In this document: positions 1 to 64,000 of the stretch, piece by piece
How the letters are laid out: every line of letters starts with the position of its first letter
Numbering within the stretch: position 1 is the stretch's first letter
IMG/VR virus record: IMGVR_UViG_3300028920_000022
Span: 372,001 to 436,000 of that record
DNA length: 64,000 nucleotides
Strand: one strand, 5' to 3'
Notes under the pieces: generated by a model
Database searches by the model: none
What the model was told of the DNA's origin: nothing
Seen by the model: only the letters and a program-made list of their open reading frames with translations
Position numbers and translations under genes: made by a program

Positions 1-1386
1 CACCTTGGCGTGACCGGAAAATTGGGTGTGTACGATGGGTCATGGAGAGGATTGGGATCTGCGATTACCGGTGAGCAGTCAGTGGAATTTCACTGCAACG
101 ACACAGCCAACACGATCGAGGCTTACCGAACCGGCACCCTAGTTGGACAGGCTACTTACGGCGCATCCGTGGCGATGGGCGGAACCACTGCGCTGTTATC
201 GCACAATGGGCAAGCGGCTGGGTTTATTGATGGTTCCATCCAAGAACTCTGGGGCCGCGATTCCCTCATGTCGACCACCGAAATCTTCGAGTCCCGCGCC
301 GCCCGTGCAGCAAAGTATCCTACTCGGTGGGCTGATACTTTACCATTAGTTGTACCAGTGGGACCGGAAGGATGTTGGTTCGATACTAGTTCAGCTGATA
401 ATTTTGTATTGGATGGCACGGACATCATCGTCGCCAAGGACTGCAGCCGGCAGATTGACGATCCGCTGGTGGACGGTGACATGGAAGCGGTGGGGACCGC
501 TAACTGGGCGTCACTGTCCGGCGCCACGATCACGAAACAGGGCGGCGCATATCAGGGCGCACAATGCCTGCGTGCCGCTCTCGCCGTCGCTGACACGTTC
601 GGGGCCGCCCGTCAGGTGGCGTTGACGGTCGGCGAGCGGTATTTGGTCGAAGGTGTTGCTCAGGGTGACGGCACCAACGGTTTCCCGCGTCTATATTTTG
701 GCGGTTCTCAGAACCTGTGGAACGGCACAACGGCCAACGCTTGGCAGGAGTGCGTAGCGGTCGAAACGGCTGGGTTCACTCAACTGGACTTGGGCGTCGG
801 TGGTGTCAATGGCACGGCTGACTATGCTGAGTGGGATGCAGTCACCATCACCCCCGGAAACCACGGCTACCAGGCTACGAGCGCGAACCGGCCGACGTAT
901 GACGTAGCCAACAAATGCATGACATTCACGGCGGCGAACAGTGAACTTCTAGACTGGGTGGTCCCGAACGCAAGCGCGGGAACATTGTTGGGGTGGGTTA
1001 AGTTCGGGGGTGTGCAACAAACACTGGCTGGATCATGGGATACCAGCGACTATTGCTTGCTCGAATTGGACGGCGCACAAAAGGTTCGGGCATATGTCGG
1101 AACACACGTTATCGTTAGTACAAACACACTGTCTACTGGTGTGTGGCACCTTCTGGCTATAACGTGGGACGGATCATCTGAAACGTTATACATTGACAAC
1201 TTGCCCCCGCAGTCTAAATCAGACGGGGACTCTGCCAGCACCCGTGCCTTGACCGTTGGGGCGCGTGATTTCAACGGTGCGATCGATTGGTATTTGAACG
1301 GATCGATCAGCGACGTACAGCTTCGTCCCTACGCAATCACGGCGGCTGAGTACGCCTACCTCTACGGCATCGGGCGCAACCCATGA
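1..1386 (+). CDS. Tail fibre / receptor-binding-like protein with carbohydrate-binding and C-terminal LamG (ConA-like) domains; 5'-partial
   Basis: Frame is open from base 1. C-terminus has a LamG pattern (WHLLAITWDGSSETLYID...LNGSISDVQL). Visibly GC-richer than the rest of the window. Confidence 0.6.
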   Translation, partial: HLGVTGKLGVYDGSWRGLGSAITGEQSVEFHCNDTANTIEAYRTGTLVGQATYGASVAMGGTTALLSHNGQAAGFIDGSIQELWGRDSLMSTTEIFESRAARAAKYPTRWADTLPLVVPVGPEGCWFDTSSADNFVLDGTDIIVAKDCSRQIDDPLVDGDMEAVGTANWASLSGATITKQGGAYQGAQCLRAALAVADTFGAARQVALTVGERYLVEGVAQGDGTNGFPRLYFGGSQNLWNGTTANAWQECVAVETAGFTQLDLGVGGVNGTADYAEWDAVTITPGNHGYQATSANRPTYDVANKCMTFTAANSELLDWVVPNASAGTLLGWVKFGGVQQTLAGSWDTSDYCLLELDGAQKVRAYVGTHVIVSTNTLSTGVWHLLAITWDGSSETLYIDNLPPQSKSDGDSASTRALTVGARDFNGAIDWYLNGSISDVQLRPYAITAAEYAYLYGIGRNP

Positions 1387-1447
1387 CCCGTCTCGCCGCG
1401 GTCGCCCCGTTCGTTGCGGAGCCGACCAACAAAGGTTATCGCAAAAC

Positions 1448-2131
1448 ATGAAAGAGGAAATGGAGAAACTGCTGATACGAATTATACTTCTTATTACCGC
1501 TTGCACCCCGCCAATACAACAACCAAATCCCGAACAATCGGCAGCAGTCCTGCTACGTCTTAATCACCCATATTGTGGCGCCGTGGCGGTTAGTCCACAC
1601 CACCTCGTAACCACCGAACATTGTATGATGGGAGCTACTATAGTAGAATACCTGGATCAAGATGGTTGGCGATTCTGGAACCCACATTCGGCAACATTAA
1701 TACGTACCGATAAACCACGAGACCTAGCCCTGCTCGAAACCGAATACCCGCTTACTTCATGGAGTAAACCTCGCACCGAAGAATTAGTTGCGGGTGAACC
1801 GGTATGCACCAGTGCTCGATTTACTTGGATCTGCGGCAAGGTAATACATCCACTCACGCTTGCATGTGTGGATCGTGGAAATGGTAAACTATGTTCGAAA
1901 AAATCCATCGAAGCCCAAGAATGGTTGACTGAAACAGATTTGCCCACTTGGGTTGGATTGAGCGGATCGGGTGTGTGGGATGCACAAGGTAGAATTGTGG
2001 GAATTACAGTTGCAGCCACAAACAATAGAGGATTGCACGTCCGACCCCGGGCAATACTGTTTTTTTTAACAATACCCACAAAAGGAAGACCGCTTCCCCT
2101 CATTTTAGGTGAGGGACAGTCACAGCAATAG
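1448..2131 (+). CDS. Trypsin-like serine protease, possible lipoprotein
   Basis: TTEHC, RDLALL and GLSGSG give the catalytic H/D/S; N-terminal hydrophobic stretch ends in LITAC. Confidence 0.75.
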   Translation: MKEEMEKLLIRIILLITACTPPIQQPNPEQSAAVLLRLNHPYCGAVAVSPHHLVTTEHCMMGATIVEYLDQDGWRFWNPHSATLIRTDKPRDLALLETEYPLTSWSKPRTEELVAGEPVCTSARFTWICGKVIHPLTLACVDRGNGKLCSKKSIEAQEWLTETDLPTWVGLSGSGVWDAQGRIVGITVAATNNRGLHVRPRAILFFLTIPTKGRPLPLILGEGQSQQ

Positions 2132-2163
2132 GCATATTTGACTATATTCCATAGGAGATAGAT

Positions 2164-2487
2164 ATGGCAGCTGGTGGTATTAATAAAATTACTCAAGGCA
2201 TAGATCATAATACTTTCAAACGGGTAAATGTAAACTATGACTCTTTTGATACACTGTCTGATGTGGTTTTTAAATATCGTCATAGAAATCTAAGTTTTTC
2301 TATGGTATTTGAGGGCACAGGAACAATTCAATACTCTTTCAATGGTAATACCGTACATGGCGATATGCAGTCCGGAACAGCTACAGCCTCCATATTCTTT
2401 GATAATAGAAATGTCTCCGGGATATGGTTTAGACGTAGCGCTGGCGATGGCGGCAATGTTAGAGTAGAAGGTTGGGCTAATCCCTAA
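2164..2487 (+). CDS. Hypothetical beta-rich protein
   Basis: 107-aa ORF with an AGGAG RBS. Confidence 0.6.
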   Translation: MAAGGINKITQGIDHNTFKRVNVNYDSFDTLSDVVFKYRHRNLSFSMVFEGTGTIQYSFNGNTVHGDMQSGTATASIFFDNRNVSGIWFRRSAGDGGNVRVEGWANP

Positions 2488-2488
2488 T

Positions 2489-3166
2489 ATGTTATGGGAA
2501 GACCTTGAAGCTGTTGTTCCTGCCGTCATGTCCATTCCAGAACGTGCCGATTCTGTAAAAGAACTATTATCCCAACTAGGTAAACAATGCCATGGAATAG
2601 TCACACATATTATTCCACAATGGCATAATGGACCCAATAGTCGAGATGCTTTTGAATCCTTAGAGAGGGGTTTACAAAGTATACATAAACCTTGGATTTT
2701 ATATTTTGAAGATGATGCAGAATTGGCGCCAGATTTTGGGGAAAAAGCTCTTCCAATAATTGAATCTATAGATAAGCAATGTGGAGTAATTTCCTTTTTT
2801 TCCTGTTGGAACCAGGATGTTCGTATGCATAAAGAGGGGGTATGTTTATATGAGCCTTTTCATGAGCCATTTACTTTTTCTCAAGGGGTGGCAATTCGTT
2901 TAGAGATAGCAAAACGTTGGCGAGAACAAATGTTACCTTGGTGGGATAATGCTAAAATGCCTTACCATCATGAGGCACAGGATCAGTTGCTAGGCGAATG
3001 CTGTTATGAAATGGGATATAAAATATTAACTTGTTTGCCCAATTTGGTCGAGCATAGATTTACACCTTCTGCATATGGTCATGATCATAATGTTCGATCC
3101 AAGACTTTTGGGGTTGTTTTGAAAGAAAAATATCAAAAAGCCCCCAAAAAGATTCTTTGGAAATAA
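2489..3166 (+). CDS. Glycosyltransferase (GT-A fold, GT25-like)
   Basis: ILYFEDD motif, D-x-L-L-G acceptor motif, PNLVEH. Confidence 0.65.
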   Translation: MLWEDLEAVVPAVMSIPERADSVKELLSQLGKQCHGIVTHIIPQWHNGPNSRDAFESLERGLQSIHKPWILYFEDDAELAPDFGEKALPIIESIDKQCGVISFFSCWNQDVRMHKEGVCLYEPFHEPFTFSQGVAIRLEIAKRWREQMLPWWDNAKMPYHHEAQDQLLGECCYEMGYKILTCLPNLVEHRFTPSAYGHDHNVRSKTFGVVLKEKYQKAPKKILWK

Positions 3167-3167
3167 T

Positions 3168-3196
3168 TTGACATTTGAAACATCTCGTTATATGAT
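3168..3196 (+). promoter_or_regulatory. Sigma70-type promoter, probably leaderless, for the deaminase gene
   Basis: TTGACA-17 nt-TATGAT, with ATG 5 nt after the -10 box. Confidence 0.7.
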
Positions 3197-3201
3197 AAGT
3201 A

Positions 3202-3537
3202 ATGTTATTGGAAGCAGTACGTTTAGCCGCCACCGATTGTCATACCAATAAGAATTTCTTCATTGGTTGCATAGCTTTACGTAGAGATGGAGTATATGTT
3301 CGTTCTAAAAATTCCCGAGTAAAAGATCCAAATCTTAACGGACATGCCGAAGCAAAAGCCCTTAAGAAAGCCGGAAGAGGATCTATATTATGGGTAGCTA
3401 GGGTCCTGAAAGATGGAAAAACCTGGGCTATAGCGAAACCCTGCAAAAAATGTCAAGCCTTGATTAAAAACAAGGGTGTAAAAAGAGTCTATTATACCAT
3501 AGGTCCTGGTGAATATGGTATATGGGATCCGGCATAA
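3202..3537 (+). CDS. Cytidine/dCMP deaminase family Zn-binding protein
   Basis: HAE and PCKKC motifs. Confidence 0.85.
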   Translation: MLLEAVRLAATDCHTNKNFFIGCIALRRDGVYVRSKNSRVKDPNLNGHAEAKALKKAGRGSILWVARVLKDGKTWAIAKPCKKCQALIKNKGVKRVYYTIGPGEYGIWDPA

Positions 3538-4070
3538 CAACACATATTGATATGGATTATAAGCAATTATCTAAAGCAACTCACAATTTTCAAAAACTTG
3601 CCCTGCAGTCTTCGCAATTCAATAACTCAACTATCGCTGATGCGTTGGTATCAGCAAAACTGGTAAAATATGCGGATGACTCTATGCAAGAGCCTACACT
3701 GGTTAACCCATATTATAATCTATTAATGGGGATTAATAAGCAATTTATTAAAATGGTTGAGCAATATAACCGTTTGGTTAAACAACCTTATTCTAAAGCC
3801 GTAGAAAGACAAATAAACCAATTAGAGGCGAAAATTAAATCTATGCTTGGGGATTATGGTGTAGCTGTAATTGCAACATCAAAAGGAAATGTACAAGTAG
3901 AGATAGGAAACATTCGTTATATTTCTAGGAATCCAAAATTAAACCTGGCATTTTCCGGGTTATCCAAGAAGATTCAATCTATAGTATCGCAGTATATAAG
4001 ATCTCAAAATTTTGCGGTAAATTCCAAGGCTGTATTAAATCTGATGCCACGGTTTAGTTTAGATTGGTAG
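3522..4070 (+). CDS. Hypothetical protein
   Basis: 182-aa ORF; the true start may be the second Met. Confidence 0.55.
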   Translation: MGSGITTHIDMDYKQLSKATHNFQKLALQSSQFNNSTIADALVSAKLVKYADDSMQEPTLVNPYYNLLMGINKQFIKMVEQYNRLVKQPYSKAVERQINQLEAKIKSMLGDYGVAVIATSKGNVQVEIGNIRYISRNPKLNLAFSGLSKKIQSIVSQYIRSQNFAVNSKAVLNLMPRFSLDW

Positions 4071-4449
4071 GACAGCACCATTTATTGGTGGCTAAATTTT
4101 TATTATTTTCGTCAGGAATCATATTACAATTATCCTGGGGCGGATCATATATTCTTGAGCAAACCATTGCTACTCCTTTATCACAGGAGAAGGCGATAGT
4201 AGTTTTACAACCGCCCCCACATTTGCCCACGGGACCGAAGCGGAAGTTTCCGTTATCTGCTGGGAAATCTGCGCCACACATTTGGTGTCCGGAGCATTCT
4301 CCACAGGATATTAATTCTGTTGGGTTTTCAGACCGAGGATCCTGATAAAAACCACATTCAGCTCTTACTTGAGTTTCGCAATACATTTCTTCAAACGTAC
4401 CACTTTGGTTCATTGTTAGCCAGAAAAGAATTAGTAGAATATTTTCCAT
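4054..4449 (-). CDS. Secreted Cys-rich hypothetical protein
   Basis: Signal-like N-terminus and many Cys; upstream - strand TTGACA-17-TATAAC at 4484-4456. Confidence 0.6.
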   Translation of the reverse strand: MENILLILFWLTMNQSGTFEEMYCETQVRAECGFYQDPRSENPTELISCGECSGHQMCGADFPADNGNFRFGPVGKCGGGCKTTIAFSCDKGVAMVCSRIYDPPQDNCNMIPDENNKNLATNKWCCPTNLN

Positions 4450-4499
4450 GACCTAGTTATAACCTAAAAGAAAACTCCTGTCAACTAGAATATTTCAGC

Positions 4500-5174
4500 A
4501 TGCCTATTATGAGCAAGGCAACCAGATTTTTAAACATATTGTCCTACAAATCTTCCGTAGATATTAAAGTAAAATTCAAAAACGAATCTACATTAATGAA
4601 AATTCTGTCGTATTTATTATTCTTCAACCGACAGTTCATGACAAAATATATAACTACAATTTCTGATACAATTTATTTTCCCACAAGTGAAATGTTTGAA
4701 TCCGATGATCACAGTAGTATTTCAATTGTAGCGCATGAATACGTACATATAATGGATTCTCATCAAGATAAATTATTTAAGGTCAAGTATTTATTGCCAC
4801 AAATTTTGGCGCCATTAATGTTATTGTGGGCATTTTTATCATGGTGGGTAGCGATTCCATTATTTGTATTATTTTTGTTACCATTGCCGGCATATTGGCG
4901 AAAAGAGTATGAAGTGCGTGGTTATAAGATGTCTTTATTTGTGGAGGGGGAATGGTCTAAGAATTGGGCAAAAGAAGATCGGGTCAGATATTTAACAGCT
5001 TTAGCCGATCATTATAATTCACAATTTACGAGTAGTGCGTATTATTTTATGTGGCCATTTGGAGTAAGTAAGCAATTGAATCAGATGGTAGAAAATATTG
5101 TTTCTGATGATATATTAGGAGATAGGACTTTATACGAACAAGTACGAAGTGCTTTAGAAGAATCTGAAGAGTAA
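4500..5174 (+). CDS. Membrane-associated zincin-like metallopeptidase
   Basis: AHEYVH motif, downstream E-x-x-G-Y, central TM hairpin. Confidence 0.6.
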   Translation: MPIMSKATRFLNILSYKSSVDIKVKFKNESTLMKILSYLLFFNRQFMTKYITTISDTIYFPTSEMFESDDHSSISIVAHEYVHIMDSHQDKLFKVKYLLPQILAPLMLLWAFLSWWVAIPLFVLFLLPLPAYWRKEYEVRGYKMSLFVEGEWSKNWAKEDRVRYLTALADHYNSQFTSSAYYFMWPFGVSKQLNQMVENIVSDDILGDRTLYEQVRSALEESEE

Positions 5175-5182
5175 GGCTCAGA

Positions 5183-6391
5183 ATGAAAAGATATGATATT
5201 GGCATTATTGGTGCTGGGATCTCAGGCGCTTTTGCTGCCCTTAGAGCAGCTGAACAGTTTCCAAGTTCAAAAACCATAATATTTGATTTAGGCAGACCAC
5301 CAGGAAAACGGCGAAGACAACTGGAAGGATGGTTGGGTTGTTTTCCAACCGGAGATGGTAAAATTAGACCAAATGATACCGAATATATAAAAGAAATTAC
5401 TGATGGTCGTAAAGTGCGTCATGCCAATAATTGGGTTACAAACCATCTTAAAGAAGCAGGTCCCTTTAAACCAATTAAAGATAGACACTTACCTGCTTCA
5501 AAACAAAAGCAAATAATAGAGGCTGGATTTAAGGTAGTACAAAATGATTATGTGCAATGGTTTCCCAAAAGTGTCCATAAATTATCTAGAATCATTTCTG
5601 ATAAATTAGAAGAAGTTGGAAATATCGAATTTAGTTTTGATAATGAAGTTTATGTTATTTTTAAACAAAAACGTCATTTTGTGGTAAACACATCAGATGG
5701 GGATTTTTGGTGTAAGAAGATTCTTTTATGTGTGGGCAGAAGTGGTTGGCGTTGGGCAACCAAATTATATAAAGATTTAGGATTAAATGTTAATGATGAT
5801 GTGGCAAAATTTGGGATACGAGTAGAAATGCCAGCCCAATATTTAAAAGAATATAATCGATCACATTGTTCATTAGTTAGACCAGATTTAACTGTGGGAC
5901 CGTTTTGTTGGAATGGCACTATTATTCCGGAAGATCATGCTGATTTAGCCATCAGTGCTTTTCGGTCCAATGAAAACCGTTGGAAAACCGATAAAACATC
6001 TTTTAAAATAATTGGAAACCGAGTCTTTAAAAACGAAGGGGTGGCACAAACGGATAGGTTAGGGAAATTAGCCTTTTTGCAATTTAATGATCGTATTGGT
6101 CGAGAAAGAGTTAAAAACGTTGTTAAAAATAAAAGTATGTTATCTTTGCTCCCCGAATATGAGTGGTTAATAGAAAGTCTTAAAGAATTAGATTCTATTA
6201 TTCCAAATTTAATTGAACGGGGATATTTTCATGCTCCTACGATTAGTCCAATGGCGGCGCCAATTCGTATAGGATCAAATTTTGAAACGGAATTGGATGG
6301 GTTTTTTGTGGCAGGAGAAAGCGCAGGATTGCCGGGAATTTTATCTGCTGCCGTTTCTGGCTCTATTGCGCTGGATGGGGCATTGACATGA
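5183..6391 (+). CDS. FAD-dependent oxidoreductase
   Basis: IIGAGISG Rossmann motif; C-terminal GFFVAGESAG...GILSAAVSG. Confidence 0.8.
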   Translation: MKRYDIGIIGAGISGAFAALRAAEQFPSSKTIIFDLGRPPGKRRRQLEGWLGCFPTGDGKIRPNDTEYIKEITDGRKVRHANNWVTNHLKEAGPFKPIKDRHLPASKQKQIIEAGFKVVQNDYVQWFPKSVHKLSRIISDKLEEVGNIEFSFDNEVYVIFKQKRHFVVNTSDGDFWCKKILLCVGRSGWRWATKLYKDLGLNVNDDVAKFGIRVEMPAQYLKEYNRSHCSLVRPDLTVGPFCWNGTIIPEDHADLAISAFRSNENRWKTDKTSFKIIGNRVFKNEGVAQTDRLGKLAFLQFNDRIGRERVKNVVKNKSMLSLLPEYEWLIESLKELDSIIPNLIERGYFHAPTISPMAAPIRIGSNFETELDGFFVAGESAGLPGILSAAVSGSIALDGALT

Positions 6392-6729
6392 TACAAGAAA
6401 AGTTTTGTGCTGAGGAAGAATATAGTGAAGGAGAACATGCCGAACCGCTATCCCAAACACTTAGAATAGATACAGAATTATTTAAAGAAGAAGACGATAT
6501 TGCTCAGAATGTCATTAGTGTAAAACGTGTTGATCTCCCTAAAGGTGGAGAAGATTGGGAAATAATAGATAACAACTTAGCTGTTCTTACTTTAAAAGGT
6601 ATGCGATTTTCTAAGAAAGAAAAATTGTTCTTGCGTACTCCTAAAGGTTTTTTGTTTCTTATGGATGGTTATAAAAATGGTTGGAAAACTATAACCAAAT
6701 TTAAAAAAGAAATCAAGAGATATATATGA
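6388..6729 (+). CDS. Hypothetical protein
   Basis: ATGA-coupled ORF. Confidence 0.6.
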   Translation: MIQEKFCAEEEYSEGEHAEPLSQTLRIDTELFKEEDDIAQNVISVKRVDLPKGGEDWEIIDNNLAVLTLKGMRFSKKEKLFLRTPKGFLFLMDGYKNGWKTITKFKKEIKRYI

Positions 6730-6917
6730 TTATATTTAAAGGAGCACATGTAGCTGCAAAGGGGACCAAATTTCTTCGGTTTGCCAATGAAGATCAGGTA
6801 GAAATCGACATTCCCGTAGAAGATGCGATTGCTGATCATATTGTTAGAAACCTGGAATTGTTGGTCAAAAAAGCCAAATCGCCTGTCGAGAGAGGAAACG
6901 ACGAGCCCTCGGAATAA
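6726..6917 (+). CDS. Hypothetical protein
   Basis: Coupled small ORF. Confidence 0.55.
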   Translation: MIIFKGAHVAAKGTKFLRFANEDQVEIDIPVEDAIADHIVRNLELLVKKAKSPVERGNDEPSE

Positions 6918-6931
6918 CCGAGGTAAAAAAA

Positions 6932-7573
6932 ATGAGCGATAGTTATATTCTCTATGTTTGCGATACCGAAACTACTGGAATCGAAGTTGGCAAACATGAA
7001 ATAATAGAATTGTCTTTAATTCGTTTGGTTTTGGATGATTCCGAAAAATGTGAGCAGAAAACCTGGAAACTGCGGGCATTAAAACCTGAAACCATCTCCG
7101 AAGAAGCTCTGCTTAAAAACGGACATAAAAGAGAAGATATTCTTTGCCTTTCCAAATATGGTAGGGAAAATTATCATCATCCAAATGAAATATTGCCGGA
7201 AATAGAAAATTGGATTGCCGAGGATAATATGTCTGCTCATGATAGGGTTCTTGGTGGTCAAAATATAGAATTCGATTATGAACATATGTTTGAATTATGG
7301 AAAGAACAGCAGGCAGAAGATACGTTTCCGTTTACTGTCGGTCATAACAAATTGGTGGTGGATACGAAACATTTGGCTATAATTATTGATTTATGTGTGG
7401 GAAGGAAAAGAGAGTTGTATAACCTTAGTGCCTTGGTTAAAGCTTTTGGAGTCAAGAAACAAAAGGCTCACAGGGCTGAAACTGATACTATTATGACTAA
7501 AGATCTATTGGTTTCTCAGCTTAATGGCATCAAAGCTGCCGCCAAAGAGGCTTTTGAATCGTGCTATAAGTGA
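6932..7573 (+). CDS. DEDDh 3'-5' exonuclease (DnaQ-like)
   Basis: DTETTG, QNIEFD and HRAETD motifs. Confidence 0.85.
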   Translation: MSDSYILYVCDTETTGIEVGKHEIIELSLIRLVLDDSEKCEQKTWKLRALKPETISEEALLKNGHKREDILCLSKYGRENYHHPNEILPEIENWIAEDNMSAHDRVLGGQNIEFDYEHMFELWKEQQAEDTFPFTVGHNKLVVDTKHLAIIIDLCVGRKRELYNLSALVKAFGVKKQKAHRAETDTIMTKDLLVSQLNGIKAAAKEAFESCYK

Positions 7574-8598
7574 TGCGAATTCTTTATGCTGCAGGTAATC
7601 GAATTGGCGCCAATAGCCAACTTTGTCGTTTTGTAGACGCCGCAGCTCCTCAACATGAAATTAAAAAAGCTGCCTACCTCCAGGCTAGTGGCTCCATCCC
7701 TCATATCGATTGGACCCTTGACGCGCTGCATCATAATATAATTACGAACAAGTGCAGCAAGGAGTTATTGAATTTATTTGGGCATTCCGGGGTGCCCATG
7801 GTAAACATTTACAGTGTCACTACATTTTTCAAAGAAGTGGAGGAATTCGAGCCAGAGGTAGTGATAAGTGATGGGGAACCGATAGCGGCGCACATAGCCA
7901 AGAGTTTAAATATAAAATTATGGTATTGCAGCCCCATACATTTACTTGACGGGGTCAGGTGGGATAAAGGTCAATTAAGGTACACAACCTTCTTAAATAA
8001 AATGAGACAAAACTTAATAAGGTTTCCTGAGCCTGACCGTGCTTTCGTATATTCCCCCTTCGGAGATATCAAATTCCGTCCGTTCCTAAATTCTGGGTTT
8101 GAATGGATTACCCCATATTATTTAAAATCTGAACTTGGAAATAATAATTGCCTTGCCGTTATCAACGATTATAATAGATTTTCAGAGTTATCGAAAATAT
8201 TAAATGGTGCTGCAAATGATATTACATTATATTCTCCGTATAAGGAAGAGTTTTCGAACATGAAAACTGGGTTAATAGGGGATCTTAAGAAACATTTGGA
8301 AAAAAATAGTTATCAATCTATATTTACTACGGGGGAAACTAGTTATATTGCGGATGCATTTTACTCTGGTTGTAATATATGTGTTAGTCCTACATTGGGG
8401 GATGTGGAGACATTATTAAATGCGATTTTGGTAAAGGAATATAAATTAGGAACTGACATACATCAGGTAGAATTTATGGAAAGTTATGCTTTAGACGAAG
8501 TAGAAAAGGCATTAAACAAGGAACCGGAAACAAATTATTGGAGTTTACAAAATCGTCCATTTTTACACGAAGCATTAGTCGAGCTGAAAAAGCAATGA
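7570..8598 (+). CDS. GT-B glycosyltransferase-like protein (MJ1255-like), possibly divergent
   Basis: MRILYAAG N-terminus; FEPEVVISDGEP. Confidence 0.6.
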   Translation: MMRILYAAGNRIGANSQLCRFVDAAAPQHEIKKAAYLQASGSIPHIDWTLDALHHNIITNKCSKELLNLFGHSGVPMVNIYSVTTFFKEVEEFEPEVVISDGEPIAAHIAKSLNIKLWYCSPIHLLDGVRWDKGQLRYTTFLNKMRQNLIRFPEPDRAFVYSPFGDIKFRPFLNSGFEWITPYYLKSELGNNNCLAVINDYNRFSELSKILNGAANDITLYSPYKEEFSNMKTGLIGDLKKHLEKNSYQSIFTTGETSYIADAFYSGCNICVSPTLGDVETLLNAILVKEYKLGTDIHQVEFMESYALDEVEKALNKEPETNYWSLQNRPFLHEALVELKKQ

Positions 8599-8615
8599 TC
8601 TCAACTAATTGAGTT

Positions 8616-8786
8616 ATGTTACTTATACGTAGATTTAAAAAAGATGAAGTTCTTAAAATTGTAGCGGAATATGCATCTCGGTCATTACCCGAGGAGAAGC
8701 AGGGGGTTATAGAATCTCGGGAAACCAAGGATGGAGGGGTAGAGGTATATTTTATTGAAGAAGACAGAGAAAAATCGATTAATTGA
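8616..8786 (+). CDS. Small hypothetical protein (56 aa, not in the ORF track)
   Basis: MLLIRRFKKDEV...EKSIN* fills the gap and abuts the next ATG at 8788. Confidence 0.45.
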   Translation: MLLIRRFKKDEVLKIVAEYASRSLPEEKQGVIESRETKDGGVEVYFIEEDREKSIN

Positions 8787-8787
8787 T

Positions 8788-8979
8788 ATGAAACCAGAAG
8801 AAGACATTTTAAATGTAGAGCTTGACAAATTGGTAAAGGACGGGTATGTATGGGCTACCTGCCCTCGGTGTGGGCTTTTTTTAGACTCAGCAGAAGCGAA
8901 TCATTGTGATATTTGCAAAACAGATTTTGTCAAAGAAGATATCGTTTTCGTGAAAGTGGATAAAGAAAAGACATGTTAG
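8788..8979 (+). CDS. Small Zn-ribbon protein
   Basis: CPRC...CDIC. Confidence 0.55.
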   Translation: MKPEEDILNVELDKLVKDGYVWATCPRCGLFLDSAEANHCDICKTDFVKEDIVFVKVDKEKTC

Positions 8980-9191
8980 AAACATTAACTGATTCTGAAG
9001 GAACTCTTTGGGAAATTGATCAGAAAGAGTTGACGGATCCTGAAGAAACTTGGTATTATTTGCGCAGGGCGGTAGATCGTCCAGAGTGGGCAGCGAGGAT
9101 TTCTAGCATTACCTTAAAACTTACAACGCGAGAGTCTATACATGTAGCTATAATAGAATGGTTTTTAGAAACTGTATCCAAGAAAATTTAG
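8973..9191 (+). CDS. Hypothetical protein
   Basis: ORF within the operon. Confidence 0.5.
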   Translation: MLETLTDSEGTLWEIDQKELTDPEETWYYLRRAVDRPEWAARISSITLKLTTRESIHVAIIEWFLETVSKKI

Positions 9192-9210
9192 ATCAAAACG
9201 GTGATCGTTC

Positions 9211-9579
9211 ATGGACAAAAGGGCTAAAAAACTAGAAAAAGATATAATTTCGATGATGCAATTTGCTGATATGCAACAGATTAGTACTGGTAGTATTGTG
9301 TGTGACAAAAAATTCAAACCATTCAATTATAATAATATTTATCTCTCATATGTTTTACCCCACAAAAAGATAATTCTTCATGGATATTATGGAAATGATG
9401 TAAAACTTATTATTGTCACTAAAAATAACAAAGTTATTCCTAAGAACTCAAAATATTATTACCAAGCTTTGCAATTTATTCATCAAGTATTGCGTCCAAA
9501 ATATTTAAAAGTTGCCGAACGAAAAATGAAAGAAGAACAAACCTTGGCATTCTTAAAAGAAAAGGGTTTGCCAATATGA
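9211..9579 (+). CDS. Hypothetical protein
   Basis: ORF within the operon. Confidence 0.55.
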   Translation: MDKRAKKLEKDIISMMQFADMQQISTGSIVCDKKFKPFNYNNIYLSYVLPHKKIILHGYYGNDVKLIIVTKNNKVIPKNSKYYYQALQFIHQVLRPKYLKVAERKMKEEQTLAFLKEKGLPI

Positions 9580-10214
9580 ACAAAGTAACTACTAAAAAGA
9601 TTAGCACATATGAGTGTTTTGAAAAAACAATCAAACACCCCAAACATGGTACTATTATTTGTTCTGAAGGGTTTGTAAACGGCATAAAAACAGACCAAAG
9701 TTTTCGTTTAAAAAAGCCAAACCATGAAGGGTACGAGCCTGAAAGGATGACATTTATTTATTATGGTGGACCAATAGATACCCACAAAGTTAGCGAAACA
9801 CATTTTGATGATGATTGTAACTACGGTTTGACACAGGTTTTTGTTGAGGATTTAGAGAAGTTTTCAGATTTCAAAAACCTATATTGTCTCTGGATGAGCA
9901 TGGATAATAACATTTTTCGTTTAACTGATCCACGACCACTTCCTGTTGTAATGCGGTGTGAATTATGGCAAACCAAATATGATCTAGATGCCGCAGCTAA
10001 AAAACTTTCTTCTCGCAAAGACGTGAGGAATATTATACGTACCAACAACTGTGTACAGAATTGGGACATTTGCGGAAAACATAATTTGGTTTTTGATTAT
10101 TATTCTTCACAAAAAACTGTGTGTGATCTTAATGGTGTTATTTGTGAGCGCGACCGTATGATCGCAGACATAGTTGGTGTTGGAAAGTTTCGATATGAAG
10201 AAAAAGAAGACTAA
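9576..10214 (+). CDS. Hypothetical protein
   Basis: ATGA-coupled 212-aa ORF. Confidence 0.6.
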   Translation: MNKVTTKKISTYECFEKTIKHPKHGTIICSEGFVNGIKTDQSFRLKKPNHEGYEPERMTFIYYGGPIDTHKVSETHFDDDCNYGLTQVFVEDLEKFSDFKNLYCLWMSMDNNIFRLTDPRPLPVVMRCELWQTKYDLDAAAKKLSSRKDVRNIIRTNNCVQNWDICGKHNLVFDYYSSQKTVCDLNGVICERDRMIADIVGVGKFRYEEKED

Positions 10215-10628
10215 ACGTAGTAGCTCCTACGAAACACGCTTGTTAATATTCCCCAAACCAAAACGAAAACGCCCCATTAATCCTCCAGGTCCTGCGAGTG
10301 CATACGATTTAGCTACTAGACCAAAGTGGGATAATTGAAAGGGAAAACCCATATGACATTAAGACAATGGTTGGCTGGCAAATGGTTTCTATTATTGGGG
10401 CGTTGTCCTGCTTGCAAATCAAACCCTTTTGTAAAGAGATGTGGAATATGCGAAAAGAGTTTTCCATTATATGGATACCCTGTACAACAATATATATGGA
10501 GACAATATTCATGCTGGTTACAAAGCCATCAATACTATCTACTGTCTGTAAGAAAACAAACTGCGCATAAACGGTTTCAAGCTAAAGAATACGAAGAAAC
10601 ATATTCGTACAATTGAAAGAAAAAAGAT

Positions 10629-12098
10629 ATGCCCGCAAAAGTTCAAAAAACTCCTTTGCTTAAGGAAGGCGAATATACCATAGCCGATGTTTCAGATTGG
10701 AACTTTTTTGATCTTTCAGGCGAAAACGCCCACACTTTTGGCACGTCCAACAAACAATATCACATAGAAATGCACATAGGTAAAAATGGTAAGTGTCAGA
10801 TCTTTACCATGTTTGGTCCAACCGGGGGTACCCAAACTAAAAATTGGCGCTACTTTGACTCTGAAGTTGCCGCCCGTAAAGAATTGGCGTCAATGAAGAA
10901 AAAAAGAGTCAAAAAGAATTATAAAGAAATTAAAGTTGCCATTCGTGCTTACGGTACCGAAGAGGCTAAAAAGATCACTCAAGCTGTTGAGTTCAACAAC
11001 TCAGATATAAAACCCTCCAGCAATCTCCATAAAGAAACCCAACGATTAATGCGGGTTCTCTTTGGTGCAACCGAACACTTCGTTGTTACCACTTTGCGCT
11101 GCCCTCTGGGTCAATTAACCAATGAACAAGTAGATGAGGGTTATAAACGCCTAAATGAAGCAAAAAAATTAATTTCTAATGGTTCACCAAATGCTAAACG
11201 GATTGAAACACTTACCAACGAATTTTATGCTATTATCCCCCACAATTTAGGAGCCGGTGCGAGAGGTAAAATGATGAACCTCTTGCTGGATACTCCACAA
11301 AAGATTGCTCAAAAAGAATATGATTTAGAAACATTATTGGACGCCAAATCGGTTGGAGCTGCCCTGGAAAAGGGCTCAACCGTTGATGATCAATATAATG
11401 AATTGAATACCGATTTTGATTTTATTGATCATAACGATCCTTTATTTCAATGGGTAAATAGGATTGTTTTGGATACTCGGGCACACAACCATAATACTTT
11501 GGGTAAGATTACAGTATTGAATGCTTGGAAATATAATCGTCATGGCGAGAGAAACGTTTTTGAAAAGAGGATGAAAGAGATTGCCAAGGAGTGTAAAAAG
11601 CCGTTTACGCCTAAAGTTTTGAGGAATGCTGTTGAAAATCGGTTAGATATTCCAGATGGACAGGGAGGATTATATAAAAAGGCTAATGTGTTGCCATTAT
11701 TTCATGGAACCCGGACTCAGAACATTGCTGGAATTACGAAGAAGGGATTGTTGATAAGACCTTCGGGTGTGATTTTAGAAGGTTCATGCTACGGTAGTGG
11801 TGTTTATTATGCAAACAACAGTAGCAAAACGATCAACTATAGTAGTGTTCGGGGGGCTTATTATACCCACGGCAAAGACGATCGTGGTTATATATTCATA
11901 GTAGATTGCGTTCTAGGCGACACTTATGTTCCAACTACTGCAGCAAACTACACCAAGGGTAATATTTCCCCCAACCATTCAGTGTGGGCAAAGGGAGGAT
12001 ACTCTGGCGTAATTAATGATGAGTATGTGTTGTTGGACATAAATCAGCATAATATTAGATACTTAGTGGAGTTTACTTGCGGGAAAAATGGAATATAG
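10629..12098 (+). CDS. Poly(ADP-ribose) polymerase-like protein 1 (WGR + regulatory + catalytic domains)
   Basis: WGR-like N-terminus, CPLGQL, FYAIIPH regulatory domain, catalytic FHGT / YGSGVYYA / NDEYV (H-Y-E). Confidence 0.9.
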   Translation: MPAKVQKTPLLKEGEYTIADVSDWNFFDLSGENAHTFGTSNKQYHIEMHIGKNGKCQIFTMFGPTGGTQTKNWRYFDSEVAARKELASMKKKRVKKNYKEIKVAIRAYGTEEAKKITQAVEFNNSDIKPSSNLHKETQRLMRVLFGATEHFVVTTLRCPLGQLTNEQVDEGYKRLNEAKKLISNGSPNAKRIETLTNEFYAIIPHNLGAGARGKMMNLLLDTPQKIAQKEYDLETLLDAKSVGAALEKGSTVDDQYNELNTDFDFIDHNDPLFQWVNRIVLDTRAHNHNTLGKITVLNAWKYNRHGERNVFEKRMKEIAKECKKPFTPKVLRNAVENRLDIPDGQGGLYKKANVLPLFHGTRTQNIAGITKKGLLIRPSGVILEGSCYGSGVYYANNSSKTINYSSVRGAYYTHGKDDRGYIFIVDCVLGDTYVPTTAANYTKGNISPNHSVWAKGGYSGVINDEYVLLDINQHNIRYLVEFTCGKNGI

Positions 12099-13651
12099 AA
12101 AAAGTTAGAAAGCTTGTGGAAAAGCGTGGTGGAAAACTTTTAACGACCGAATATATTAATCAACACAAAAAGCTAGATGTTATTTGTGAAAAGGGACATT
12201 TATGGCACCCATCTGGAGAAGCATTACGAAAGGATCGTTGGTGTTCTTTTTGTCGTGGTAGCAGAATTAGCAAATCCAAAATAGATCCCAACAAAATATA
12301 CAAAATAAAGCAGGTAGCTAAGGAACGGGGAGGCGAATGTCTGTCGGATATTTATGTCAGTGCGTTGGCAAAATTAAAATTCAAGTGTAAAAATGGTCAC
12401 ATCTGGGAATCTAATTATAAATCTGTTTATAATAGAGGGTCTTGGTGTCCAATATGTTGTTTTAACCCCTCAATTTATCCCCAAAAGGGGGAAACATTTG
12501 TTCAGGCGTCACTAAAGCATGCAGCAAATATAGCCAAGAAAAGGGGTGGAAAATGTTTATCGATGGATGCTAAGACGTTGGGAAAATTAAGGTGGCGATG
12601 CGATCAGGGGCATGAGTGGAAAGCCACATATGCCAATGTTATTAATGGATCTTGGTGTCCCACATGTAAAATAACAATTTCCGAATACATTTGTAAGGGA
12701 TATTTGGAACACTTGTTTGGCGCTAAATTTTTAAAAATGAGACCACGATGGTTAAAAAACCCACACGGTGGATTATTAGAGTTGGATGGTTATTGTGAGG
12801 AGCTAGGTGTTGCCTTTGAGCATAACGGTAGGCAACATTATCATCAAGCGTGGTTTCAAACAGAATACGAATTTACCTCTCTTCAAAAACGCGATAAAGT
12901 AAAAAAAGAATTATGCGAACAAAACGGGGTTAAATTAATTATTATTCCAGCCATTGCTTATATGACTGAAATTGAGGATTTGCCCAAAGTAATAAAGGAA
13001 GAGTTTGTCAGGTTAAATATTAATAACATAAAAACATTTCCGCCGGTAAAAGAAGCAATAGACATTGATCAATATTATATGGTAAATTGGGATGATTATT
13101 TTGAGAAAATAAAGTCTATTATGGAATCGCATGGATGGGAGTGTTTATCCAAGGAATATAGGGGCGGTTTATATAAGTTAAAAATAAAATGCAATAAAGG
13201 ACATGTTTTTGACGAGTTTCCATGCAATATCAAAAAGTGGAAAGGGTGTCTAGAGTGTAAAAAAGAGAGAAACAGAGAGTCCATGCTTGTCAAAGCTTAC
13301 GCATTAGCAAAGAATCGGGGCGGAGAATGTTTATCTTCTGAATACAAAAACAACCATTCAAAGATGTTGTGGAAATGTAGTTGTGGCAATATTTGGGAAG
13401 CCAGTTACAATTGTATTCAGCGAGGAACGTGGTGTCCTCCATGTTCTATTATAAGGCGGGCAAACAAAAAACGACTGGGTATAGATGTTTATCAAAAAGC
13501 GGCGAAGAAAAAGGGAGGAAAATGTCTTTCCAAGGAAGTAAGTAGTTGTTTTGACGAGATAGAATTCGAGTGTGGGCAAGGACATAGATGGTTTGCGCGA
13601 GCGGATCAAGTGAAAAATACGGACAGCTGGTGTCCGAAATGCAACTACTAA
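12077..13651 (+). CDS. Zn-ribbon-repeat PD-(D/E)xK endonuclease (homing-endonuclease-like)
   Basis: Repeated C..GH.W....WCP.C units around LELDGYCEELGVAFEHNGRQHY. Confidence 0.75.
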   Translation: MREKWNIEKVRKLVEKRGGKLLTTEYINQHKKLDVICEKGHLWHPSGEALRKDRWCSFCRGSRISKSKIDPNKIYKIKQVAKERGGECLSDIYVSALAKLKFKCKNGHIWESNYKSVYNRGSWCPICCFNPSIYPQKGETFVQASLKHAANIAKKRGGKCLSMDAKTLGKLRWRCDQGHEWKATYANVINGSWCPTCKITISEYICKGYLEHLFGAKFLKMRPRWLKNPHGGLLELDGYCEELGVAFEHNGRQHYHQAWFQTEYEFTSLQKRDKVKKELCEQNGVKLIIIPAIAYMTEIEDLPKVIKEEFVRLNINNIKTFPPVKEAIDIDQYYMVNWDDYFEKIKSIMESHGWECLSKEYRGGLYKLKIKCNKGHVFDEFPCNIKKWKGCLECKKERNRESMLVKAYALAKNRGGECLSSEYKNNHSKMLWKCSCGNIWEASYNCIQRGTWCPPCSIIRRANKKRLGIDVYQKAAKKKGGKCLSKEVSSCFDEIEFECGQGHRWFARADQVKNTDSWCPKCNY

Positions 13652-13860
13652 CTGATTTTTTAACCAAGCGCGGACACACAATAGACACACCATTACATGG
13701 GGTTTGGCGTATTTTTTGCGTCAATTGTGAACATTATTTCTATTACGATGAAGAGGGCATTTGGTATGGGGTGGATCTTGGCAAGTATTCAATATATTTG
13801 CGATACGATATTAACCCGATACCATGCAAAGAATTAATCATTCGGGATATCATCAAATGA
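13639..13860 (+). CDS. Small GH-CxxC protein with IIxxII tail, copy 1
   Basis: RGH...CVNC...CKELIIRDIIK*; start moved to the internal ATG. Confidence 0.7.
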   Translation: MQLLTDFLTKRGHTIDTPLHGVWRIFCVNCEHYFYYDEEGIWYGVDLGKYSIYLRYDINPIPCKELIIRDIIK

Positions 13861-14135
13861 TCAACGAACTTAAAAACTTCAAACAGTTTTTGTGTAATTT
13901 AGGTCACATACTGGTCGAGTTTGATATTGGTAGCGTACCTATAGACCCTGATGGATATTTTAAACCAGGAACATATCTTAGATGTGTTGAATGTGATTAT
14001 ATTTTTTGTTTATTGGACGGGGAAAATCACACTGATGTTTGGCATTGTTTACACAGTTGTTTACCGGAATCTTGGAATAAATATACTGAGCAACAAACCT
14101 GCAAAGAGTTGATTATCAAAAGCATAATCAAATGA
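13857..14135 (+). CDS. Small GH-CxxC protein with IIxxII tail, copy 2
   Basis: LGH...CVEC...CKELIIKSIIK*; ATGA overlap. Confidence 0.75.
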   Translation: MINELKNFKQFLCNLGHILVEFDIGSVPIDPDGYFKPGTYLRCVECDYIFCLLDGENHTDVWHCLHSCLPESWNKYTEQQTCKELIIKSIIK

Positions 14136-14431
14136 CCCACGAAGTAAAACAATTCATAAAGTTTTTGTCAGATTTGGGACACAAACCGTACAAGTTTGAT
14201 GTTTCAGCTGGTCTAAAATATGGACATTATTTCAAATGTAGTGAATGCGACTATGTTTTTTGCTTGTTATTAGAGAATTATGACGATACACATTATCACT
14301 ACAACTATGGAAGATATTGGTTTAGTTATTACCCAAGTTTTCCAGAAAGCTGGCGGTATAATAATTATGTGAACCCAGAATTGGAGCCAACAAGCTGTGC
14401 GGATATAATAATCAAAAACATAATAACATGA
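14132..14431 (+). CDS. Small GH-CxxC protein with IIxxII tail, copy 3
   Basis: LGH...CSEC...CADIIIKNIIT*. Confidence 0.75.
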   Translation: MTHEVKQFIKFLSDLGHKPYKFDVSAGLKYGHYFKCSECDYVFCLLLENYDDTHYHYNYGRYWFSYYPSFPESWRYNNYVNPELEPTSCADIIIKNIIT

Positions 14432-14697
14432 TTTCTTTCCAAAACCTATACAAACTAGGACACAAACTAAATACGTTTGATATTTCTAGTATAGTTTTAA
14501 CGGGTGTTCGGTTTAAACCTGGAATATATCTAAAATGCAGTGAGTGTGGACATATTTTCTATTTACTGAACAAAGCTAATTGTGATACAGATATTTGGTT
14601 TTGTGCGAGTAATGATATGCTTGATGGGTGGGATCTGTATAATCGCGGGAAACCGCCGACTTGCGATGAGTTAGTGATCAAAGAAATTATTAAATGA
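14428..14697 (+). CDS. Small GH-CxxC protein with IIxxII tail, copy 4
   Basis: LGH...CSEC...CDELVIKEIIK*. Confidence 0.75.
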   Translation: MISFQNLYKLGHKLNTFDISSIVLTGVRFKPGIYLKCSECGHIFYLLNKANCDTDIWFCASNDMLDGWDLYNRGKPPTCDELVIKEIIK

Positions 14698-14939
14698 CAG
14701 CTTTAGAAAAACTCCATATCGATGGGCACGACGTAGTAGAAACGGATCTTTCACACATACCACATTTAAATATAGGTTTTAATATTGGCAAGTATGTTTT
14801 GTGCAATAAGTGTGATCATATTTTTTGTGTTATAAATAATGATGTATGGTTTTGTGTTAGTCGCGAATTAATATATGGTTGGCGAAAATATAAAAAACAT
14901 ACGTGCAAAGAGCTTATTATTCAGGAAATTATCAAATGA
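14694..14939 (+). CDS. Small GH-CxxC protein with IIxxII tail, copy 5
   Basis: DGH...CNKC...CKELIIQEIIK*. Confidence 0.75.
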   Translation: MTALEKLHIDGHDVVETDLSHIPHLNIGFNIGKYVLCNKCDHIFCVINNDVWFCVSRELIYGWRKYKKHTCKELIIQEIIK

Positions 14940-15184
14940 TAACATTAGAAAGCCTGTCCACATTTGGTCATGAATTAACCGAGATAGACGTTTCTTCGCT
15001 AGAGTGGCTAAACTCCGGCACATATCTAAAATGTCAAAAATGCGATTATATTTTTTGTTTGTTGGATGGTGCAGAACAGAGTAGCGAGATTTGGTTTGGT
15101 AATGATTTAACTTACGGCTGGAAATTATACAACAATTTTCTGTACACTTGCGATGAATTAATAATCAAAGATGTTATCAAATGA
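14936..15184 (+). CDS. Small GH-CxxC protein with IIxxII tail, copy 6
   Basis: FGH...CQKC...CDELIIKDVIK*. Confidence 0.75.
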   Translation: MITLESLSTFGHELTEIDVSSLEWLNSGTYLKCQKCDYIFCLLDGAEQSSEIWFGNDLTYGWKLYNNFLYTCDELIIKDVIK

Positions 15185-15414
15185 GCCCAGAAGACGAAGT
15201 TAAGGAGATTCTTTCTGAGAAGGGACATAATATAATATTTGTGGAAGAATCAGTAAACGGAACTTGGTTTAAGTGTGTTAACTGTGGTTATTTTTTCCAC
15301 ATTTCTAAAAATAACATTACAATTTGGGTTTACGGAGAAAACATATATCCTTTTTTGTATGACCGTGATACAAATACCTGCAATGATTTTATCATCAAAA
15401 GCATAATTAAGTAA
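15181..15414 (+). CDS. Small GH-CxxC protein with IIxxII tail, copy 7
   Basis: KGH...CVNC...CNDFIIKSIIK*. Confidence 0.75.
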   Translation: MSPEDEVKEILSEKGHNIIFVEESVNGTWFKCVNCGYFFHISKNNITIWVYGENIYPFLYDRDTNTCNDFIIKSIIK

Positions 15415-15659
15415 TGGATTTTCATAATTTTCTGAAGGAAAGAAATCATACAGTTTCTTTTTATTGCGCCAAATACGATCAACAGTTTTTTGTTTGTTCA
15501 AAATGTGGATATTATTTTTATCAAAACGTGACTTTTAGGGATATAAATCAAATTTGGTTTTGCGATGACATTGACGGATGGTTTACGTTGTACAACGCCA
15601 CCGATGATAGGTTTAAACTAACTTGTGATGAGTTTATAATTATGGGTATTATAAAGTGA
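15414..15659 (+). CDS. Small (G)H-CxxC protein with IIxxII tail, copy 8
   Basis: RNH...CSKC...CDEFIIMGIIK*. Confidence 0.75.
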   Translation: MDFHNFLKERNHTVSFYCAKYDQQFFVCSKCGYYFYQNVTFRDINQIWFCDDIDGWFTLYNATDDRFKLTCDEFIIMGIIK

Positions 15660-15877
15660 TCAGTCAAGATTTTTATTCCACACTTTCTGCTTTGGGACAT
15701 AGTGTCACATTTGATTCTTCAATTATAAACGGGTTTTGGGTACGGTGTTTGAAATGCGATTGTTTATTCTATTGTGGGCAGGCGGAACAGAAAATTTTGA
15801 TAATTTTTGCTGATGGTTTTCAAGTATATAATGGAGAAACATGTTTAGAGTTGACTATTAAGGAAATCATCGAGTGA
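15656..15877 (+). CDS. Small GH-CxxC protein with IIxxII tail, copy 9
   Basis: LGH...CLKC...CLELTIKEIIE*. Confidence 0.75.
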   Translation: MISQDFYSTLSALGHSVTFDSSIINGFWVRCLKCDCLFYCGQAEQKILIIFADGFQVYNGETCLELTIKEIIE

Positions 15878-16122
15878 AAAATAGTTTAGAAGCGTTTCTT
15901 TCTGAACGTGGTCACAAAGTTATGGCGTGGGAATCAGAATCTCTTAAACACCTATCTCGTGGTGTATATGTAAAGTGTGTCAAATGTGAGTGCGTATTTG
16001 CTAAATTATTTAATAGTATAGAGTTTAATCGAATTTGGTTAAAGCCGGCAAAATTTTTCGGGTGGCAGGTATACGAGGCTGAGACTTGTGATGATATGAT
16101 TATTAAGGAAATAATTGAATGA
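15874..16122 (+). CDS. Small GH-CxxC protein with IIxxII tail, copy 10
   Basis: RGH...CVKC...CDDMIIKEIIE*. Confidence 0.75.
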   Translation: MKNSLEAFLSERGHKVMAWESESLKHLSRGVYVKCVKCECVFAKLFNSIEFNRIWLKPAKFFGWQVYEAETCDDMIIKEIIE

Positions 16123-16334
16123 TTACTAAACAGGAATTTTTGACCACGATTGCTCCGGCGGGACATTCTATCGAATGGTTTTCTGAAAATGTTTGTCACT
16201 GTGTAGTTTGTGGTTGTAGCTTTTTGGTCTCAAATAGTGGCTGGATGTTGATATCGATTGATGGTGGGCGAAATTATATTAACCACACCAACTTAACTTG
16301 CAGCCAATTAATAATACGAGCAATAATCGAATGA
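16119..16334 (+). CDS. Small GH-CxxC protein with IIxxII tail, copy 11
   Basis: AGH...CVVC...CSQLIIRAIIE*. Confidence 0.75.
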   Translation: MITKQEFLTTIAPAGHSIEWFSENVCHCVVCGCSFLVSNSGWMLISIDGGRNYINHTNLTCSQLIIRAIIE

Positions 16335-16561
16335 AGAATTATCTGAAAACATATTTGCAAAGAAAAGGGCATAAAGATTTAGAATGTCGTTTCGAGAATG
16401 CAGACGGTGTTGTTTTTCTTTGTCGAGACTGTAGTTGGTTGTTTCTTTATGATGGTTCCAACATAGCTATACACGGGTTTACAAATATTGTCATGGTTGA
16501 TGATTATGATGACAATTCCCCCTCTTGCCAGGAACTAATAATCAGAGACATTGTCACCTAA
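16331..16561 (+). CDS. Small GH-CxxC protein with IIxxII tail, copy 12
   Basis: KGH...CRDC...CQELIIRDIVT*. Confidence 0.75.
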   Translation: MKNYLKTYLQRKGHKDLECRFENADGVVFLCRDCSWLFLYDGSNIAIHGFTNIVMVDDYDDNSPSCQELIIRDIVT

Positions 16562-16826
16562 AATATTAACTCACAATGGACACGTAGGTGTCTTTTTGGA
16601 ACACTCTAGTTTGAGTGGTTTGGGAACAACTATTCCCATTGATGTGTACAAATGTCACAAATGCGAGCTTTGTTTCATAAAGGATGTTGAACATTTTTTC
16701 GCAGTGGTAAAGAGATTTTGGAGTCACAACAAATATGATTATTTTTGGGCACAATACGATTATCCAAAACCTGGAGTGTTATGGGCATGTGACGAAAAAG
16801 ATCGAATAATCCAAGAAATCATTTGA
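16551..16826 (+). CDS. Small GH-CxxC protein with IIxxII tail, copy 13
   Basis: NGH...CHKC...CDEKDRIIQEII*. Confidence 0.7.
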   Translation: MSPKILTHNGHVGVFLEHSSLSGLGTTIPIDVYKCHKCELCFIKDVEHFFAVVKRFWSHNKYDYFWAQYDYPKPGVLWACDEKDRIIQEII

Positions 16827-16899
16827 AATAATTCGTGCTTGCTTGTCGAGCGCAAGTAACCGTTGGAAGTATTGCTTGGCAGTTTTCGAAGGATAAAAC

Positions 16900-17904
16900 A
16901 TGGACGTAATACCAGGATATACGTTTGACGATGTTCTTTTAATTCCTAAAAAATCTAATATAGAAAGCCGAGAAGATATCGATCTTTCGGTAAAATTTAG
17001 AAAAGGAATAGAGCTTAAGATTCCTATTATTTCCGCCAACATGAAAAATGTTACCGGACCTAAAATGGCACAAAAGATTGCCAAGCTTGGCGGGATGGCT
17101 ATACTGCATAGGTTTGTAGATGGCTTATATGATTTTGTAAAACAATATACCGATTCTTTGGTTATGCCAGAAGATGTTAATCATATTGGTGTTTCGGTTG
17201 GTATCCATGATTATGACAAGAAGTTGGTTGAACATGCCGTTGGGGCAGGGTGCAAAATAATTTGTGTAGACGTTGCACATGGACATCATGATAATTGTTT
17301 GAGAATGTGTGAGTATATTGCGGGTAACTTTCCTGATGTTTTGTTAATTGCCGGCAACATTTCTACTGCGGAGGGTGCATTAGATTTAGTCAATGTTGGA
17401 GCAGATGTAATTAAGGGTGGAGTCGGATCCGGATCGTTATGTTCTACACGTATTGAAACAGGAAATGGAGTTCCACAACTAACAGCTTTGGACAATATAT
17501 ATCAAGTTTTAAAAAATACCGATGTTGTGATTGTCTCAGATGGGGGTGTCAAAGTTGCCGGAGATCTAACTAAATGTTTAGTGTTTTCTCATGCTGTAAT
17601 GTTGGGTAATCTTCTAGCAGGAACCGATGAAGCTCCTGGTGAAATTATTCAAGTTGATGGCTTGGAATTTAAACAATATGCCGGAAGTTCTACTCATAAA
17701 TCAAAACACATTGAAGGTGTAATTGGATTAGTTCCTTATCGAGGTCCAGTAGAAAAAGTAATTACTAAACTAATGGAAGGTCTCCAAAGTGGTTGTTCTT
17801 ATCAAGGAGCAAAAAATTTAATTGAACTTAGAAAAGATCCAAAATTTGTTTCTATTTCTAATGCTGGTTTGATAGAAAGTAAACCACACGACGTAAGATA
17901 TTAA
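16900..17904 (+). CDS. IMP dehydrogenase / GMP reductase family protein (no CBS domains)
   Basis: TFDDVLLIP, DVAHGH, GVGSGSLCSTR catalytic Cys, SDGG. Confidence 0.9.
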   Translation: MDVIPGYTFDDVLLIPKKSNIESREDIDLSVKFRKGIELKIPIISANMKNVTGPKMAQKIAKLGGMAILHRFVDGLYDFVKQYTDSLVMPEDVNHIGVSVGIHDYDKKLVEHAVGAGCKIICVDVAHGHHDNCLRMCEYIAGNFPDVLLIAGNISTAEGALDLVNVGADVIKGGVGSGSLCSTRIETGNGVPQLTALDNIYQVLKNTDVVIVSDGGVKVAGDLTKCLVFSHAVMLGNLLAGTDEAPGEIIQVDGLEFKQYAGSSTHKSKHIEGVIGLVPYRGPVEKVITKLMEGLQSGCSYQGAKNLIELRKDPKFVSISNAGLIESKPHDVRY

Positions 17905-17914
17905 AGAGGATGAC

Positions 17915-18397
17915 ATGAATTCAGTTAAAATAACAAACATGAACGAATTAGAAATGATTAGCGATGAAGTCAAAGAAATTTTTAATGATAAAGATTTGAA
18001 TATTTCTTCTATAATTAAAAAGTTAGCTGAAGAATTCGGTTCTGCGGCTACTTTAGAACAGATTTATAATATCTATACTTCGTATAAATTGCCATCAAGG
18101 GTTATTAATGGAAAAACTTATGTTGCCGGTTATAAAGGACAAGAACGTATCGGTGACGGTTGGTATAGTAATGCCACATTGCTTGATGTAAAACAAAGCG
18201 GCAAATCTTGTAAATTAATGTTTGGTTTAGACGGCAAGTTTATATATCAAACGTTAGATGAGTTTACATTAAATGAAGTTGTGGACTATGCTAAGGATAT
18301 AGGAAAGACATTTAAGATATTTGTTTTGTCAGAAACTATTCCTGCGACTGGTGATTTGCATGCAGTAATAGATAAGTCGGAGAAAGAAACTGGGTAA
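17915..18397 (+). CDS. Hypothetical protein
   Basis: GAGGA RBS; 160 aa. Confidence 0.6.
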   Translation: MNSVKITNMNELEMISDEVKEIFNDKDLNISSIIKKLAEEFGSAATLEQIYNIYTSYKLPSRVINGKTYVAGYKGQERIGDGWYSNATLLDVKQSGKSCKLMFGLDGKFIYQTLDEFTLNEVVDYAKDIGKTFKIFVLSETIPATGDLHAVIDKSEKETG

Positions 18398-18398
18398 A

Positions 18399-18749
18399 AT
18401 GTCGATATTAGTTTTAAAACATTCAGACGACAATGAAGAACGCAAAGTAGTTGCAAAGTGTGATTGTGCGTGGCCAGAACATTACGCCGAATTTTGTTGG
18501 ATAGAAACAGATTCAGTTTCTACCGATTGGTCAGAAATGCACATTCACATTGGAATGGCAAAACAAACGTTTTGGCGTAGAGTCTGGTTTGCGATTAAAT
18601 ATGTTTTTGGATATCAAAGCAGGTTTGGCGCATATGAGGAAGCGGCTTTGAGTGCCGAAGATGTAAAAGTTTTAGCAGAATATCTAACGGATGCCTCTAA
18701 AGTTTTGGCTAAACAAAACCAAGCGTTTGCAGATTCGTTATTGAAGTGA
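18399..18749 (+). CDS. Hypothetical phage protein
   Basis: CDC...H and FWRRVWFAIKYVFG pattern. Confidence 0.6.
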   Translation: MSILVLKHSDDNEERKVVAKCDCAWPEHYAEFCWIETDSVSTDWSEMHIHIGMAKQTFWRRVWFAIKYVFGYQSRFGAYEEAALSAEDVKVLAEYLTDASKVLAKQNQAFADSLLK

Positions 18750-19033
18750 CTGCTCCCTCACTTTTAGGTGAGGCATTGGTTATATACAGTATTATGGACA
18801 TAAAACCACCAAAGATTCCCGAGAAACGTTATTACACCATTGAACTTGAGGCGATGGTGCCGGCAACAATTAGATACCGTGTTTTAGCGGAAAGTCCGGA
18901 AAAAGCCCTAGAGCAGCTCGACAGAACTCCACCACTAGAACGCCCAAAAACTAAAATTGTGGGAATGCGTAAACAGGTGGCAAAAGTATATTTGTGGGGT
19001 ACAAATATGTTGCAGTATTTAAAGAGATTTTAG
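18746..19033 (+). CDS. Hypothetical protein
   Basis: ORF within the operon. Confidence 0.55.
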   Translation: MTAPSLLGEALVIYSIMDIKPPKIPEKRYYTIELEAMVPATIRYRVLAESPEKALEQLDRTPPLERPKTKIVGMRKQVAKVYLWGTNMLQYLKRF

Positions 19034-19067
19034 GTCGAGTATCGTTGGTTCATTTTATCTAATATGA

Positions 19068-19655
19068 ATGATTCATTATTATATAATTGACGTAGAAACG
19101 AATGGTCTAAAAGCTGGATATCATGAGGTAACACAGATTTCGATCATACGTTGTTCAGACAGAAACCAACTAAATAGATACATCAAACCTGAACATCCCA
19201 ATCGTACAACGCCAAAAGCATTAGAAGTGACGGGTAGAACTTACGCCGATCTTTCTAAAGGGGATGATAAAGAAACGGTTGTGGAGTTTTGTGATGCTTT
19301 TTTTCAAGAGGATTCAGCTACTCCAGAAGAACGATGTATTGTGGGGCATAATATCCACCGTTTTGATAAGAAGTTTTTGCATGCTTTGTGGAAATCGGTT
19401 GGTAAGAAATTTCCTGCCAATTTGTGGTTAGACACATTACCTTCCACCAAAAAGTTTGCTACCAACCAGGGAATATATTCGGAGAATTTTAAGTTAGATT
19501 CTTGTTTGAAAGTGTTTGGTGTCAAGCCCAGACCTGGCGGACACAATGCTGTGGTGGATACTCAAAACACGTATATTTTGCTCAAGAGATTAGAAAAGAG
19601 CGGAATAGACCTACTTCCGTTTACCCAAAGATCTGTACATATGGTCGATGCCTGA
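19068..19655 (+). CDS. DEDDh 3'-5' exonuclease, second paralog
   Basis: DVETNG, HNIHRFD, HNAVVD. Confidence 0.85.
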   Translation: MIHYYIIDVETNGLKAGYHEVTQISIIRCSDRNQLNRYIKPEHPNRTTPKALEVTGRTYADLSKGDDKETVVEFCDAFFQEDSATPEERCIVGHNIHRFDKKFLHALWKSVGKKFPANLWLDTLPSTKKFATNQGIYSENFKLDSCLKVFGVKPRPGGHNAVVDTQNTYILLKRLEKSGIDLLPFTQRSVHMVDA

Positions 19656-19875
19656 GGAAATCATGGGAAGCATAACTAAAAAAATACGCAAGAAGGCTGA
19701 AAAATATCAAAAAGCCCTAGAAATTGTTGAGAGCAGTTTAGATAACATAGAGATGCCTGAAAGTTTTGAAACGTATGATTTGGCTGATTCTGTTAAATCA
19801 GAAATTGAAAAAGCCAAAATCGATCGTCGTCAAGCAAGAAACAGGCGAAAGGCGGTGAAGCGTGGTCGTAGATAG
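19648..19875 (+). CDS. Small basic hypothetical protein
   Basis: Overlapping coupled ORF. Confidence 0.5.
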
Positions 19876-20410
19876 AACAAAGGGAGTTACTTTGTGGTTG
19901 ACCGGGTTATCTGGCGCAGGTAAAACTACTGTTGCCCAAGCGCTAGAAACTCGCTTGATTAATTATGATATCAATTGCTATCGGCTGGATGGTGACGAAC
20001 TACGTACAGGGCTGTGTTCTGGGCTGGGTTTTAGTAAAGAAGATCGCTCAGAAAATATAAGAAGAGTTGCGGAGGTTTCTAAATTATTCGCAAATGCAGG
20101 TTTAGTTTCTATAGTAAGTTTAATCAGTCCATATATTGAAGACAGGGACAATTGTCGAAAAATTCATGAAAACGCAAATTTACCATTTGTTGAGGTTTAT
20201 GTTGATGCCCCATTAAATGTATGCGAAAGTAGAGATCCGAAAGGATTATATAAAAAAGCCAGAGCTGGAGAAATAAAAAAGTTCACCGGAGTAAGTGATC
20301 CATACGAGGGACCATTGAATCCTGAAATAATATTACGAACAGCTGAAAATTCAATTAATGACTGTGTAGAATTATGTTTGAAATATTTGCAAGAAAATCG
20401 CTTGACATAG
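19862..20410 (+). CDS. cysC: Adenylyl-sulfate kinase
   Basis: [43 protein letters not shown]. Confidence 0.95.
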
Positions 20411-20430
20411 GCGGGTAGTTCGGCTATCGT
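20402..20430 (+). promoter_or_regulatory. Sigma70-type promoter of the Ro60/TROVE gene
   Basis: TTGACA-17-TATCGT, followed by a GGAGG RBS. Confidence 0.75.
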
Positions 20431-20447
20431 GGCGCGGAGGAAAAAAA

Positions 20448-22064
20448 ATGACTACATCATCTGATTTTGTGAAAAGTTTAATTGGGGACCAGGAAAAGGC
20501 AGAGGTTTTAGAGCCTTACCTGAAAAAGAACGAAGATTGGCGGTTCAGTGTTGCTCGTGTAATGCTAACCGGAATTCTCAAGAACCAGTTTTACCGATCC
20601 GCAGAAGATGCAGCCAAAGAAGCGTTGCCATTAATGCTTATGGCTGCAAAGAAGGATCCCGAATTCCTATTAAAGGCTGCCGCTTTTGCACGTGAAGCTA
20701 ATATGAAGGGAATGGTCAAACTGGGTCTGGCAGCTTTAGCAACTCAGGCTCCAGCCCAATTTTTAAATGATAATCGGGCTACTATTGTTGGTTTGTTAGG
20801 AACTTTTCACCCAGGACAATTACTTCAATTTGTTGAACTAATGAAGTCAAAAGTTTTGGGCAGGGGTTTTGGTGCCCGCTCTCAGAAATGGGTACAGTCT
20901 GTAATGCAGTCTTGGCGCCCAGAAAAGGTAGAAGAATATACCCTAAAATATCCAACTGCATACAAGGTTCTTCTGCGTCTTGTTCACCCATCATATAGTG
21001 ATGTGCGAAGTGGGTTGGTTCGATATTTATTGGACCCCTCAGAAAAATACCCAGAATATGGCACACCAGCGGGCAAGATTCAAAAAGCGGTTGAGCGCAT
21101 CAAAACCTCTAACGATGATGCGTATATTGCCAAAACCATGTTGGAATATGAAATTCCTTGGGATGTTGTCAAAGGATTCCATTCTATTAATGGAGATGTT
21201 GGTTTAGCAATGTTAACCCAGATGGGGCTTTCTGCTTTACTGTTAAACACACGCAGTTTAGAGAAAAATGGTGTTTTAAACACCCCGGATGGAGTCCAAG
21301 CGTTTGCTCTAAAGTTAAATGAGGTTAAAAACGGCAGATCTATTCCCATTGATTTTGCCAAACCATATATTTATTCTGAGAACCATCAGGTCAAGGAGTT
21401 ATTAGTAAAGGCGATTGTTGACACCTTGGGCAAAGAAATGCCTCATATTGAGGGAAGAAGCATTGGTGTCAGCGTTGATATTTCTGGTTCGATGAGCAAC
21501 GAACCATTACAAACTGCTGGGCTGTTAGCAATTCCATTTTTGAAAGCACGCAATTTGTGGTTTACCACGTTTGATACGCAGTGCTATGAAGAAGGAACCC
21601 AGGTACGCGGTCGAAGTTGGTATGGCGCTTTATCTGAGGGAAAATATATTTGTCCACCACTGAAGGGTTTGGAGCCGGAACAGCAGGTAAAGAATCTGTT
21701 AAGTTTGCGGGTAAATGGTGGAACTAATGTTTCTTCGTCTTTGGACAGAGCGTTGCAAAACAATATTAATTTGGATTTGCATGTTCTAATTACCGATGAG
21801 CAGCAAAATGCCGGAACTCCGTTGATGAGTGTTTGGCGTGAATATAAGCGTCGAATTAATCCACGAGCCGAGTTGTGGATAATCAATGCTACAAACTATG
21901 TGTGGCATTCTGCGGATTTCGATGATCCGAGCGTTACCGTTTATCAGACCATGACGCCTGCAATTTTTAAGAATCTACGATTTTTTGGTCAGGATTTAGT
22001 TTCTGCTATTAAATCGTATGATTTGAATAAGGTTCGTAGGTTGGGTAAGTTTAAGCCGGATTGA
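20448..22064 (+). CDS. Ro60/Rsr-like TROVE + vWA RNA-binding protein
   Basis: QFY and DPEFLLKAAAFARE N-terminal TROVE pattern, LLRLVHP, PWD, ALLLNTR; vWA MIDAS VDISGSM, GGTN, ITDEQ. Confidence 0.85.
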   Translation: MTTSSDFVKSLIGDQEKAEVLEPYLKKNEDWRFSVARVMLTGILKNQFYRSAEDAAKEALPLMLMAAKKDPEFLLKAAAFAREANMKGMVKLGLAALATQAPAQFLNDNRATIVGLLGTFHPGQLLQFVELMKSKVLGRGFGARSQKWVQSVMQSWRPEKVEEYTLKYPTAYKVLLRLVHPSYSDVRSGLVRYLLDPSEKYPEYGTPAGKIQKAVERIKTSNDDAYIAKTMLEYEIPWDVVKGFHSINGDVGLAMLTQMGLSALLLNTRSLEKNGVLNTPDGVQAFALKLNEVKNGRSIPIDFAKPYIYSENHQVKELLVKAIVDTLGKEMPHIEGRSIGVSVDISGSMSNEPLQTAGLLAIPFLKARNLWFTTFDTQCYEEGTQVRGRSWYGALSEGKYICPPLKGLEPEQQVKNLLSLRVNGGTNVSSSLDRALQNNINLDLHVLITDEQQNAGTPLMSVWREYKRRINPRAELWIINATNYVWHSADFDDPSVTVYQTMTPAIFKNLRFFGQDLVSAIKSYDLNKVRRLGKFKPD

Positions 22065-22065
22065 T

Positions 22066-22326
22066 GTGAAATATACACTTTTTATTCGCTACAGTGGTTG
22101 TGATATGGCATACGATCGTAAACTACAGAAAGTGGTTGGTCGTAAAGCCTGTAATACATCTTTCAATGGGCAGACTAACTGTAGCTTGCTTACTTTTGTT
22201 TTCAAGCAAAAATCTGCCTTGAAAATAGCTTTATCTAAGACAGCACGTTTGCGCAAACCGGGCATTGCTGTAAACGTTTGTGAAGAAACGGCTAATGGTT
22301 GTAGTTATAATTGTGAAAGCCTATGA
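22066..22326 (+). CDS. Hypothetical protein
   Basis: ORF after the TROVE gene. Confidence 0.5.
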   Translation: MKYTLFIRYSGCDMAYDRKLQKVVGRKACNTSFNGQTNCSLLTFVFKQKSALKIALSKTARLRKPGIAVNVCEETANGCSYNCESL

Positions 22327-22574
22327 GAGACTGGTCAAAACCTATTAGCAAGGGTAAGTTCTGCGATTACTGTCCATGTACTGCTTGTCAAACCGGCGAT
22401 GAAGAATGGGTCAGGACCGCAGGTAGAAATTACGAATGTGCGGATGGAACCCACATTTGCGGGGTTTGTCTTACCGAGGAACCATGCGGAGAAAACGGAT
22501 ATTTTTGTGATAGGTTTCCGTTATGCGAACACAAACCAAAACTAGCAGAATCTGAACTGAAAAAGTTTCGATAG
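22323..22574 (+). CDS. Cys-rich small protein
   Basis: Ten Cys, including CDYCPCTAC. Confidence 0.55.
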   Translation: MRDWSKPISKGKFCDYCPCTACQTGDEEWVRTAGRNYECADGTHICGVCLTEEPCGENGYFCDRFPLCEHKPKLAESELKKFR

Positions 22575-22592
22575 AAAACGTATTTTTATTTC

Positions 22593-22620
22593 GAAAGCCG
22601 GGGCTATGCTCCGGCTTTCT
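22593..22620 (+). terminator. Intrinsic terminator-like hairpin ending the TROVE operon
   Basis: GAAAGCCGGGGC-TAT-GCTCCGGCTTTC. Confidence 0.65.
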
Positions 22621-22640
22621 GCATATTATCGAATATTATT

Positions 22641-23144
22641 ATGGAACTTAAGAAAGCTGTATTTTTCGGCACCATATTACTAGTTGCATTATTTTGTTTA
22701 GACCTAATGATTAACATTAGTGCCTTGGCAATTTTATATATTTGTTTTATATTGTTTGCGTTATGGACAGATAATGAAAAATTTATATTTGGTACGTTAG
22801 TTATTAGTACGATATTAATAATGATAGCGTGGATATTTCACGGGGGTGGCACGGGATATGATAATGTCGCCAGATTGTTAGCGGGAGTAGTGATTTGGGT
22901 AACTGGGCTATTGTCAATTCAAAGAAAGCAGGTGGAAAACCGACTAAAGATGTTAAACGAAACATTAGAGCTTAGAGTAATGGCTAGAACCGCGGCATCA
23001 GAAGAAAAGTCTCGCCGATTAGAATTGCAGATTAAAGCCCTACAAGGTATTCGACATGCTGGGACAAAGAATTCATTATCTCAATTAGATGAAATTATCC
23101 ACAATTTGCAGGAAATTAGCAAACTTGAGGCTTTTGATGAGTAA
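22641..23144 (+). CDS. Membrane sensor-like protein (4 TM + signalling helix), no kinase domain
   Basis: Four hydrophobic segments followed by LNETLELRVMARTA. Confidence 0.6.
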   Translation: MELKKAVFFGTILLVALFCLDLMINISALAILYICFILFALWTDNEKFIFGTLVISTILIMIAWIFHGGGTGYDNVARLLAGVVIWVTGLLSIQRKQVENRLKMLNETLELRVMARTAASEEKSRRLELQIKALQGIRHAGTKNSLSQLDEIIHNLQEISKLEAFDE

Positions 23145-23544
23145 TAGTAGTACACCACCATATAGTAATGGAATTACTTTGAGATTTCTTGCTGATCAAT
23201 TTGCGCGCGGTTTTCAAGAATTACGTGATGCTGTAAATAATATACAAACCCAGGTTCAAGCTGGTGCTATAGATATGGCAGGAGTAAAAGCTGAGATATC
23301 TAACATGCAAGACAAAGTTGATGAATTACAGGTTTTAGTGCGTGGTTCTAATGATAGCTCGCTTACTTCAAAACTTCATACAATTGAAAAAGAATTGAAA
23401 CTTATTAATGAATGGGTAATCAATCAGAAAGCAATAAAATCTGAAAGTAGTAAAAATAAATTAGCTATCAAGGTTGCGGTAATAACTGGTAGTTTTGCTT
23501 TGTTGGCACAAATAGTAATGCAAATTATTCATTGGTTTAATTGA
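23137..23544 (+). CDS. Coiled-coil protein with C-terminal TM (holin/XhlA-like)
   Basis: Heptad-rich body and a C-terminal hydrophobic helix. Confidence 0.55.
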   Translation: MSNSSTPPYSNGITLRFLADQFARGFQELRDAVNNIQTQVQAGAIDMAGVKAEISNMQDKVDELQVLVRGSNDSSLTSKLHTIEKELKLINEWVINQKAIKSESSKNKLAIKVAVITGSFALLAQIVMQIIHWFN

Positions 23545-23603
23545 TTGGTGTTGTCGAGTGGCGTAAAAATGATTAACCATTAATAGTGGATGGGCGTTTT
23601 TCC

Positions 23604-23632
23604 TTGACATGGGAGCTTCGTTCGGCTAGCGT
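23604..23632 (+). promoter_or_regulatory. Sigma70-type promoter of the ncRNA locus
   Basis: TTGACA-17-TAGCGT; predicted +1 near 23639, which is the first base of hairpin 1. Confidence 0.7.
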
Positions 23633-23638
23633 AGGTGG

Positions 23639-23697
23639 TGTAACGCGAGGTTGATCTTTCATCTGCATTTTGTGGGTCTTCCGATTATTTCGTTACA
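23639..23697 (+). ncRNA. Y-RNA-like small RNA 1
   Basis: TGTAACG-C(bulge)-GA...TT-CGTTACA terminal stem, GATC/GGTC inner stem, TTTCATC loop, U-tract after. Confidence 0.65.
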
Positions 23698-23706
23698 TTT
23701 TCTTTT

Positions 23707-23782
23707 TGTGCATGGTGAGACTTGAACTTACAAATCCTCGGAAGATAGCGGTTTTTTAGACCGCCGTGTTTTCGCCATGTAC
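23707..23782 (-). pseudogene. Degenerate tRNA-Leu-type element with truncated D-arm (anticodon loop CTAAAAA)
   Basis: On -: GTACATG/CATGCAC-A acceptor, GCGGT/ACCGC anticodon stem, long variable arm, GTAAG-TTCAAGT-CTCAC T-arm. Confidence 0.55.
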
Positions 23783-23791
23783 ACATTTCCA

Positions 23792-23824
23792 AACACATGA
23801 TTTCTCAACACATGATTTCTCAAC
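23792..23824 (+). repeat. 15-bp tandem duplication AACACATGATTTCTC x2.2
   Basis: Read directly from the sequence. Confidence 0.9.
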
Positions 23825-23970
23825 TAAAACACTGGGGTTATTTTTCACTAGGAACAACGTTATTTTTGATACCATTTATTTTAATGCTAAGACCACCGTG
23901 GTATCTTAATGCGATGATGATGGTTGGTTTGGTAATGGTAATCCAAAGTACTAAGGTTGGAGAGAAGTAA
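23797..23970 (+). CDS. Small two-TM membrane protein (57 aa, not in the ORF track)
   Basis: MISQHMISQLKHWGYFSLGTTLFLIPFILMLRPPWYLNAMMMVGLVMVIQSTKVGEK*; no clear RBS. Confidence 0.4.
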   Translation: MISQHMISQLKHWGYFSLGTTLFLIPFILMLRPPWYLNAMMMVGLVMVIQSTKVGEK

Positions 23971-23999
23971 TTTCTACGCATATTTAGGATTCAGATTTG

Positions 24000-24060
24000 G
24001 GACGCGAGATTAGATCTTTCATCATTCATAGATATTTCGGGTCTAGTCGTTTTTTCGTCC
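24000..24060 (+). ncRNA. Y-RNA-like small RNA 2
   Basis: GGACG-C-GA...TT-CGTCC; 9-bp inner stem GATTAGATC/GGTCTAGTC; TTTCATC loop. Confidence 0.7.
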
Positions 24061-24065
24061 ATTTT

Positions 24066-24153
24066 GCGTTGTTCGTCTAAGTTAAGACATCCTTGTTAGA
24101 GCTTCTAAGCTATTACACAGGAAGATAGAGTATCGAATCTCTGCGACGCGCTA
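24066..24153 (+). ncRNA. tRNA-like element with expanded anticodon arm
   Basis: GCGTTGT/GCGACGC acceptor plus G-CTA end, GTCT/AGAC D-stem, TCCT...AGGA long arm, AGAG-TATCGAAT-CTCT T-like arm. Confidence 0.55.
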
Positions 24154-24154
24154 G

Positions 24155-24218
24155 GTAACGCGAAGTTAGATCTTTCATCATTTTCCAAGGTAAACGGGTC
24201 TAACTGTTTTTTCGTTAC
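24155..24218 (+). ncRNA. Y-RNA-like small RNA 3
   Basis: GTAACG-C-GA...TT-CGTTAC; inner stem AGTTAGATC/GGTCTAACT; TTTCATC loop. Confidence 0.7.
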
Positions 24219-24290
24219 ACTAATTTGACCCCTTTAAGACCATAAAAGGTTTGTTTTCGAAATACATTTAGACACAACATATCTTTTTAA

Positions 24291-24321
24291 AAGGCATGCC
24301 CTTTAAGGGTGTGCTTTTTTT
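24291..24321 (+). terminator. Intrinsic terminator after the ncRNA array
   Basis: GCATGCCC-TTTAA-GGGTGTGC followed by T7. Confidence 0.7.
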
Positions 24322-24325
24322 GTAT

Positions 24326-24411
24326 TGCGGGAATGTAGCAAAGGCGGCTAGCCAGTCTCATAAGCTGGCGTCCATTGATCGCGAAGGGTTCGATTCCCTC
24401 TCCCGCAACCA
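24326..24411 (+). tRNA. tRNA with CAT anticodon (Met or Ile2), encoded CCA, long variable region
   Basis: TGCGGGA/TCCCGCA-A-CCA; CCAGT-CTCATAA-GCTGG; GGTTCGATTCC. Confidence 0.85.
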
Positions 24412-24413
24412 GC

Positions 24414-24442
24414 TTGACATCGGGCATTATTTTTAGTATCAT
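24414..24442 (+). promoter_or_regulatory. Sigma70-type promoter of PARP 2
   Basis: TTGACA-17-TATCAT. Confidence 0.75.
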
Positions 24443-24468
24443 GGACCATCTTCTAAGGTGGTTATTTT

Positions 24469-25875
24469 ATGGGAAAATTGAAGGTGTGGAAAGTTGGCGC
24501 AGCTGGAGAACCCAGTTTTCCTGCCAATTTTGAGGTGGCTAAAAAAGCCGTTCTCCAAGTTACAGATATTAAAACAAATCGTAATAAGTATTATGCCATA
24601 GAACTACACTCTGCTGGCAATAAATATAGAGTGTTTACTCATTATGGTCGAACAGATGATCTGGACACGAATCCTAATGCTGGGGTGCGCGAGGTTCGTT
24701 ACGGCAACTTGTCTGAATGTGAAGCAACCTATCATCAGATATATAGTCAAAAAACTAGCGCAAGAAAAGGATATAAGGAACTTAGCTTAGCATCTTCGCG
24801 TATTGGTTCGTCTCAATCGGTTGGTAAATCTAGCGGACATGTTGATGACAAAACGCTTGAAAAACTAAACAACGGTAACAAGAAAGTGATAAAAAACAAA
24901 GTTTCTACACTTTCTCCCGTTGTACAAGATTTTGTTTCTTATATTTATGCTGAAGCCACTAATGCCCTAACTAGCACAATTAATGCCAGCATTACCGCTA
25001 ATGGTATCGAAACGCCTCTTGGTGTTTTGACACTGGGTCAGATTGATAAGGGGCAAAAGATTTTGGATGAGCTTTATGATTTATTCAATTCAAAAAAGAG
25101 CCAATCAATACGTGACCATATGGTAGAACTGAGTGGTGAGTTTTATACAGTAATTCCTCACAGAATAGGCAGAACTAGGGCTGCTGTAGAAGCTGCTGTT
25201 ATTGATAGTTTAGTAGATTTTAATGCTAAGCAAGACACATTACAACTTATGCGAGACATGTTAAGTGTTTCGGGTAAAGACTCCCAGGTACTTATTAACC
25301 CTGAAATTGATAAGAAATATAATGCTTTGGGTTGCGAAATTAAAACTGTAGATAATAAAAAGTATCAAGAATTGAAGGATTATGTAGAGAAATCACAAAT
25401 AAAAACCAGAAATATTAAAGTAAAGAATATATATTCATTATGCAGACCAGAAGAACAAAAGGTTTTTGCTGATAATATTTCAAATAAACGATTACTTTTT
25501 CACGGTTCTAGGGCAAAAAACTGGGTAGGTATTCTTTCCCGTGGTTTGTTGCTTCCTAAGATTGTGGTTAGCTTGGGTGTAAACCGAACTGACGCAGGTT
25601 GGCTTGGAAATGGTATTTATTTCGGAGATGCTGTTTGCACTACATTATACTACACGTCTCCTGGAAGGCAGAGAAACACCCGGATGATGGCGATAGCGAA
25701 TGTAGCATTAGGAAAGATGAAGGATTTTAATAGAATTACGTATGGATTAAAAGGACCACCCGCTGGATATCATAGTTGTCATGGTGTACGTGGAACCTCA
25801 TTTGCAGATGATGAATATGTAATTTATGACCAGAAACAGCAGAAACTTGAGTATTTAGTGGAGTATGTGTCATGA
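24469..25875 (+). CDS. Poly(ADP-ribose) polymerase-like protein 2 (WGR + regulatory + catalytic domains)
   Basis: NRNKYY...YGR WGR domain, TPLGVL, FYTVIPH, LFHGSR / LGNGIYF / DDEYVIY. Confidence 0.92.
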   Translation: MGKLKVWKVGAAGEPSFPANFEVAKKAVLQVTDIKTNRNKYYAIELHSAGNKYRVFTHYGRTDDLDTNPNAGVREVRYGNLSECEATYHQIYSQKTSARKGYKELSLASSRIGSSQSVGKSSGHVDDKTLEKLNNGNKKVIKNKVSTLSPVVQDFVSYIYAEATNALTSTINASITANGIETPLGVLTLGQIDKGQKILDELYDLFNSKKSQSIRDHMVELSGEFYTVIPHRIGRTRAAVEAAVIDSLVDFNAKQDTLQLMRDMLSVSGKDSQVLINPEIDKKYNALGCEIKTVDNKKYQELKDYVEKSQIKTRNIKVKNIYSLCRPEEQKVFADNISNKRLLFHGSRAKNWVGILSRGLLLPKIVVSLGVNRTDAGWLGNGIYFGDAVCTTLYYTSPGRQRNTRMMAIANVALGKMKDFNRITYGLKGPPAGYHSCHGVRGTSFADDEYVIYDQKQQKLEYLVEYVS

Positions 25876-26102
25876 GAACATCAGAACGTTTTAAAAATGC
25901 CCTTGTTGATTTTCCGGATATAGACGGTATTCCCATCACATTTACACGTGACGAGCTGCGCATAATGCTGATGTTATGCCAGTCTGTAGAACAATTGTGT
26001 AACGAGGCGGAATCGTACATAGACATTGGGTTTGATACGGACAATGAATCGGTTCGTTTACGGGAAGCTGTGCGTATTGTTCGAGAAACATTGTATGAAT
26101 AA
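25872..26102 (+). CDS. Hypothetical protein
   Basis: ATGA-coupled ORF. Confidence 0.55.
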   Translation: MRTSERFKNALVDFPDIDGIPITFTRDELRIMLMLCQSVEQLCNEAESYIDIGFDTDNESVRLREAVRIVRETLYE

Positions 26103-26399
26103 TTGATTCAAAGGGGAAGAGCTGCTATGATTAAGTTCACACAATATTTGCGACCGAACGGAATTAAACAAGCGGTAGAAATCAAAAGACCCAAAGCTGT
26201 TGAAGAAATGGCGGATAAGATTATAGAAGCCGGAGGAGAGTTTGAGGTAGAGGTTTTAAGCACCGGTACAATTTCGTTGGAGGTGGTGCGGGAAAAAGAT
26301 GGAGATATGGAAACGTTGTCTGCAGAAATTTGTGACAATGGTCCTGCTGTTTTGATTGCCGTAGACAAACTGGTAAAAGCGGCTTTTGATGCTTGTTAA
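26103..26399 (+). CDS. Hypothetical phage protein
   Basis: FTQYLRPNG motif; true start probably the internal Met. Confidence 0.6.
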   Translation: MIQRGRAAMIKFTQYLRPNGIKQAVEIKRPKAVEEMADKIIEAGGEFEVEVLSTGTISLEVVREKDGDMETLSAEICDNGPAVLIAVDKLVKAAFDAC

Positions 26400-26411
26400 G
26401 TTAGACGGGTT

Positions 26412-27038
26412 GTGGAGGAGTACATCATGAGTGCTGATTTTTCAAAATGCTGGTTCAATACTTGGGAAATAGAAGGATACATTAAATCACGCCCATGGCG
26501 TGATTGTTGGGGAAACCACCAACCAAACTTCAATTGTTTCTTTAGAAATAGTTGTGGCAAATTATTTCCAATGAACGATGCTGTTAAAGATGTCATGTCG
26601 TCCCACGCTCGTGAAATATTGAGCAGGCATCCACAGGTTCAGTTGTCAGAGTTTTTGGCAAGATTAGAAGATTCAAACAATTACATCTCTTTGCGGGATG
26701 GAATACTAGAATGGAAACGTCAATGTTTTGAGGAATATAAAAAATCTTTGGAACAAGAAGAATGTTACATCAAACATGCCCTGAAATATGGATATGATAA
26801 AGTTTTAGAATTGCCCATAGAAGATCAGGAATCGATAGATTTTACAGAAGGATCTGTGTTGTTGGAAGATGGCAAATTCTCTACCACCTTTCGCGATCAT
26901 AATGGTGATATTTTTATCATAAGTGGCGACACTGAGTTACCTCTTTCGATTAAAGAAGAATTTTTGAGCACCTATAATGGGCTAGGATCTGCCCAATATT
27001 CAGAAAACAGCGAGAAGCCCGAAGATGATCAAAGATGA
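26412..27038 (+). CDS. Hypothetical protein
   Basis: GGAGGAG precedes the internal Met. Confidence 0.6.
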   Translation: MEEYIMSADFSKCWFNTWEIEGYIKSRPWRDCWGNHQPNFNCFFRNSCGKLFPMNDAVKDVMSSHAREILSRHPQVQLSEFLARLEDSNNYISLRDGILEWKRQCFEEYKKSLEQEECYIKHALKYGYDKVLELPIEDQESIDFTEGSVLLEDGKFSTTFRDHNGDIFIISGDTELPLSIKEEFLSTYNGLGSAQYSENSEKPEDDQR

Positions 27039-27060
27039 TCAAAGCAGCTTTTGATGCGAT

Positions 27061-27303
27061 ATGAGAAATCACAGTTTCATTCGGGTGGAAACACCACAAA
27101 GTTACTCCGCTCACAAAACAGCACAGTATTATAGATGTCAAAGATGTAATTTATTAATGTATGACACTGGCATTTCTCGTTACGTTTCTTGTCTGCATGA
27201 TACTGGCATTATGCCAACGCCGCTTATGTCGCCAGACACAATAGACTGTGAAATGCAAGAAATAATATGGAAAGAAGAAATTATTAAGGACATAATAGAA
27301 TGA
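27061..27303 (+). CDS. H-CxxC small protein with IIKDIIE tail
   Basis: NH...YYRCQRC...EEIIKDIIE*. Confidence 0.7.
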   Translation: MRNHSFIRVETPQSYSAHKTAQYYRCQRCNLLMYDTGISRYVSCLHDTGIMPTPLMSPDTIDCEMQEIIWKEEIIKDIIE

Positions 27304-27548
27304 AACTTGGCACCCACGATTTTGTTGAAATATGCGAACCTATAAATAGTCCAATTTTTAACGCAGAATGTCAATATTATCGATGTATACGATGTAATCT
27401 TTTGATTTATAAAAGTAAGCTTTATCATCCGGGAGAGTGTGTTACATCATTGGTAGAGAGTAGTAGAACAGTCTCACCAGATAGTATCAACTGTGCCGAA
27501 CAAGAGAAAAAGTTTCGGTTACAATCGATTAAGGACATAATAGAATGA
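27300..27548 (+). CDS. H-CxxC small protein with IKDIIE tail
   Basis: GTH...YYRCIRC...QSIKDIIE*. Confidence 0.7.
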   Translation: MKLGTHDFVEICEPINSPIFNAECQYYRCIRCNLLIYKSKLYHPGECVTSLVESSRTVSPDSINCAEQEKKFRLQSIKDIIE

Positions 27549-27742
27549 ATCGAATGCACACCTGTGCTGAATGTGGAAATCTGTTATTAATTAGCAAAGG
27601 CCCAGACAGAACAAGAACAAACCGAGGAAAAACCATAATTTTACCTAACGATTTTGAATACGAATATTGCCCCAACTGCAAGGCTGAATGGATGACAGCA
27701 ACACAAATTAACGATCTAAGCGATTTGTTTGATGGTAAATAA
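27545..27742 (+). CDS. YgiT/MqsA-type zinc finger protein
   Basis: CAEC...CPNCKAEW. Confidence 0.55.
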   Translation: MNRMHTCAECGNLLLISKGPDRTRTNRGKTIILPNDFEYEYCPNCKAEWMTATQINDLSDLFDGK

Positions 27743-28199
27743 TAATACAACCCGCGAGTTCGGAACCATTGTTGGGACTTTGTTTGGTAAGGAACCAGAA
27801 CGTGGGTTTCTGGTGTGTTCAATAGATATTGAATTCGACAGCGGAGGAAGACAAACATTTTGTTTTGGCGTGCCAGATCTGAAATTTATTCCTATTCTGC
27901 GTAGAGAAATATGTGGTATGTTTGGGGTTACGAAAGAGAAAGCGCTGCTAAATCAAAAATGTTATGCTTTGAGATGTTTCCCTGGTAGAACTGAAATAAT
28001 AGAAGGTATCGCCACAGAATCTGGCGCAAAGTTTACACGTGTAGGTTGGGCTAAGAGAATGGGGCTGGAACAGGAAACAGTAATACAAGAAAAGTATACT
28101 GAGTACCAAAAATTAAAACAGTACCATCGTAAATGCCTAGATGAAATTGAAGACAAGATGACCAAAATAATGTTTGAATACGTAGATTGGGAAAAATAA
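27729..28199 (+). CDS. Hypothetical protein
   Basis: ORF within the operon. Confidence 0.55.
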   Translation: MMVNNNTTREFGTIVGTLFGKEPERGFLVCSIDIEFDSGGRQTFCFGVPDLKFIPILRREICGMFGVTKEKALLNQKCYALRCFPGRTEIIEGIATESGAKFTRVGWAKRMGLEQETVIQEKYTEYQKLKQYHRKCLDEIEDKMTKIMFEYVDWEK

Positions 28200-28861
28200 T
28201 GGGCGGAGAACTGTTTTTAGGAATCAAACGCGCAGACGGCAGAGAACAATGTTCTTTGCGTTGGACGAATATTATTCCTTATTTTTTTGCACATCCCGAA
28301 ATGTATGAGGAAGGAGCTATGTTTGAGGAGTTGTGGGATAGACCTAGCCCCAATAATAGTTGGCCACAATCTGTTTTAGTTACAAAAATAGTGCCGTCTG
28401 AATATGGTGCAATTTTCTATGATGGTGTCAACAAAAAGATTTTATCACTACAAGATTATTGCTCGATTGGATTATATTCGGTATCATTGCTGACGGAAGA
28501 TAGTTACGATTTGTTTGGTGTTCTACTAAAAGAAGGTAGAATTAATGGCTCAAAAGTTTTGGGAAACCATAGTTTCGAAGATGTTGACAAGAATACCACC
28601 ATTTCTGAGGTTCAACGGTGGATTAAGGAACGTCTTGATTATCCTGTTCAGTATTGCCAATTGGAAATTGACACCAGACCGTTTGATGTGGTACATAGGG
28701 GAGTATCTGCAGCACACAAATGGGGATATGTTCTAAACTGGCTGAAAGAAAATAATTGGAAAAGTTCGGCTTTGTCTCTAGACGAAGTGTGGGATCAGAA
28801 AGATATGCTTGAACATTATGACGACAAACAGTCATATACAAAACAATCTATGGAGTTGTAA
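28199..28861 (+). CDS. Hypothetical protein
   Basis: TAATG coupling. Confidence 0.6.
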   Translation: MGGELFLGIKRADGREQCSLRWTNIIPYFFAHPEMYEEGAMFEELWDRPSPNNSWPQSVLVTKIVPSEYGAIFYDGVNKKILSLQDYCSIGLYSVSLLTEDSYDLFGVLLKEGRINGSKVLGNHSFEDVDKNTTISEVQRWIKERLDYPVQYCQLEIDTRPFDVVHRGVSAAHKWGYVLNWLKENNWKSSALSLDEVWDQKDMLEHYDDKQSYTKQSMEL

Positions 28862-28863
28862 AA

Positions 28864-30006
28864 ATGATTAAATCTATGTTTGATGATGATCTTTACAAGT
28901 TCACAATGCAACAGATTATTTTGCATTTCTATGGAGACAAGAAAGCCGAATATAGATTTAAAAATCGTGGGAACACCAAGTTTAATGACAAGTTTGCTGA
29001 TAGACTTCAGGATGAGATAGAGAACCTTTCTCTGTTGGTTCCCGACAAATATGAACTAGAAGAGTTTGCGAAGATTCCGTTTATTAGAGGAGATTATGTA
29101 GAGTACTTATCAAGGTATCGTTATGATCCACGGCAGGTACAGTTTTCTTTGCGAGATGGAGATTTAGATCTTCGTATAAAGGGTCCATGGCATTCCGCTA
29201 TATTGTGGGAAGTCAAACTGATGGCGCTAATTAGTGAGATTTATTTTGCCCAACATAAAGCTACCTGGACAATGGATGGTCAAAAAGAAAAGCTTGATCG
29301 AAAAGCTCTTCTTTTAGAGGCGGTAGATGCTAAGTATGCCGATTTTGGTACTCGTCGCAGGCGTAGTTTTGAGGTTCAAGATTTGGTGGTAAGAAACCTT
29401 GTCAACAAACATGGGTTCCTGGGTACATCAAATGTACATTTAGCCATTAAACATGGTGTTTCCGCCGTGGGCACTATGGCTCACGAATGGGTTCAGGGTG
29501 TATCGGTAGCTGAGGATTTATTGCATGCTAATGGTATTATGATGGACAGATGGAATTCTTTTTATCAGGGACAGTTGGGTGTTGCTTTAACTGATACATT
29601 TACCACTCCGCACTTTTTATACAACAGTTTTGATGCCAAGCGCGCTGCTGCATTTTCTGGAGTTAGACAAGATTCGGGCGATCCGTTTTGGTTTGCGAAT
29701 CAGGTGATAAATCGATACCTACAACTAGGAATTAACCCCAAAACCAAAACCATTATTTTTAGCGATAGTTTAGATGCCAAAACTGCCGCCAAACTACAGA
29801 TCCATTGTGATGGAAAGATTAACTGTGCTTTTGGCATTGGCACCAATCTAACTAATGATTTTGACAATTTGAAACCAATTAATATGGTGATCAAGTTGTG
29901 GTCAATTGACGGAATTCCGGTAGTAAAGTTGTCAGATAATGCTGGCAAAAACAATGGCGATCTATGGATGCTTGGGGTTGCGAAGAGGGTGTTTGGGGTA
30001 TCATGA
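28864..30006 (+). CDS. pncB: Nicotinate phosphoribosyltransferase
   Basis: DDDLYKFTMQQ, DFGTRRR, GTSN, GTMAHEW, RQDSGDP, FGIGT, VKLSD. Confidence 0.93.
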   Translation: MIKSMFDDDLYKFTMQQIILHFYGDKKAEYRFKNRGNTKFNDKFADRLQDEIENLSLLVPDKYELEEFAKIPFIRGDYVEYLSRYRYDPRQVQFSLRDGDLDLRIKGPWHSAILWEVKLMALISEIYFAQHKATWTMDGQKEKLDRKALLLEAVDAKYADFGTRRRRSFEVQDLVVRNLVNKHGFLGTSNVHLAIKHGVSAVGTMAHEWVQGVSVAEDLLHANGIMMDRWNSFYQGQLGVALTDTFTTPHFLYNSFDAKRAAAFSGVRQDSGDPFWFANQVINRYLQLGINPKTKTIIFSDSLDAKTAAKLQIHCDGKINCAFGIGTNLTNDFDNLKPINMVIKLWSIDGIPVVKLSDNAGKNNGDLWMLGVAKRVFGVS

Positions 30007-30254
30007 GTACAGAAAAAAAGATACGTAAGGTGCTCCGAAAAATCAAAACTGCTGATAATGTTTTGCAATCTGAAACCGATTGGGAGTTCAAATATAACAT
30101 AATTTTTGGAATGGGCATCGTTGATGATTTGAACAATATAGGAATTCAACTTAATTATTACGATCCTGACACAACCTACGAGGAAGATGTGAGAGCATTT
30201 GTAGAAGCGTTGAATTGCATTAGTGGCGATCTTGAAAAAGCGTTAATGTTATGA
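30003..30254 (+). CDS. Hypothetical protein
   Basis: YYDPDTTYEEDV motif; ATGA coupling. Confidence 0.6.
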   Translation: MSTEKKIRKVLRKIKTADNVLQSETDWEFKYNIIFGMGIVDDLNNIGIQLNYYDPDTTYEEDVRAFVEALNCISGDLEKALML

Positions 30255-30508
30255 TTACCATATTTGAAGCAATCATGTTATTAATAATGTTCCTGATTAT
30301 TATAGGGGTGTATTTCGAAAAAAATATTCCTCGTTTAACGCAAGGTTCTACAATATTGATTGCGTTTAGTGTTTATGGCATTCTATGTGTTTTGGATTGG
30401 GTCGTATATGGTAGGAGTTCTTTAGTTTCATATGTTGCTGTTTGTATTGGAATAATAATTTCCATAAAGCGAATGAGGTTTGAAAAGAAATGGCAAAAAA
30501 CGAAATAG
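30251..30508 (+). CDS. Small membrane protein
   Basis: Three hydrophobic segments. Confidence 0.55.
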   Translation: MITIFEAIMLLIMFLIIIGVYFEKNIPRLTQGSTILIAFSVYGILCVLDWVVYGRSSLVSYVAVCIGIIISIKRMRFEKKWQKTK

Positions 30509-31020
30509 ACAATATGACCTCCGCCCAGCTATATGAGTTGGCAGAAAAAAAGAAAAAGGAAGAAGAATCCAGTTTTCTAATTGAACTGATGCGTAGTGAA
30601 TCAAAATTCAAGAAAAGCATAGAAGACAAGGTTCCAGCAAACACCTTATCATCGTTAGTCAAAACGTATAATACTGTTGTGGAAGGAGTTTCGTGGGATC
30701 AAGACGTTGTACTTAGAGTTACCGTTTCTACTAGTTTCTGGGCGGCTGTTAATGTTTCGTTAGAAAATAATTTATATTTTGAGTGGGAATGGTACAACTT
30801 AGAAGAAGTTGTCAATAAACAGTTAAATGAATGCGGAAAAAATAACAAAAAATTTCGTGATCTTACTAAGCGCATAGATGGTTTGAAAACAAAAATAAAA
30901 GAATGTGCCAAAAAGTACAAAGTGAAAGAAAAAGATTTGAAAAAATATTTAGAAAACTGTCGCAAAAAACCGCCTCCAACTTTCGAGTTAAATCAGCTTC
31001 CTCCAGGTACAACACTTTAG
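30490..31020 (+). CDS. Hypothetical protein
   Basis: 176-aa ORF. Confidence 0.55.
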   Translation: MAKNEIDNMTSAQLYELAEKKKKEEESSFLIELMRSESKFKKSIEDKVPANTLSSLVKTYNTVVEGVSWDQDVVLRVTVSTSFWAAVNVSLENNLYFEWEWYNLEEVVNKQLNECGKNNKKFRDLTKRIDGLKTKIKECAKKYKVKEKDLKKYLENCRKKPPPTFELNQLPPGTTL

Positions 31021-31033
31021 GAAAAAAAATACT

Positions 31034-32050
31034 ATGTCAAAGCGAAATCTGGTTAAGTCTCGTGTTCGTGGAGCTATTTTGGGAACCGCAATTGGAGACG
31101 CCCTAGGTGCTCCATTTGAAATGATGGAAAAAGAACAAATACATAACCTATTGCCGGTTCCGTGGACATGGGGACAACAGCAGAAGGGTATAGTGTTTTC
31201 CGAAAACTTTGCTCATCCAAATCTAGGAATCGGTCAATGGACCGATGATACTCAATTAATGCGCACTATTTTGTGGTCGATTATTGACGATCATGCCATT
31301 GATCCATATGGTATTGCTAAATATACCAGTGAGGTTTTTGAGAAAGAACAGCTTCGAGGATGGAGCAAATCCGTAATTTCTGCAGCAAAACGACTTTCTC
31401 GTGGGGTTCCGTGGTACGATTCTGCCAACGAATCCATCGGTATTGGCAACGGTATCGCCATGAAAGCTGCTCCTTTGGGTATTTACCTGGCTAAATACCT
31501 GAAAAACGATTACAACTATTCTACCCATGAGTTTGGCGCCAACCTTAGACATGCCATTGTGTCTATTGTTGGTGTAGGACAAATTACCCACCATGAGCTG
31601 GGAATCATGGGTGGCGTAATGCAAAGTGTCTTAGTTGGTCTTTCGTTCAATAATGTCAAGAACAAGAAGTTGATTCTTAAGGTTCTGGGCAATATTGAAA
31701 AGGAATTTTCTGGTGCCACACGGTTTACAGATAAGCTAAGAATTGCGCTAAAATACAATAGTATTGCGGATGTGGCTGATAATATTGGAACAGACAGCAA
31801 GGCAGACAAATCCTGGGTAACTGCAGCTGCTGTTTTTCTCAACACCAAGAGGCGCAGTGATGCTGCAAAACGCATGATGGAGCTAATCTGCCAGGGCGGC
31901 GATTGTGATACTACCGGAGCAATGTTCGGAGCCTTAGCTGGAGCCCGTTGGGGAATTTCTGCTTTTCCCACGAATCTCAGGAAAGAAGTCGAGGCAAGCA
32001 AGGAACTGTTAAAGTTAGCAGATGGTTTGTATGGAGTGGTTTCTACTTGA
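31034..32050 (+). CDS. ADP-ribosylglycohydrolase (DraG/ARH family)
   Basis: GTAIGDALGAPFE, WTDDT, GNGIAMK, ITH, GGDCDTTGAMFGALAGA. Confidence 0.92.
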   Translation: MSKRNLVKSRVRGAILGTAIGDALGAPFEMMEKEQIHNLLPVPWTWGQQQKGIVFSENFAHPNLGIGQWTDDTQLMRTILWSIIDDHAIDPYGIAKYTSEVFEKEQLRGWSKSVISAAKRLSRGVPWYDSANESIGIGNGIAMKAAPLGIYLAKYLKNDYNYSTHEFGANLRHAIVSIVGVGQITHHELGIMGGVMQSVLVGLSFNNVKNKKLILKVLGNIEKEFSGATRFTDKLRIALKYNSIADVADNIGTDSKADKSWVTAAAVFLNTKRRSDAAKRMMELICQGGDCDTTGAMFGALAGARWGISAFPTNLRKEVEASKELLKLADGLYGVVST

Positions 32051-32212
32051 AAACCGGTGATTTTGTTGTTGTGGGGAAGGGGAATGAGGTCGAATTGCTG
32101 CGAATTTCGGGTGGAAAAATATACGTTTTAGGCAAACTGGTTAATACCCAAAAACAACAAACTGAGGCATTGGCATTTATGTTGGCGTCGCCTATGTTTC
32201 AACCCAACGAAT

Positions 32213-32920
32213 ATGAACCAAGTTGAGACCCTTAAAAGAATTCACCAAAGCAGGGGAGCCAATGGGTTTCTGGTAGATCTATATGGCGATTCTACGCCGG
32301 TTCCGTATGGGTGTGAAGCAAAACACCCATTAAATGCCACTTTGGCAGTTCACATGTTGGCACAAACAAGAATACCCGTATATGTGGTTTCTTATGAAGG
32401 ACAATTGCCCCACAAGAAAAAGAATTTTCTTGTACGATACGGGTCTTCGAGGATTAACGGATCTTTATCGCCAGAATCCTGGGAATCATTAATAACGTGC
32501 GCTAATTCGTATAATCTAGTTGTTGCAGGAGTATTGGACAAATGTGAGCTTGAACTTTTAAGGAACTGGGATCATTTTACCTTGATTGCCGATGCGTTTC
32601 TATTTCAGGACTATATGAAGTCAGAAATAGAGGCTATGTATCAGGAAAACATGGACCTTACCCAATCTTATGAAAAAGAGGTATGGGAAGGTCGTCCTAA
32701 ACAGGATGACACAATAAAAGACTTAGATATTACTTACAAAGAATTGGAGTGGGCATATACCAACAACCAGCGCACGCATATTTTAGACGGTGGTGATCCT
32801 GCAAAAAATGACAAGTGGTTTAAGTACACTGGAAGGCAGAAAAAGGTGCTGTCTAAGGTGTACAATATAGAAAGATCTACACGTTATAAAAAGCCATATT
32901 TGTATGACCAAAAAGTATGA
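32213..32920 (+). CDS. Divergent NAD synthetase (NadE)-like protein
   Basis: C-terminus VWEGRPKQDD..DLDITYKELEW and KSEI resemble NadE; the SGGxDS PP-loop is not recognisable. Confidence 0.5.
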   Translation: MNQVETLKRIHQSRGANGFLVDLYGDSTPVPYGCEAKHPLNATLAVHMLAQTRIPVYVVSYEGQLPHKKKNFLVRYGSSRINGSLSPESWESLITCANSYNLVVAGVLDKCELELLRNWDHFTLIADAFLFQDYMKSEIEAMYQENMDLTQSYEKEVWEGRPKQDDTIKDLDITYKELEWAYTNNQRTHILDGGDPAKNDKWFKYTGRQKKVLSKVYNIERSTRYKKPYLYDQKV

Positions 32921-34898
32921 AAAACGCCGTTATCAAGAGAGAACGGTTGAAGCGTTTAAACAGTGGTTTCCCAGTGATGAGAAGCTGGCTACTATTATAT
33001 TACCCACAGGCGCAGGAAAAAGTTTTGTTACAGCGTTGTGTTTGTCCAACGTCCCAGATAAAAAAATTCTTTGGGTAGCACACAGAGAAGAATTAATCAG
33101 TCAAGCACAGGACACGTTAGAAGAGGTTATTGAAAATCGTATTATAGACCGGGAAATGGCGGAGTATAAAGCTTCGTATCAAGCGGATATTATTGTAGGT
33201 TCTGTACAAACGCTTGCCAGAAAGCGTAAACATTTGGATAAATTTATTCCAGACATTATCGTTGTAGATGAATACCATCATCGTTCGGAAAAAAACGTTA
33301 CATACCAGGGTTTATTAGAAAGATTCCCGGAAGCTAAAGTTGTAGGACTTACAGCCACCCCATGGAGATTTTCTGGGGACCCACTTCCTTTAGGTGAAGT
33401 CCTATTTGATATGGACATTGGTACCGCCGTTGCTCATGGCTATTTAGTACCACCAAAACCAGAAGTTCTTAAATCAAACACTAGCCTAGCAAACGTTAAA
33501 ACTAGAATGGGCGATTTTGCTATTAAGGATTTATCTAACGCTGTAAATAATGAGAAAAGAAACCTTTTAATTGCTAAAAAAGTTTTAGAATACATTAAAG
33601 ATGATAAAAGGCAAGGTATATTGTTTGGCGTTGATGTTGCCCACGCCCATACGATGTATGAGCTTTTAAAGAATGATTGTAGGGCAATTGAAATATACGG
33701 AGACACTGATAAAGATGAACGTCGTTACAACATGGAAAAGTTACGTAATGGTGATGTTGACATCCTGATCAATAATCTTTGCGGGACCGAGGGGTTTGAT
33801 GTTCCTCATCTTTCCTTTGCTGCAATTGCAAGACCAACCAGATCTCTAGGTTTATATATTCAAATGGCTGGTCGTGTATTAAGAACCTCTCCAAACAAAA
33901 CTGATGCTATAATACTAGACATCTTTGATAAAATTAAGGTAAAACAGTCGCGAGCAACGTTTGTTGATATGGCAGCAGAGGGAGATTTATATGGGGAAAG
34001 AAAACGTGCCACTAGCTTGCTAGATGCAGAACTGGATGTTAAAAAGGTATCAAAAGGTTCTAGACCCGGCAAAGATGATGGCAAATATGCTAAAACGCTT
34101 GAACACTTTCCCGTGTTTATGCTTAAAAATGAAAACGATCGTTGGACGGCAGATGATGATTTTTTGCCCGTGACTTCTTGGGCTATTGCTACAGATCAGA
34201 GAATTGTTACTTGGACCGAAGAAGAGTTTGACCAAGATCTCCTAACCAAAGAAAAATATTCAGCATTCCTACGAAAACCCACACCATCCCAATGTAGGGA
34301 AAGAACGATAATAGTAAAACATGATAGGTTCGGAAAAGGTACAATTATAGACGACGGTATTGGAATTGAAGTAAGAGTTGAATTTCCTGCCACCGGTTGG
34401 AGACCAGAAAGACGCCTTTACATTCCTATTCATGACCTAAAACAACACGGTATAGTAAAGGAAATCAATCCTAATCCTAAAAAACGAAAAGTAGATAAGC
34501 TGTTCTATTTCTGTTTTCCTTCCGGAGCAGCACAGGGAAGAGTTATCGAAATGACCCGGGATAAATGGGAACTTATTGTTGACTCGGATCAAAAAATGAC
34601 CCTGGATGAAGCAAAATTCTTTATTGTCAAAAAAGCCAAAGACGCCGGAGTATTACCGCTGGTACGTTCTGATGCTTATTGGAAAAAAGCTACCGCCAGC
34701 GATAAACAAAAGGATTTATTAAAGAATTGGATAAAAGGCGGCAAGGTTGGTTTTGACCTTGATACCTCTGATGTAAGTAAAGGTGAGGCATCTGCAGTAA
34801 TTGATCAGTTAAAGTGGCAAACATTGATTAATAGAAAGTTTGGAACCAAATCTAAAGAGAAACTGTTAGGTTACGACAGATCTGCTGAAGATGTATAG
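32904..34898 (+). CDS. SF2 DEAD/DEAH-box helicase (RadD/YejH/Irc3-like)
   Basis: LPTGAGKS, VVDEYHH, GLTATP, TEGFD, QMAGRVLR. Confidence 0.9.
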   Translation: MTKKYEKRRYQERTVEAFKQWFPSDEKLATIILPTGAGKSFVTALCLSNVPDKKILWVAHREELISQAQDTLEEVIENRIIDREMAEYKASYQADIIVGSVQTLARKRKHLDKFIPDIIVVDEYHHRSEKNVTYQGLLERFPEAKVVGLTATPWRFSGDPLPLGEVLFDMDIGTAVAHGYLVPPKPEVLKSNTSLANVKTRMGDFAIKDLSNAVNNEKRNLLIAKKVLEYIKDDKRQGILFGVDVAHAHTMYELLKNDCRAIEIYGDTDKDERRYNMEKLRNGDVDILINNLCGTEGFDVPHLSFAAIARPTRSLGLYIQMAGRVLRTSPNKTDAIILDIFDKIKVKQSRATFVDMAAEGDLYGERKRATSLLDAELDVKKVSKGSRPGKDDGKYAKTLEHFPVFMLKNENDRWTADDDFLPVTSWAIATDQRIVTWTEEEFDQDLLTKEKYSAFLRKPTPSQCRERTIIVKHDRFGKGTIIDDGIGIEVRVEFPATGWRPERRLYIPIHDLKQHGIVKEINPNPKKRKVDKLFYFCFPSGAAQGRVIEMTRDKWELIVDSDQKMTLDEAKFFIVKKAKDAGVLPLVRSDAYWKKATASDKQKDLLKNWIKGGKVGFDLDTSDVSKGEASAVIDQLKWQTLINRKFGTKSKEKLLGYDRSAEDV

Positions 34899-34918
34899 TA
34901 TTATCTTCCCATATTAAT

Positions 34919-35500
34919 ATGGGACTAAAAAATCTGTTTTTGTTAGCAGGTTTGCTTGTATGTTGTTCCTCAAAACCATCTTTACCGGTAAAAGATACTA
35001 CATCGCCGGTAGTTGTAGAAAAAACTTCTTTTGCCAAAACTGATACTCTTGAGGAATCGGTTACTGGTGCAGTTTCTTCTATAAACTCAGCACAGTCGGT
35101 AATAGATTCATTATCTGCACAGTCAGCGGGGATAAACTGGAATGCGTTCGATTTAAACGAAGTAATGGATGTTATACATTCTGGCGGAATGGTGTTTGCA
35201 TATTTCTATATGAAAGACTGTCAGGCATGTAATAAAACAGAGAAAGAGATTTTTTCCGATGAAGAAATAATTTCTCTGATAAACGATCATACTTATCCAG
35301 TAAAAGCCGATGTTATTGAACGAACGGATTTGATACCGATTTATTCTGAAAAAGGAAGAGTTGTAACTCCAACTTTTATTATCATTCTTCCTAACGGAGT
35401 AGCAGTTAAAATAATGGGTTATGTCGAGCCAGAAAAGTTCAAATACCTTCTTCAGAAAATCATCAGCGTGAAAGAAGGATGGATCGTAGTAAAGCGCTAA
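34919..35500 (+). CDS. Thioredoxin-fold lipoprotein
   Basis: Lipobox-like LLVCC, CQAC, VTPT cis-Pro loop. Confidence 0.75.
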   Translation: MGLKNLFLLAGLLVCCSSKPSLPVKDTTSPVVVEKTSFAKTDTLEESVTGAVSSINSAQSVIDSLSAQSAGINWNAFDLNEVMDVIHSGGMVFAYFYMKDCQACNKTEKEIFSDEEIISLINDHTYPVKADVIERTDLIPIYSEKGRVVTPTFIIILPNGVAVKIMGYVEPEKFKYLLQKIISVKEGWIVVKR

Positions 35501-36099
35501 CCAACGTTCAAGCATATCTGCCTAATGACTCCGAAATCAATGACATAATAGAATTGTGTGATTTGGAGCCGGTTGGAGATTCTTGGCGTTTGTGGACCGA
35601 TAATGGCGGCTATACGCTTATTATTAAAAACGACAAAAATGTTATTGCTAAAAAAGATAACCCTACAGATAGACAGAATATTAAAATAAAAGATATTCAC
35701 TTCAAGTCTACCGCAAAACAAATTTCAAATAATAGCAAATGGGCAATGCTGTCTGTTGCTAAAAATACAGAAGATCCCAATGTAAATATGTGTTATATTT
35801 GGTTTTTGGGAAAAGATAACAAGTTGAGATTATTATGTTTTTTAAGAAATGAATGGGTCGAGAATCAAATGCCACTCAGTTCAGGTATTGGTTCTTTGAG
35901 AACTGTGGTACAAAATATCGAAATTGACGATTATAAAGTAATTTCAGGATCTCGATATATAAAAGGTACGTACTCAGGAAATGTGCTAAAATCCTGGGCA
36001 ACTAGGTGGCCACCCTCAAACCGTGTGACGTTAGATATGCTGTTGACAAATAGGACGCTTTTGCATAGAATCCTGACTGACTGTGGGGTACTCTCCTAA
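35479..36099 (+). CDS. Hypothetical protein
   Basis: 206-aa ORF. Confidence 0.55.
   Translation: MDRSKALTNVQAYLPNDSEINDIIELCDLEPVGDSWRLWTDNGGYTLIIKNDKNVIAKKDNPTDRQNIKIKDIHFKSTAKQISNNSKWAMLSVAKNTEDPNVNMCYIWFLGKDNKLRLLCFLRNEWVENQMPLSSGIGSLRTVVQNIEIDDYKVISGSRYIKGTYSGNVLKSWATRWPPSNRVTLDMLLTNRTLLHRILTDCGVLS
36043..36071 (+). promoter_or_regulatory. Sigma70-type promoter upstream of infA
   Basis: TTGACA-17-TAGAAT. Confidence 0.7.
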
Positions 36100-36326
36100 T
36101 GGCTGGCGACAAGATGGAATTCGTAGGGGTGGTAGAAAAAGCCCTGGGAAATGGCAACTTTCGGGTCAATGCCGAAGGTGTGTCCGTACCATTAAAATGT
36201 ACGCTATCTGGTAAAATTCGTAAAAATACAATTCGAATTATCGAAGGTGATAGCGTTAGAATAGAAGTTTCTCCATATGATATTTCTCGTGGAGTAATAG
36301 TTTACCGACTGAAATCGAAAGGTTGA
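36099..36326 (+). CDS. infA: Translation initiation factor IF-1
   Basis: GVVEKALGNGNFRV...LSGKIRKNTIRIIEGDSVRIEVSPYDISRGVIVYR. Confidence 0.95.
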   Translation: MAGDKMEFVGVVEKALGNGNFRVNAEGVSVPLKCTLSGKIRKNTIRIIEGDSVRIEVSPYDISRGVIVYRLKSKG

Positions 36327-36808
36327 TCATGGAATATAATAATCCATTCATGTTAGGCAAAATTAAAGAGGTAAAAGGTTGTGCATCTTTACCTCACACT
36401 TCAGATAGCCGCACTATTATAACAATAAACAATATGTCCGGCGAATATGAAAGTGTCGCTGGAAACGTTCCTATAGCAAAAGTATATCCCAGAGCCAAGG
36501 ATGAATATCGTAAATGGTGGAGAAACCAACAGGGATTTAAGTTGGGAGAAATTTTAACCACCCAGGTTCAAAGTGATACAGAAATTGCAAACGTCTTAAT
36601 TTGTGTCACAGATGAAGACGGTGACGATAGCTTAGAAGAAACAGCAGTAAAAGCTGCATTAAATAAATTAGGACAACATTGTTCTTATAATAAGCTAAAC
36701 GCACATATCAACAAGTTGCCAAACGATGATGCATGGAAAATTGTTGAAGACGGACTCAAAGAATACTTGGTAAAACGTGGAGTAAATGTAACCGTATATT
36801 CGGAGTGA
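36323..36808 (+). CDS. Macro-domain-like (Appr-1-p processing/TARG1-like) protein, divergent
   Basis: IITINN, IAKVYP, FKLGEILTTQV..EIANV, WKIVE, VTVY. Confidence 0.6.
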   Translation: MIMEYNNPFMLGKIKEVKGCASLPHTSDSRTIITINNMSGEYESVAGNVPIAKVYPRAKDEYRKWWRNQQGFKLGEILTTQVQSDTEIANVLICVTDEDGDDSLEETAVKAALNKLGQHCSYNKLNAHINKLPNDDAWKIVEDGLKEYLVKRGVNVTVYSE

Positions 36809-36813
36809 TTTAG

Positions 36814-37182
36814 ATGCTATCTGAAATTCGTACCATGACCGGTGTTTATTCCGGTTCAATTAAGCCGCAATCTGGAATGGCGGTTTCTGTTGGTGTTGTT
36901 AGCCACAAGATGCACTTTATACCGAAAGACAAAGCGCATCCTTTGGTGGGATACGTTGACAGAACGTGGTCAAATGGTAAGGAAATTTGGATAGTGGTGG
37001 TGTTAGCTTATCATACGTTTGTAACCACCGCTTATGATAAAAAAGCAAAATACCCACTAAACGCTAATTTGTTTATCAACGATGAGTGTTTGTTGACAAC
37101 CGCTCGTCCAAGTGAAGATTCTGAGCCATATGGTGTGGTTATTAATTACGACAGTGGCGATCTAACATTTGTGCAAACATGA
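36814..37182 (+). CDS. Hypothetical protein
   Basis: ORF within the operon. Confidence 0.5.
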   Translation: MLSEIRTMTGVYSGSIKPQSGMAVSVGVVSHKMHFIPKDKAHPLVGYVDRTWSNGKEIWIVVVLAYHTFVTTAYDKKAKYPLNANLFINDECLLTTARPSEDSEPYGVVINYDSGDLTFVQT

Positions 37183-37210
37183 CTCAATTAAGAAGTTTTA
37201 GTGAGGATCC

Positions 37211-37720
37211 GTGATCTATTGCATTCTCACTACTGGCGGATATGTTGAGTCTGCCCAGATAGCCACAATTATGTGGTGTACGGATCCTAGTTTGGTTATT
37301 CCGGCTCAGGCTGAAACAGCCGAAGATGCCTTAAAAAGCCTTGCAAACGATCTTCTAATGGAATATTTGGAAGAATGGATGAGAGATCATTTTGAGCCGG
37401 AAGAGTTTAGTGCCTGGGTTTATGACTTGGTTAAGATGGATTCTTGTAACGATGGTTTTCGTAGGTATGGAAAAGCAGCTGCTCCGGGACCGGACCATTG
37501 GTGGCCATATGTAAATTTGTCGACTTTTAGATCTTTTGATGTTGACCAAATATTGAATATACCTGAGAATTTTGAGATACTAGCAACGATGGCAATAGAC
37601 CCATTACTTATCAAGGACAAAGAGGGAAGAAAACATCTTATTCAATATCAAAAAGAATATGACGTAACCTATAAACAGGACGAGGACGGATATTGGGTGG
37701 CGGAGTTGGAGTATAAATAA
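37211..37720 (+). CDS. Hypothetical protein
   Basis: GAGGA RBS. Confidence 0.55.
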   Translation: MIYCILTTGGYVESAQIATIMWCTDPSLVIPAQAETAEDALKSLANDLLMEYLEEWMRDHFEPEEFSAWVYDLVKMDSCNDGFRRYGKAAAPGPDHWWPYVNLSTFRSFDVDQILNIPENFEILATMAIDPLLIKDKEGRKHLIQYQKEYDVTYKQDEDGYWVAELEYK

Positions 37721-38034
37721 TGTCAGGCAACAAATTTGTACGCAAAATTTATGTGGATATTTGCAGAAATGATCCGGTAGATATCAGGTGTGGTGGTGCT
37801 CCGGTTTTGGGTTTTGACTATACTGTAGACGCAGCATTACACAAAGAAGCGCTGAAAACCATTAAAGAAGAATTAGAACGCCAAGGTGTTAAGCCTATGG
37901 GAATACACTCTACTGGTAGGTATAAAGTTTTGGCTAGCAAAAAAACTTGGACTTTGTTGGGAATTAAACGCAATATAAGAAAAGAGTTCAAAGATTGGCT
38001 TTTAAGCGAATATAAAAGAGGCTCTTATGTTTGA
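37720..38034 (+). CDS. Hypothetical protein
   Basis: TAATG coupling. Confidence 0.55.
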   Translation: MSGNKFVRKIYVDICRNDPVDIRCGGAPVLGFDYTVDAALHKEALKTIKEELERQGVKPMGIHSTGRYKVLASKKTWTLLGIKRNIRKEFKDWLLSEYKRGSYV

Positions 38035-38272
38035 TTGGCTAAAACGTTTGCGCCATAAACACAAATGGGTAGCCACTCATCCAGGAATTCGGTGTGAGTT
38101 TTGTGATTTAGATTTATCTAAATCTTTGTTTCCCACTGGTCCGCATGGAATGGATACGCAAATTACCAATTATCATATTGAAAAAGGTTTATTTACACAC
38201 AGGGTACGGTTTGGGATTTTTATTGTAAATTACATGTTTCCCAAATGTCCCGGAAAAAAAGAAAAACTATGA
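38027..38272 (+). CDS. Small H-CxxC-C protein
   Basis: HKW...CEFC...CPG. Confidence 0.5.
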   Translation: MFDWLKRLRHKHKWVATHPGIRCEFCDLDLSKSLFPTGPHGMDTQITNYHIEKGLFTHRVRFGIFIVNYMFPKCPGKKEKL

Positions 38273-38565
38273 GCACCCAGGGTATTGACGCATATACTAT
38301 AGGTTGTGCTGAAAGTTATAGCCAAGGTTTGTGTCAAGAAAAAACTTTACGCAAATTGGGTAGAACTGATAATTATGATGGTGGCGCAGTTTTTAGGAGC
38401 AAAGAAAGTGCCCAGAAATTCATTGACGACAACAACTACAAATGGTATGCTGTTTTTGGACTAACGCTTCCAAATGGTTGGGAAACAGATGTAGACGAAT
38501 CTAAAGAAAAAGAAGAGGGTTTTTGTCGTCTGCTGAATAATGCTAAAATTGTGAGTTTAAAATGA
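38245..38565 (+). CDS. Hypothetical phage protein
   Basis: KLGR..NYDGGAVF motif. Confidence 0.55.
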   Translation: MSRKKRKTMSTQGIDAYTIGCAESYSQGLCQEKTLRKLGRTDNYDGGAVFRSKESAQKFIDDNNYKWYAVFGLTLPNGWETDVDESKEKEEGFCRLLNNAKIVSLK

Positions 38566-39011
38566 TAGTCAAACTAGGAATGGGACCAACCTCTATATTG
38601 CTTGATCAGTATCCGGAACAGCTAGTGGTTTCCATCTGTATCCGAGCCGACTGGGAACGTGAAGAAAAGGTCGGAGATGCTACGGACTGTGGAGAAGAGG
38701 GCATCTGGTATCGAGATCCTGACTTCTCCGAGGCGGGCAGTACAATCATTAAGCTAAAGCCTTTCCTGACAGAAGACGATCAGCATTTCTACGACATACA
38801 ACTTCCGTCCTTGGCTAAGCTGCATACTCTTAGCCAACACCGTTTTTTGGTCAAGTACTGGGATATGGACGTGTACCTTCCGGCGCTTAGGACTGCGAGG
38901 TTTTCAGTAGTAGAAGGTGTTGATGAAGATAACCAATCTTTTTGGGAACTTAGAGAGATCGGTATAACACTGACGGGATTTTCTTTGCAAACGAAGAACG
39001 CTGCGGAGTAA
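38562..39011 (+). CDS. Hypothetical protein
   Basis: ATGA-coupled ORF. Confidence 0.55.
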   Translation: MIVKLGMGPTSILLDQYPEQLVVSICIRADWEREEKVGDATDCGEEGIWYRDPDFSEAGSTIIKLKPFLTEDDQHFYDIQLPSLAKLHTLSQHRFLVKYWDMDVYLPALRTARFSVVEGVDEDNQSFWELREIGITLTGFSLQTKNAAE

Positions 39012-39123
39012 AATTGACTCAAACACTTTTGATCTGTCTTTTCTGTGGGTTGCACAACTACTGTGTGGATAACCCAGGATGTACAATAGTTGGCGAAACT
39101 GACGAATTAAGCGAGGACGAATA

Positions 39124-39801
39124 ATGACTAAAATAGAACTAGCTCAAACTATAGAACATACCATATTGAAAGCTGGCGCTACAGAAAGAGAAGTGCGCAA
39201 GGTTCTCAATGAGGTAGAAGAGTTTGGTTTTTGGGGCGCCTGTGTAAACCCTATTTATGTAAAATTAGCTAGAAAAGTACTATCAGAACATTTTCATGTT
39301 ATTACTGTGGTGAATTTCCCACTCGGAGCGTCTACTCTTTTTTCAGTTTGTGAGGATATGGCAAAAGCCTTTGATCATGGGGCTGACGAAATAGATATTG
39401 TAGCGCCACTTAATTTAGCTAAAGAACATAAATGGGATGCGCTTGGTGGATTTTTTGATTTAATACGAGATAAATTTATATTATCTAATAACTTAAAAGT
39501 TATTTTAGAAACAGGATTATTCACTCACAACGAACTATATGATTTAGTGGATGCTGTTTCTCCCATAGGTTTTTTAAAAACTTCTACAGGTTTTGGTCCA
39601 AGAGGAGCGTCGGTCACTGACATACAGTTTTTGTCAAATGTACTGAAAAGAAGAGAAAACTACACAAATACTAAAATTAAAGCATCTGGTGGTATAAAGA
39701 ACACCGAACAAGCCATTTCAATGATAGAAGCCGGAGCTTCTAGAATTGGAACATCTAGCGGAGTAGAGATTATTCGAGGTTTAGATGACAAAAATACTTA
39801 A
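39124..39801 (+). CDS. deoC: Deoxyribose-phosphate aldolase
   Basis: IEHTILK, VVNFPLG, GADEIDIV, KVILETG, FLKTSTGF, IKASGGI, RIGTS. Confidence 0.93.
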   Translation: MTKIELAQTIEHTILKAGATEREVRKVLNEVEEFGFWGACVNPIYVKLARKVLSEHFHVITVVNFPLGASTLFSVCEDMAKAFDHGADEIDIVAPLNLAKEHKWDALGGFFDLIRDKFILSNNLKVILETGLFTHNELYDLVDAVSPIGFLKTSTGFGPRGASVTDIQFLSNVLKRRENYTNTKIKASGGIKNTEQAISMIEAGASRIGTSSGVEIIRGLDDKNT

Positions 39802-40015
39802 AAACATGGCGCAATGCAAACTGTGTGGTGATATAATAGAATCTACACATGTGTACGATTTTAAGTTTTGCAAATGTGGCGCTATTTTTGTAGATGGTGG
39901 TAAAGAATATTTGCGTCGAGGTGGTAAAGATTTGAACTTAATTATAGAATTGAGCGTTAAAGAAGGTGAAAACAATATCATAACCGTAGGAGAACACAAA
40001 TGTCTGATTCAGTAG
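39785..40015 (+). CDS. Small Zn-finger phage protein
   Basis: CKLCGDIIES.H.DF..CKCG..VDGG..YLRR. Confidence 0.65.
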   Translation: MTKILKNMAQCKLCGDIIESTHVYDFKFCKCGAIFVDGGKEYLRRGGKDLNLIIELSVKEGENNIITVGEHKCLIQ

Positions 40016-40672
40016 TAATAGAAATTAGAGCTGCCGAAGGTGGCAAAGATGCACAACTTCTAGTAGAAGATCAGCTTAGGGCTTATACCAAAGCTGCGGA
40101 GCGGGAGTGTCTTTGACGCTACTCTGTTAGAACATAGACAGGCATTTGTTTCTGTATTATTTGAGGGAAAAGGGGCAAATAATTTATTCAAAAATGAGGC
40201 GGGAGGACATCGGTTTCAACGAGTCTCTCCCACCGAAAAACGAGGGCGTGTCCATACCTCTACCATTACCGTAGCAGTATTGGACGCCGATACCAAGCCT
40301 CAGTTCGAGCTTGACGAACGTGATGTAGAAATCATTACATCACGTGGCAGCGGACCGGGCGGTCAACACAGAAATATGACAGATAGCTGTGTTGTAGCTA
40401 AACACATACCAACTGGTATATCTGCTAAGATCGATTATAGATCTCAGTCACAAAGTAAACAGCTGGCGCTCAAAATTCTTGCCTCTCGTGTGGAGAATAT
40501 ACAGCAAGAACAATGGGCAAATGACCGAGATAAAAAGAGGAAACGACAGGTGGGTCGTGGACAACGTGGAGATAAGCGGAGAACGTATCGGGAACGGGAC
40601 GATCAAATTGTTGATCATGTAACCGGCAAGAAATGGAAGTTTAGTCGTTGGATGCGAGGGATTTGGTCCTAA
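40000..40672 (+). CDS. Class I peptide chain release factor lacking domain 1, expressed via +1 frameshift (about 223 aa)
   Basis: ORF1 40000-40116 (IEIRAAEGGKDA) ends CTT-TGA-C. The +1 frame from 40115 reads ...NEAGGHRFQRVSPTEKRGRVHTS...GSGPGGQH...RTY and joins the track ORF 40280-40672. Confidence 0.88.
40102..40117 (+). promoter_or_regulatory. prfB-type programmed +1 frameshift signal
   Basis: CGGGAG-TGT-CTT-TGA-C, compared with canonical AGGGGG-TAT-CTT-TGA-C. Confidence 0.88.
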
Positions 40673-41367
40673 ACCCCAGGTTGTCTAAGAAAGTTTAGCT
40701 TTCCTTCGTGGGAAACAATTTTTGCCAAATCTTTGTCCTGCAATATGTTGGATAAATCAACCATTTCCCATGTGCCACTATCATGAAGCCTTAAAGTACA
40801 TTTGGGATTGACTAACCTTAATACCTGACTGGCGTCCCGGTGTACATCGTTATGTGCAAAACCGGGAGATTGCCAACATTTTAACCCACGGGTAACGGCA
40901 TTGTATCTGGCTGTGGGATGAACCCAGCCATAGTTACAAGCTGTGTGGATGCCGTATTTTCCTTGCCCCAAACGGTTGCTGAGAACCCAGCTTTTTCCAA
41001 TAGTAGAAATTAGTTTTCCGGCACTATCTTTATCTAATTTTTTATCAATAGCAGCGCTGTAATCTTCAGAAGACGCTAATGCGGTTATTTTTCCGTTTAT
41101 TTGGGTTATTGGAGAAATACTAACCTCAGCATCAATAGAAATTAGATCCTCTATTTTTGGAGTGGTCATCATTAAACCAAGAGCATCAGCTAATTCTTGG
41201 GTTTCAATTGCTGTAACCATAAATCTGATCCCATCGATTTTGGCGGCATCAGAAAATACCTCAAAACATAACTCATCTCCATCTTCACCTACAGCCGTGA
41301 TTGACGAAAATGTGTATTTTATCTTGCCGTTATCCAGAGCGTTTTTGATATAGTCTCTCATTTTCAA
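40669..41367 (-). CDS. Hypothetical protein
   Basis: 232 aa with GKSWVL, NYGW, Q..G.AH...H.D.SQ motifs; may be a peptidoglycan-acting enzyme. Confidence 0.6.
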   Translation of the reverse strand: MKMRDYIKNALDNGKIKYTFSSITAVGEDGDELCFEVFSDAAKIDGIRFMVTAIETQELADALGLMMTTPKIEDLISIDAEVSISPITQINGKITALASSEDYSAAIDKKLDKDSAGKLISTIGKSWVLSNRLGQGKYGIHTACNYGWVHPTARYNAVTRGLKCWQSPGFAHNDVHRDASQVLRLVNPKCTLRLHDSGTWEMVDLSNILQDKDLAKIVSHEGKLNFLRQPGV

Positions 41368-42092
41368 TACCCCAATCTGTGCATGGAATCTACGATTTCT
41401 TCGATTTCTTTCATATCGATTCCAGCTGTATCTATTTTACCACGCTTTAAGTGGTAATGGTTAACCAATCCTGTGTATTTTTCTGGTTCACTTAACACTG
41501 TAGTTATATAATTACCGTTTTTATCTCTAGGAAATTTTGAAGGTATTTTGGGGAACAGTTCTGTATATCCCCAAATCAAAGCCTTCAGCGAATTCATTTG
41601 AGCTTTTGTAGGCAAAAATACCTTCAGTTTGGTGCCATGTATTGGGGCTGTTACTGTATCATGGTCTGGTACATCATATTTTTTGCGATTAGTTTTCGAG
41701 TATAAATTTGGGTGTGACCATTTCTGTGGCATGTAGGAAATTTCTACACCAGCACCTAAAGCATTAAATTTTCCACCTTGACTCCACCCACCGTGTTGTA
41801 TGGGCAAACACTGGTAAATTGTAGCATATCCGCTTTCATCTTTATCGTCATCGATCATGAAGTTGCAGGACAACCCTCGGGCAATTAGTCCGCTTTCCAT
41901 ATGTTTGGCACGATACGTTACAGACCAATGGACAGTAAACTGGGTCAATATATTAGATAGTTGATCAAAGCTTATGTCTCTTTTTGTATAACGATTATGT
42001 GGAAGGAAATTTATTCCTTCTTTTTCATCCCACAGGATTACACGGCAGCCAATATTGAAAGTTTTGTCGCAGGCAACTATACTAGTGTTCAT
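41364..42092 (-). CDS. N-acetylmuramoyl-L-alanine amidase (Amidase_2-like)
   Basis: VHW, LSCNFMID, GVEI, PT.AQ..SL, NHYH...KID. Confidence 0.75.
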   Translation of the reverse strand: MNTSIVACDKTFNIGCRVILWDEKEGINFLPHNRYTKRDISFDQLSNILTQFTVHWSVTYRAKHMESGLIARGLSCNFMIDDDKDESGYATIYQCLPIQHGGWSQGGKFNALGAGVEISYMPQKWSHPNLYSKTNRKKYDVPDHDTVTAPIHGTKLKVFLPTKAQMNSLKALIWGYTELFPKIPSKFPRDKNGNYITTVLSEPEKYTGLVNHYHLKRGKIDTAGIDMKEIEEIVDSMHRLGY

Positions 42093-42424
42093 TGCGCTTT
42101 CCTCATCACTATGGACTTAAATTCTGGCGGACCACCAATCACAACAACATCTTCAGCATTATACTGGCATGGAACTTTTTCAAACCATAAGTTATCAAAA
42201 ACTGTATCTGTACTTGGGCTTCCTATAATATATGAGTTGAATACACGTATCGTTATTGGGTTAATTTGTGAGTAAGGAAACGCAAAGTTAGCCTTAAAGA
42301 CATGTTTAAGTCTGCATATATCAAAACGAATAATATCGCTAAAGAACAGATTATTGTCTCTCCACAGATTTCTGGCGGTACCGACAATCACCCCTTCACA
42401 TTCAATTAGAATGTTTGTTGACAT
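42089..42424 (-). CDS. Hypothetical protein
   Basis: Coupled ORF. Confidence 0.5.
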   Translation of the reverse strand: MSTNILIECEGVIVGTARNLWRDNNLFFSDIIRFDICRLKHVFKANFAFPYSQINPITIRVFNSYIIGSPSTDTVFDNLWFEKVPCQYNAEDVVVIGGPPEFKSIVMRKAQ

Positions 42425-42690
42425 TATTGTATTATGTTTTTTATAACGTATTCGTCACAAGAATACAAATCACCAACACAAGAATATAAATCACCAACAT
42501 ATATAATGTTATTTTCTGTTTTTAAACTGCACGCGAAAAACCCACACTTTTTACATTGATATTGTATAGCAACCTCAAACACATTATTATCTATAACCTC
42601 AAAATCATGTGTGCTTAATTTTTCATTATTTATGGGATAATGATTCCACCGTCTTTTTATGATTTCGGAAATATTAATTTTGTGCATCAC
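42424..42690 (-). CDS. H-CxxC small protein with VIKNIIQ tail
   Basis: THDF...CKKC...CDEYVIKNIIQ*; internal 7-aa (21-bp) duplication VGDLYSC. Confidence 0.7.
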   Translation of the reverse strand: MMHKINISEIIKRRWNHYPINNEKLSTHDFEVIDNNVFEVAIQYQCKKCGFFACSLKTENNIIYVGDLYSCVGDLYSCDEYVIKNIIQ

Positions 42691-43511
42691 CAGCAGCCTT
42701 CAAATAGCGTAGATAACCAAGCCAAAATTCCACCAAAGAGTAGAATAACTGCTGCTGTGGATCCTTTATGTGATTTTGGGTCATCGTAGTAGTCTGATTC
42801 TTCGTCATTTTCCACCGTGCGGTCTGCGTTTACAAAGTATTCGTATATTGAATTTAACTGTAGTTCGGCTGCTTGTACTCTAACTTCCTTCAACTCTTCT
42901 TCAGTAAAGGTTTCTTCTGATTCTATTTCTACTGGCTTTGTTGGCTTCCAGGATAATAGTTTTTTGGCTTTTTTGTTAAATTCATTAGTTAGTCTTACTA
43001 CACCCTTTGTGTATAGAGACACCGAAGCAGTGTAATATCCGGCCAGGCTTAGCTCTTTTGAATATGCTTCTGGATTCCCCTTTATTACTTCTTGCCACGC
43101 TTTAGCGTAACGGCTTTTTTTAGATACAAAACGTATGTAATCTTCTGCTCCGTCAGTTGAGGTTTTGTACGCCCTAAAATGGGTTTGAATGTGGGGCGGA
43201 TCAAACATTACCTGCTTTTTATTTATAATTTCTCCACACCTGAACATTGTAAATAATTGTCCGTCATCAGTAATTTTATATTTAGGATTTGCATGACGCT
43301 TTTTTATATTACCAAAATTATAATTTCTAATTATTGACCATCTTCCTGTTTCCAATGCACTCTGAGCCCACAACAAAGCAAGGGATTTATTACTAGGATA
43401 AGACTTATATATACGTTTCCAGGCATTTCTGAGAGCAACAGCTGCCTCTCCTTCGCTGAGTTCTGTAATCTGTAACGGAATGTATTGTTTATCTTTGTAA
43501 TAATTAACCAT
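42687..43511 (-). CDS. FlgJ/GH73-like muramidase/glucosaminidase with C-terminal TM
   Basis: AQSALETG, NYNFGNIK, FRAY, AGYYTA. Confidence 0.85.
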   Translation of the reverse strand: MVNYYKDKQYIPLQITELSEGEAAVALRNAWKRIYKSYPSNKSLALLWAQSALETGRWSIIRNYNFGNIKKRHANPKYKITDDGQLFTMFRCGEIINKKQVMFDPPHIQTHFRAYKTSTDGAEDYIRFVSKKSRYAKAWQEVIKGNPEAYSKELSLAGYYTASVSLYTKGVVRLTNEFNKKAKKLLSWKPTKPVEIESEETFTEEELKEVRVQAAELQLNSIYEYFVNADRTVENDEESDYYDDPKSHKGSTAAVILLFGGILAWLSTLFEGCW

Positions 43512-43548
43512 TGTATTCTCCTTACTTTAGAAGAATACTGTACTATTG

Positions 43549-44004
43549 CTACACAATTATATCCTCAATAACCACATCATCGTCGGTGTACGAACAAGGA
43601 ATTGTCCACCACTCTAGTGCTTCATTTAGAACTGCATTTCCGCTGGGATGATAACAAGAACCACCAGCAATACTTTTCAAATATGGAACTACTATTTGCT
43701 CACCTTGGATGGCGCTAGCATGCAAATGTTTACCGGGGTTAGTTGAAGCCAATATTCTACATTTTTTGCATATACAACTATATTCTCCAAAATTCCATAT
43801 TGTTGTTGCACTAACCGACCTGCCTTTTACAATAATCTGTGCCAAATCGTGTTTTTCGTCAAACTCACCGTAACGCAAACTTGTTACACATCCTTTTGAA
43901 TCACGTGCATACCAACGAACCCCACACTTCACACAGAAATCATAAGTCATTCCGTTATAACTAAATTGATGCGGTTTCATTATTTTAGGAATTCGTAATC
44001 CCAA
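43549..44004 (-). CDS. Double H-CxxC protein with VIEDIIV tail
   Basis: Two H...CxxC units; ends C....DDVVIEDIIV*. Confidence 0.6.
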   Translation of the reverse strand: MGLRIPKIMKPHQFSYNGMTYDFCVKCGVRWYARDSKGCVTSLRYGEFDEKHDLAQIIVKGRSVSATTIWNFGEYSCICKKCRILASTNPGKHLHASAIQGEQIVVPYLKSIAGGSCYHPSGNAVLNEALEWWTIPCSYTDDDVVIEDIIV

Positions 44005-44639
44005 TTTTCCGTATCATCGTATAGTTTTTCGTATAATCCACGCAATTCCATTTTTATATTTCTTTCCGCTTTGTTATAATACTTTTCTTGAAAATACATC
44101 GTATAGAAAATTGGTCCTTTCAATATGCGCTCCAACAACGCCGCTCTTCCTAAAGCAAAATCCCGTGGCGATACATTGGTTCTGGAATACTCTTTGATAA
44201 TTCCTTTGCGGTACTGTTCATATTCCTCTTCCCCCGCCCCTAAAATTGACATATCTACATCGGCAACAATCTTTGCTTCTGCCCTTTCTGGCTCTAAATC
44301 GTGCTTTGTTGCAATAATGAATTCGGCAGTGTCGTTTATTAATTTCTGATCAGATTTTCCTGCCATCAAACACACTCTAGCGATTGCTGCACTTTTCTCT
44401 TCGTTTTCCGTACCAAGAGGATCCAAAATGATATCGTGGAACCAAATAGCCATCAGTGTGTTTTTTAAATCTAGTTTTTCCGCAATACCACTTAATTCCT
44501 GTCGGCATCGTAATATATGGTTTAGGTTGTGATAAGCTCTTCCTTCGTACATCAGTTCAATCGAACGCCATATACTTAAAACACAATTAACGTCAAGTCC
44601 CAGCGTATTCCAATCTTCTTTGAAAATATCCTCTTCCAT
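43980..44639 (-). CDS. HD-superfamily phosphohydrolase
   Basis: RAYHNLNH, WFHD, ENEEKSA, ATKH, DVDMSILG. Confidence 0.85.
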   Translation of the reverse strand: MEEDIFKEDWNTLGLDVNCVLSIWRSIELMYEGRAYHNLNHILRCRQELSGIAEKLDLKNTLMAIWFHDIILDPLGTENEEKSAAIARVCLMAGKSDQKLINDTAEFIIATKHDLEPERAEAKIVADVDMSILGAGEEEYEQYRKGIIKEYSRTNVSPRDFALGRAALLERILKGPIFYTMYFQEKYYNKAERNIKMELRGLYEKLYDDTENWDYEFLK

Positions 44640-45193
44640 TACAGCTCCAAATAACAGGTAATCAGACCCCAGTGCAATATTATGTTGTCCTCACCAAATC
44701 GTTTATTCAAATCATTAATAAGTTGGCTATATTTTTGTTTGGCTTCGTTTATTTCTTGCTGGATATCTTCTGGTGCCCAGTTTGTTGCCATCGAATTACG
44801 ATCTATAGAAAACGTCCTATACATTAGCGGCAAATAGTAAGCTACTTGTTCATCTTCTTCTTCGGGGAAATTGTCGCCGAAATGTAATGGTTCTATATGG
44901 TGTTTTTCGCATATATCATCTACTTTAATAGGTGGTAATAGTTTTGGGTCGGATTGTTCAATGTTAGCCTTAATTTTACCACCGCAACATGAACAAAACT
45001 TCTCTACCGGTTCACCATCTATGGAAAACCATTTAGGATAAAATTGGCGATTGCATTTGTTGCATTTATAGATAGTTATTGGCTCCGTTAATAGTTGTAA
45101 TTTGCCATAAACACACTCCAAATATGGACCAATATAAAACCCTGTAGTTGGAGCGTAATGTAAGTTTGACTTAATTGGTTGGCTTTTAAACAT
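44639..45193 (-). CDS. Zn-ribbon hypothetical protein
   Basis: CNKC...FCSCCG. Confidence 0.55.
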   Translation of the reverse strand: MFKSQPIKSNLHYAPTTGFYIGPYLECVYGKLQLLTEPITIYKCNKCNRQFYPKWFSIDGEPVEKFCSCCGGKIKANIEQSDPKLLPPIKVDDICEKHHIEPLHFGDNFPEEEDEQVAYYLPLMYRTFSIDRNSMATNWAPEDIQQEINEAKQKYSQLINDLNKRFGEDNIILHWGLITCYLEL

Positions 45194-45443
45194 CTGTTTC
45201 CTTTCTAGGATCGCGAAATGGTCTCAACCACTTATCATCTTCAGGATCGTTTGCTCCATGCCGGCACGAATGACAAAACCCCTCTTTTGCTACTATTCCA
45301 CCACACCCAGGACAGTTTAAATCCCTAGCCCTTCTCCTTGGATATGGAGACCACGCTTTTTCGGCTCTTAATTGGCGTAGCTCCTTGAGCCACTCAATCA
45401 ACTGCTCGTCTTTATAATGATCTATTGCTTCGTCTAATGTCAT
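45186..45443 (-). CDS. Small Zn-finger protein
   Basis: MTLDEAIDH..QLIEWLKEL; CPGC..CHSC. Confidence 0.55.
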   Translation of the reverse strand: MTLDEAIDHYKDEQLIEWLKELRQLRAEKAWSPYPRRRARDLNCPGCGGIVAKEGFCHSCRHGANDPEDDKWLRPFRDPRKETDV

Positions 45444-45847
45444 TTGTTTTCCAAATATTCCGGAGGAAACGTTCCCTTGACCGCCATCTTATATGCTTCA
45501 CTCTTATTCCTTGGAGGTTTTTTACCTCGCTTCCAGGGAATCGATACAACAAATAAATGATTTGGCCAAATCCTGCCAATGGGCTCGGCACTAACTAAAT
45601 TAGGCTCTCCGACCAGTATTTGATACCCACATCCCCAACCCCGCTCAGCAAACCCACAATCCGCACAAATCCTATACGGAGGAGTATGATTGTATCCGTA
45701 TGGGTCGTGTTTGTACTCTATTTCTGTAGTGTTCTTATGCTCACAGTTAAGCTGCATTTCAATGCGAGCTTCTTCAAGTGTCGCCGAAGCTACCTGAAGT
45801 GCTTGTTTTGCGCGATTGTACTTATTCCTCAGATTTAGCTTCTTCAT
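45440..45847 (-). CDS. Hypothetical protein
   Basis: CEH...ICADCG. Confidence 0.55.
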   Translation of the reverse strand: MKKLNLRNKYNRAKQALQVASATLEEARIEMQLNCEHKNTTEIEYKHDPYGYNHTPPYRICADCGFAERGWGCGYQILVGEPNLVSAEPIGRIWPNHLFVVSIPWKRGKKPPRNKSEAYKMAVKGTFPPEYLENK

Positions 45848-45873
45848 ATCAAGATTCGAAATTGTTTATGGTT

Positions 45874-46371
45874 TTAATACCAACTTTTTTCAGGAGTTTC
45901 CCAATCGAAAAATACCGTGTCGCAAATTAATGAAAAGATTCTATCCTGTGGAGGAAGGGTGTCGACTTCATATTTTACGTCTAATCGTGCACATTTATTT
46001 TCCAATCGTTTAATATCACGATTGAAAACGTTTAGCTTCGTTTGCGTTTTCTTTGCAACCGCCTTTAGAACTTCAGAACCGATGTGAACATCCGCATCTT
46101 CCTGATCCATATCCAACCTAGCAGTCATTCCATCATCCCAAACCAGATAAGTCGTTATATCGACACTAGTTTTAACGTTTACTTGACAAGATATTTTTTG
46201 CGGTTCAGATAAACGTAAACATTCCCGAATAAGCGGATATAACTCGGTTTTCGTTGGCGCCTTTAAATCTTCTTTTTCTAGTTTTTCTATTACTGCATCA
46301 TAAACAGCTCTAGGTCTCTGGTTTTTGTTTAGGTATTTGATTCCTTTGCCAAACGAAAAATCCATGCTCAT
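45874..46371 (-). CDS. Hypothetical protein
   Basis: Coupled to the AAA gene. Confidence 0.55.
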   Translation of the reverse strand: MSMDFSFGKGIKYLNKNQRPRAVYDAVIEKLEKEDLKAPTKTELYPLIRECLRLSEPQKISCQVNVKTSVDITTYLVWDDGMTARLDMDQEDADVHIGSEVLKAVAKKTQTKLNVFNRDIKRLENKCARLDVKYEVDTLPPQDRIFSLICDTVFFDWETPEKSWY

Positions 46372-47189
46372 TCCTCTCCCTCAATCTCATCACCCATGTT
46401 CTGTAACCGTACTATCGCTTCCCGATAGTCCGTATCAAAAAACGCCACAGATATGAATAACTCCTTCAAATGAGCTAAACTTAATCCCTCGGAATCTTTT
46501 GACCACACATCAATGGGAAGTTGACTAAAATCCTCAGATTGATTTATTAAATGCTGTAAATAAGCAAATCTCACCTTTTCACTAGGATACCCAATCTCTA
46601 CACACCGATCAAATCTGCTCGGTCTGTCCTTTATTCGCCCAGCTAATGCCCCAATGTTGTTCGTTGTAGCTAAAAACACTACCTTGTCATATCCACCAAT
46701 TCCATCCAACATGTTGAGAATGTCAGATTCGTCATAATACTCCAGCAAATGATCTATATCTTCCATCACTACTACTATGGGAGTCTCCGGTTGAACATTC
46801 CTAAATGACCCCATGTTGGCGGTAAAAACATTATAATTTTTGCAAAGAACCCCTATTCCTCCAGCCGCCACTACATCATTTAATATCATCTTGATCGCAC
46901 AGCTTTTGCCAGTCCCGTGCGGTCCATAAAATAAAATCCCCCGCCTAAATGTAAAATTGTTTCGCCTGAATAATTCTTCTTTTTTCCAAAATGACGATAT
47001 TTCTTTTACTATTTCATCGATTATTGAATCTTCAAATTTAACTAAATCTGTGTTTTCTTCAATTTTAGATAGATAAGCCTCTCCCATCCCGTTGGCAGAC
47101 GGTAAGTATATCCCAGATGGCAGATTCTCAAATTTAGTGTGCTCTTGCCTGGGAAAAAAATCTATGTTGTTCTTGGTCTGCCAGTGCAT
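46368..47189 (-). CDS. AAA+ ATPase
   Basis: GPHGTGKS, VVMEDID, ATTN, RPSRFD. Confidence 0.9.
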   Translation of the reverse strand: MHWQTKNNIDFFPRQEHTKFENLPSGIYLPSANGMGEAYLSKIEENTDLVKFEDSIIDEIVKEISSFWKKEELFRRNNFTFRRGILFYGPHGTGKSCAIKMILNDVVAAGGIGVLCKNYNVFTANMGSFRNVQPETPIVVVMEDIDHLLEYYDESDILNMLDGIGGYDKVVFLATTNNIGALAGRIKDRPSRFDRCVEIGYPSEKVRFAYLQHLINQSEDFSQLPIDVWSKDSEGLSLAHLKELFISVAFFDTDYREAIVRLQNMGDEIEGEE

Positions 47190-47355
47190 CCTAGTCCCAG
47201 CCGAAACGCAATCCTACCACCCACTTCGCCTTAAAGTCAAGCACAAATTAATACTCTTTTTCTTAGCTTCCATTTCCATAATACATTAGATGTGTCAACC
47301 GTTTTTATATGGGATGTGTCAATCGTTCCTATTACTTTCCCATTAACTATAATGT

Positions 47356-48060
47356 CTACTTTGTCGGAGATTTCCATGTTCTGCAACTCCAATTTTCCGG
47401 AACTATAAATTCAGGATCCTGCTCCGCTATCTTCTTTACAAAATTGTCCACATGCCGACATCGACGAATTGCTTTCTTGCCTACCCAATATTTGCCGTTC
47501 CGCCGTGGTGAACATTTTCCCCTGCCATAAGAATCTATCCATACCGCAGGAGGTCCCCCACAATCCCTCTTGTATTTCTCCAATAAAGCATAAGCAAATG
47601 CTACATTCGTTGCTGGATCCCTTAGTTTCTTTAATGTTAAGCCCGCCCAAGGTCTCCCAATCTGTGGATCCATCTCTTCCCATGTTTTAACCCAGCTAGG
47701 AGCCATTCTACTAATCTGCATCGGTCCAATGCTCTGCCCTACACTTTTGGGTTTTAAACTTATATTACAGGGTCCTGGACGGGTACATGATAAATATCCT
47801 CCCACTACCCTCGGATCCCCGTCCCTCCCATGCCGACGATACCTCGATTCCTCAAATGACATCGCCGCCAATATCGTCGGATCTATGTACTCGTTTACTA
47901 ATTTCCCACGAGATCCAGTCTCACTGAAATATTCCCCCAACGCTTGAACATCTTCTCGGTGTTGGATATGAATCTTTTTCTGAGAATGTTCAATTGTGGG
48001 AGCTTCTTTGTACAATAAAGAAAACATGCATAAAATTAATAGTTTAGTGTAGGTTATCAT
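47356..48060 (-). CDS. Lytic transglycosylase (SLT-like) with signal peptide
   Basis: FEESRY, IGPMQI, L.DPATNV, Y motifs. Confidence 0.7.
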   Translation of the reverse strand: MITYTKLLILCMFSLLYKEAPTIEHSQKKIHIQHREDVQALGEYFSETGSRGKLVNEYIDPTILAAMSFEESRYRRHGRDGDPRVVGGYLSCTRPGPCNISLKPKSVGQSIGPMQISRMAPSWVKTWEEMDPQIGRPWAGLTLKKLRDPATNVAFAYALLEKYKRDCGGPPAVWIDSYGRGKCSPRRNGKYWVGKKAIRRCRHVDNFVKKIAEQDPEFIVPENWSCRTWKSPTK

Positions 48061-48833
48061 TCGTTGTCCTCCAATAGTTGTTTTTGCTCTTCAAGACATA
48101 ATCTGGTTATTACTGTCCTCGATACACCTAAGTTTTTTGCCATGTCCCGCCTGGATACTTTGGCTCGTCTCCATTCCCTAATCTTCGTTAATAACTCAGG
48201 TGTACTCTCTAAATATACATTCTGCTTTCGATTCTCTATCTTGGCATGCTTTATCCCAGTAACAGAAGATCGGTTCCTGCCACTTAGAATTGCTTGAACC
48301 GTTGCCATCGAAATATCAAATATTCCCGCTAATTCGTCCTGAGTCTTGTCCGTTTCCTTGGACATTCTTACCAACTCTAATACCTCTTTGTCGTCTAATT
48401 GTTTGCGAGGTGGCGTTATTATGGCGGTCACTGGGTCCCATCCATTTCTAATTCTTAAGTATAAAGCATTAGGGCTTAACCCCTTTACTTCCGCCCACTC
48501 TGGAATTGTTTTTGTTACGCTTCCAATAGTTATTTTAACCGTATCTTCGCGATTTAGGTTTTGCTCCTGATTTGTTGCCCAACGGCAATTACCGGGTTCA
48601 TAGTTTCCATTATTATCTATACGTTCAATAGATTGTTCTGATGAGCGTTCTCCCATATCTTCTTTAAATGCTTCAAAAGAATTCCTCCACCTTTCACAAA
48701 TTTGAACCCCTCTACCCCCGTATCGGTGGTAACTTTTATGTTTGGGGTTTGTGCATCTTTGAATCATTGCCATCCAGGTGATGTAAGTTGGGGTTCTAAA
48801 ACCGGGTGCTGCGTGTCCGTGATGTTTTGACAT
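48057..48833 (-). CDS. HNH-type homing endonuclease with HTH domains
   Basis: W.AM.QRC, YGGRG, SIERIDNNGNYEPGNCRWAT. Confidence 0.85.
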   Translation of the reverse strand: MSKHHGHAAPGFRTPTYITWMAMIQRCTNPKHKSYHRYGGRGVQICERWRNSFEAFKEDMGERSSEQSIERIDNNGNYEPGNCRWATNQEQNLNREDTVKITIGSVTKTIPEWAEVKGLSPNALYLRIRNGWDPVTAIITPPRKQLDDKEVLELVRMSKETDKTQDELAGIFDISMATVQAILSGRNRSSVTGIKHAKIENRKQNVYLESTPELLTKIREWRRAKVSRRDMAKNLGVSRTVITRLCLEEQKQLLEDNE

Positions 48834-48907
48834 TTTTTATTCCTTATGTTAGGGGGAACGGAACTGTTCCCTACTCTAACATATATCACGGCAACGTCAA
48901 GGCTGCA

Positions 48908-49588
48908 TCATAATTTTTTTTCGTTTTTTTCGGTAAAGCAACATCTTCCCGATGTGTCATAGTAATGCCAATATGGGGAATGAGAAGTAATCAAAGCAGC
49001 GCAACTTCTCGGTTCAGCCCAAAATCTAGAAGCCAAGCACCAACCTTCTTGCCCCTGGTTACACCGCACCCACTCTTCGGCATTTCCCATCATATCCCAA
49101 GCGCCACTTTGGGAAACGCAGGATTTACGATTACCAGCAGGTTCGCTTTGATCCAGGTATTCCATTTCTTTTTCATCGCGAATAAAGACTTTATATTCAT
49201 CAGCTCCGCGATATCTTTTATCATAATTGCACAAACCGGTATTATCGCCAGGAACGAATTTAGGCAATTCATCGCCGAAGGGATATTTTTTACCTTGAGG
49301 ACCTTCGCAGGCAGCGATCCATTCTTCTGCGGTACAGGGTCTTTTTCCTACGGATTTACAAAGTTCATCAATATTCATTATTTTATCGTCATCGTAAGGT
49401 TCTGGCAGGGCACTCAGACCTAGGAGAGGTTTATGACCTTTAATATTTGGCCATTCGTATTTATCTATACAGGCGGTTGGGGTAGCTGGGACCATACCTT
49501 CTGGGCAAGGATTTTTAGGAGTAAAAGTGCCACCTAAACTACTAAATAGTAAAACGGCGGTCAGAGTTGTGTAAGCAATTCGTTTCAT
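48908..49588 (-). CDS. Formylglycine-generating enzyme (FGE-sulfatase) domain secreted protein
   Basis: CPEGMV, CIDKYEWPN, GKRPCTAEEW, YPFG, DMMGNAEEW, GRCC. Confidence 0.8.
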   Translation of the reverse strand: MKRIAYTTLTAVLLFSSLGGTFTPKNPCPEGMVPATPTACIDKYEWPNIKGHKPLLGLSALPEPYDDDKIMNIDELCKSVGKRPCTAEEWIAACEGPQGKKYPFGDELPKFVPGDNTGLCNYDKRYRGADEYKVFIRDEKEMEYLDQSEPAGNRKSCVSQSGAWDMMGNAEEWVRCNQGQEGWCLASRFWAEPRSCAALITSHSPYWHYYDTSGRCCFTEKNEKKL

Positions 49589-49742
49589 GGTCTCCTTTTG
49601 AGGTGTAAAACGGACCGTACTTCTCTTTCGAAAAGGTCTCTCCTGGACAGTCGCACCGGCAGAATTCCTCGCCTAAGCGGACCTAGTGCTTTCTATGTTA
49701 TTTATGATTAATAATTAGCATATTTGAGGTAGGGAAATGTAA

Positions 49743-49988
49743 TTATTTGTAGTTTTTCCAATCTGCGGTAGATTTGAAGATTGGTGGATTTTGTTTTTCT
49801 TTTTTGACTCTTTGTTCGCTTTCTTGTTTAAGGCGGGCGATTTCTTTTGCTGCGATTTGATCCAGATATCCGCACATATCGCATGCATACCCTGGAGTAT
49901 ATATTCCCAGATATTGTCCTTTAGTTGGGTAGCCACATTTGGGACAATCTTCGTTACTAGCGGTGTGATATTTTTTGAACCAAGACAT
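49743..49988 (-). CDS. Small Zn-ribbon protein
   Basis: CPKCG...CDMCG. Confidence 0.55.
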   Translation of the reverse strand: MSWFKKYHTASNEDCPKCGYPTKGQYLGIYTPGYACDMCGYLDQIAAKEIARLKQESEQRVKKEKQNPPIFKSTADWKNYK

Positions 49989-49999
49989 TTTGACCTTTG

Positions 50000-50254
50000 T
50001 TATGTAATTATGTTCTGAATTATAAAATCATTACAATTTATTTGTTCAGGATTCAATGCCGTAGCAATACTTATCTGAGAAATATAAAAATTTATTTCAT
50101 TTTGAAATATTCCTTTAAATATTATTAATCCGCAATTCTGGCATTGCCAATATTTTGGACGAATATCGTTAATCAAATTAATACCATCATTAAGTTTTGC
50201 AACCTCTTCTGCTGTTAACTCCTTCAGTTCGTGTGTACCTATTTTGAGACTCAT
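50000..50254 (-). CDS. H-CxxC small protein with IIQNIIT tail
   Basis: GTH...CQNC...CNDFIIQNIIT*. Confidence 0.7.
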   Translation of the reverse strand: MSLKIGTHELKELTAEEVAKLNDGINLINDIRPKYWQCQNCGLIIFKGIFQNEINFYISQISIATALNPEQINCNDFIIQNIIT

Positions 50255-50658
50255 TCTATTATATCTTTGATTATTTTTTCATTTTCGGTTAAAAATTCTT
50301 CTCTATACACGTTATCTGCTACCCACGATACTCTTAAAGAATTGCTATGAGAATATCCAGTTAAGATAGCGTTACAAACATGGGTAATATATTTTTTATG
50401 ATTTTCTTTCCAACCGAACATAAAATGAAATTTATTATCCACACTGGTTCCACGAAAACGTTCTTTTACAAAATGTTCGATATCAAAGTTTTCGTCAAAT
50501 AAAATCAAACCTTCTAATTCACCATGAACATCTTCATATCTTCCGCAATATTCGACGGTCATGGTGAGGCTATAAGCCCAACCGATAATTTCTTCGTTGT
50601 ACAGTACTTGAACACTATTCGATAATGTAGCGAATGTCGATATTAGTTCTACAGGCAT
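50251..50658 (-). CDS. Hypothetical protein with IIKDIIE tail
   Basis: Ends ENEKIIKDIIE*; no CxxC. Confidence 0.65.
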   Translation of the reverse strand: MPVELISTFATLSNSVQVLYNEEIIGWAYSLTMTVEYCGRYEDVHGELEGLILFDENFDIEHFVKERFRGTSVDNKFHFMFGWKENHKKYITHVCNAILTGYSHSNSLRVSWVADNVYREEFLTENEKIIKDIIE

Positions 50659-51001
50659 CGCACAGAGTACGATGCCAGCTTAATTCGTCTCGAAGTTTTC
50701 CTGGTTTACCACAATCTTCGCAAACGTGGTCGCTTTTATTTTCGGCTTCCATAACCAAATCTTGAACTATTTTAATTTCTTGTTCCGTTACATTTGGGTA
50801 ACTTAAATATCTATAACCAAATCTCAAACCTCCCAACTTTTCTTTAATGTAGGTAGCTTCAATTTTAATATCTGTTTTTTGAATTTCTATACATAATTCA
50901 CGCAGGAGTTCGTACCAACCATCTCCGCACCCTATGTAGACGTGGGATACAAAGATTTTGGGGAATTCTTGACGCAATTTGTCGGTTAATTCTGGGCTCA
51001 T
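50615..51001 (-). CDS. Conserved phage protein (GDGW...KEKLGGLR...CEDCG) with IRYIIE tail
   Basis: Motif pattern; ends CRTNIDIRYIIE*. Confidence 0.65.
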   Translation of the reverse strand: MSPELTDKLRQEFPKIFVSHVYIGCGDGWYELLRELCIEIQKTDIKIEATYIKEKLGGLRFGYRYLSYPNVTEQEIKIVQDLVMEAENKSDHVCEDCGKPGKLRDELSWHRTLCDACRTNIDIRYIIE

Positions 51002-51432
51002 TCTATTATATCCTTAATGATACGTTCGTTTTCGTTTTTTTCTACGTCTTGTGGAAGGAACTTGTAAATTATAAACATGCATGGTTCGGTCAAAATATTC
51101 TTTGCATTACACTTTTCTAAAATGTCAAAAATAATAATTATAATAATAGGCAGTAAAACTATTGGATATGCCCACAAAAGTAAAAACAGAATTATCGGCG
51201 GGTATTCTTTGAAAAAACCATTAATACCAGCCTGGACATCTGTTTTGTATATTTTGTCGCCTGCGTGTAATTCTATTTTGTATATCATTTCTGTAAGTAT
51301 AAATGCCAAACAAAAAGGGAATCCCATAAGATACATAGTCAGCAATCCCCACGGCATAGGGGACAATTTAGCAACTCCCATGCCGGCGAGGAAGAAAATG
51401 ATGCTACCTATTAGAAAGTTTCTTATTTTCAT
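50998..51432 (-). CDS. Membrane protein with IIKDIIE tail
   Basis: About three TM segments; ends ENERIIKDIIE*. Confidence 0.65.
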   Translation of the reverse strand: MKIRNFLIGSIIFFLAGMGVAKLSPMPWGLLTMYLMGFPFCLAFILTEMIYKIELHAGDKIYKTDVQAGINGFFKEYPPIILFLLLWAYPIVLLPIIIIIIFDILEKCNAKNILTEPCMFIIYKFLPQDVEKNENERIIKDIIE

Positions 51433-51582
51433 TTCTAGCTTTTTCGCTAATGCCCGTCCCCAAACAGCCTGGACATGTCTTCATTTTTCCTGTAAAAACG
51501 CATTCTATAAACTCTGAGCCAAATGTAGAGCGGTATATTACTTCGCATACCGTTTTGTTCCCCTCACAAATTCCGCAATAAA

Positions 51583-52329
51583 TCATTCCACATAAGGCGC
51601 CGCTATTTTCAAACATGCCTCAACCTTTTCTAAATCAAATTGGAGATCGTTATCACTTCTGACATTGGTTTCCATATCGATCCATATAGGATGATCACCT
51701 ACCAATGCCGATATTTTCTCCAATTGTTGCTGTAAGTTGTTTGGTCCAAGCCCACCAGCGTATCCGCACATTACGTTTGGAAAAGGTTTTGGCCAATCTT
51801 CTGGCAAAACACCACCCCCATGAGATAAATCAAAGAGAGGTACAGCATCAACATTTCTTCGGAGCATCCCCCAGAATAGGGTTTCGTTTACTCCATCTGC
51901 TTGGAAGATGTATTGTTTCCCAGAGTTCTTTAGCTGAGTTGGCAGATCTTGGTAGAATTCTGGTGTTGGGGTTTGAGGAATTCCGTGGAAATTGATTTGG
52001 ATCCTTTGGAACATATCAAAAATCCATGGTTCCATTTCCGACTCATCAGGCAGTTTTCCTCTCACAAAATTGCTTACAAGTTTACCACAGAAATGTCCGG
52101 AAAGTTCCAGTTTAGTGGAGAGAGGTGGCGGGATTCTAGAGGGTGGATATTTAATTATTGAGTTTAGATCGTGTAGCCAACCACCAGAGGGGAATCTTGG
52201 AAAACCTTGAGATTTTGAGGACAGCAACAGAGCCCATTCAACGAATGGGTATTTTTGTTTTAGAACGAAGAGTTCTACGGGTTGGATACTATCATCTGCA
52301 CCAGTAATGGTTACTTTACGGAGTCTCAT
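51583..52329 (-). CDS. TrpF-like TIM-barrel protein (phage family)
   Basis: TITGADD, RIQIN, LFDLSHGGG, GYAGGLGP, WIDMET. Confidence 0.7.
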   Translation of the reverse strand: MRLRKVTITGADDSIQPVELFVLKQKYPFVEWALLLSSKSQGFPRFPSGGWLHDLNSIIKYPPSRIPPPLSTKLELSGHFCGKLVSNFVRGKLPDESEMEPWIFDMFQRIQINFHGIPQTPTPEFYQDLPTQLKNSGKQYIFQADGVNETLFWGMLRRNVDAVPLFDLSHGGGVLPEDWPKPFPNVMCGYAGGLGPNNLQQQLEKISALVGDHPIWIDMETNVRSDNDLQFDLEKVEACLKIAAPYVE

Positions 52330-52717
52330 TTATACCTTTTAGTTTCTTTTCTGCCGTTACAACAATGGGCTTAGATTCTAGTGACTCAACACATTTGCCG
52401 CATTCTGCGCATTCAATAATTTCTTTTTCATTCAAACTATCAAGCGTTTTAGTTGTGCCAGAAATGGTAACATCCTTTTTTGATTTGTCACATACATCTC
52501 GCACAAATCGGAGTGCCATAGCGGCTACTTGAATAGCTTCCTCTCGCATGCGTTTATTGCGGTTTTCACATTCTTGCATGCGAACAGCTTCCCACAGCTC
52601 ATCAACTTCTTCTAGAAGAACAGCATATCCTTCATGCCCATTATGAAAAGAGCCGAATTTCTTTTCAGCTCTTTGTAATTCTGCGGCAATTTCTTTTAGT
52701 TGAGGTATTTTTCTCAT
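52316..52717 (-). CDS. MazG-like nucleotide pyrophosphohydrolase
   Basis: HEGYAVLLEEVDELW...EEAIQVAAMA. Confidence 0.7.
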   Translation of the reverse strand: MRKIPQLKEIAAELQRAEKKFGSFHNGHEGYAVLLEEVDELWEAVRMQECENRNKRMREEAIQVAAMALRFVRDVCDKSKKDVTISGTTKTLDSLNEKEIIECAECGKCVESLESKPIVVTAEKKLKGINETP

Positions 52718-53070
52718 TTGATATTTCCTCTGCGGCGCGATCGTTCTACAACGAGTCTGTCTCTATATTTGCGCCATTCGTCTTCTTTTACTCTTTGCAA
52801 AGCAGGACGCCAAGGCTCGATTTCTTCTCCTCCAATATAATCTCTTACCTCAACTGGTATTTGGAATTTTTCAAATAACCAGTCTAGGCAAAATTCGCAT
52901 AAAGAAAACCTATATTCAACGGTATCATCTAAGGCGCCATATCCGTTTCCGGCGGTAGAATCATAACCGCCACACACATATGCGTCTATGAGACCCATAT
53001 CATTGTTGAGAGAGGATTCTTCCGGCGGAGAACAAGGAAAACCGCACAAATTACAGATATGCTTACCCAT
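52714..53070 (-). CDS. Zn-binding hypothetical protein
   Basis: CNLCG...GGYDS...FSLCEFC. Confidence 0.6.
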   Translation of the reverse strand: MGKHICNLCGFPCSPPEESSLNNDMGLIDAYVCGGYDSTAGNGYGALDDTVEYRFSLCEFCLDWLFEKFQIPVEVRDYIGGEEIEPWRPALQRVKEDEWRKYRDRLVVERSRRRGNIK

Positions 53071-53072
53071 CA

Positions 53073-53149
53073 GGTCCCCCAGATAGGATTCGAACCTATA
53101 TTATTCACAGATTAGAAATCTGGTGCCATGTCCATTAGGCGACTGGGGG
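53073..53149 (-). tRNA. tRNA-Arg(TCT)
   Basis: On -: CCCCCAG/CTGGGGG-A acceptor, CAGA-TTTCTAA-TCTG, ATAGG-TTCGAAT-CCTAT. Confidence 0.85.
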
Positions 53150-53656
53150 CTACGTTATATACTGTCGGAAACTCTTATAGTCCCCAAACTCTTGCCTAAT
53201 TTCTTTCAAAACTTTTTCTTGGTTGCCGCCAACATATTTCTTTAACAAATAGGCAACCAAATCATCCTGAGCAATTTCTTTTAGTTGACACAGTGGACAC
53301 CGTTCGCTGGGAAGATCATATCCACTACTTTCTGGCTCATACAGATCATTAATAGCATCTTCGTGATCTTTATATAGCTCTTCGATTACATCGTCTCCTG
53401 CTGATTCGAGCATTTTTAATTTGACGTCATCGTGGCGAAATATTTGATTTAGATCTGCACGTTTTCCCTCAAGTGACAGATCTCTTTCTATTTCCTCGCC
53501 GGGGAGCAAATATTCTGCCAAAAACTCATGTCCGCAAACACATTCGGCAGTAGGTTCCTCATATTCTCCATCCCAGCCCGCAAGTGTAATTCCGCTTACT
53601 TGGCATGTGAAGCTGCTAGAACTGCTGTTAGAAACGAATCCTGTTCTTATTTTCAC
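53150..53656 (-). CDS. MKIRxxFVSNSSSSS-family protein 4 (Cys-containing)
   Basis: MKIRTGFVSNSSSSSFTC..SG, CVCGH, CPLC. Confidence 0.75.
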   Translation of the reverse strand: MKIRTGFVSNSSSSSFTCQVSGITLAGWDGEYEEPTAECVCGHEFLAEYLLPGEEIERDLSLEGKRADLNQIFRHDDVKLKMLESAGDDVIEELYKDHEDAINDLYEPESSGYDLPSERCPLCQLKEIAQDDLVAYLLKKYVGGNQEKVLKEIRQEFGDYKSFRQYIT

Positions 53657-53657
53657 G

Positions 53658-54026
53658 CTAATATCCTCCTTCGTGTTCCATTATGAAATCTTCGGTACGT
53701 ATGTTCAAATCGGTATTACACAGTAACGATTCTACTTCTTCTCCACCATTACCACAATCATCAAAACTTCCGATATAAACGAATTTGCCCTTTTTCTTTA
53801 ATTCTTCTTGGTATTCTGGCTCGTAATAATTCCAGTCTTCAGAATCTTGACACAATTTTGCTTTAGTAAAAATGGTATCAATTATTTCTGAAATCACCTC
53901 ACGTAGTGGGTGTCGTTTAGTGACACCGAAAGATTTGATTAGCATCTGTTTTGTAAGTTTTCGTTTTGTAACAATAACGAAAGATGAGGAAGATGAATTA
54001 GAAACGAATCCTGTACGTATTTTCAC
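53658..54026 (-). CDS. MKIRxxFVSNSSSSS-family protein 3
   Basis: MKIRTGFVSNSSSSSFVIV; body unrelated to the other three. Confidence 0.75.
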   Translation of the reverse strand: MKIRTGFVSNSSSSSFVIVTKRKLTKQMLIKSFGVTKRHPLREVISEIIDTIFTKAKLCQDSEDWNYYEPEYQEELKKKGKFVYIGSFDDCGNGGEEVESLLCNTDLNIRTEDFIMEHEGGY

Positions 54027-54547
54027 AGCTCTACCTTTTCCACATATTTTGCAAACTCTTTATACGAAGAAAAACGGGAGAATATTTCCTTATCAACAGC
54101 TTCTAAAGTGCCCTTGTCTCCCAGTAATTCTTTTACTAGAAAGCGTATTCTGTCATTTATAGCGATTTTTTCAAAATGACAAATGGGACAACAAGTAGAC
54201 GGCAGCTCATAAAATCTATATTCTCCCCAGGAATCACTTAATGCGTCGTTTAGCGAACCGATAGAATTATCGAAAATTCTATTTATAGCAGCATCATCAA
54301 GTTCGTCGCCATAATCGCAAAAATACCGACTCAACTCTTCAGAGGTTAGAAATTCTTTCTTTTCATCGGTGGTTAGATTTTTATCCAGCTTTCTCACAAA
54401 GTTGGGAGCAAAGGCGTGACCACAAAGACATTCCATTGGATAAAAGTCTTCATATTCGCCGTCACGTCCGGAAGTAACATCCCCACTTATCTGACATACG
54501 AAACTACTGGAACTACTATTTGAAACAAAACTGGTACGTATTTTCAT
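54023..54547 (-). CDS. MKIRxxFVSNSSSSS-family protein 2 (Cys-containing)
   Basis: MKIRTSFVSNSSSSSFVC..SG, CLCGH, CPIC. Confidence 0.75.
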   Translation of the reverse strand: MKIRTSFVSNSSSSSFVCQISGDVTSGRDGEYEDFYPMECLCGHAFAPNFVRKLDKNLTTDEKKEFLTSEELSRYFCDYGDELDDAAINRIFDNSIGSLNDALSDSWGEYRFYELPSTCCPICHFEKIAINDRIRFLVKELLGDKGTLEAVDKEIFSRFSSYKEFAKYVEKVEL

Positions 54548-55113
54548 TTTTTATTGTCCATTGCTTTTTTGAAGGCACTATACGTGCCGAATTTATTTCG
54601 TAGTTCTTTTATGACAGTTTTTCTGGCACGTCTTCCCAACAGGTATTTCAGCAACTCATCATCTGGCACATCATCAAAAGCACAAACTGGGCACATGAAC
54701 CCAGGAAGTTCGCCAATGTATGAATCGTACTTATCTTTTTGAGCATTTATGTGGCTCAAGAAAGATTTTGTATTTAGGTGCGTAAATGCCTCATCTATTT
54801 TAGCATCGGCTCGTTTTTTGTTATATCCCCACATTTTGTTTACGAGGTTATGTCCGTCTTCTGACAGTATTTCGGTATCGAAATCGCCGTCAACTTCAAA
54901 AGCCAAGGAAATCATCTGCCACTTATCTTCCGAGGACATATTACGTGGTATTTCACACTTAATATATTCGTAAAGAAAGTTGTGTCCATTACAGCAACTT
55001 GCCATCGGTGGACCATCCCAACATCCATGGGAATTCACGCTAGTGGTACCGCTAATATCGCAAGTGTAACTTGAGGAGCTAGAATTTGAAACAAAACCCA
55101 ATCTAATCTTCAT
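54544..55113 (-). CDS. MKIRxxFVSNSSSSS-family protein 1 (Cys-containing)
   Basis: MKIRLGFVSNSSSSSYTC..SG, CCNGH, CPVC. Confidence 0.75.
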   Translation of the reverse strand: MKIRLGFVSNSSSSSYTCDISGTTSVNSHGCWDGPPMASCCNGHNFLYEYIKCEIPRNMSSEDKWQMISLAFEVDGDFDTEILSEDGHNLVNKMWGYNKKRADAKIDEAFTHLNTKSFLSHINAQKDKYDSYIGELPGFMCPVCAFDDVPDDELLKYLLGRRARKTVIKELRNKFGTYSAFKKAMDNKK

Positions 55114-55303
55114 TCTTTTGATCTCCGCACTTTTTGATCATTTTCCAAAACGATTTTTTGCTGAGAATTAAAACAGCATCGGCAAGATAGGGAGCTTCTA
55201 GATCCTCAATGTGAACTGAGTCAGAATATTGAGTAATTTTAATGTGTTTGTCTTCAAATAGTGTTTTAAATTTTGGCATACTTATTGCCCTTCAAAAGAT
55301 TTT

Positions 55304-55576
55304 CTACCGTTTCACGTCAATTACATGAAAGGCGTATGCATTATTTAATACAAGTTCAGCTACGCTTTCAATTTTACGACATTTGGCAATATCGTCCCAA
55401 ACTCCATTTTCAGACATGTTGCGGCAGCATGCGTATACACCATCAGGCAACTTTGGAACGGCAACTTCCGCAATTGACTCATATCCGCCAGAAGCATCCA
55501 TTTCCACAAGACGTTTTCTGTTTTTAAACAACCATTTGGTTATTTGCTTTACCCAAGGCTGTACCACAAATCTCAT
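55304..55576 (-). CDS. Hypothetical protein
   Basis: ATG abuts the left end of the TnpB element. Confidence 0.5.
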   Translation of the reverse strand: MRFVVQPWVKQITKWLFKNRKRLVEMDASGGYESIAEVAVPKLPDGVYACCRNMSENGVWDDIAKCRKIESVAELVLNNAYAFHVIDVKR

Positions 55577-55580
55577 TTAA

Positions 55581-56810
55581 CCTAATCAAAAAAGAAGTCC
55601 TCTACTTTTAAGTGGAGGATGAATTTTTTCTTCCGTATCTACGCATAATTATTCATATTTTTGAAGATATGTTGGTTTACAAATACAGACTCTATCCCAG
55701 TAAAAAGCAGCAAGAAAAACTGTGGATACATGCGAATAAATTGAATTGGATCTATAACCAGTTTCTAGATCAGAAAATTAACACATATAAGAATACAAAA
55801 AAGAATCTCTCCAGATACGATCTACAAGCGCAATTACCGAAACTTAAACAACGAGATCCAGTAATTAAAGAAATACATTCGCAAGTTTTGCAACAGGTGC
55901 CCAAGCGTTTAAACCAAGCATTTAAAGATTTTTACAAAAGAGGAAACAAAGGATTTCCAAACTTCAGATCTAGTTTGAACTTCTTCGGTATTTGTTATCC
56001 TCAGAGCGGATACTCTATATCAGGAAATGTCTTTAGAACGAAAATATACGGTAAAATGTCGTTTCTCAAATATCGCCCTATTCGTGGGAATATTCGACAA
56101 GTGTATATTACTAGTGAGAAAAATGGCTGGTTCATTTGTATAACAACTGACTATGAAAAAGATATTCCGAAAGCAACGGATAAGATCGGTATTGATGTAG
56201 GATTAAAGGATTTGGTTGTAACATCCGAAGGAAAACATATTAAAAACTGTAGTCATGCGAAATATTTTGACAAACAGATAGCGAAGATATCGTCAAGAAT
56301 AGATAAGAAAAAGAATAAGAAATCCAGATCTCGAAAGTTTCTGTGTAAAGTTCGGCGCAGATTGTATGATGTGAAAAAACGTAAGATTAACGATTTTCAA
56401 CATAAAGTCTCGAAGAGACTTAGTTCCGAATGCGATACAATATTTGCTGAGAATTTGAGTGTAAAGAAGATGAGTGAAGGAGAATTGCGGAACTTAAACA
56501 AGAGCATTCGAAATGCCAAATTAGCTAATTTCATTTCGTATCTATCATACAAGACCAACACATTGGTGTTGGTCAATCCGAAGAACACAAGCAAGACATG
56601 TAATCATTGTGGGAATATTCGAGAGAATTTGAAGTTATCCGAGAGGACGATTACATGTGACAAATGTGGTGAAGTATATGATAGGGACGAAAATGCCGCT
56701 AAGAACGTTTATTGCCTGGGACAGGCTATTCAGGATCTACAGTTAGAACCTGAGTATGCTGAATTATTTACGATTCAGGAAGCTCTTGCCTTAAGGCAAG
56801 AGTAGTTCAC
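55581..56810 (+). mobile_element. Non-autonomous IS200/IS605-family element (tnpB only)
   Basis: Left hairpin GTCCTCTACTT/AAGTGGAGGAT; right hairpin GCTCTTGCC/GGCAAGAGT followed by AGTTCAC; no tnpA. Left boundary is 55581 or 55587. Confidence 0.8.
55669..56805 (+). CDS. tnpB: RNA-guided endonuclease TnpB
   Basis: YKYRLYP HTH, IGIDVG (RuvC-I), FAENL (II), CNHC/CDKC Zn finger, DRDENAAKN (III). Confidence 0.92.
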   Translation: MLVYKYRLYPSKKQQEKLWIHANKLNWIYNQFLDQKINTYKNTKKNLSRYDLQAQLPKLKQRDPVIKEIHSQVLQQVPKRLNQAFKDFYKRGNKGFPNFRSSLNFFGICYPQSGYSISGNVFRTKIYGKMSFLKYRPIRGNIRQVYITSEKNGWFICITTDYEKDIPKATDKIGIDVGLKDLVVTSEGKHIKNCSHAKYFDKQIAKISSRIDKKKNKKSRSRKFLCKVRRRLYDVKKRKINDFQHKVSKRLSSECDTIFAENLSVKKMSEGELRNLNKSIRNAKLANFISYLSYKTNTLVLVNPKNTSKTCNHCGNIRENLKLSERTITCDKCGEVYDRDENAAKNVYCLGQAIQDLQLEPEYAELFTIQEALALRQE

Positions 56811-57160
56811 TCCTCCGCCAGGGTTTGGATTACTTTAGGTTCAGTTACTACGCCATTTTTTATGCGTAAACCGCTAGCAGATCCGTCTTCCCAGGTTAAG
56901 ATTACTTCTAAATGCCCCTGAATTTTTGGCGCAATGTTCTTAACAAAATTATCCCAAAAGTGTCCAGAACATGTACCACCCCACATAAAGTCTTTTAGAA
57001 CAAACTTGCCTTCTTGTGCTATTTTGAACGGCTTTGCTTCGTACAAGAAGTGTGTTTCTGGCAAAAGGTCTTCTTCGTTATCTAAAATCCACTCCACGTC
57101 CGTGGCTGAAATCCAGGCATCACACTTTAGTGTGTGGCAATGATTTATGTTACAACTCAT
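56807..57160 (-). CDS. Hypothetical protein
   Basis: W.G..SG...WEDG pattern; its stop codon is supplied by the IS right end. Confidence 0.6.
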   Translation of the reverse strand: MSCNINHCHTLKCDAWISATDVEWILDNEEDLLPETHFLYEAKPFKIAQEGKFVLKDFMWGGTCSGHFWDNFVKNIAPKIQGHLEVILTWEDGSASGLRIKNGVVTEPKVIQTLAEE

Positions 57161-57162
57161 TT

Positions 57163-58212
57163 TTATACCTCAAACAACGGACATGTTCTACAAGAAAACG
57201 AATTGCTTTCCCTGGTTTTTAATAAACTATTACGGAATGCAACCATTCTTTCGTGGTTCCACACATCTTCAATAAATGAATTGCAGGAGACTACGTCCAT
57301 TCCCCGCGCCCACTCTACACAACCCTCGGCAAAAGAGCAAGGAAAAGCTTCACCCTTCCAGTTGATAAATATGGAAAACAATGAACTCTCGCAAGGCTCC
57401 ACATACTCAGCTATCTTGTCAAAATCTTTATGGTTTTTAATTGTGTTCAAGAATTTGAAAGCGGAACAACTATCGAAACCAAGCCCAACATTATTTGAAG
57501 TAGCTTGGTAAACCAAGTAAGCAAACTTGTTTTGTGACAGTTTGTGATAATGTTTCCCTCGCCCCTTTTGCTTTAAAGATAGCATAACAATAGCTTTTAC
57601 AGGATCCAAACGAGAATCTTTTACCTTGTCTCTAATGGTTTCCCGAGTAAGATTAAATGTTTCCTCACTGATCATACAATGAATGTTAATTTGTTGCAAC
57701 CCATGTTTGTGCAATTTTTGAATAGAATCGTAGCAAATATTTTTATTTTCGTAACGGCTGACAGCAACAGCCCCACAAACTTCTGCTAGTTTTGCTGCAG
57801 TTTCGTCTGAAATATCGGCAACGGTGATGTTTGGTATAACCCCATTGTTTCGACAATACCACATCATATCGAAAAGTTCGGGGTTTGATGTGGCATTACT
57901 ATCCGCACCAAAAGCAATTTGCGTTAGTATTCGGTTTTCTGTAATTTTGTCGAAAACTTTTTTAAAGGTATCCAGGGACATGTTGTTGCCAACCGGAGTA
58001 TTAGATTTGTAGCAATGTTTACAAACCTTTCCACCTACACCTTTACATATGGTGGTTACTTCGATGTCAGCAATCTCGGGAGACGGCGACATCTCCGGGT
58101 CTTCTTTTTTAGAGCTGCCCCAACGAATAAAATATCCAGAACCTTTATGGAACCGGTAATTATAATTAGGAGAGCGAACTGTTTTATGGTGTTTGCTTTC
58201 AGTAATTTTCAT
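57163..58212 (-). CDS. Radical SAM protein with SPASM/Twitch domain
   Basis: CKGVGGKVCKHC (CX7CX2C), PNIT, C-terminal PCES...PCSF...CRTCP. Confidence 0.85.
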   Translation of the reverse strand: MKITESKHHKTVRSPNYNYRFHKGSGYFIRWGSSKKEDPEMSPSPEIADIEVTTICKGVGGKVCKHCYKSNTPVGNNMSLDTFKKVFDKITENRILTQIAFGADSNATSNPELFDMMWYCRNNGVIPNITVADISDETAAKLAEVCGAVAVSRYENKNICYDSIQKLHKHGLQQINIHCMISEETFNLTRETIRDKVKDSRLDPVKAIVMLSLKQKGRGKHYHKLSQNKFAYLVYQATSNNVGLGFDSCSAFKFLNTIKNHKDFDKIAEYVEPCESSLFSIFINWKGEAFPCSFAEGCVEWARGMDVVSCNSFIEDVWNHERMVAFRNSLLKTRESNSFSCRTCPLFEV

Positions 58213-61200
58213 CCATTGCGTACCCTTCGGAGATATTGCGCCAAGTTTTCATTAGGTTTCGGCGCGTAATCTCCAAGGTACTCTAGCTTTTCTTCCATGT
58301 CAACACCAATAATTTTTCCAAAATTTTCCAGCTCTTTCTTTGCGTTTCCCCACAAAGCATTCTTATTTTTGAGGAACCAAACCAGCGCTATTTCTTCAAT
58401 ATTTTTACCATTAAATCTGGCATCCGGATTCAGAATATAGGTAGAAAAGAATATTTCCATAGCCTCAGCAAATTCGTTTTCTCGTTCTTGGTAAGCTATA
58501 TTGCGTGCCATTCCTTTTGGAATATTGGCAACCATTTCTTTATATTCTTCTGGCAATTGGTATACATTTTTTGCAATCAGTCGTAAAGCGGTTCCTATAG
58601 GCATCCATTTTGTTTTATCTTGTTCGAAAAGTCCGCTCATTTCTGCTGGGTTAATTTGTCCTATTTCTTTTCCTTGCAGCTGAATTCCCTTAATATTTTT
58701 GATATTAATTGGTCTGTGAACAACGCCCTGATTTTCTCCCAAATCGTTCATTTCGCCTTTTTCGTTATGTCTGGTGTCGTCTGGGTCAATCTCTATCCAA
58801 TTGAGCGGAATTGCCATTTCCAGTACCACTGGATCTCCGCCATCTTCTTTCGCGGTGTGATTAGCATAGAGCCAGGCGCCTGTAAAGCCTTCCAGCTGAC
58901 GGGTGACGTAGATACCTGGGCTTACTGATTCCCAATTAACGTAATTTTCGGCAATAGAGGGGTCCAGGGAGCCATGTTGAACAATAAGTGCCAATTTCTT
59001 AGACGAGGTACCGTGGTAAACAATTACCTTGTGTTTTCCAGCAGCCTCTCTAAATTCGGGATCGTGTAAACTTCGGACTCTACCCAGCTCTAGTGGCAAA
59101 GCCCTCTTAGAAAAAGCCAGGGACTGTTTCAATAAATTATGTCGTATAAATGCCTTTATTGTTGTATCAGTTTCTTTTTTCAACATTTCTTTAAGGTTAT
59201 TATTATCAAGCTTTGTGGCAATTTTAATTCTTTCTTTTTTGTCTTTTTTAGATATTAATTTAACCAAAGGGTCTTTGGTGTCATTGGTATCTTCCTCGTC
59301 TTCATCTTCTCCGCAGCCACATTCTTCACAATGTTCAGTTTCGCATGGGCAATCTTCACAATGACATCCACAGTTTAGACAATCATCGAAGCCACATCCA
59401 CAATTTGGACATTCTTCAGTTTCGCAAGTGCAGTCTTCACAATGGCAGCCACAATTTTCACAGTTATCATAGCCACATCCACAATCTGGACACTGTTCTG
59501 TTTCGCAAGTACAATCTGGACAATGACATCCACAGTTAGGACATGGGTCTAATCCACAACCACACTCTTCACATTGCTCTTCATCGCAATTACAATCCTC
59601 ACAATGACATCCACAATTTTCACAGTTATCAAACCCACATCCACAATTTGGACATTCTTCAGTCTCGCAAGTGCAGTCTTCACAGTCACACTCGCAATGT
59701 GGACAAATGGCTTCAGGTTTTATTCTCATACGAACGGCTCTAAACTTAGCATAAAGCTTGGCATATTCATTGCCTACCATCTTGTCTTTTATGATATTTA
59801 ATACTGAATATTGAGCTTTATGGTTTAGAATTTCATTACCCAGCATTTTACGTAGATATTGGTAATCAATTCTTTTTGCAACAGCTCCGCGAACATCTAC
59901 TGAAGGATCATCCATGAGTAATGTTAAATATTTTTTATCTACTCTTTGGGCCACAGCATAACGCACCAGTTGGGTATCCCATATGGGGCTATCAATGAGA
60001 AGGTGTAAACTTTTCTCTGGCAAGCGTTGAGCCAGCTTTCCTAAAGCATCCAAGTTTTTAATATTTTTTGTCAAGATTTGTGGGAGATATTTTTCCAGCA
60101 GCTCGGGTTTTGTTTTCATAAACAACTGCCCCATTGCCATATATTCAATTGGTCCCAAGTCTTGCCTATTCAATAATTCTTCAAATACATTAGAAGTATC
60201 TTTCATTTTATGTAATGCAGCAGACACTGTGTCTAAATTATCACTTTTGACCATTGCTTCCAAATCTGATTCGTCAGCAACCTGTTGAACAAAAAGCTGT
60301 TGCACTCTAAAATTATTGTCATGCATCATAAAAGACTTAAGTACTTTATGATATTTTTTAGCTATATTTTTGTCGTAAACCAGTTTACTATATGCTGATA
60401 AACGTACATTTTCATCTTCCGATCTCACAAAATGGAAAGCTTCAAGTATTGGTAGGCGATTAATGGCTGCTTGTTGTGCGTTTGGTGTTGTGTTTTTTAA
60501 TAAATCTATATGATCTTGCAGATCCTGGTAGTTCATTGACGTAGCTGCATAATATTGATTTGACGGATCGTCAGAAGACAGATGTTCAACTCGCCTCATA
60601 CGCTCTCGTAACACCTCTAATACTCGTGGGTTTTTTTCCGTCTTCATCATTAAAGATATTTGGTTGTAAGGTATTCGTTGTGCTACGGAATCTCGTACAG
60701 TTTCGGACTGGTCTTTCACCATTAATATCAAACGATCTCTGGGTATTTTTTGTGCTACTATGTTGCGAACACCAACGCTGGGATCTTTCATCATTTCAGG
60801 TAGATATTTTTCATCTATAGTGTTAGCTATTTGAACTCGTATAGGCTCAAATTCATCATGAATAAATTTAGGCAAATATTTTTTATCCACTTGTTTGATG
60901 GCAGCGTATCTTGCGTTATCATTAGTGCTTTCAAGTAGTCTTACCCAAGGAATTTTACTATATATAACCTGTGTTACAGCAAGATCTATATCTCCATTTT
61001 TGCGATCAAGAATTTTGTTTAAATACTCTTCAGAATATTCCTCATAACGATGGTTATCTATATAAGCAACAACCACATCATCATCCGGGTCGTTTTTTAA
61101 TGTTGTTAGTTTTTCTTTCAACTCTTGTGTTTGAGCAGGAACGTTTTGTGCTATCCACATGCGGATTTTAGTGATTGGACTTGTGGATAGCTTTACTAAT

Positions 61201-63392
61201 ATATCTACGGTTTCTTCATTGTATCCATATACATTCGTAAGAGTTTTTAGGGCGTATATCCTGGTATCAACATTCATGTTTTCATCAGTGGATATTTGGT
61301 GTAGCTCTTCTTCTGAAGCATGAGAGAGAGCCTCTCCTTTAATATACAGATAACCTTCTGACAAACTATCATCGTGTAGTATTAATTTTAGAATTTCTGA
61401 ATCTATATCGCTACGCAACGCAATTGCTGCTTTTATTTTATCGGTACCATTTAGATACATTTCTTTAAGGTACTTTGCGTCTATTCTTTTTGCTACAATT
61501 CTTCGAACATCTTCATCTGGATGATCTTTGAAAGGAACCACCTTATCTTCTGGAACATATACCAAAGCCGTTAAAACCACAGAAACGCTTGGGTCATTAA
61601 GCAGTTTTACACATATTTCTGGAGGAGCCACACTTGCCAACTCTGCCCTTACACTTGGGTTTGGATCATTCAACATTCCTGCTAGAACTGCCACATCCCC
61701 GTTAGCAGCCAAAACTTTTACAGCTTCCTTGCGCACACGAGTGCTTTTCATAAATTTAGCTAATTGGTGAGGATATTTTCTTACAACATCACTTAAAAAC
61801 ACTTCAGATGAATAATTTTCTTCGTTAATATTTGTTTTATTATAAAGAGCCTCCATGTACGCTAGTATAGTGTTTTCATTGGCGTTTGCGTTCAAAAACT
61901 CTCTGAAGGGTATCAGGTTATAGGTGCGTGCAGCCGTCCACACTTCTTCCGGTACTGATTGTGATATTATTTTTTTACTTTGTTCTAATAGCGTATTTCT
62001 ATATGATTCATTTATATGTGGATTTTGGGCGGCAGCGATAACTACTGGATAATCTCTAATGTGTCGTTTTAAAACCCTATAAAACAAATCCCCATCATAT
62101 CGCTTGATAAGTTCGGCAAGAACAGATATACTGGAATCATTATACATGGTTTCGATAATGTCCATATCAGCTCGCTGTGCCACCTCTAGGCGTACTTTTT
62201 CCGATGGATCATCTACCAACAACCCCAGATCTCTGGATAAAAGACGTTTTGCTATAAATAACCGTTCAGCTGGAGTGGCTTCTTCTGTAATTAAATGAAT
62301 TAAATGTTCTTTTTTAGTTTTTTTATATTTACCTAAGTCTATAGGTCCAGTGGATTCTGTTAATAATTCTTTTAATTCATTTTCAACTTTATATACGGGT
62401 TTTTTTGTTTTAGGATTAATTCCTTCCCATTTTGGTTTTTCTCTATAAGGGTTTTTGATAATATCGATCACATCTATGGCATTTGTTCCAAAGTAGGCGC
62501 CCTGATAAGGTTCGTTGGTATGTATTGTTCCGGTTCCTGGATCATGTACCCCAGAATAGCCCAAACTGGTAAGAATACGTCTAAACAAAAACTTATTCTC
62601 AATATTCAATCCCAGCTTTCCAACCGAATTATGAACAAACCTTACAATATAAAATAATTGTGACGCAACCGTGGCTACATTTCTAGAACCTTCGCTTTTA
62701 TTATACAACTTGTCAACAATTTTATTTATTTGGTTGGGGACCTTAGAGGTATCATCTCCCAGATATTTTTGTTTTAATTGATGTAATTCGTTTTGAAGTT
62801 TGTATTCTGATTGATTAGCTTTTACTAACTCCAAAGACGCTTGGGACATACCTTCTTTATCGTCTTTTTCTTCAAAACTTCTGTAACGTTCAGCAAAACC
62901 AGCCTTCTCTTCTTGTATTTTTTGTAATCTAATTTCTGCTTCTTCTATTTCTTTCTTTCGTTTTTGTTGAGTGCCTAAAACATAAGGCACAAGTATGTTT
63001 TTTATTTTTTCTACATCTCTTTCTAGATCGCCCTCGTTATACTTGCCAACGTCTAAAACAGTTTCGGGATTTCTGGCTTTAAATATAATAACACCAGGGC
63101 TATCAGCTTTAAAACGAATAATTTTTCTAGTACCATTAATAAAGTCTTCAACGGTTTTTTCTATAATAGGAAAACCATAAATTCCTACAGGAGTATCATA
63201 ATGAGATTGTAGATATAATCCCCAAATGAGTTTTTTATCTTGATTTCGGTTTGCCCAAGGATTTACGGTTTCAGAAAAATGCAAATAATGATAGGGTTTA
63301 ACATAATTCTTGATAATTCCCACCGCAGGAGGAATGTGGATATCCTCTTTTATATGCCTACGTTTCGCTTGTTTATAACTCATTTGTCCCAT
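58209..63392 (-). CDS. 1727-aa polyvalent protein: ART-like N-domain, HEAT/LRV repeats, Cys-rich repeats, C-terminal ART-like domain
   Basis: Repeated DPSxxVRxxVA; five 27-aa Cys repeats; VYHGTS...PGIYVT...YA..VVLE; N-terminal TPVGIY...LGYSGVHD.G.GTIH.NEP.Q. Confidence 0.7.
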   Translation of the reverse strand: MGQMSYKQAKRRHIKEDIHIPPAVGIIKNYVKPYHYLHFSETVNPWANRNQDKKLIWGLYLQSHYDTPVGIYGFPIIEKTVEDFINGTRKIIRFKADSPGVIIFKARNPETVLDVGKYNEGDLERDVEKIKNILVPYVLGTQQKRKKEIEEAEIRLQKIQEEKAGFAERYRSFEEKDDKEGMSQASLELVKANQSEYKLQNELHQLKQKYLGDDTSKVPNQINKIVDKLYNKSEGSRNVATVASQLFYIVRFVHNSVGKLGLNIENKFLFRRILTSLGYSGVHDPGTGTIHTNEPYQGAYFGTNAIDVIDIIKNPYREKPKWEGINPKTKKPVYKVENELKELLTESTGPIDLGKYKKTKKEHLIHLITEEATPAERLFIAKRLLSRDLGLLVDDPSEKVRLEVAQRADMDIIETMYNDSSISVLAELIKRYDGDLFYRVLKRHIRDYPVVIAAAQNPHINESYRNTLLEQSKKIISQSVPEEVWTAARTYNLIPFREFLNANANENTILAYMEALYNKTNINEENYSSEVFLSDVVRKYPHQLAKFMKSTRVRKEAVKVLAANGDVAVLAGMLNDPNPSVRAELASVAPPEICVKLLNDPSVSVVLTALVYVPEDKVVPFKDHPDEDVRRIVAKRIDAKYLKEMYLNGTDKIKAAIALRSDIDSEILKLILHDDSLSEGYLYIKGEALSHASEEELHQISTDENMNVDTRIYALKTLTNVYGYNEETVDILVKLSTSPITKIRMWIAQNVPAQTQELKEKLTTLKNDPDDDVVVAYIDNHRYEEYSEEYLNKILDRKNGDIDLAVTQVIYSKIPWVRLLESTNDNARYAAIKQVDKKYLPKFIHDEFEPIRVQIANTIDEKYLPEMMKDPSVGVRNIVAQKIPRDRLILMVKDQSETVRDSVAQRIPYNQISLMMKTEKNPRVLEVLRERMRRVEHLSSDDPSNQYYAATSMNYQDLQDHIDLLKNTTPNAQQAAINRLPILEAFHFVRSEDENVRLSAYSKLVYDKNIAKKYHKVLKSFMMHDNNFRVQQLFVQQVADESDLEAMVKSDNLDTVSAALHKMKDTSNVFEELLNRQDLGPIEYMAMGQLFMKTKPELLEKYLPQILTKNIKNLDALGKLAQRLPEKSLHLLIDSPIWDTQLVRYAVAQRVDKKYLTLLMDDPSVDVRGAVAKRIDYQYLRKMLGNEILNHKAQYSVLNIIKDKMVGNEYAKLYAKFRAVRMRIKPEAICPHCECDCEDCTCETEECPNCGCGFDNCENCGCHCEDCNCDEEQCEECGCGLDPCPNCGCHCPDCTCETEQCPDCGCGYDNCENCGCHCEDCTCETEECPNCGCGFDDCLNCGCHCEDCPCETEHCEECGCGEDEDEEDTNDTKDPLVKLISKKDKKERIKIATKLDNNNLKEMLKKETDTTIKAFIRHNLLKQSLAFSKRALPLELGRVRSLHDPEFREAAGKHKVIVYHGTSSKKLALIVQHGSLDPSIAENYVNWESVSPGIYVTRQLEGFTGAWLYANHTAKEDGGDPVVLEMAIPLNWIEIDPDDTRHNEKGEMNDLGENQGVVHRPINIKNIKGIQLQGKEIGQINPAEMSGLFEQDKTKWMPIGTALRLIAKNVYQLPEEYKEMVANIPKGMARNIAYQERENEFAEAMEIFFSTYILNPDARFNGKNIEEIALVWFLKNKNALWGNAKKELENFGKIIGVDMEEKLEYLGDYAPKPNENLAQYLRRVRNG
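59310..59705 (-). repeat. Five tandem ~81-bp repeats encoding CxxCxCxCxxCxC....CxxCGCG
   Basis: Seen in both DNA and protein; nine Cys per unit. Confidence 0.9.
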
Positions 63393-64000
63393 AAATCTGG
63401 ATTGAATTCTGTAACCGTGATTTCTCCACCATATCTTCCACGCAACATTTTACCCACATATTTAGCATTCTGAGACGCTTCTTCGATTGTTGGATAGCCC
63501 GTTACACCTGCTAAAACCGGAACACTACCAATCAGTATCTTCTTAGCCGTAGCTCCGGCACGATGCACCTTTTTCTCATATATAACCCCATTATCGGTTA
63601 TATGGATCCTTCGCCGTGGTAATACTCTAGCTGCTACCCAGGCAGGGTAAATATACATCGAGACGCCGTCAGGATGGTTTTTTTTATATAGTGCATACAT
63701 CTTCTGCGCCTTTTCAAAAAGATCCAGAGAAAACTCCATATAGTTTTTGCCTGAAAATAATCTTTCTATTTGTTGGTCTACCGCTTGTTTTGCAGCTTTA
63801 ACCTGAGATAGCTTCATACCCTCCATAGGCTTTAGAGCAAACATCTGTACCCGGTTGTTGTTGTGTCCTTGTTTAATCCCAGAAATAGCCAAAACTGTAT
63901 CCGTATCTCGGTCAATCGTAATTACTACTTGGCTAATCTTACCCAACAGTTTGTGAAATAATTCGTCCGGAATAAACTTAAGAGCACCTAAAAATGGGAT
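63380..64000 (-). CDS. Hypothetical protein, probably 5'-partial
   Basis: Frame stays open to the window edge. Confidence 0.55.
   Translation of the reverse strand: MPFLGALKFIPDELFHKLLGKISQVVITIDRDTDTVLAISGIKQGHNNNRVQMFALKPMEGMKLSQVKAAKQAVDQQIERLFSGKNYMEFSLDLFEKAQKMYALYKKNHPDGVSMYIYPAWVAARVLPRRRIHITDNGVIYEKKVHRAGATAKKILIGSVPVLAGVTGYPTIEEASQNAKYVGKMLRGRYGGEITVTEFNPDLWDK

What the first reader, a model, noticed from the sequence alone, without database searches (positions are those of the whole stretch)
20402..24321. Phage Ro60/TROVE with an unannotated array of three minimal Y-RNA-like RNAs
Seen: the gap 23545-24468, empty in the ORF track, holds three ~60-nt elements (23639, 24000, 24155) with consensus stem-ACG-C-GA-stem-GATC-TTTCATC-variable-GGGTC-stem-U-rich-TT-CGT-stem. 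Both helices covary: GGACG/CGTCC versus GTAACG/CGTTAC, and GATTAGATC/GGTCTAGTC versus AGTTAGATC/GGTCTAACT. The locus has a promoter at its start and a terminator at its end, and lies ~1.6 kb from a TROVE-vWA gene. Established: Ro60 binds Y RNAs at a terminal helix with a bulged C followed by GA paired to UU (GGUC-C-GA/UU-GACC), the same architecture as here, and bacterial Y RNAs lie near rsr. Inference: a new compact Y RNA class without the fused tRNA module of YrlA. It has an invariant UUUCAUC loop motif plus a variable 11-17-nt segment that may recruit different effectors or targets.
Basis: partly seen in the sequence, partly recalled or inferred. Interest (0 to 1): 0.9.

Follow-up and report, generated by a model that had tools for sequence, protein, structure and literature searches.

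The report
Megaphage Ro60 with mini Y RNAs
Three ~60-nt structured RNAs next to a giant phage's Ro60 gene are real and are short members of a large, uncatalogued family of Y-RNA-like RNAs that related giant phages carry in a dozen or more copies, many of them wedged directly between tRNA genes.

Summary
The window, part of a 458-kb uncultured phage contig, has exactly three copies of a ~60-65-nt two-helix element (54-63 bits; next best hit 11.6 bits). They lie 1.6 kb downstream of a true but divergent Ro60 gene, on the same strand.

The element is a family. About 75 copies occur in 14 phage contigs. 13 of those contigs carry the same Ro60 clade. In 13 of 15 clade loci with enough flank, an array sits within 3 kb downstream on the Ro60 strand. 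Both helices covary strongly. The stem junction (AACG, bulged C, G, opposite UUU-CGUU) and a UUCAUC loop motif are near-invariant.

Relatives also hold long forms with a T-arm, acceptor-like stem and D-arm. Three of these hit Rfam YrlA below threshold (31-38 bits; cut-off 69). Many copies abut tRNAs within a few bases. A DEDD 3'-5' exonuclease gene always precedes Ro60.

The window copies match no Rfam family.

Best reading: short Y RNAs, co-transcribed with tRNA-like spacers and bound by the phage Ro60. Expression and binding are untested.

This is a new variant of a known kind, not a separate tRNA-less class. GATC and GGGTC belong to helix 2, and GA/UU pairing is a minority state.

The parts
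19068..19655 (+). DEDD-type 3'-5' exonuclease (Pfam RNase_T family), conserved neighbour just upstream of Ro60
   Evidence: Pfam RNase_T at 1.3e-17. NCBIfam gives DEDD/DnaQ-type exonuclease hits. tblastn finds it within 0.2-1.7 kb upstream of Ro60 (about 2.8 kb in L019) in 10 of 10 clade loci that have upstream flank, at 35-80% identity.
20448..22064 (+). Divergent Ro60/Rsr protein: HEAT-repeat (TROVE-like) ring plus vWA domain with MIDAS motif
   Evidence: phmmer to PDB 2nvo at 1e-9. Family profile to 2nvo at 2e-19, to 1yvp at 3e-14, and to phage phiLo Ro60 at 9e-6. AF2 model with pLDDT 82; top 13 Foldseek PDB hits are all Ro60/Rsr. NCBIfam Rsr at 1.5e-10 but far below its cut-off. Pfam finds only vWA_Ro60, below threshold.
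23604..23632 (+). Promoter-like element for the RNA array: TTGACA at 23604-23609, 17-nt spacer, TAGCGT at 23627-23632
   Evidence: Missed by the consensus scan. CTTGACA-N17-TAnnGT is conserved 6-7 nt before the first element in the window, L014 and L016, while flanking sequence diverges. The PARP gene promoters have the same layout.
23637..23699 (+). Y-RNA-like element 1: helix 1 of 9 bp, bulged C at 23646, UUUCAUC at 23657-23663; helix 2 weakened by two U-U mismatches
   Evidence: CM 54.4 bits, E 5e-12. Fold z-score -2.0.
23706..23785 (.). Stable structured spacer of unresolved nature: 12-bp stem with a three-way junction
   Evidence: Fold z-score -3.95, with 0 of 200 shuffles folding as well. 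Weak tRNA-like score on the minus strand only: Rfam 20.9 bits against cut-off 29, and ARAGORN only at a relaxed threshold.
23999..24061 (+). Y-RNA-like element 2: helix 1 GGACG/CGUCC, bulged C at 24005, helix 2 of 9-10 bp
   Evidence: CM 55.2 bits, E 3e-12. Fold z-score -2.7.
24066..24150 (+). tRNA-like spacer: 7-bp acceptor-like stem, D-arm-like and T-arm-like hairpins, over-long 'anticodon' arm. It lies 3-5 nt from the Y-like elements on each side
   Evidence: Cloverleaf-like MFE fold. Not called by ARAGORN or Rfam. Positional equivalents are in L014 at 10000-10072 (Rfam tRNA 23.7 bits) and in L016 at about 8998-9073. Genuine tRNAs occupy the same position in relatives.
24154..24219 (+). Y-RNA-like element 3: helix 1 GUAACG/CGUUAC, bulged C at 24161, CGAA at 24161-24164, UUCAUC at 24174-24179, helix 2 of 9-10 bp
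   Evidence: CM 63.5 bits, E 2e-14. Fold z-score -2.8.
24289..24319 (+). Intrinsic terminator closing the array
   Evidence: 14-bp stem followed by a T run. Hairpin plus T-run at the same position in L014 and L016.
24326..24411 (+). 86-nt tRNA-like gene with CAU anticodon and a long variable arm, located after the terminator
   Evidence: ARAGORN calls tRNA-Met(cat). In Rfam only tRNA-Sec at 26.8 bits, below threshold. The homologue in L014 at 10218-10305 scores 42.8 bits on the Rfam tRNA model.
24469..25875 (+). WGR-PARP_reg-PARP catalytic protein with its own promoter at 24414-24442. It follows the array only in the closest relatives
   Evidence: Pfam PARP 1e-30, PARP_reg 3e-17, WGR 1e-8. Promoter matches 11 of 12 positions. 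Orthologues follow the array in L014 and L016.

Best explanation
The three elements are short Y RNAs. They are the compact members of a previously unmodelled YrlA/YrlB-like family that belongs to a clade of uncultured giant phages with a divergent Ro60.

Proposed mechanism:
1. The array is transcribed from its own sigma-70-like promoter as one precursor. The order is Y1, structured spacer, Y2, tRNA-like spacer, Y3, terminator.
2. The tRNA-like spacer serves as punctuation, as genuine tRNAs do in relatives. RNase P cleavage at its 5' end sets the 3' end of the upstream Y RNA and leaves a short U-rich tail. tRNA 3'-end processing sets the 5' end of the downstream Y RNA.
3. Each mature RNA binds the phage Ro60 through the near-invariant junction of the terminal helix: AACG, bulged C, G, opposite UUU-CGUU.
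4. The distal part tethers the RNP to a partner or gates access to the Ro60 cavity. That part is helix 2, the UUCAUC motif and a variable loop, or a tRNA-like module in the long paralogues. The most likely partner is a 3'-5' exoribonuclease: the adjacent phage DEDD exonuclease or host PNPase.

Shown here: existence, family, covariation, linkage to the Ro60 clade, abutment to tRNAs, remote YrlA similarity of the long forms, and the Ro60 fold.

Inferred: transcription, processing sites, Ro60 binding and function.
For: Specificity:
- Only three hits in 64 kb, then background.
- 36 hits in the first 28 sources, all on the Ro60 strand and downstream of the gene. 73 hits in 550 kb overall.

Structure (73 sequences):
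- 89.1% of cells are paired, against 68.8% after shuffling.
- The covariation score is 0.513, against 0.154 after shuffling.
- With slid partners, at most 50.5% of cells are paired.
- 5 of 7 helix-1 pairs and 9 of 9 helix-2 pairs show changes on both sides.
- In my anchored analysis, helix 2 has 7 or more contiguous pairs in 92% of elements, against 14% for mismatched partners.

Conserved positions: A5, C6, G7, C8, UUCAUC and U226-U228 with C229, G230, U231 are invariant or nearly so, and G9 is conserved in 65 of 71, while the outer stem varies freely. This is the pattern expected of a protein-recognition site.

Forward linkage: 13 of 15 clade loci with downstream flank have an array starting 0.05-2.8 kb after Ro60 on the same strand.

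Reverse linkage: three IMG/VR pattern scans gave 134 matching stretches, of which the roughly 115 listed were fetched and re-scored. After CM filtering, every hit of 35 bits or more lies in six contigs. Five of them carry the Ro60-clade gene. The sixth comes from the same sample as a Ro60 contig that lacks local copies. There is no match in one genome from each of 185,579 bacterial and archaeal species.

Link to known Y RNAs:
- Long paralogues have the T-arm, acceptor-like stem and D-arm in that order.
- They hit Rfam YrlA at 37.8, 33.1 and 31.3 bits. The first two alignments span the full model.
- Classical YrlA-type RNAs beside distant phage Ro60 genes share the same layout: stem, C-G-N, helix 2, conserved loop start, U-rich strand, stem.
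- Published work reports bacterial Y RNAs within 4 kb of Ro60 on the same strand. It also reports short hairpin Y RNAs with pyrimidine-rich loops, and a Yrn2-tRNA-Yrn1 polycistron (PMC4201824). Phage Ro60 binds phage Y-like RNAs and forms complexes with host PNPase (PMC12135203).

Processing: 37 of 49 relatives' elements have a tRNA within 12 nt. The gap from a tRNA 3' end to the next element is -1 to 3 nt in 26 cases. The gap from an element to the next tRNA 5' end is 2-11 nt in 25 cases. Many elements start right after CCA, CTA or CAA, and their tails are U-rich.

The protein is a true Ro60. A DEDD exonuclease gene precedes it in 10 of 10 loci.
Against: - There are no expression data and no binding data of any kind.
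- The window copies do not match Rfam YrlA or Y_RNA even at E<=10.
- The junction sequence (ACG-C-G) differs from both published Ro60-site motifs, GGUCCGA and GNCGAA.
- The GA/UU pairing that most resembles vertebrate Y RNAs is present in only 15 of 71 members.
- Half of the family copies in relatives lie 30-45 kb from Ro60 inside tRNA arrays. A role tied to tRNA biogenesis rather than to Ro60 is therefore not excluded.
- Two clade loci, L008 and L025, have no copy within the flank held.
- The models were seeded from Ro60-adjacent copies.
- YrlA hits to the long forms are well below the gathering score of 69.
Confidence: 0.75

Rival explanations
1. The elements are tRNA-array punctuation or processing modules with no Ro60 role. 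On this view they are structured spacers that guide or insulate RNase P, RNase Z or exonuclease processing of polycistronic tRNA transcripts, or they are substrates of the adjacent DEDD exonuclease. They would sit near Ro60 only because the whole region is an RNA-metabolism island.
For: In relatives most copies sit inside tRNA arrays with 0-11 nt gaps to tRNAs. A tRNA-like spacer sits between window copies 2 and 3. A DEDD exonuclease gene is conserved nearby, and a CCA-adding-family gene is nearby in close relatives.
Against: Simple spacers would not need an invariant bulged junction plus an invariant UUCAUC motif across about 75 paralogues. The Ro60-adjacent arrays in the window, L014, L016 and L018 contain no or few genuine tRNAs to process. 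The family is confined to genomes with this Ro60 clade. Long forms resemble YrlA, a proven Ro60 ligand. Tested Y RNAs are also co-transcribed with tRNAs (PMC4201824), so this arrangement does not argue against a Y RNA identity.
Confidence: 0.1
2. The elements are tRNA-mimic decoys or anti-defence RNAs. They, especially the long tRNA-like forms, would soak up host tRNA-targeting nucleases or other tRNA-binding defence proteins, with or without Ro60.
For: The long forms have a tRNA-like modular design, and whole cloverleaves are embedded in the stem in L007 11217-11322 and L040 2210-2323. They are co-located with large phage tRNA sets. The neighbourhood is rich in conflict-type genes: two PARP-like genes, an ADP-ribosylglycohydrolase and NAD salvage.
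Against: The three window copies have no tRNA-like part at all, yet they keep the invariant junction and loop motif. Nothing here ties the elements to a specific defence system.
Confidence: 0.08
3. The elements are cis-regulatory leader or attenuator structures for the downstream PARP gene, or selfish repeated elements or decayed tRNA pseudogenes without function.
For: The array lies directly upstream of a PARP gene in the window, L014 and L016. The copies are repeated.
Against: A strong terminator and a separate promoter lie between the array and the PARP gene. More distant loci keep the array but have other downstream genes. Compensatory changes in 14 of 16 pairs, together with invariant unpaired bases, show selection on an RNA structure rather than decay or transposition. 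No terminal inverted repeats or target duplications were seen.
Confidence: 0.04

Closest known systems
YrlA (Rfam RF02553): bacterial and phage Y RNA with a tRNA-like domain (Chen et al. 2014, PMC4201824)
   Same: Both are encoded near Ro60 on the same strand. Both have a terminal helix formed by the 5' and 3' ends, with a conserved C-G-(A/C) junction on the 5' strand and a U-rich 3' strand. Both have a second helix followed by a conserved loop-start motif. Long paralogues in related phages carry the T-arm, acceptor-like stem and D-arm in the YrlA order and give significant but sub-threshold RF02553 hits.
   Different: The window copies lack the tRNA-like domain entirely and give no RF02553 hit. 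The junction reads AACG-C-G rather than GNCGAA. The loop-start motif is UUCAUC rather than YUAY. Copy number is far higher, at least 11-13 per genome in relatives. Copies are interleaved with tRNAs.
YrlB (Salmonella, M. smegmatis) and Yrn2 (D. radiodurans): short Ro60-bound Y RNAs
   Same: [quoted passage not shown] They are encoded beside a longer Y RNA and Ro60. Yrn2 is co-transcribed with a tRNA and Yrn1 (PMC4201824). This is the closest functional analogue of the three window copies.
   Different: There is no detectable sequence similarity, and no curated model exists to test against. Here the short and long forms clearly share one terminal module and one loop motif, so they are paralogues of a single family.
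Thermus phage phiLo Ro60 with Yrl1 and Yrl2 (PMC12135203; PDB 9KOP, 9L5Y)
   Same: A phage-encoded Ro60 with adjacent phage-encoded Y-like RNAs that have a 5'-3' stem and a CGAA-type motif. That Ro60 binds its RNAs and forms complexes with host PNPase. It aligns structurally with the window protein at TM 0.59-0.72.
   Different: The phiLo RNAs lie upstream of Ro60 and number two. The Ro60 proteins share only about 17% identity. No tRNA interleaving and no conserved exonuclease neighbour are described for phiLo.
Vertebrate Y RNAs (Rfam Y_RNA)
   Same: Both have a terminal bulged helix with an unpaired C followed by G(A) opposite U residues, a modular distal loop and a U-rich 3' tail.
   Different: There is no sequence or model match. 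The GA/UU step is not conserved in the family. The elements are about half the size.

Membership tests
Y RNA (functional class: Ro60-bound ncRNA) | Physically bound by Ro60 | not testable with these tools
   This needs RIP, EMSA or a solved structure. No expression or binding data are available.
Y RNA (bacterial/phage genomic criterion of Chen et al. 2014) | Encoded within about 4 kb of the Ro60 gene on the same strand | tested here: met
   The window array starts 1.57 kb after the Ro60 stop on the same strand. 13 of 15 clade loci with flank show the same arrangement.
Y RNA | Terminal helix from the 5' and 3' ends, carrying a conserved bulged protein-binding junction | tested here: met
   Helix 1 is 96% paired, with 5 of 7 pairs covarying. 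C8 is invariant and unpaired, and it is flanked by invariant C-G and G-C pairs. The sequence differs from GGUCCGA and GNCGAA.
YrlA (Rfam RF02553) | Covariance-model score at or above the gathering threshold of 69 bits | tested here: not met
   No hit for the window copies even at E<=10. Long paralogues in relatives score 31-38 bits. A classical phage YrlA in L012 scores 45 bits.
YrlA | Internal tRNA-like domain: T-arm, acceptor-like stem, D-arm | tested here: not met
   The window copies have only an 11-17-nt loop. The domain is present in long paralogues of the same family in L040, L048 and L055.
YrlA/YrlB | 5' motif GNCGAAN0-1G | tested here: inconclusive
   The window copies read CGCGAG, CGCGAG and CGCGAAG, which matches the CGA(A) core only. 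The family majority reads CGCGC.
YrlB/Yrn2-type short Y RNA | [quoted passage not shown] | tested here: met
   The fold has two stacked helices, and the loop begins UUUCAUC. No curated model exists, so homology itself cannot be tested.
Ro60/Rsr protein | HEAT-repeat ring plus C-terminal vWA domain with MIDAS motif | tested here: met
   The family profile matches Rsr at 2e-19 over residues 32-487. The AF2 model's top 13 hits are all Ro60/Rsr, with TM up to 0.75. D344, S346 and S348 are invariant.
Ro60/Rsr protein | Curated family thresholds (Pfam TROVE, NCBIfam Rsr) | tested here: not met
   There is no Pfam TROVE hit. vWA_Ro60 scores 18.7 bits against a cut-off of 27.7. NCBIfam Rsr scores 40 bits against a cut-off of 900. 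This is a divergent clade, not a standard orthologue.
tRNA (spacer at 24066-24150) | Detected by tRNA models, with a 7-nt anticodon loop | tested here: not met
   It is not called by ARAGORN even at a relaxed threshold or by Rfam at E<=10. The cloverleaf-like fold has an over-long anticodon arm. It is tRNA-like only.

The most novel reading that the evidence does not exclude
A lineage of giant phages has expanded Y RNAs into a combinatorial set of a dozen or more paralogues. All share one Ro60-docking stem but carry different distal modules: a bare loop, a T-arm, a permuted tRNA-like domain, or a whole cloverleaf. They are co-transcribed and co-processed with the phage's own tRNAs. They would retarget a phage Ro60 plus DEDD-exonuclease particle to different RNA substrates during infection, for example to destroy host structured RNAs or to check and rescue phage tRNAs attacked by host nucleases. 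That would be a phage-borne, RNA-adaptor-guided RNA surveillance machine.
Probability: 0.25. Interest if true: 0.85.

Novelty: new variant of a known kind. Interest (0 to 1): 0.66.

Why it matters
Y RNAs are understood functionally in only a handful of organisms, and what their variable modules do remains an open question. This family offers a natural series: one constant docking stem joined to graded distal modules, from a 60-nt mini form to a full tRNA mimic, all in single genomes. It comes with a dedicated Ro60 and a conserved exonuclease gene. Three things become directly testable:
- which nucleotides Ro60 reads;
- what the distal modules recruit;
- how Y RNAs arise from tRNAs.

It also shows that the tRNA arrays of giant phages hold many unannotated non-tRNA genes, and that current Rfam models miss them. 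The practical output is a covariance model that can annotate these RNAs in metagenomic phage genomes.

Tried and rejected
It found only the window's own contig plus one hit inside a high-GC coding region (L002). That hit is chance.
- **Nucleotide search of cultured phages.** No match. A protein search found only actinophage Ro-like proteins at 23-26% identity, so there is no cultured relative and no host assignment.
- **Genome-contig scans.** There was no Ro60-clade relative and no RNA pattern match.
- **Borderline CM hits L034, L044 and L039/L052 (21-32 bits).** These are pattern matches without a helix 2 and are treated as chance.
- **MAFFT alignment of the elements.** It mis-registered the 3' strand of helix 2, giving only 65% pairing. 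This was fixed by CM realignment and by an anchored analysis.
- **Rfam YrlA alignment to a long form.** It does not reliably place the terminal module, where posterior probabilities are low. It cannot settle which bases correspond to GNCGAA.
- **Search for a Ro60 gene on contig 3300035208_002255.** This contig holds many copies. Close-relative peptide patterns found nothing, so the question is unresolved. It may be a second fragment of the genome that carries L008.
- **Two pattern scans for long forms on the window's own contig.** Neither listed it, but one search listed only about 80 of its 98 matching stretches. A remote array there is neither shown nor excluded.
- **57-aa ORF at 23797-23970 and small ORFs overlapping 24287-24533.** They have no family hits and no relatives and are not treated as genes.

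Full report
**Where the window comes from.** The window is part of IMG/VR contig IMGVR_UViG_3300028920_000022 (JGI Ga0272441_10000008), which is 458,729 bp long. The locus studied lies at roughly 386-400 kb of that contig. No cultured phage has similar DNA. The nearest cultured Ro-like proteins are only 23-26% identical.

**The observation.** Reading 23400-24600 and aligning the three copies confirms three elements of about 60-65 nt at 23637-23699, 23999-24061 and 24154-24219, all on the + strand.
- Each folds as two stacked helices. Fold z-scores are -2.0 to -2.8.
- A covariance model built from relatives and run over the whole window with filters off gives 63.5, 55.2 and 54.4 bits for the three. 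The next hit scores 11.6 bits.
- A fourth exact GATCTTTCATC at 60782 lies within a 1727-aa ORF, lacks the flanking motifs, and is a chance match.
- The terminator at 24289-24319 is real.
- The array promoter was not called by the scan. However, CTTGACA-N17-TAnnGT lies 6-7 nt before the first element in the window and in two relatives whose flanks have diverged. The PARP gene promoters have the same layout.

**The protein.** ORF 20448-22064 (538 aa) is a divergent but genuine Ro60.
- A single-sequence search hits D. radiodurans Rsr at 1e-9.
- A 27-member family profile hits Rsr at 2e-19 over the full length, Xenopus and human Ro60 at about 1e-14, and phage phiLo Ro60 at 9e-6.
- The AlphaFold model has pLDDT 82 and pTM 0.73. 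Its top 13 PDB matches are all Ro60/Rsr structures, with TM 0.58-0.75.
- The DxSxS MIDAS residues are invariant across the family.
- Curated thresholds are not reached: there is no Pfam TROVE hit, vWA_Ro60 is below threshold, and NCBIfam Rsr scores 40 bits against a cut-off of 900.
- The clade has about 93 members at 42-81% identity. Many lie on contigs of 100-455 kb.

**The elements form a family linked to this Ro60 clade.** Loci around clade members were fetched from IMG/VR and JGI metagenomes.
- A regex screen and then model R1 found 36 elements in 28 sources. All are on the Ro60 strand and downstream of the gene.
- None was found in a chance-match control locus. None was found in four loci with a distant Ro60 clade, even with filters off.
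- 13 of 15 clade loci with usable downstream flank have an array that starts 0.05-2.8 kb after Ro60. L008 and L025 have none in the flank held.
- With model R2, 73 hits were collected from 550 kb, and four more came later.

**Structure and conservation.** Counts on the 73-sequence alignment:

| Measure | Observed | Control |
|---|---|---|
| Cells forming a standard pair | 89.1% | 68.8% after shuffling |
| Covariation score | 0.513 | 0.154 after shuffling |
| Cells paired with partners slid by 1-3 columns | - | at most 50.5% |
| Helix-1 pairs with changes on both sides | 5 of 7 | - |
| Helix-2 pairs with changes on both sides | 9 of 9 | - |

- An anchored analysis that does not depend on the alignment gives helix 2 a mean of 8.0 contiguous pairs. 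92% of elements have 7 or more, against 14% when 5' strands are paired with the 3' regions of other elements.
- Column tallies show an invariant core: A-A-C-G, an unpaired C, then G (65 of 71; A in 5, which still pairs with U).
- The following base is variable: C in 43, A in 15, U in 11.
- UUCAUC follows directly after helix 2 in 69-70 of 71 elements.
- U-U-U-C-G-U on the 3' side is also invariant.
The GA/UU step is a minority state, although all three window copies have it.

**Reverse test.** Three degenerate DNA-pattern scans of IMG/VR gave 23, 13 and 98 matching stretches. The last listing was cut at about 80, so roughly 115 stretches were fetched and re-scored with the model.
- Every hit of 35 bits or more falls in six contigs.
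- Five of the six carry the Ro60-clade gene.
- The sixth, 3300035208_002255, comes from the same sample as the Ro60 contig that lacks local copies (L008). A search for a Ro60 gene on it found none.
- 71 of the 73 newly fetched loci from the last scan gave no hit at all.
- One genome from each of 185,579 bacterial and archaeal species holds neither the protein clade nor the commonest RNA pattern.

**What relatives add.**
- **Short and long members share one family.** The same terminal module encloses an 11-30-nt loop, a T-arm-like hairpin, a T-arm/acceptor-like stem/D-arm domain, or a whole cloverleaf.
- **Location by length.** 28 of 36 Ro60-adjacent copies are 95 nt or shorter. Only 6 of 35 copies in remote arrays are that short.
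- **Link to YrlA.** Rfam YrlA (RF02553, gathering score 69) hits three long members at 37.8, 33.1 and 31.3 bits. The first two alignments span the whole model. A classical phage YrlA beside a distant Ro60 scores 45.3 bits. The window copies and the Ro60-adjacent long forms of L005 and L007 give no hit.
- **Same layout in classical YrlA-type RNAs.** Those in L011 and L012 show stem, C-G-N, helix 2, conserved loop start, U-rich strand, stem.
- **Remote arrays interleaved with tRNAs.** Four large contigs hold further arrays. Where the Ro60 position is known they lie 30-45 kb from it. In them the elements alternate with genuine tRNAs.
  - 37 of 49 elements have a tRNA within 12 nt.
  - The gap from a tRNA 3' end to the next element is -1 to 3 nt in 26 cases.
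  - The gap from an element to the next tRNA 5' end is 2-11 nt in 25 cases.
  - Many elements begin immediately after CCA, CTA or CAA, and their tails are U-rich.
- **The window's spacer fits the same slot.** A cloverleaf-like but non-decoding tRNA-like spacer at 24066-24150 sits 3-5 nt from copies 2 and 3. It has positional equivalents in L014 and L016.
- **Conserved neighbour.** A DEDD 3'-5' exonuclease gene (window 19068-19655) precedes Ro60 in 10 of 10 clade loci with upstream flank.
- **PARP gene.** It follows the array only in the closest relatives.

**Interpretation.** Published work shows the following.
- Bacterial Y RNAs lie within 4 kb of Ro60 on the same strand.
- Each studied species has one tRNA-like Y RNA and at least one short hairpin Y RNA with a pyrimidine-rich loop.
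- Yrn2, a tRNA and Yrn1 form one precursor.
- RNase P can cut a YrlA.
- Ro60 with a Y RNA works with 3'-5' exoribonucleases (PMC4201824).
- A phage Ro60 binds phage Y-like RNAs and forms complexes with host PNPase (PMC12135203).
- Jumbo phages were noted to carry TROVE proteins (PMC7824862).

Against that background, the three window elements are best read as short Y RNAs of a divergent, phage-specific YrlA/YrlB-like family.
- They would be made from one promoter-to-terminator unit.
- They would be released by tRNA-processing enzymes acting on the tRNA-like spacer.
- They would dock on Ro60 through the invariant bulged junction.
- The UUCAUC motif is conserved in short and long forms alike, so it is more likely a protein contact than part of the tRNA mimic. 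What it contacts is unknown.
- All steps from transcription onward are inference.

**Rivals.**
- A pure tRNA-processing spacer role is not excluded, but it does not explain the invariant junction and loop, or the restriction to Ro60-clade genomes.
- A tRNA-decoy role fits the long forms but not the three window copies.
- A cis-regulatory role for the PARP gene is contradicted by the intervening terminator and promoter, and by loci that lack a PARP gene.
- Decay products or selfish repeats are contradicted by the compensatory changes.

**Novelty.** Phage Ro60 with Y-like RNAs is known. So are short Y RNAs without a tRNA module, and so is co-transcription with tRNAs. Four things are new relative to Rfam 15 and to the papers I could search:
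- this sequence family;
- its very high copy number, at least 11-13 per genome in the stretches fetched;
- its graded series of distal modules on one docking stem;
- its tight interleaving with tRNAs and its conserved exonuclease neighbour.

I rate it a new variant of a known kind.

**Limits.**
- There is no expression or binding evidence.
- Only fragments of the large contigs could be read, so copy numbers are minima.
- Absence of Ro60 from a contig cannot be proven.
- Model E-values are rough.
- The models were seeded from Ro60-adjacent copies. The pattern-based reverse scans offset this only in part.

Noticed in passing
L040 1-2800, L048 1-1200 and 7300-8210, L055, L056, L058, L059, L103 (minus strand of each): Related giant phages have arrays in which Y-like elements alternate with genuine tRNAs, with gaps of only 0-11 nt. 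Where the Ro60 position is known, these arrays lie 30-45 kb from it. Standard tRNA annotation would leave these 60-200-nt gaps blank.
   Followed up: yes
L007 11217-11322 (+); L040 2210-2323 (-): A complete cloverleaf is embedded inside the Y-type terminal stem. ARAGORN calls it a tRNA, and in L040 the Rfam tRNA model gives 47.7 bits. In L040 the UUUCAUC motif appears to form the 5' strand of the acceptor-like stem.
   Followed up: partly
window 24326-24411 (+); L014 10218-10308: An 86-91-nt tRNA-like gene has a CAU anticodon and a long variable arm. It sits after the array terminator and is conserved in the closest relative, where the Rfam tRNA model gives 42.8 bits. A class-II-shaped CAU tRNA is unusual, and its identity (Met or Ile2) is unknown.
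   Followed up: partly
window 23706-23785: A very stable structured element lies 7 nt after copy 1 (z-score -3.95). It scores weakly as a tRNA on the opposite strand only. It is absent from L014 and L016, and its nature is unresolved.
   Followed up: partly
window 23794-23823 and 23797-23970: A 15-nt perfect tandem duplication (cacatgatttctcaa, two copies) overlaps the start of a 57-aa hydrophobic ORF. The ORF has no relatives. The whole 23700-23975 stretch looks like an insertion relative to L014 and L016.
   Followed up: no
window 23978-23998; L014 9748-9768; L016 8901-8921: A conserved 21-nt A/T-rich block (gcatatttaRgattYagattt) lies immediately upstream of the GGACG-type element in all three loci. 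It may be an internal promoter or a processing site. No tRNA precedes this copy.
   Followed up: no
window 10629-12098, 24469-25875, 28864-30006, 31034-32050: The window holds an NAD/ADP-ribose gene set: two PARP-like genes (the second also with a WGR domain), a nicotinate phosphoribosyltransferase and an ADP-ribosylglycohydrolase.
   Followed up: partly
window 19862-20410: A full-length adenylyl-sulfate (APS) kinase gene (NCBIfam 8.6e-73) is inserted between the 75-aa gene and Ro60. It is absent from this position in all relatives examined.
   Followed up: partly
window 55612-56805 (+): A TnpB / IS605 OrfB-type gene with HTH, OrfB_IS605 and Cas12f-like TNB domains lies inside the phage genome. 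No flanking guide RNA was looked for.
   Followed up: no
L011 5425-5800; L012 5638-5850: Phages with a distant Ro60 clade (25-28% identity) carry classical YrlA-type RNAs, both short and long, just upstream of Ro60. In L012 a long one matches Rfam YrlA at 45 bits.
   Followed up: partly
L068-L071 2048-3727 (minus strand), close relative of the window locus: A 559-aa PolyA_pol-family gene (CCA-adding enzyme or poly(A) polymerase type) lies about 1.3 kb upstream of the exonuclease-Ro60 pair in the closest relatives. No counterpart was looked for in the window.
   Followed up: no
window 58209-63392 (-): A 1727-aa ORF whose only domain hits are HEAT and LRV repeats. It is the largest gene in the window, and its function is unknown.
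   Followed up: no

What the first reader, a model, noticed from the sequence alone, without database searches (positions are those of the whole stretch)
20402..23632. Ro60 gene and small-RNA array share a near-identical promoter, including the spacer
Seen: TTGACATAGGCGGGTAGTTCGGCTATCGT (20402) versus TTGACATGGGAGCTTCGTTCGGCTAGCGT (23604). The shared GTTCGGCTA-CGT is absent from the other TTGACA promoters (3168, 24414, 36043). The second promoter's predicted +1 falls on the first base of RNA 1. Inference: co-regulation or duplication, giving independent support for one ribonucleoprotein system.
Basis: partly seen in the sequence, partly recalled or inferred. Interest (0 to 1): 0.6.

Follow-up and report, generated by a model that had tools for sequence, protein, structure and literature searches.

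The report
Look-alike promoters at phage Ro60 locus
Two ordinary bacterial-type promoters in a 459-kb phage, one before a Ro60 gene and one before its three small Y-like RNAs, really do look alike, but about half of that likeness is this phage's general promoter consensus and none of it recurs in related phages, so it is a minor local curiosity, not a regulatory code.

Summary
Two TTGACA-N17-TAnCGT promoters sit at 20402-20430 and 23604-23632. They match at 23 of 29 bases, and GTTCGGCTAnCGT occurs only at these two sites in the whole 458,729-bp phage genome.

The meaning is weaker than proposed:
- The TTCGG core is the consensus of all 49 TTGACA-type promoters of this genome at -18 to -14, and TCGG[C/T]TA precedes the -10 of six of them.
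- With position-specific backgrounds, this pair has P about 4e-4, but 6% of column shuffles give an equally similar best pair among the 435 pairs.
- Other promoter pairs in this genome score higher in local alignment.
- The closest relative (Ro60 81% identical) has promoters at both equivalent places, but their spacers match at only 5 of 17 positions.
- More distant relatives have no dedicated Ro60 promoter at all.
- No regulon exists in the genome or in metagenomes.

Independent evidence for a Ro60/Y-RNA system is strong:
- A profile of the protein family matches solved Rsr/Ro60 structures at about 1e-29.
- The three 62-69-nt modules show compensatory changes in 9 of 14 pairs and lie next to Ro60 in five of the six relative lineages examined.
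- The array promoter would start transcription at the first paired base of RNA 1, with the same gap in the relative.

No expression data could be obtained.

The parts
19862..20410 (+). APS kinase gene. Its last codons and stop overlap the -35 of the Ro60 promoter. It is a lineage-specific insertion.
   Evidence: Pfam APS_kinase 4e-68. No homologue at the Ro60 locus of any of six relatives (tblastn).
20402..20430 (+). Ro60 promoter: TTGACA, 17-nt spacer, TATCGT. The -10 ends 17 nt before the ATG, so the leader would be only about 10 nt.
   Evidence: The +1 calibration comes from leaderless genes.
20448..22064 (+). Divergent Ro60/Rsr orthologue of 538 aa, with a TROVE-type ring region and a vWA domain carrying a DxSxS motif.
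   Evidence: PDB 2nvo Rsr 1e-9 and RO60 2e-6 for the single sequence. The family profile gives 1e-29, 2e-29 and 2e-27 over nearly full length. phrog_850 4e-16. D344, S346 and S348 are invariant.
23604..23632 (+). Promoter of the small-RNA array: TTGACA, 17-nt spacer, TAGCGT, with a 7-nt gap to the first paired base of RNA 1.
   Evidence: The equivalent promoter in L066 at 9630 has the same 7-nt gap.
23638..23699 (+). Y-like RNA module 1
   Evidence: Model R1, 56 bits. Covariation.
23707..23784 (.). Structured spacer element. On the minus strand it scores as a degenerate tRNA; on the plus strand it forms a stable fold.
   Evidence: Rfam tRNA 20.9 bits on the minus strand, below threshold. Plus-strand fold z = -3.8.
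23997..24064 (+). Y-like RNA module 2
   Evidence: R1, 68 bits.
24153..24221 (+). Y-like RNA module 3
   Evidence: R1, 73 bits.
24289..24319 (+). Terminator-like hairpin with a T run, at the end of the array.
   Evidence: A T-tailed hairpin, read by eye and not scanned, lies at the same place in L066.
24326..24411 (+). tRNA-like gene with a CAU anticodon, a long variable arm and an encoded ACCA end.
   Evidence: ARAGORN. Rfam tRNA-Sec 26.8 bits, below threshold. A counterpart lies in L066 at 10218-10308.
24414..24442 (+). Third promoter, before the PARP-like gene. It shares only the C-TTGACAT-n-GG start with the other two.
   Evidence: PARP, PARP_reg and WGR domains.

Best explanation
Both sites are ordinary promoters for the host's main (sigma-70-type) RNA polymerase, two of about 50 such promoters in this jumbo phage. 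One reads into the Ro60 gene. The other starts a polycistronic array of three short Y-like RNAs at the first base of RNA 1. Their likeness has two layers. (a) The TTCGG core at -18 to -14 is the genome-wide preferred sequence just upstream of the -10, an extended -10-like element. (b) The remaining shared bases are non-consensus: G-19, C-13, CG inside the -10, and T, GG, G and T in the upstream half of the spacer. These are peculiar to this genome and arose recently, either by local copying when the region upstream of Ro60 was rebuilt around the inserted APS-kinase gene, or by chance. The practical result is probably similar promoter strength and early, host-polymerase-dependent expression of protein and RNAs. 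It is not control by a dedicated motif. Shown here: the sequences, their uniqueness, the consensus, the non-conservation, and the Ro60 and RNA identities. Inferred: promoter activity, the start sites and the origin of the likeness.
For: TTGACA-N17-TAnnnT sites are six-fold enriched over shuffles in the window (6 against 1.04). 13 of 49 in the genome have an ATG 5-7 nt after the -10, which supports their being real promoters. Column counts over the 49 promoters give T-18 25, T-17 28, C-16 17, G-15 17 and G-14 27. TCGG[C/T]TA precedes the -10 of six consensus promoters, including those of unrelated genes. Three other promoter pairs score higher and one ties this pair at 30 in local alignment (54957/56766 scores 43). 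L066 (Ro60 81% identical) keeps a promoter at both places, and the array promoter has the same 7-nt gap, but the two spacers match at 5 of 17 (my count on the sequences printed). More distant relatives have no Ro60 promoter within about 300 nt, or only a weak one, and their Y modules follow tRNAs. The APS kinase is absent from all relatives' loci.
Against: 14 of 20 free positions is still the top of 435 pairs, and it falls on exactly the two functionally linked promoters (P about 3.6e-4 a priori). Nine of the 14 shared free positions are not consensus bases. The 12-of-13 block spans the -10, where both carry the rare CGT that only 3 of the 30 N17 sites have. No transcript data exist. A leader of only about 10 nt makes the contribution of the Ro60 promoter uncertain, since read-through from the APS kinase gene is equally possible.
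Confidence: 0.55

Rival explanations
1. Recent copying or gene conversion as the main cause. The downstream half of the array promoter (-19 to -7) was copied into the Ro60 promoter when the APS-kinase cassette replaced the ancestral promoter and its roughly 120-nt leader.
For: Identity is concentrated in a 12-of-13 block that includes non-consensus bases. The L066 array promoter already has T-18, C-16, G-15 and G-14, whereas the L066 Ro60 promoter does not, so the direction would be array to Ro60. The region upstream of Ro60 was clearly remodelled: the APS kinase is absent from relatives, and the leader is 17 nt here against 119 nt. This genome has other promoter pairs that look like copies.
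Against: The tract would be only 13-30 nt, with no flanking homology or repeat scars. The upstream half of the spacer resembles the L066 Ro60 promoter about as much (9 of 17, my count). The statistics allow chance.
Confidence: 0.25
2. A dedicated control element. The shared G+C-rich block over the -10 would be an operator for a phage or host factor, or a melting-limited promoter class sensitive to supercoiling or the stringent response. Either would couple Ro60 and Y-RNA synthesis.
For: The likeness falls exactly on the two functionally linked promoters and ends at the promoter edges. Both combine a perfect -35 with a weak TAnCGT -10. The stretch after the Ro60 -10 is G+C-rich.
Against: There are only two sites in 459 kb, so no regulon. 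The block is not conserved in the 81% relative or in any other relative. There is no palindrome, and no candidate regulator was identified. The 13 metagenome matches besides the window's own contig are all unrelated contigs, about the number I estimate for chance.
Confidence: 0.1
3. The shared block is not promoter sequence but part of an RNA or coding feature, for example a leader element read from upstream transcripts.
For: The first site overlaps the end of the APS-kinase ORF. Both sites could be transcribed by read-through.
Against: Both have perfect hexamer geometry. The gap from the -10 to the RNA is conserved in L066. No fold or covariation was found, and the leader folds no better than shuffles. 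R1 and Rfam find nothing there.
Confidence: 0.03

Closest known systems
Bacterial and phage Ro60 (Rsr) with adjacent Y RNAs (YrlA/YrlB, Yrn1/Yrn2); Chen et al. 2014, PMC4201824
   Same: A Ro60 orthologue has small RNAs encoded beside it. Their 5' and 3' ends pair into a stem, and a 5'-strand motif (CGCGAAG or CGCGAGG here) lies one base from the published GNCGAAN0-1G. tRNAs or tRNA-like genes sit in the same array, as in D. radiodurans, where Yrn2, tRNA-Asp and Yrn1 form one precursor.
   Different: The window's three modules are only 62-69 nt and lack the tRNA-like domain that defines YrlA. No Y-RNA family of Rfam matches them. Protein and RNAs have separate promoters 3.2 kb apart, with four ORFs between them.
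Salmonella rsr-yrlBA-rtcBA operon under RtcR/sigma-54 (PMC7790460)
   Same: Ro60 and its Y RNAs are expressed coordinately.
   Different: In Salmonella one regulated promoter drives one operon (the operon's name and its sigma-54 dependence are from my own knowledge, not from that paper's abstract). Here there are two sigma-70-type promoters and no sign of an activator site.
Sigma-70 promoters with an extended -10 (TGn) or -16-region element
   Same: Perfect -35, 17-nt spacing and a preferred G at -14 with T at -17/-18 across the phage's promoter set. A weak -10 is compensated by the other elements.
   Different: The local preference is TTCGG, not TRTG. Its recognition by any polymerase is untested.
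ROT/TROVE proteins of jumbo phages (Iyer et al. 2021, PMC7824862)
   Same: A TROVE/Ro60 protein in a jumbo phage, noted there as part of RNA-repair gene sets with a tRNA-like partner.
   Different: In the passages I read, that survey says nothing on the RNA modules or the promoters.

Membership tests
Ro60 / TROVE protein family | Sequence homology to solved Ro60/Rsr over the ring (TROVE) and vWA regions | tested here: met
   Single sequence: 2nvo 1e-9, 9nen 2e-6. Profile of 19 family members: 1e-29, 2e-29 and 1.7e-27 over positions 32-481.
Ro60 / TROVE protein family | Pfam TROVE (PF05731) and vWA_Ro60 (PF25045) at the curated thresholds | tested here: not met
   For this protein TROVE is not reported even at E up to 10, and vWA_Ro60 scores 18.7 bits against a cut-off of 27.7. 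Across the family, 19 of 19 members hit vWA_Ro60 and 3 of 19 hit TROVE. The protein is divergent, not unrelated.
Ro60 / TROVE protein family | Metal-site DxSxS motif in the vWA domain | tested here: met
   D344, S346 and S348 are invariant in the 19-sequence alignment.
Y RNA (Ro60-bound small RNA) | Long stem formed by pairing of the 5' and 3' ends, supported by covariation | tested here: met
   14 pairs, 95.6% of cells paired, 9 pairs with changes on both sides, 0 of 500 shuffles as good, and the signal collapses when the partners are slid.
Y RNA (Ro60-bound small RNA) | Encoded next to a Ro60 gene across relatives | tested here: met
   R1 matches 2-5 modules downstream of Ro60 in L066, L069, L070, L072 and L074, and none in L073. 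There are exactly 3 in the window's own genome, all in this array.
Y RNA (Ro60-bound small RNA) | 5'-strand Ro60-contact motif (GNCGAAN0-1G in bacteria, per PMC4201824) | tested here: inconclusive
   The modules carry CGCGAAG or CGCGAGG near the 5' end, one or two departures from the motif. Relatives carry ACGCGCU instead.
YrlA subclass | Embedded tRNA-like domain (T and D arms) | tested here: not met
   The window modules have 20-30-nt apical regions without T or D arms. Some relatives' modules carry 110-140-nt inserts; a T-arm-like stretch was seen by eye only in L070 9091-9221. No Rfam family matches.
Y RNA (Ro60-bound small RNA) | Physical binding to Ro60 | not testable with these tools
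   Needs co-immunoprecipitation or gel shift.
Sigma-70-type promoter | -35 and -10 hexamers at 17 +/- 1 nt, enriched over chance and correctly placed before genes | tested here: met
   13 of 49 have an ATG 5-7 nt after the -10.
Sigma-70-type promoter | Mapped transcription start | not testable with these tools
No other route was tried.
   Two sites only in the genome. The L066 promoters share 5 of 17 spacer positions. Viral and metagenome scans give only unrelated hits, about the number I estimate for chance.

The most novel reading that the evidence does not exclude
The G+C-rich block over the -10 (GTTCGGC, then TAnCGT) is a lineage-specific control element, either an operator or a melting-limited promoter class. 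It would tie synthesis of a phage Ro60 to that of its Y-like RNAs so that protein and RNA are made in step.
Probability: 0.1. Interest if true: 0.45.

Novelty: new member of a known kind. Interest (0 to 1): 0.25.

Why it matters
If the likeness were a true control element, it would be a first handle on how a phage balances a Ro60 protein with its partner RNAs. On the evidence here it is not: it is mostly promoter consensus plus a local quirk. The useful results lie elsewhere:
- The array promoter fixes the probable 5' end of RNA 1.
- This phage's promoters have a definable extended consensus and often drive leaderless genes.
- A whole clade of roughly 450-kb phages carries Ro60 with short, covariation-supported Y-like RNAs. 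This is a tractable set for studying minimal Ro60-binding RNAs.

Tried and rejected
- **Phage record searches.** Searches of phage records with the DNA and with the Ro60 protein gave nothing.
- **Viral contigs by peptide patterns.** The single-protein search found nothing.
- **Viral-contig motif scan.** TTGACA-N10-GTTCGGCTA gave 65 loci, all unrelated. Many are ordinary promoters, and the total is about the number I estimate for chance.
- **Metagenome motif scan.** The longer motif gave the window's own contig plus 13 unrelated contigs.
- **Extension of the likeness.** I looked for it in the transcribed regions (CGCG-AGG in the Ro60 leader against ACGCGAGG of RNA 1). Local alignment stops at the -10. 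The L066 leader has no such element, and R1 finds nothing there.
- **Ancestral -35 inside the APS-kinase gene.** This was an apparent MAFFT placement. I rejected it because it coincides with the kinase's own nucleotide-binding-loop coding sequence.
- **Palindrome or ECF-sigma-type reading of the block.** Rejected by eye, with no tool test: there is no inverted repeat, and no AAC-type -35 at the right distance.
- **Other promoters with similar parts.** The promoter at genome position 129588 (same TAGCGT -10 and a GGTGGTGT run) and the one at 164153 (GTTCGG in the same register) lead into what look like ordinary protein-coding ORFs. This is my reading of the sequence; the proteins were not searched.
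Full report
**What the window is.** The window is bases 372001-436000 of a single 458,729-bp virus record with 39.5% G+C. CheckV rates it complete. The metagenome scan identifies it as contig Ga0272441_10000008 (L081). It is a jumbo phage.

**The observation.**
- Each is TTGACA, a 17-nt spacer and TAnCGT.
- They agree at 23 of 29 positions, or 24 of 30 with the preceding C.
- GTTCGGCTAnCGT occurs twice in the whole genome on both strands, at these two sites only.
- The bare 9-mer GTTCGGCTA occurs three times, about what I estimate from base composition.
- The other TTGACA-N17-TAnnnT sites of the window lack the block.

**Are they promoters?**
- Such sites are six-fold enriched over shuffles in the window (6 against 1.04).
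- Genome-wide there are 49 with 16-18-nt spacers. In 13 of them an ATG opening a 50-aa or longer ORF lies 5-7 nt after the -10. Chance would not produce this, so the sites appear to be real promoters, many driving leaderless messages. It also places +1 at the 6th to 8th base after the -10.
- For the array promoter, +1 then falls at 23638-23640. The basal helix of RNA 1 opens at G23640.
- For the Ro60 promoter, +1 falls near 20437, leaving a leader of only about 10 nt. Read-through from the APS-kinase gene, which ends inside the -35, may therefore matter as much as the promoter.

**How unusual is the likeness?**
- Among the 30 sites with a 17-nt spacer, this pair is the most similar of 435 pairs: 14 of 20 free positions, with the next best at 11 and a mode of 5.
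- The promoter set has its own position-specific preferences: T at -18 (25 of 49), T at -17 (28), C at -16 (17), G at -15 (17) and G at -14 (27). The TTCGG heart of the shared block is simply this consensus.
- TCGG[C/T]TA precedes the -10 of six consensus promoters. The one at genome position 164153 carries GTTCGG in the same register and leads into an unrelated ORF.
- With these backgrounds, the chance of 14 or more of 20 for one pre-chosen pair is 3.6e-4. However, 118 of 2000 column shuffles give a best pair at least as similar.
- In local alignments of 111-nt promoter regions the pair scores 30. Three other pairs in the genome score higher (43, 38, 32) and one ties. Related-looking promoters are therefore not rare in this phage.
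- The alignment ends exactly at the promoter core.

**Relatives.** The Ro60 protein has many metagenomic homologues, several on contigs of 200-455 kb. I fetched six lineages: L066-68 (81% identity), L069, L070/71, L072 (65-67%), L073 (58%) and L074 (56%).
- *L066, array promoter.* A TTGACA-N17-TATGGT promoter stands before the first RNA module, with the same 7-nt gap to the G of GTAACGCG as in the window.
- *L066, Ro60 promoter.* A TTGACA-N17-TAACAT promoter stands 119 nt before Ro60.
- *L066, comparison.* By my count on the printed sequences, the two L066 spacers agree at only 5 of 17 positions.
- *More distant relatives.* Ro60 follows upstream genes without a close consensus promoter. Their RNA modules follow tRNA genes under promoters about 180-200 nt further up.
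- *Conservation.* The shared block is therefore not conserved. Even the existence of a dedicated Ro60 promoter is limited to the window/L066 branch.
- *Local remodelling.* The APS-kinase gene and the two small ORFs after Ro60 have no counterpart at any relative's locus. The region around Ro60 was rebuilt in this lineage, which is a plausible occasion for local copying of promoter sequence, though no scars show it.
- *Wider scans.* Scans of viral and metagenome collections for the motif returned only unrelated sequences, about the number I estimate for chance.

**The system itself.**
- *Protein.* The ORF at 20448-22064 is a divergent Ro60. Pfam alone barely sees it. It matches D. radiodurans Rsr at 1e-9 and human RO60 at 2e-6 and phrog_850 at 4e-16. 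A 19-member family profile matches Rsr and vertebrate Ro60 at about 1e-29 over nearly the full length. The vWA DxSxS residues are invariant.
- *RNA modules.* The three modules (23638-23699, 23997-24064, 24153-24221) align with modules from four relative lineages (L066, L069, L070, L072, L074). Two helices of 6 and 8 pairs are 95.6% paired, and 9 of 14 pairs show compensatory changes, far above the shuffled and slid controls.
- *Distribution.* A covariance model finds exactly three copies in the genome, all in this array, and 2-5 copies downstream of Ro60 in five of the six relative lineages.
- *Ro60-contact motif.* Near the 5' end the modules carry CGCGAAG or CGCGAGG, close to the GNCGAAN0-1G motif proposed as the Ro60 contact in bacterial Y RNAs (PMC4201824).
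- *Subclass.* The window modules lack the tRNA-like domain of YrlA, and no Y-RNA family of Rfam matches them.
- *End of the array.* The array ends at a terminator-like hairpin (24289-24319). A tRNA-like gene with a CAU anticodon follows (24326-24411), then a third promoter and a PARP-like gene. L066 has the same order.

**Prior knowledge.** Ro60 with adjacent Y RNAs in bacteria and phages, and TROVE proteins in jumbo phages, are already described (PMC4201824; PMC7824862).

**Verdict.** These are two ordinary host-type promoters. About half of their likeness is genome-wide consensus, and the rest is a lineage-specific quirk that may be a small copying event or chance. There is no regulon and no conservation. 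Common early expression is plausible, but it would be shared with dozens of other promoters. A dedicated control element cannot be excluded (about 0.1). Expression data could not be obtained.

Noticed in passing
whole genome (G000); in the window e.g. 3168-3196: 13 of 49 TTGACA-type promoters have an ATG opening a 50-aa or longer ORF just 5-7 nt after the -10. This phage, and presumably its host, makes frequent use of leaderless mRNAs.
   Followed up: partly
window 24326-24411; L066 10218-10308: tRNA-like gene with a CAU anticodon, an unusually long variable arm and an encoded ACCA end. It lies just after the array's terminator-like hairpin. It is below the Rfam tRNA threshold, and a CAU tRNA-like gene lies at the same place in the closest relative. 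By eye, its variable arm contains CGCGAAG, the same 7-mer as the 5' motif of RNA 3.
   Followed up: partly
L070 9091-9221; L072 9262-9372 and 9931-10069: In relatives some Y-like modules carry 110-140-nt inserts. I read a T-arm-like stretch by eye only in L070 9091-9221, which would be a YrlA-like architecture. The window has only the short form.
   Followed up: partly
window 23707-23784: Between RNA 1 and RNA 2 lies a stable structure (z = -3.8 on the + strand) that scores as a degenerate tRNA on the minus strand (20.9 bits). The 57-aa ORF that follows (23797-23970) has no counterpart in relatives.
   Followed up: no
window 19862-20410 and 22066-22574: An APS-kinase gene and two small ORFs, one of them cysteine-rich (my reading of the sequence), flank Ro60 only in this genome. 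They are absent from all six relatives' loci.
   Followed up: partly
window 19068-19655 and 24469-25875; L066, L069-L074: An RNase T-like exonuclease upstream of Ro60 is conserved in all relatives. A CCA-adding/poly(A) polymerase family gene lies nearby in five of the six relative lineages (none is listed in L074). A PARP-like gene (WGR, PARP_reg and PARP domains) follows the array here and in L066. Together these suggest an RNA-maintenance neighbourhood.
   Followed up: no
genome positions 54957/56766, 54957/375168 (window 3168) and 100431/163743: Other promoter pairs share more than the hexamers. One pair has 16 of 16 identical bases across the -35 and the start of the spacer. Another is alike from the upstream A-rich region to the ATG. 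Promoter families by descent seem common in this phage.
   Followed up: partly
genome 451588-451662 (-), outside the window: ARAGORN calls a tRNA with a UUA anticodon, which would read the TAA stop. It is one of 16 tRNA genes in the phage.
   Followed up: no
L035 3729-3753 and 5735-5759 (-), an unrelated 178-kb viral contig: Two TTGACA promoters 2 kb apart share TCGTTCGGCTATAAC. This is a similar case of paired look-alike promoters in another phage.
   Followed up: no

What the first reader, a model, noticed from the sequence alone, without database searches (positions are those of the whole stretch)
24066..24153. tRNA-like spacer wedged exactly between small RNAs 2 and 3
Seen: 7-bp acceptor, D-stem, T-like arm and a G-CTA end, but an anticodon arm of ~33 nt instead of 17. 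It starts 5 nt after RNA 2 and ends 1 nt before RNA 3. Established: YrlA Y RNAs contain tRNA-mimic modules, and tRNA folds direct RNase P and 3' processing. Inference: it punctuates the precursor to release the Y-like RNAs, or is a separately encoded tRNA mimic or decoy.
Basis: partly seen in the sequence, partly recalled or inferred. Interest (0 to 1): 0.6.

Follow-up and report, generated by a model that had tools for sequence, protein, structure and literature searches.

The report
Degenerate tRNA module joined to phage Y RNAs
A huge uncultivated phage that encodes a Ro60 protein carries, between two of its small Y-type RNAs, a conserved tRNA-shaped element that can no longer decode; its relatives show the same tRNA-then-Y-RNA unit again and again, which suggests that tRNA-processing enzymes cut out, or tRNA mimicry equips, these RNAs.

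Summary
Window 24066-24153 (+) folds into a cloverleaf with a 7-bp acceptor stem, a 4-bp D stem, a 33-nt "anticodon" arm, a 4-bp T stem with loop UAUCGAAU, discriminator G and a CUA tail. It starts 5 nt after Y-like hairpin 2 and directly abuts hairpin 3.

ARAGORN and Rfam do not call it. Homologues in related Ro60-encoding huge phages keep every stem through compensatory changes: 99% of pair cells are paired against 58% after shuffling, and 19 of 19 pairs show double changes. The anticodon arm varies freely (18-33 nt, loops of 6-12 nt), so the element derives from tRNA but does not decode.

Across the clade I curated 20 junctions with the same layout. A tRNA or tRNA-like element is followed by N73 and C(C/U)A, then at once by a Y hairpin. 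Some of the upstream elements are good tRNA-Met or tRNA-Pro genes.

Best explanation (about 0.5): the element is a tRNA-type processing handle. RNase P would cut at its 5' end and tRNA 3'-end enzymes at its 3' end, setting the ends of the flanking Y RNAs. Main rival (about 0.3): it stays joined to the downstream hairpin as a tandem counterpart of the nested YrlA tRNA mimic. No processing was tested. I rate it a new variant of known kinds.

The parts
24066..24153 (+). Non-decoding tRNA-like module: acceptor 24066-72/24143-49; D arm 24075-88; extended 'anticodon' arm 24090-24122; T arm 24127-42; discriminator G 24150; CUA tail 24151-53
   Evidence: The free-energy minimum is a cloverleaf. The fold is specific to the + strand. 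Homologues were found with covariance models and show covariation. ARAGORN and Rfam do not call it.
24000..24060 (+). Y-like hairpin 2 (basal stem GGACG/CGUCC, inner 9-bp helix, conserved ACGCG and GAUCUUUCAUC), followed by the AUUUU spacer 24061-24065
24154..24226 (+). Y-like hairpin 3 (basal stem GUAACG/CGUUAC, 24155-24218) with its 3' tail; it begins directly after the CUA of the tRNA-like module
   Evidence: The junction rule is shown.
23640..23696 (+). Y-like hairpin 1. It starts about 7 nt after a possible -10 element (TAGCGT, 23627-32), which lies 17 nt after TTGACA (23604-09)
   Evidence: TTGACA-N17-TAnnnT in the same position is conserved in L132 and L137. The consensus promoter scan did not list it because the -10 is weak, so the promoter is an inference.
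24289..24319 (+). Terminator-like hairpin followed by a T run, closing the Y2 / tRNA-like / Y3 unit
   Evidence: An equivalent hairpin follows the last Y in L132, L137, L123 and L125.
20448..22064 (+). Ro60/Rsr homologue (538 aa), the presumed protein partner of the Y hairpins
   Evidence: Pfam vWA_Ro60, weak match. The family profile matches Rsr 2nvo at E = 2.9e-19 and Ro60 1yvp/9nen. NCBIfam Rsr at E = 1.5e-10, below its cut-off.
19068..19655 (+). DEDDh 3'-5' exonuclease (Pfam RNase_T family), conserved just upstream of Ro60 across the clade; a candidate trimming enzyme
   Evidence: Synteny is shown. NCBIfam gives only generic DEDD exonuclease matches.

Best explanation
The element is a degenerate tRNA gene that no longer decodes. 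It is kept as the tRNA-shaped half of a repeated unit, [tRNA or tRNA-like]-N73-C(C/U)A-[Y RNA hairpin], found in the Ro60 loci of a clade of huge phages.

Its most likely job is to act as a processing handle:
1. The Y2 / tRNA-like / Y3 stretch is transcribed as one RNA.
2. RNase P recognises the acceptor/T-arm stack and the elbow and cuts at 24065/24066. This frees Y2 with a short U-rich 3' tail.
3. A tRNA 3'-end activity (an RNase Z-type cut after G24150 or close to the CUA, followed by exonuclease trimming) frees Y3 with a 5' end at the base of its Ro60-binding stem.

Shown: the structure, its conservation, its descent from tRNA, the loss of anticodon constraints, and the fixed junction. Inferred: co-transcription, both cleavages, and which enzymes make them.
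For: 1. The cloverleaf is conserved by covariation, while the anticodon arm varies in length (33, 22, 18, 18 and 24 nt) and in its loop (6-12 nt, with no 7-nt loop carrying U33). The parts under selection are the ones that RNase P, RNase Z and the CCA-adding enzyme read.
2. I curated 20 junctions from 13 distinct loci. Each has a 7-bp acceptor stem (6 bp plus a 6-bp T stem in one case), then N73, then CCA (13 cases), CUA (6) or CAG (1), then the Y stem within 0-2 nt. The nucleotide just before the element is mostly U (two end coordinates in that table were corrected by eye).
3. The distance to the upstream Y varies from 4 to 26 nt.
4. In relatives the same slot holds tRNAs scoring 51-69 bits on Rfam's tRNA model: tRNA-Pro in L125 and tRNA-Met in L123. 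L123's tRNA-Met is detectably related to the window element. If these are used in translation, the junction has to be cut.
5. Internal Y RNAs of a multi-copy unit cannot get their 5' ends from transcription start. Y1, the first in the array, sits right after a conserved promoter-like TTGACA-N17-TAnnnT.
6. Relatives encode a CCA-adding-type nucleotidyltransferase and a DEDDh exonuclease next to Ro60, and one encodes an MBL-fold protein whose best matches are RNase Z.
7. Precedents exist. M. smegmatis YrlA is cut by RNase P and receives CCA (PMC4201824). [quoted passage not shown]
Against: - No expression or cleavage data exist, and the phage is uncultivated.
- The fixed 3' junction with a variable 5' spacer fits a permanently joined tRNA-like/Y RNA equally well.
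- The D-loop sequence AAGUUA is conserved in five lineages. That is more constraint than a bare RNase P/Z substrate needs.
- The T stem has 4 bp with an 8-nt loop, and the D loop lacks GG, so a canonical elbow is not assured.
- Y hairpins followed by U runs might end by termination rather than cleavage.
- The window itself contains no CCA-adding enzyme or RNase Z gene.
- The RNase Z-like and CCA-enzyme matches in relatives score far below the curated cut-offs.
Confidence: 0.5

Rival explanations
1. Tandem Y RNA. RNase P (or nothing) trims the 5' side, but the tRNA-like module stays covalently joined to the downstream hairpin. The result is a two-part RNA of about 155 nt, with a Ro60-binding stem and a tRNA mimic in series. 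It would be a functional counterpart of nested YrlA, linking Ro60 to a protein that binds tRNA.
For: - The four-nucleotide linker (N73 plus C(C/U)A) to the downstream Y is nearly constant at 20 junctions, while the upstream spacing varies.
- The window, L132 and L137 have only simple Y hairpins and no nested YrlA-type RNA. Chen et al. report at least one tRNA-like Y RNA per species (PMC4201824), so here the spacer modules would be the only tRNA mimics.
- The D arm and D loop are conserved beyond what cleavage alone needs.
- C(C/U)A could be kept as an RNase P recognition element without ever being a free end (inference from established RNase P biology).
Against: - Relatives that have nested YrlA-type RNAs also have the tandem units (L123, L125, L152, L213, L214), so the tandem unit is not simply a replacement.
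- Good tRNA-Met and tRNA-Pro genes occupy the same slot and would be useless for translation if never released.
- No binding data exist.
Confidence: 0.3
2. Free-standing tRNA mimic or decoy. Once released and given CCA, the module acts by itself. For example it could soak up host factors or defence toxins that recognise the acceptor end or elbow of tRNAs. Its adjacency to the Y RNA would then only be a way of co-expressing it.
For: - Stems and the D and T loops are conserved although decoding is lost.
- The CCA/CUA tail is kept.
- The neighbourhood is rich in genes typical of phage-host conflict: two PARP-like genes, NAPRTase and an ADP-ribosylglycohydrolase.
- Jumbo phages are thought to supply tRNAs and RNA repair against attacks on tRNA (PMC7824862).
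Against: - Nothing points to a specific target.
- A decoy for anticodon nucleases is excluded, because the anticodon arm is not conserved.
- This reading does not explain the exact junction with the Y stem.
- It can coexist with the processing-handle explanation rather than replace it.
Confidence: 0.12
3. Decaying tRNA pseudogene with no function of its own, present only because of ancestry.
For: ARAGORN and Rfam do not call it. It lacks G18G19, has a non-standard T loop and carries an inserted anticodon arm.
Against: All four helices are kept by compensatory changes across lineages whose stem nucleotides are only 21-45% identical to the window's. The junction geometry is conserved. Neutral decay would break the stems.
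Confidence: 0.05

Closest known systems
YrlA-type bacterial and phage Y RNAs (Chen et al. 2014, PMC4201824; structure preprint 10.1101/312249, seen in the search list only, not read)
   Same: Both are tRNA-like domains (acceptor-like stem, D arm and T arm, with no decoding function) linked to a Ro60-binding stem. Both are encoded within 4 kb of a Ro60 gene on the same strand. M. smegmatis YrlA is cut by RNase P and receives CCA.
   Different: In YrlA the tRNA-like domain is nested inside the Ro-binding stem and circularly permuted (V, T, closed acceptor stem-loop, D). Here the module has the normal tRNA strand order and an open acceptor stem with N73-CUA. It keeps an oversized anticodon arm and lies outside, 5' of, the Y hairpin. 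Nested YrlA-type RNAs do occur in relatives (L123, L125, L152) but not in this window.
MHV68 tRNA-miRNA transcripts (tRNA-like unit directly upstream of pre-miRNA hairpins, released by RNase Z; PMC3482243)
   Same: A viral, non-decoding tRNA-like unit is fused directly to a downstream structured hairpin RNA. tRNA-processing enzymes are proposed to define the ends of the hairpin.
   Different: MHV68 is a eukaryotic herpesvirus using Pol III transcripts, and the cargo is pre-miRNA. Here the virus is a phage, the cargo is Y-type RNA for a Ro60 protein, and the units form arrays with Y hairpins on both sides.
tRNA punctuation of polycistronic transcripts and tRNA-like 3'-end signals (mitochondrial transcripts, MALAT1 mascRNA, plant tRNA-snoRNA; from my own knowledge, not checked here)
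   Same: A tRNA-shaped element is used as an RNase P/Z cleavage signal between other RNAs, and features not needed for cleavage degenerate.
   Different: These are different organisms and cargos. None is linked to Ro60 or Y RNA.
Thermus phage phiLo Ro60 with Yrl1/Yrl2 (PMC12135203)
   Same: A phage-encoded Ro60 with neighbouring Y-like RNAs. Its structure (9kop/9l5y) is a weak match to this Ro60 family.
   Different: No tRNA-like spacers or tRNA-Y units appear in the passages I read. That Ro60 is only distantly related (E = 1.1e-5).

Membership tests
Canonical decoding tRNA | Called by tRNA finders (ARAGORN; Rfam RF00005 at 29 bits or more) | tested here: not met
   ARAGORN finds nothing at 24066-24153. 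Rfam gives no hit at gathering score or at E up to 10. The homologues L213 7947-8018 and L216 5431-5508 do pass, with 42.7 and 44.2 bits.
Canonical decoding tRNA | 5-bp anticodon stem with a 7-nt loop carrying U33 and an anticodon | tested here: not met
   The arm here is 33 nt and irregular. The homologues have loops of 6, 8, 12 and 12 nt with no shared triplet.
Canonical decoding tRNA | 7-bp acceptor stem, D stem, T stem, discriminator and a CCA or CCA-less 3' end | tested here: met
   The acceptor stem has 7 bp, the D stem 4 bp and the T stem 4 bp (not 5), followed by G73 and CUA. All stems covary.
Canonical decoding tRNA | Conserved elbow nucleotides (G18G19 in the D loop; T54-Psi55-C56 in a 7-nt T loop) | tested here: not met
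   The D loop AAGUUA has a single G. The T loop UAUCGAAU has 8 nt; it contains UCGAA plus one extra base.
YrlA Y RNA (tRNA-like domain) | Encoded within about 4 kb of a Ro60 orthologue on the same strand | tested here: met
   Ro60 lies at 20448-22064 (+), and the element is 2 kb downstream on the same strand.
YrlA Y RNA (tRNA-like domain) | tRNA-like domain nested within the Ro-binding stem, in the order V-T-AS-D with a closed acceptor stem-loop | tested here: not met
   The order here is acceptor 5' strand, D, AC, V, T, acceptor 3' strand, and the element lies between two hairpins that each close on themselves. Each hairpin's basal stem covaries with its own partner strand.
YrlA Y RNA (tRNA-like domain) | GNCGAAN0-1G motif near the 5' end | tested here: not met
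   The motif is absent from 24066-24153. The flanking hairpins carry a related but different motif, ACGCGA(G/A).
YrlA Y RNA (tRNA-like domain) | Substrate of tRNA enzymes (TruB, DusA, RNase P, CCA-adding enzyme) | not testable with these tools
   This needs biochemistry.
tRNA-like processing handle (MHV68 type) | A non-decoding tRNA-like unit directly 5' of a structured hairpin RNA, in one transcript | tested here: met
   Adjacency is 0-1 nt here and is conserved at 20 junctions. That they form a single transcript is inferred from the lack of room for a promoter and from a shared terminator.
tRNA-like processing handle (MHV68 type) | Cleavage by RNase P and/or RNase Z at the borders of the tRNA-like unit | not testable with these tools
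   No expression data are available, and the phage is known only from metagenomes.

The most novel reading that the evidence does not exclude
The tRNA-like module and the Y hairpin after it form one mature RNA. This would be a new 'tandem' class of Y RNA in huge phages, in which a non-decoding tRNA mimic is tied through N73-C(C/U)A to a Ro60-binding stem. The phage Ro60 particle would then be directed to, or would compete for, host proteins that bind tRNA during infection. This architecture would have arisen separately from the nested, permuted YrlA design.
Probability: 0.3. Interest if true: 0.8.

Novelty: new variant of a known kind. Interest (0 to 1): 0.62.

Why it matters
Why bacterial Y RNAs mimic tRNA is an open question. 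This clade offers a natural comparison. The same Ro60-binding stem occurs in three forms: with a nested tRNA-like domain, with a tRNA-like module fused in front, and with a real tRNA fused in front.

If the modules are processing handles, this would, as far as I could find, be the first phage case of tRNA punctuation used to make arrays of Ro60 partner RNAs. It would also explain how the internal Y RNAs get exact 5' ends. If the modules stay attached, they define a second, independently built kind of tRNA-mimic Y RNA.

Either way the cassette is short, at about 700 nt. It can be tested by expression in a laboratory host with standard RNase P, RNase Z and Ro60 assays.

Tried and rejected
- **Known-family calls:** ARAGORN and Rfam, at gathering score and at E up to 10, gave nothing for the element. 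No Rfam Y-RNA or YrlA family hit appeared in the window or in 12 relatives.
- **Similarity to deposited phages:** blastn of the region and tblastn of the Ro60 protein found nothing. The clade is known only from metagenomes.
- **Loose DNA pattern for the Y hairpin:** the scan of viral contigs returned about 120 chance matches. The one I checked (L073) lies in coding sequence.
- **Other strand:** rejected. The reverse complement folds no better than shuffles. G.U pairs would become A.C mismatches. The Y motif never occurs on the minus strand in any relative.
- **tRNA with an intron in the anticodon loop:** rejected. The homologues share no anticodon or loop geometry, and the insert is far too short for the group I introns known from bacterial and phage tRNA genes (the latter point from my own knowledge).
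- **Cross-pairing of the Y2 3' strand with the Y3 5' strand to enclose the element, YrlA-style:** rejected. Each hairpin's basal stem covaries with its own partner (GGACG/CGUCC against GUAACG/CGUUAC; 38 of 41 Y elements have 6/6 own-strand basal pairs).
- **Automated acceptor-stem search upstream of every Y:** too noisy to use. I replaced it with curated coordinates.
- **MAFFT alignment of the five homologues:** not aware of structure. I replaced it with covariance-model alignments.
- **The same tRNA-then-Y rule in 64 loci with distant Ro60 (22-28% identity):** no clear cases.
- **Two review papers on bacterial Y RNAs:** not held in the library.

Full report
**Source and context**

The window is part of IMGVR_UViG_3300028920_000022, a 458,729-bp viral contig from a metagenome. 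All genes around the finding lie on the + strand:
- GMP reductase/IMPDH, 16900-17904
- a DEDDh exonuclease of the Pfam RNase_T family, 19068-19655
- APS kinase, 19862-20410
- a 538-aa Ro60 homologue, 20448-22064
- a WGR/PARP_reg/PARP protein, 24469-25875
- NAPRTase, 28864-30006
- an ADP-ribosylglycohydrolase, 31034-32050

The Ro60 assignment rests on several results. Pfam vWA_Ro60 matches weakly. A profile of 24 family members matches D. radiodurans Rsr (2nvo) at E = 2.9e-19, vertebrate Ro60 at about 1e-14, and the Thermus phage phiLo TROVE protein at 1e-5. This family has no match in the deposited phage genomes searched.

**The small-RNA cluster**

Between 23600 and 24420 there are three copies of a hairpin of about 60 nt: 23640-23696, 24000-24060 and 24155-24218. 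They share ACGCG in the 5' strand, the motif GAUCUUUCAUC, GGGUCU in the 3' strand, a U-rich internal loop, and a basal stem that covaries (GUAACG/CGUUAC against GGACG/CGUCC).

The motif CGCG-N5-15-(A/U/C)UUCAUC occurs 41 times (distinct copies) downstream of Ro60 in the window and its relatives, always on the Ro60 strand. Of these, 38 have 6/6 basal pairs with compensatory changes at the outer positions. The spans fall into two size classes:
- 53-69 nt: simple hairpins like those in the window.
- 82-135 nt: in the cases I read (L123, L125, L152, L214), the stem encloses a canonical T arm (GGUUCGAAUCC type), a closed stem-loop and a D-like arm. This is the published YrlA layout (PMC4201824).

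**The element itself**

The fold is specific to the + strand. It persists when Y2, the element and Y3 are folded as one RNA. Taken alone, the energy z-score is only -1.95. ARAGORN and Rfam do not call it.

**Homologues**

I collected relatives through the Ro60 protein. L137 (Ro60 80% identical) has, in the same slot, a 77-nt element with these properties:
- the same D loop (AAGUUA) and T loop (UAUCGAAU)
- every stem changed in a compensatory way
- a 22-nt anticodon arm
- the tail G-CCA

L132 element B (Ro60 81% identical), L213 and L216 (64-65% identical) carry further homologues. Their anticodon arms are 18, 18 and 24 nt, and their tails are A-CUA, G-CCA and G-CUA.

The covariance-model searches went as follows:
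- A model built from the window sequence alone finds L137 at E = 3.6e-11 and the tRNA-Met(CAU) of L123 at E = 0.003.
- After one iteration it also finds L213, L216, L132-B, L152 and tRNA-Pro of L125.
- On that eight-sequence alignment, 99.3% of pair cells are standard pairs against 58.5% in shuffles.
- All 19 pairs have changes on both sides.
- The slid controls give 41-48% paired.

The alignment is fitted to the model, which favours the structure, but the margin is large. Each sequence also folds to the cloverleaf by itself. Rfam's tRNA model passes its gathering score on the L213 and L216 homologues (42.7 and 44.2 bits). The lineage is therefore derived from tRNA, and the window copy is one of its more degenerate members.

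None of the five close homologues has a 7-nt anticodon loop with U33 or a shared anticodon, so the element does not decode.

**The general rule**

In this clade a tRNA or tRNA-like element precedes a Y stem with no spacer. Twenty curated junctions from 13 distinct loci show a 7-bp acceptor stem, then N73, then CCA (13 cases), CUA (6) or CAG (1), then the Y stem (two end coordinates were corrected by eye). The upstream partners include:
- good tRNAs: L125 tRNA-Pro at 69 bits and L123 tRNA-Met at 61 bits
- elements called tRNA-Lys or tRNA-Ile whose loops have A at position 33
- clearly non-decoding modules with long arms, such as L132-A at 94 nt and L215 at 95 nt

The distance to the Y upstream of each element varies from 4 to 26 nt and is U-rich. 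I did not find the rule in 64 loci with distant Ro60 homologues. I also did not find it described in the papers I could search.

**Mechanism**

The conserved parts (acceptor stem, T arm, D arm, N73, C(C/U)A) are what RNase P, RNase Z and the CCA-adding enzyme recognise. The anticodon arm, which those enzymes do not read, is unconstrained. That enzyme specificity is established knowledge and was not tested here.

Real tRNAs in the same slot must be cut from the Y RNA if they are to work in translation. Internal Y RNAs cannot take their 5' end from a promoter, whereas Y1 sits right after a conserved TTGACA-N17-TAnnnT. The consensus promoter scan did not list that site because its -10 is weak.

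Relatives encode near Ro60 a nucleotidyltransferase whose best match is the CCA-adding enzyme. One relative encodes an MBL-fold protein whose best match is RNase Z. Both score below the curated cut-offs.

I therefore favour a processing-handle role at about 0.5.

The fixed downstream junction, the conserved D loop, and the absence of any nested YrlA-type RNA in the window, L132 and L137 keep a permanently joined "tandem Y RNA" alive at about 0.3. Neutral decay (0.05) is contradicted by the covariation.

**Verdict**

This is a new variant of known kinds (the tRNA mimicry linked to Y RNAs, and tRNA-like processing handles), seen as a conserved tRNA-then-Y unit in uncultivated huge phages.

Noticed in passing
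window 23707-23790 (+): A second structured element lies right after Y1. It has a 7-bp closing stem (GUGCAUG/CAUGUAC), and its G.U pairs favour the + strand. It contains a terminator-like hairpin at 23748-23764. Rfam's tRNA model gives 20.9 bits on the minus strand (E = 0.15). It is absent from L132 and L137. It could be an odd tRNA-like element or the terminator of Y1.
   Followed up: partly
window 23978-23998 (+); L132 about 9750-9769; L137 about 7901-7920: A 21-nt motif, GCATATTT(A/T)(A/G)GATT(C/T)AGATTT, is conserved immediately upstream of Y2 in three relatives while its flanks diverge. It occurs only once in the window. It may be a phage promoter or a processing site that sets the Y2 5' end where no tRNA-like module is present.
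   Followed up: partly
window 24326-24411 (+); L132 10218-10308: ARAGORN calls an 86-nt tRNA-Met(CAU) with a long variable arm and an encoded ACCA end, starting 6 nt after the terminator-like hairpin. Rfam gives only tRNA-Sec at 26.8 bits in the window, but 42.8 bits on the tRNA model for the 91-nt L132 copy. A long variable arm is unusual for a Met/Ile-type anticodon.
   Followed up: partly
window 10629-12098, 24469-25875, 28864-30006, 31034-32050: The window holds two PARP-like proteins (PARP_reg plus PARP; the second also has a WGR domain), NAPRTase and an ADP-ribosylglycohydrolase. Together they form an NAD+/ADP-ribose module flanking the Ro60/Y-RNA locus. PARP or NAPRTase follows the Y array in several relatives.
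   Followed up: partly
L123 8606-8740 and 8750-8868; L125 about 8608-8722; L152 1772-1910; L214 8091-8220: These are nested YrlA-type Y RNAs. They have the same ACGCG...UUCAUC stem as the window's simple hairpins but enclose a canonical T arm, a closed stem-loop and a D-like arm. Rfam gave no Y-RNA family hit for them.
   Followed up: partly
L152 about 1455-1540 and L132 9837-9930: The same hairpin GUUGG-UGAAACC-CCA(A/G)C appears as the apical hairpin of a Y RNA in L152 and as the T arm of tRNA-like element A in L132. This hints that modules are exchanged between Y RNAs and the tRNA-like spacers.
   Followed up: no
L213 8106-8180, L214 8016-8090, L215 7902-7976, L216 5602-5676: These elements are called tRNA-Lys(UUU) or tRNA-Ile(UAU), score 51-55 bits on Rfam's tRNA model and are fused to a Y hairpin. 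All have the anticodon loop UAU(U/A)UAA with A rather than U at position 33, and a D loop without GG. They may be mimics too.
   Followed up: no
window 23797-23970 (+): A 57-aa hydrophobic ORF lies between Y1 and Y2. It has no Pfam match and is absent from L132 and L137, where the spacer is short. It may not be a gene.
   Followed up: partly
window 55612-56805 (+); L216 3775-4995 (-): A TnpB/Cas12f-like gene (OrfB_IS605 plus the TNB domain) is present in the window. In L216 a similar gene sits between the Ro60 operon and the Y/tRNA array.
   Followed up: no
window 19862-20410 (+): A strong APS kinase match (229 bits) lies directly upstream of Ro60. Relatives have an AAA_33 kinase-like gene in that position, which may be a nucleotide or polynucleotide kinase working with the RNA module.
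   Followed up: no
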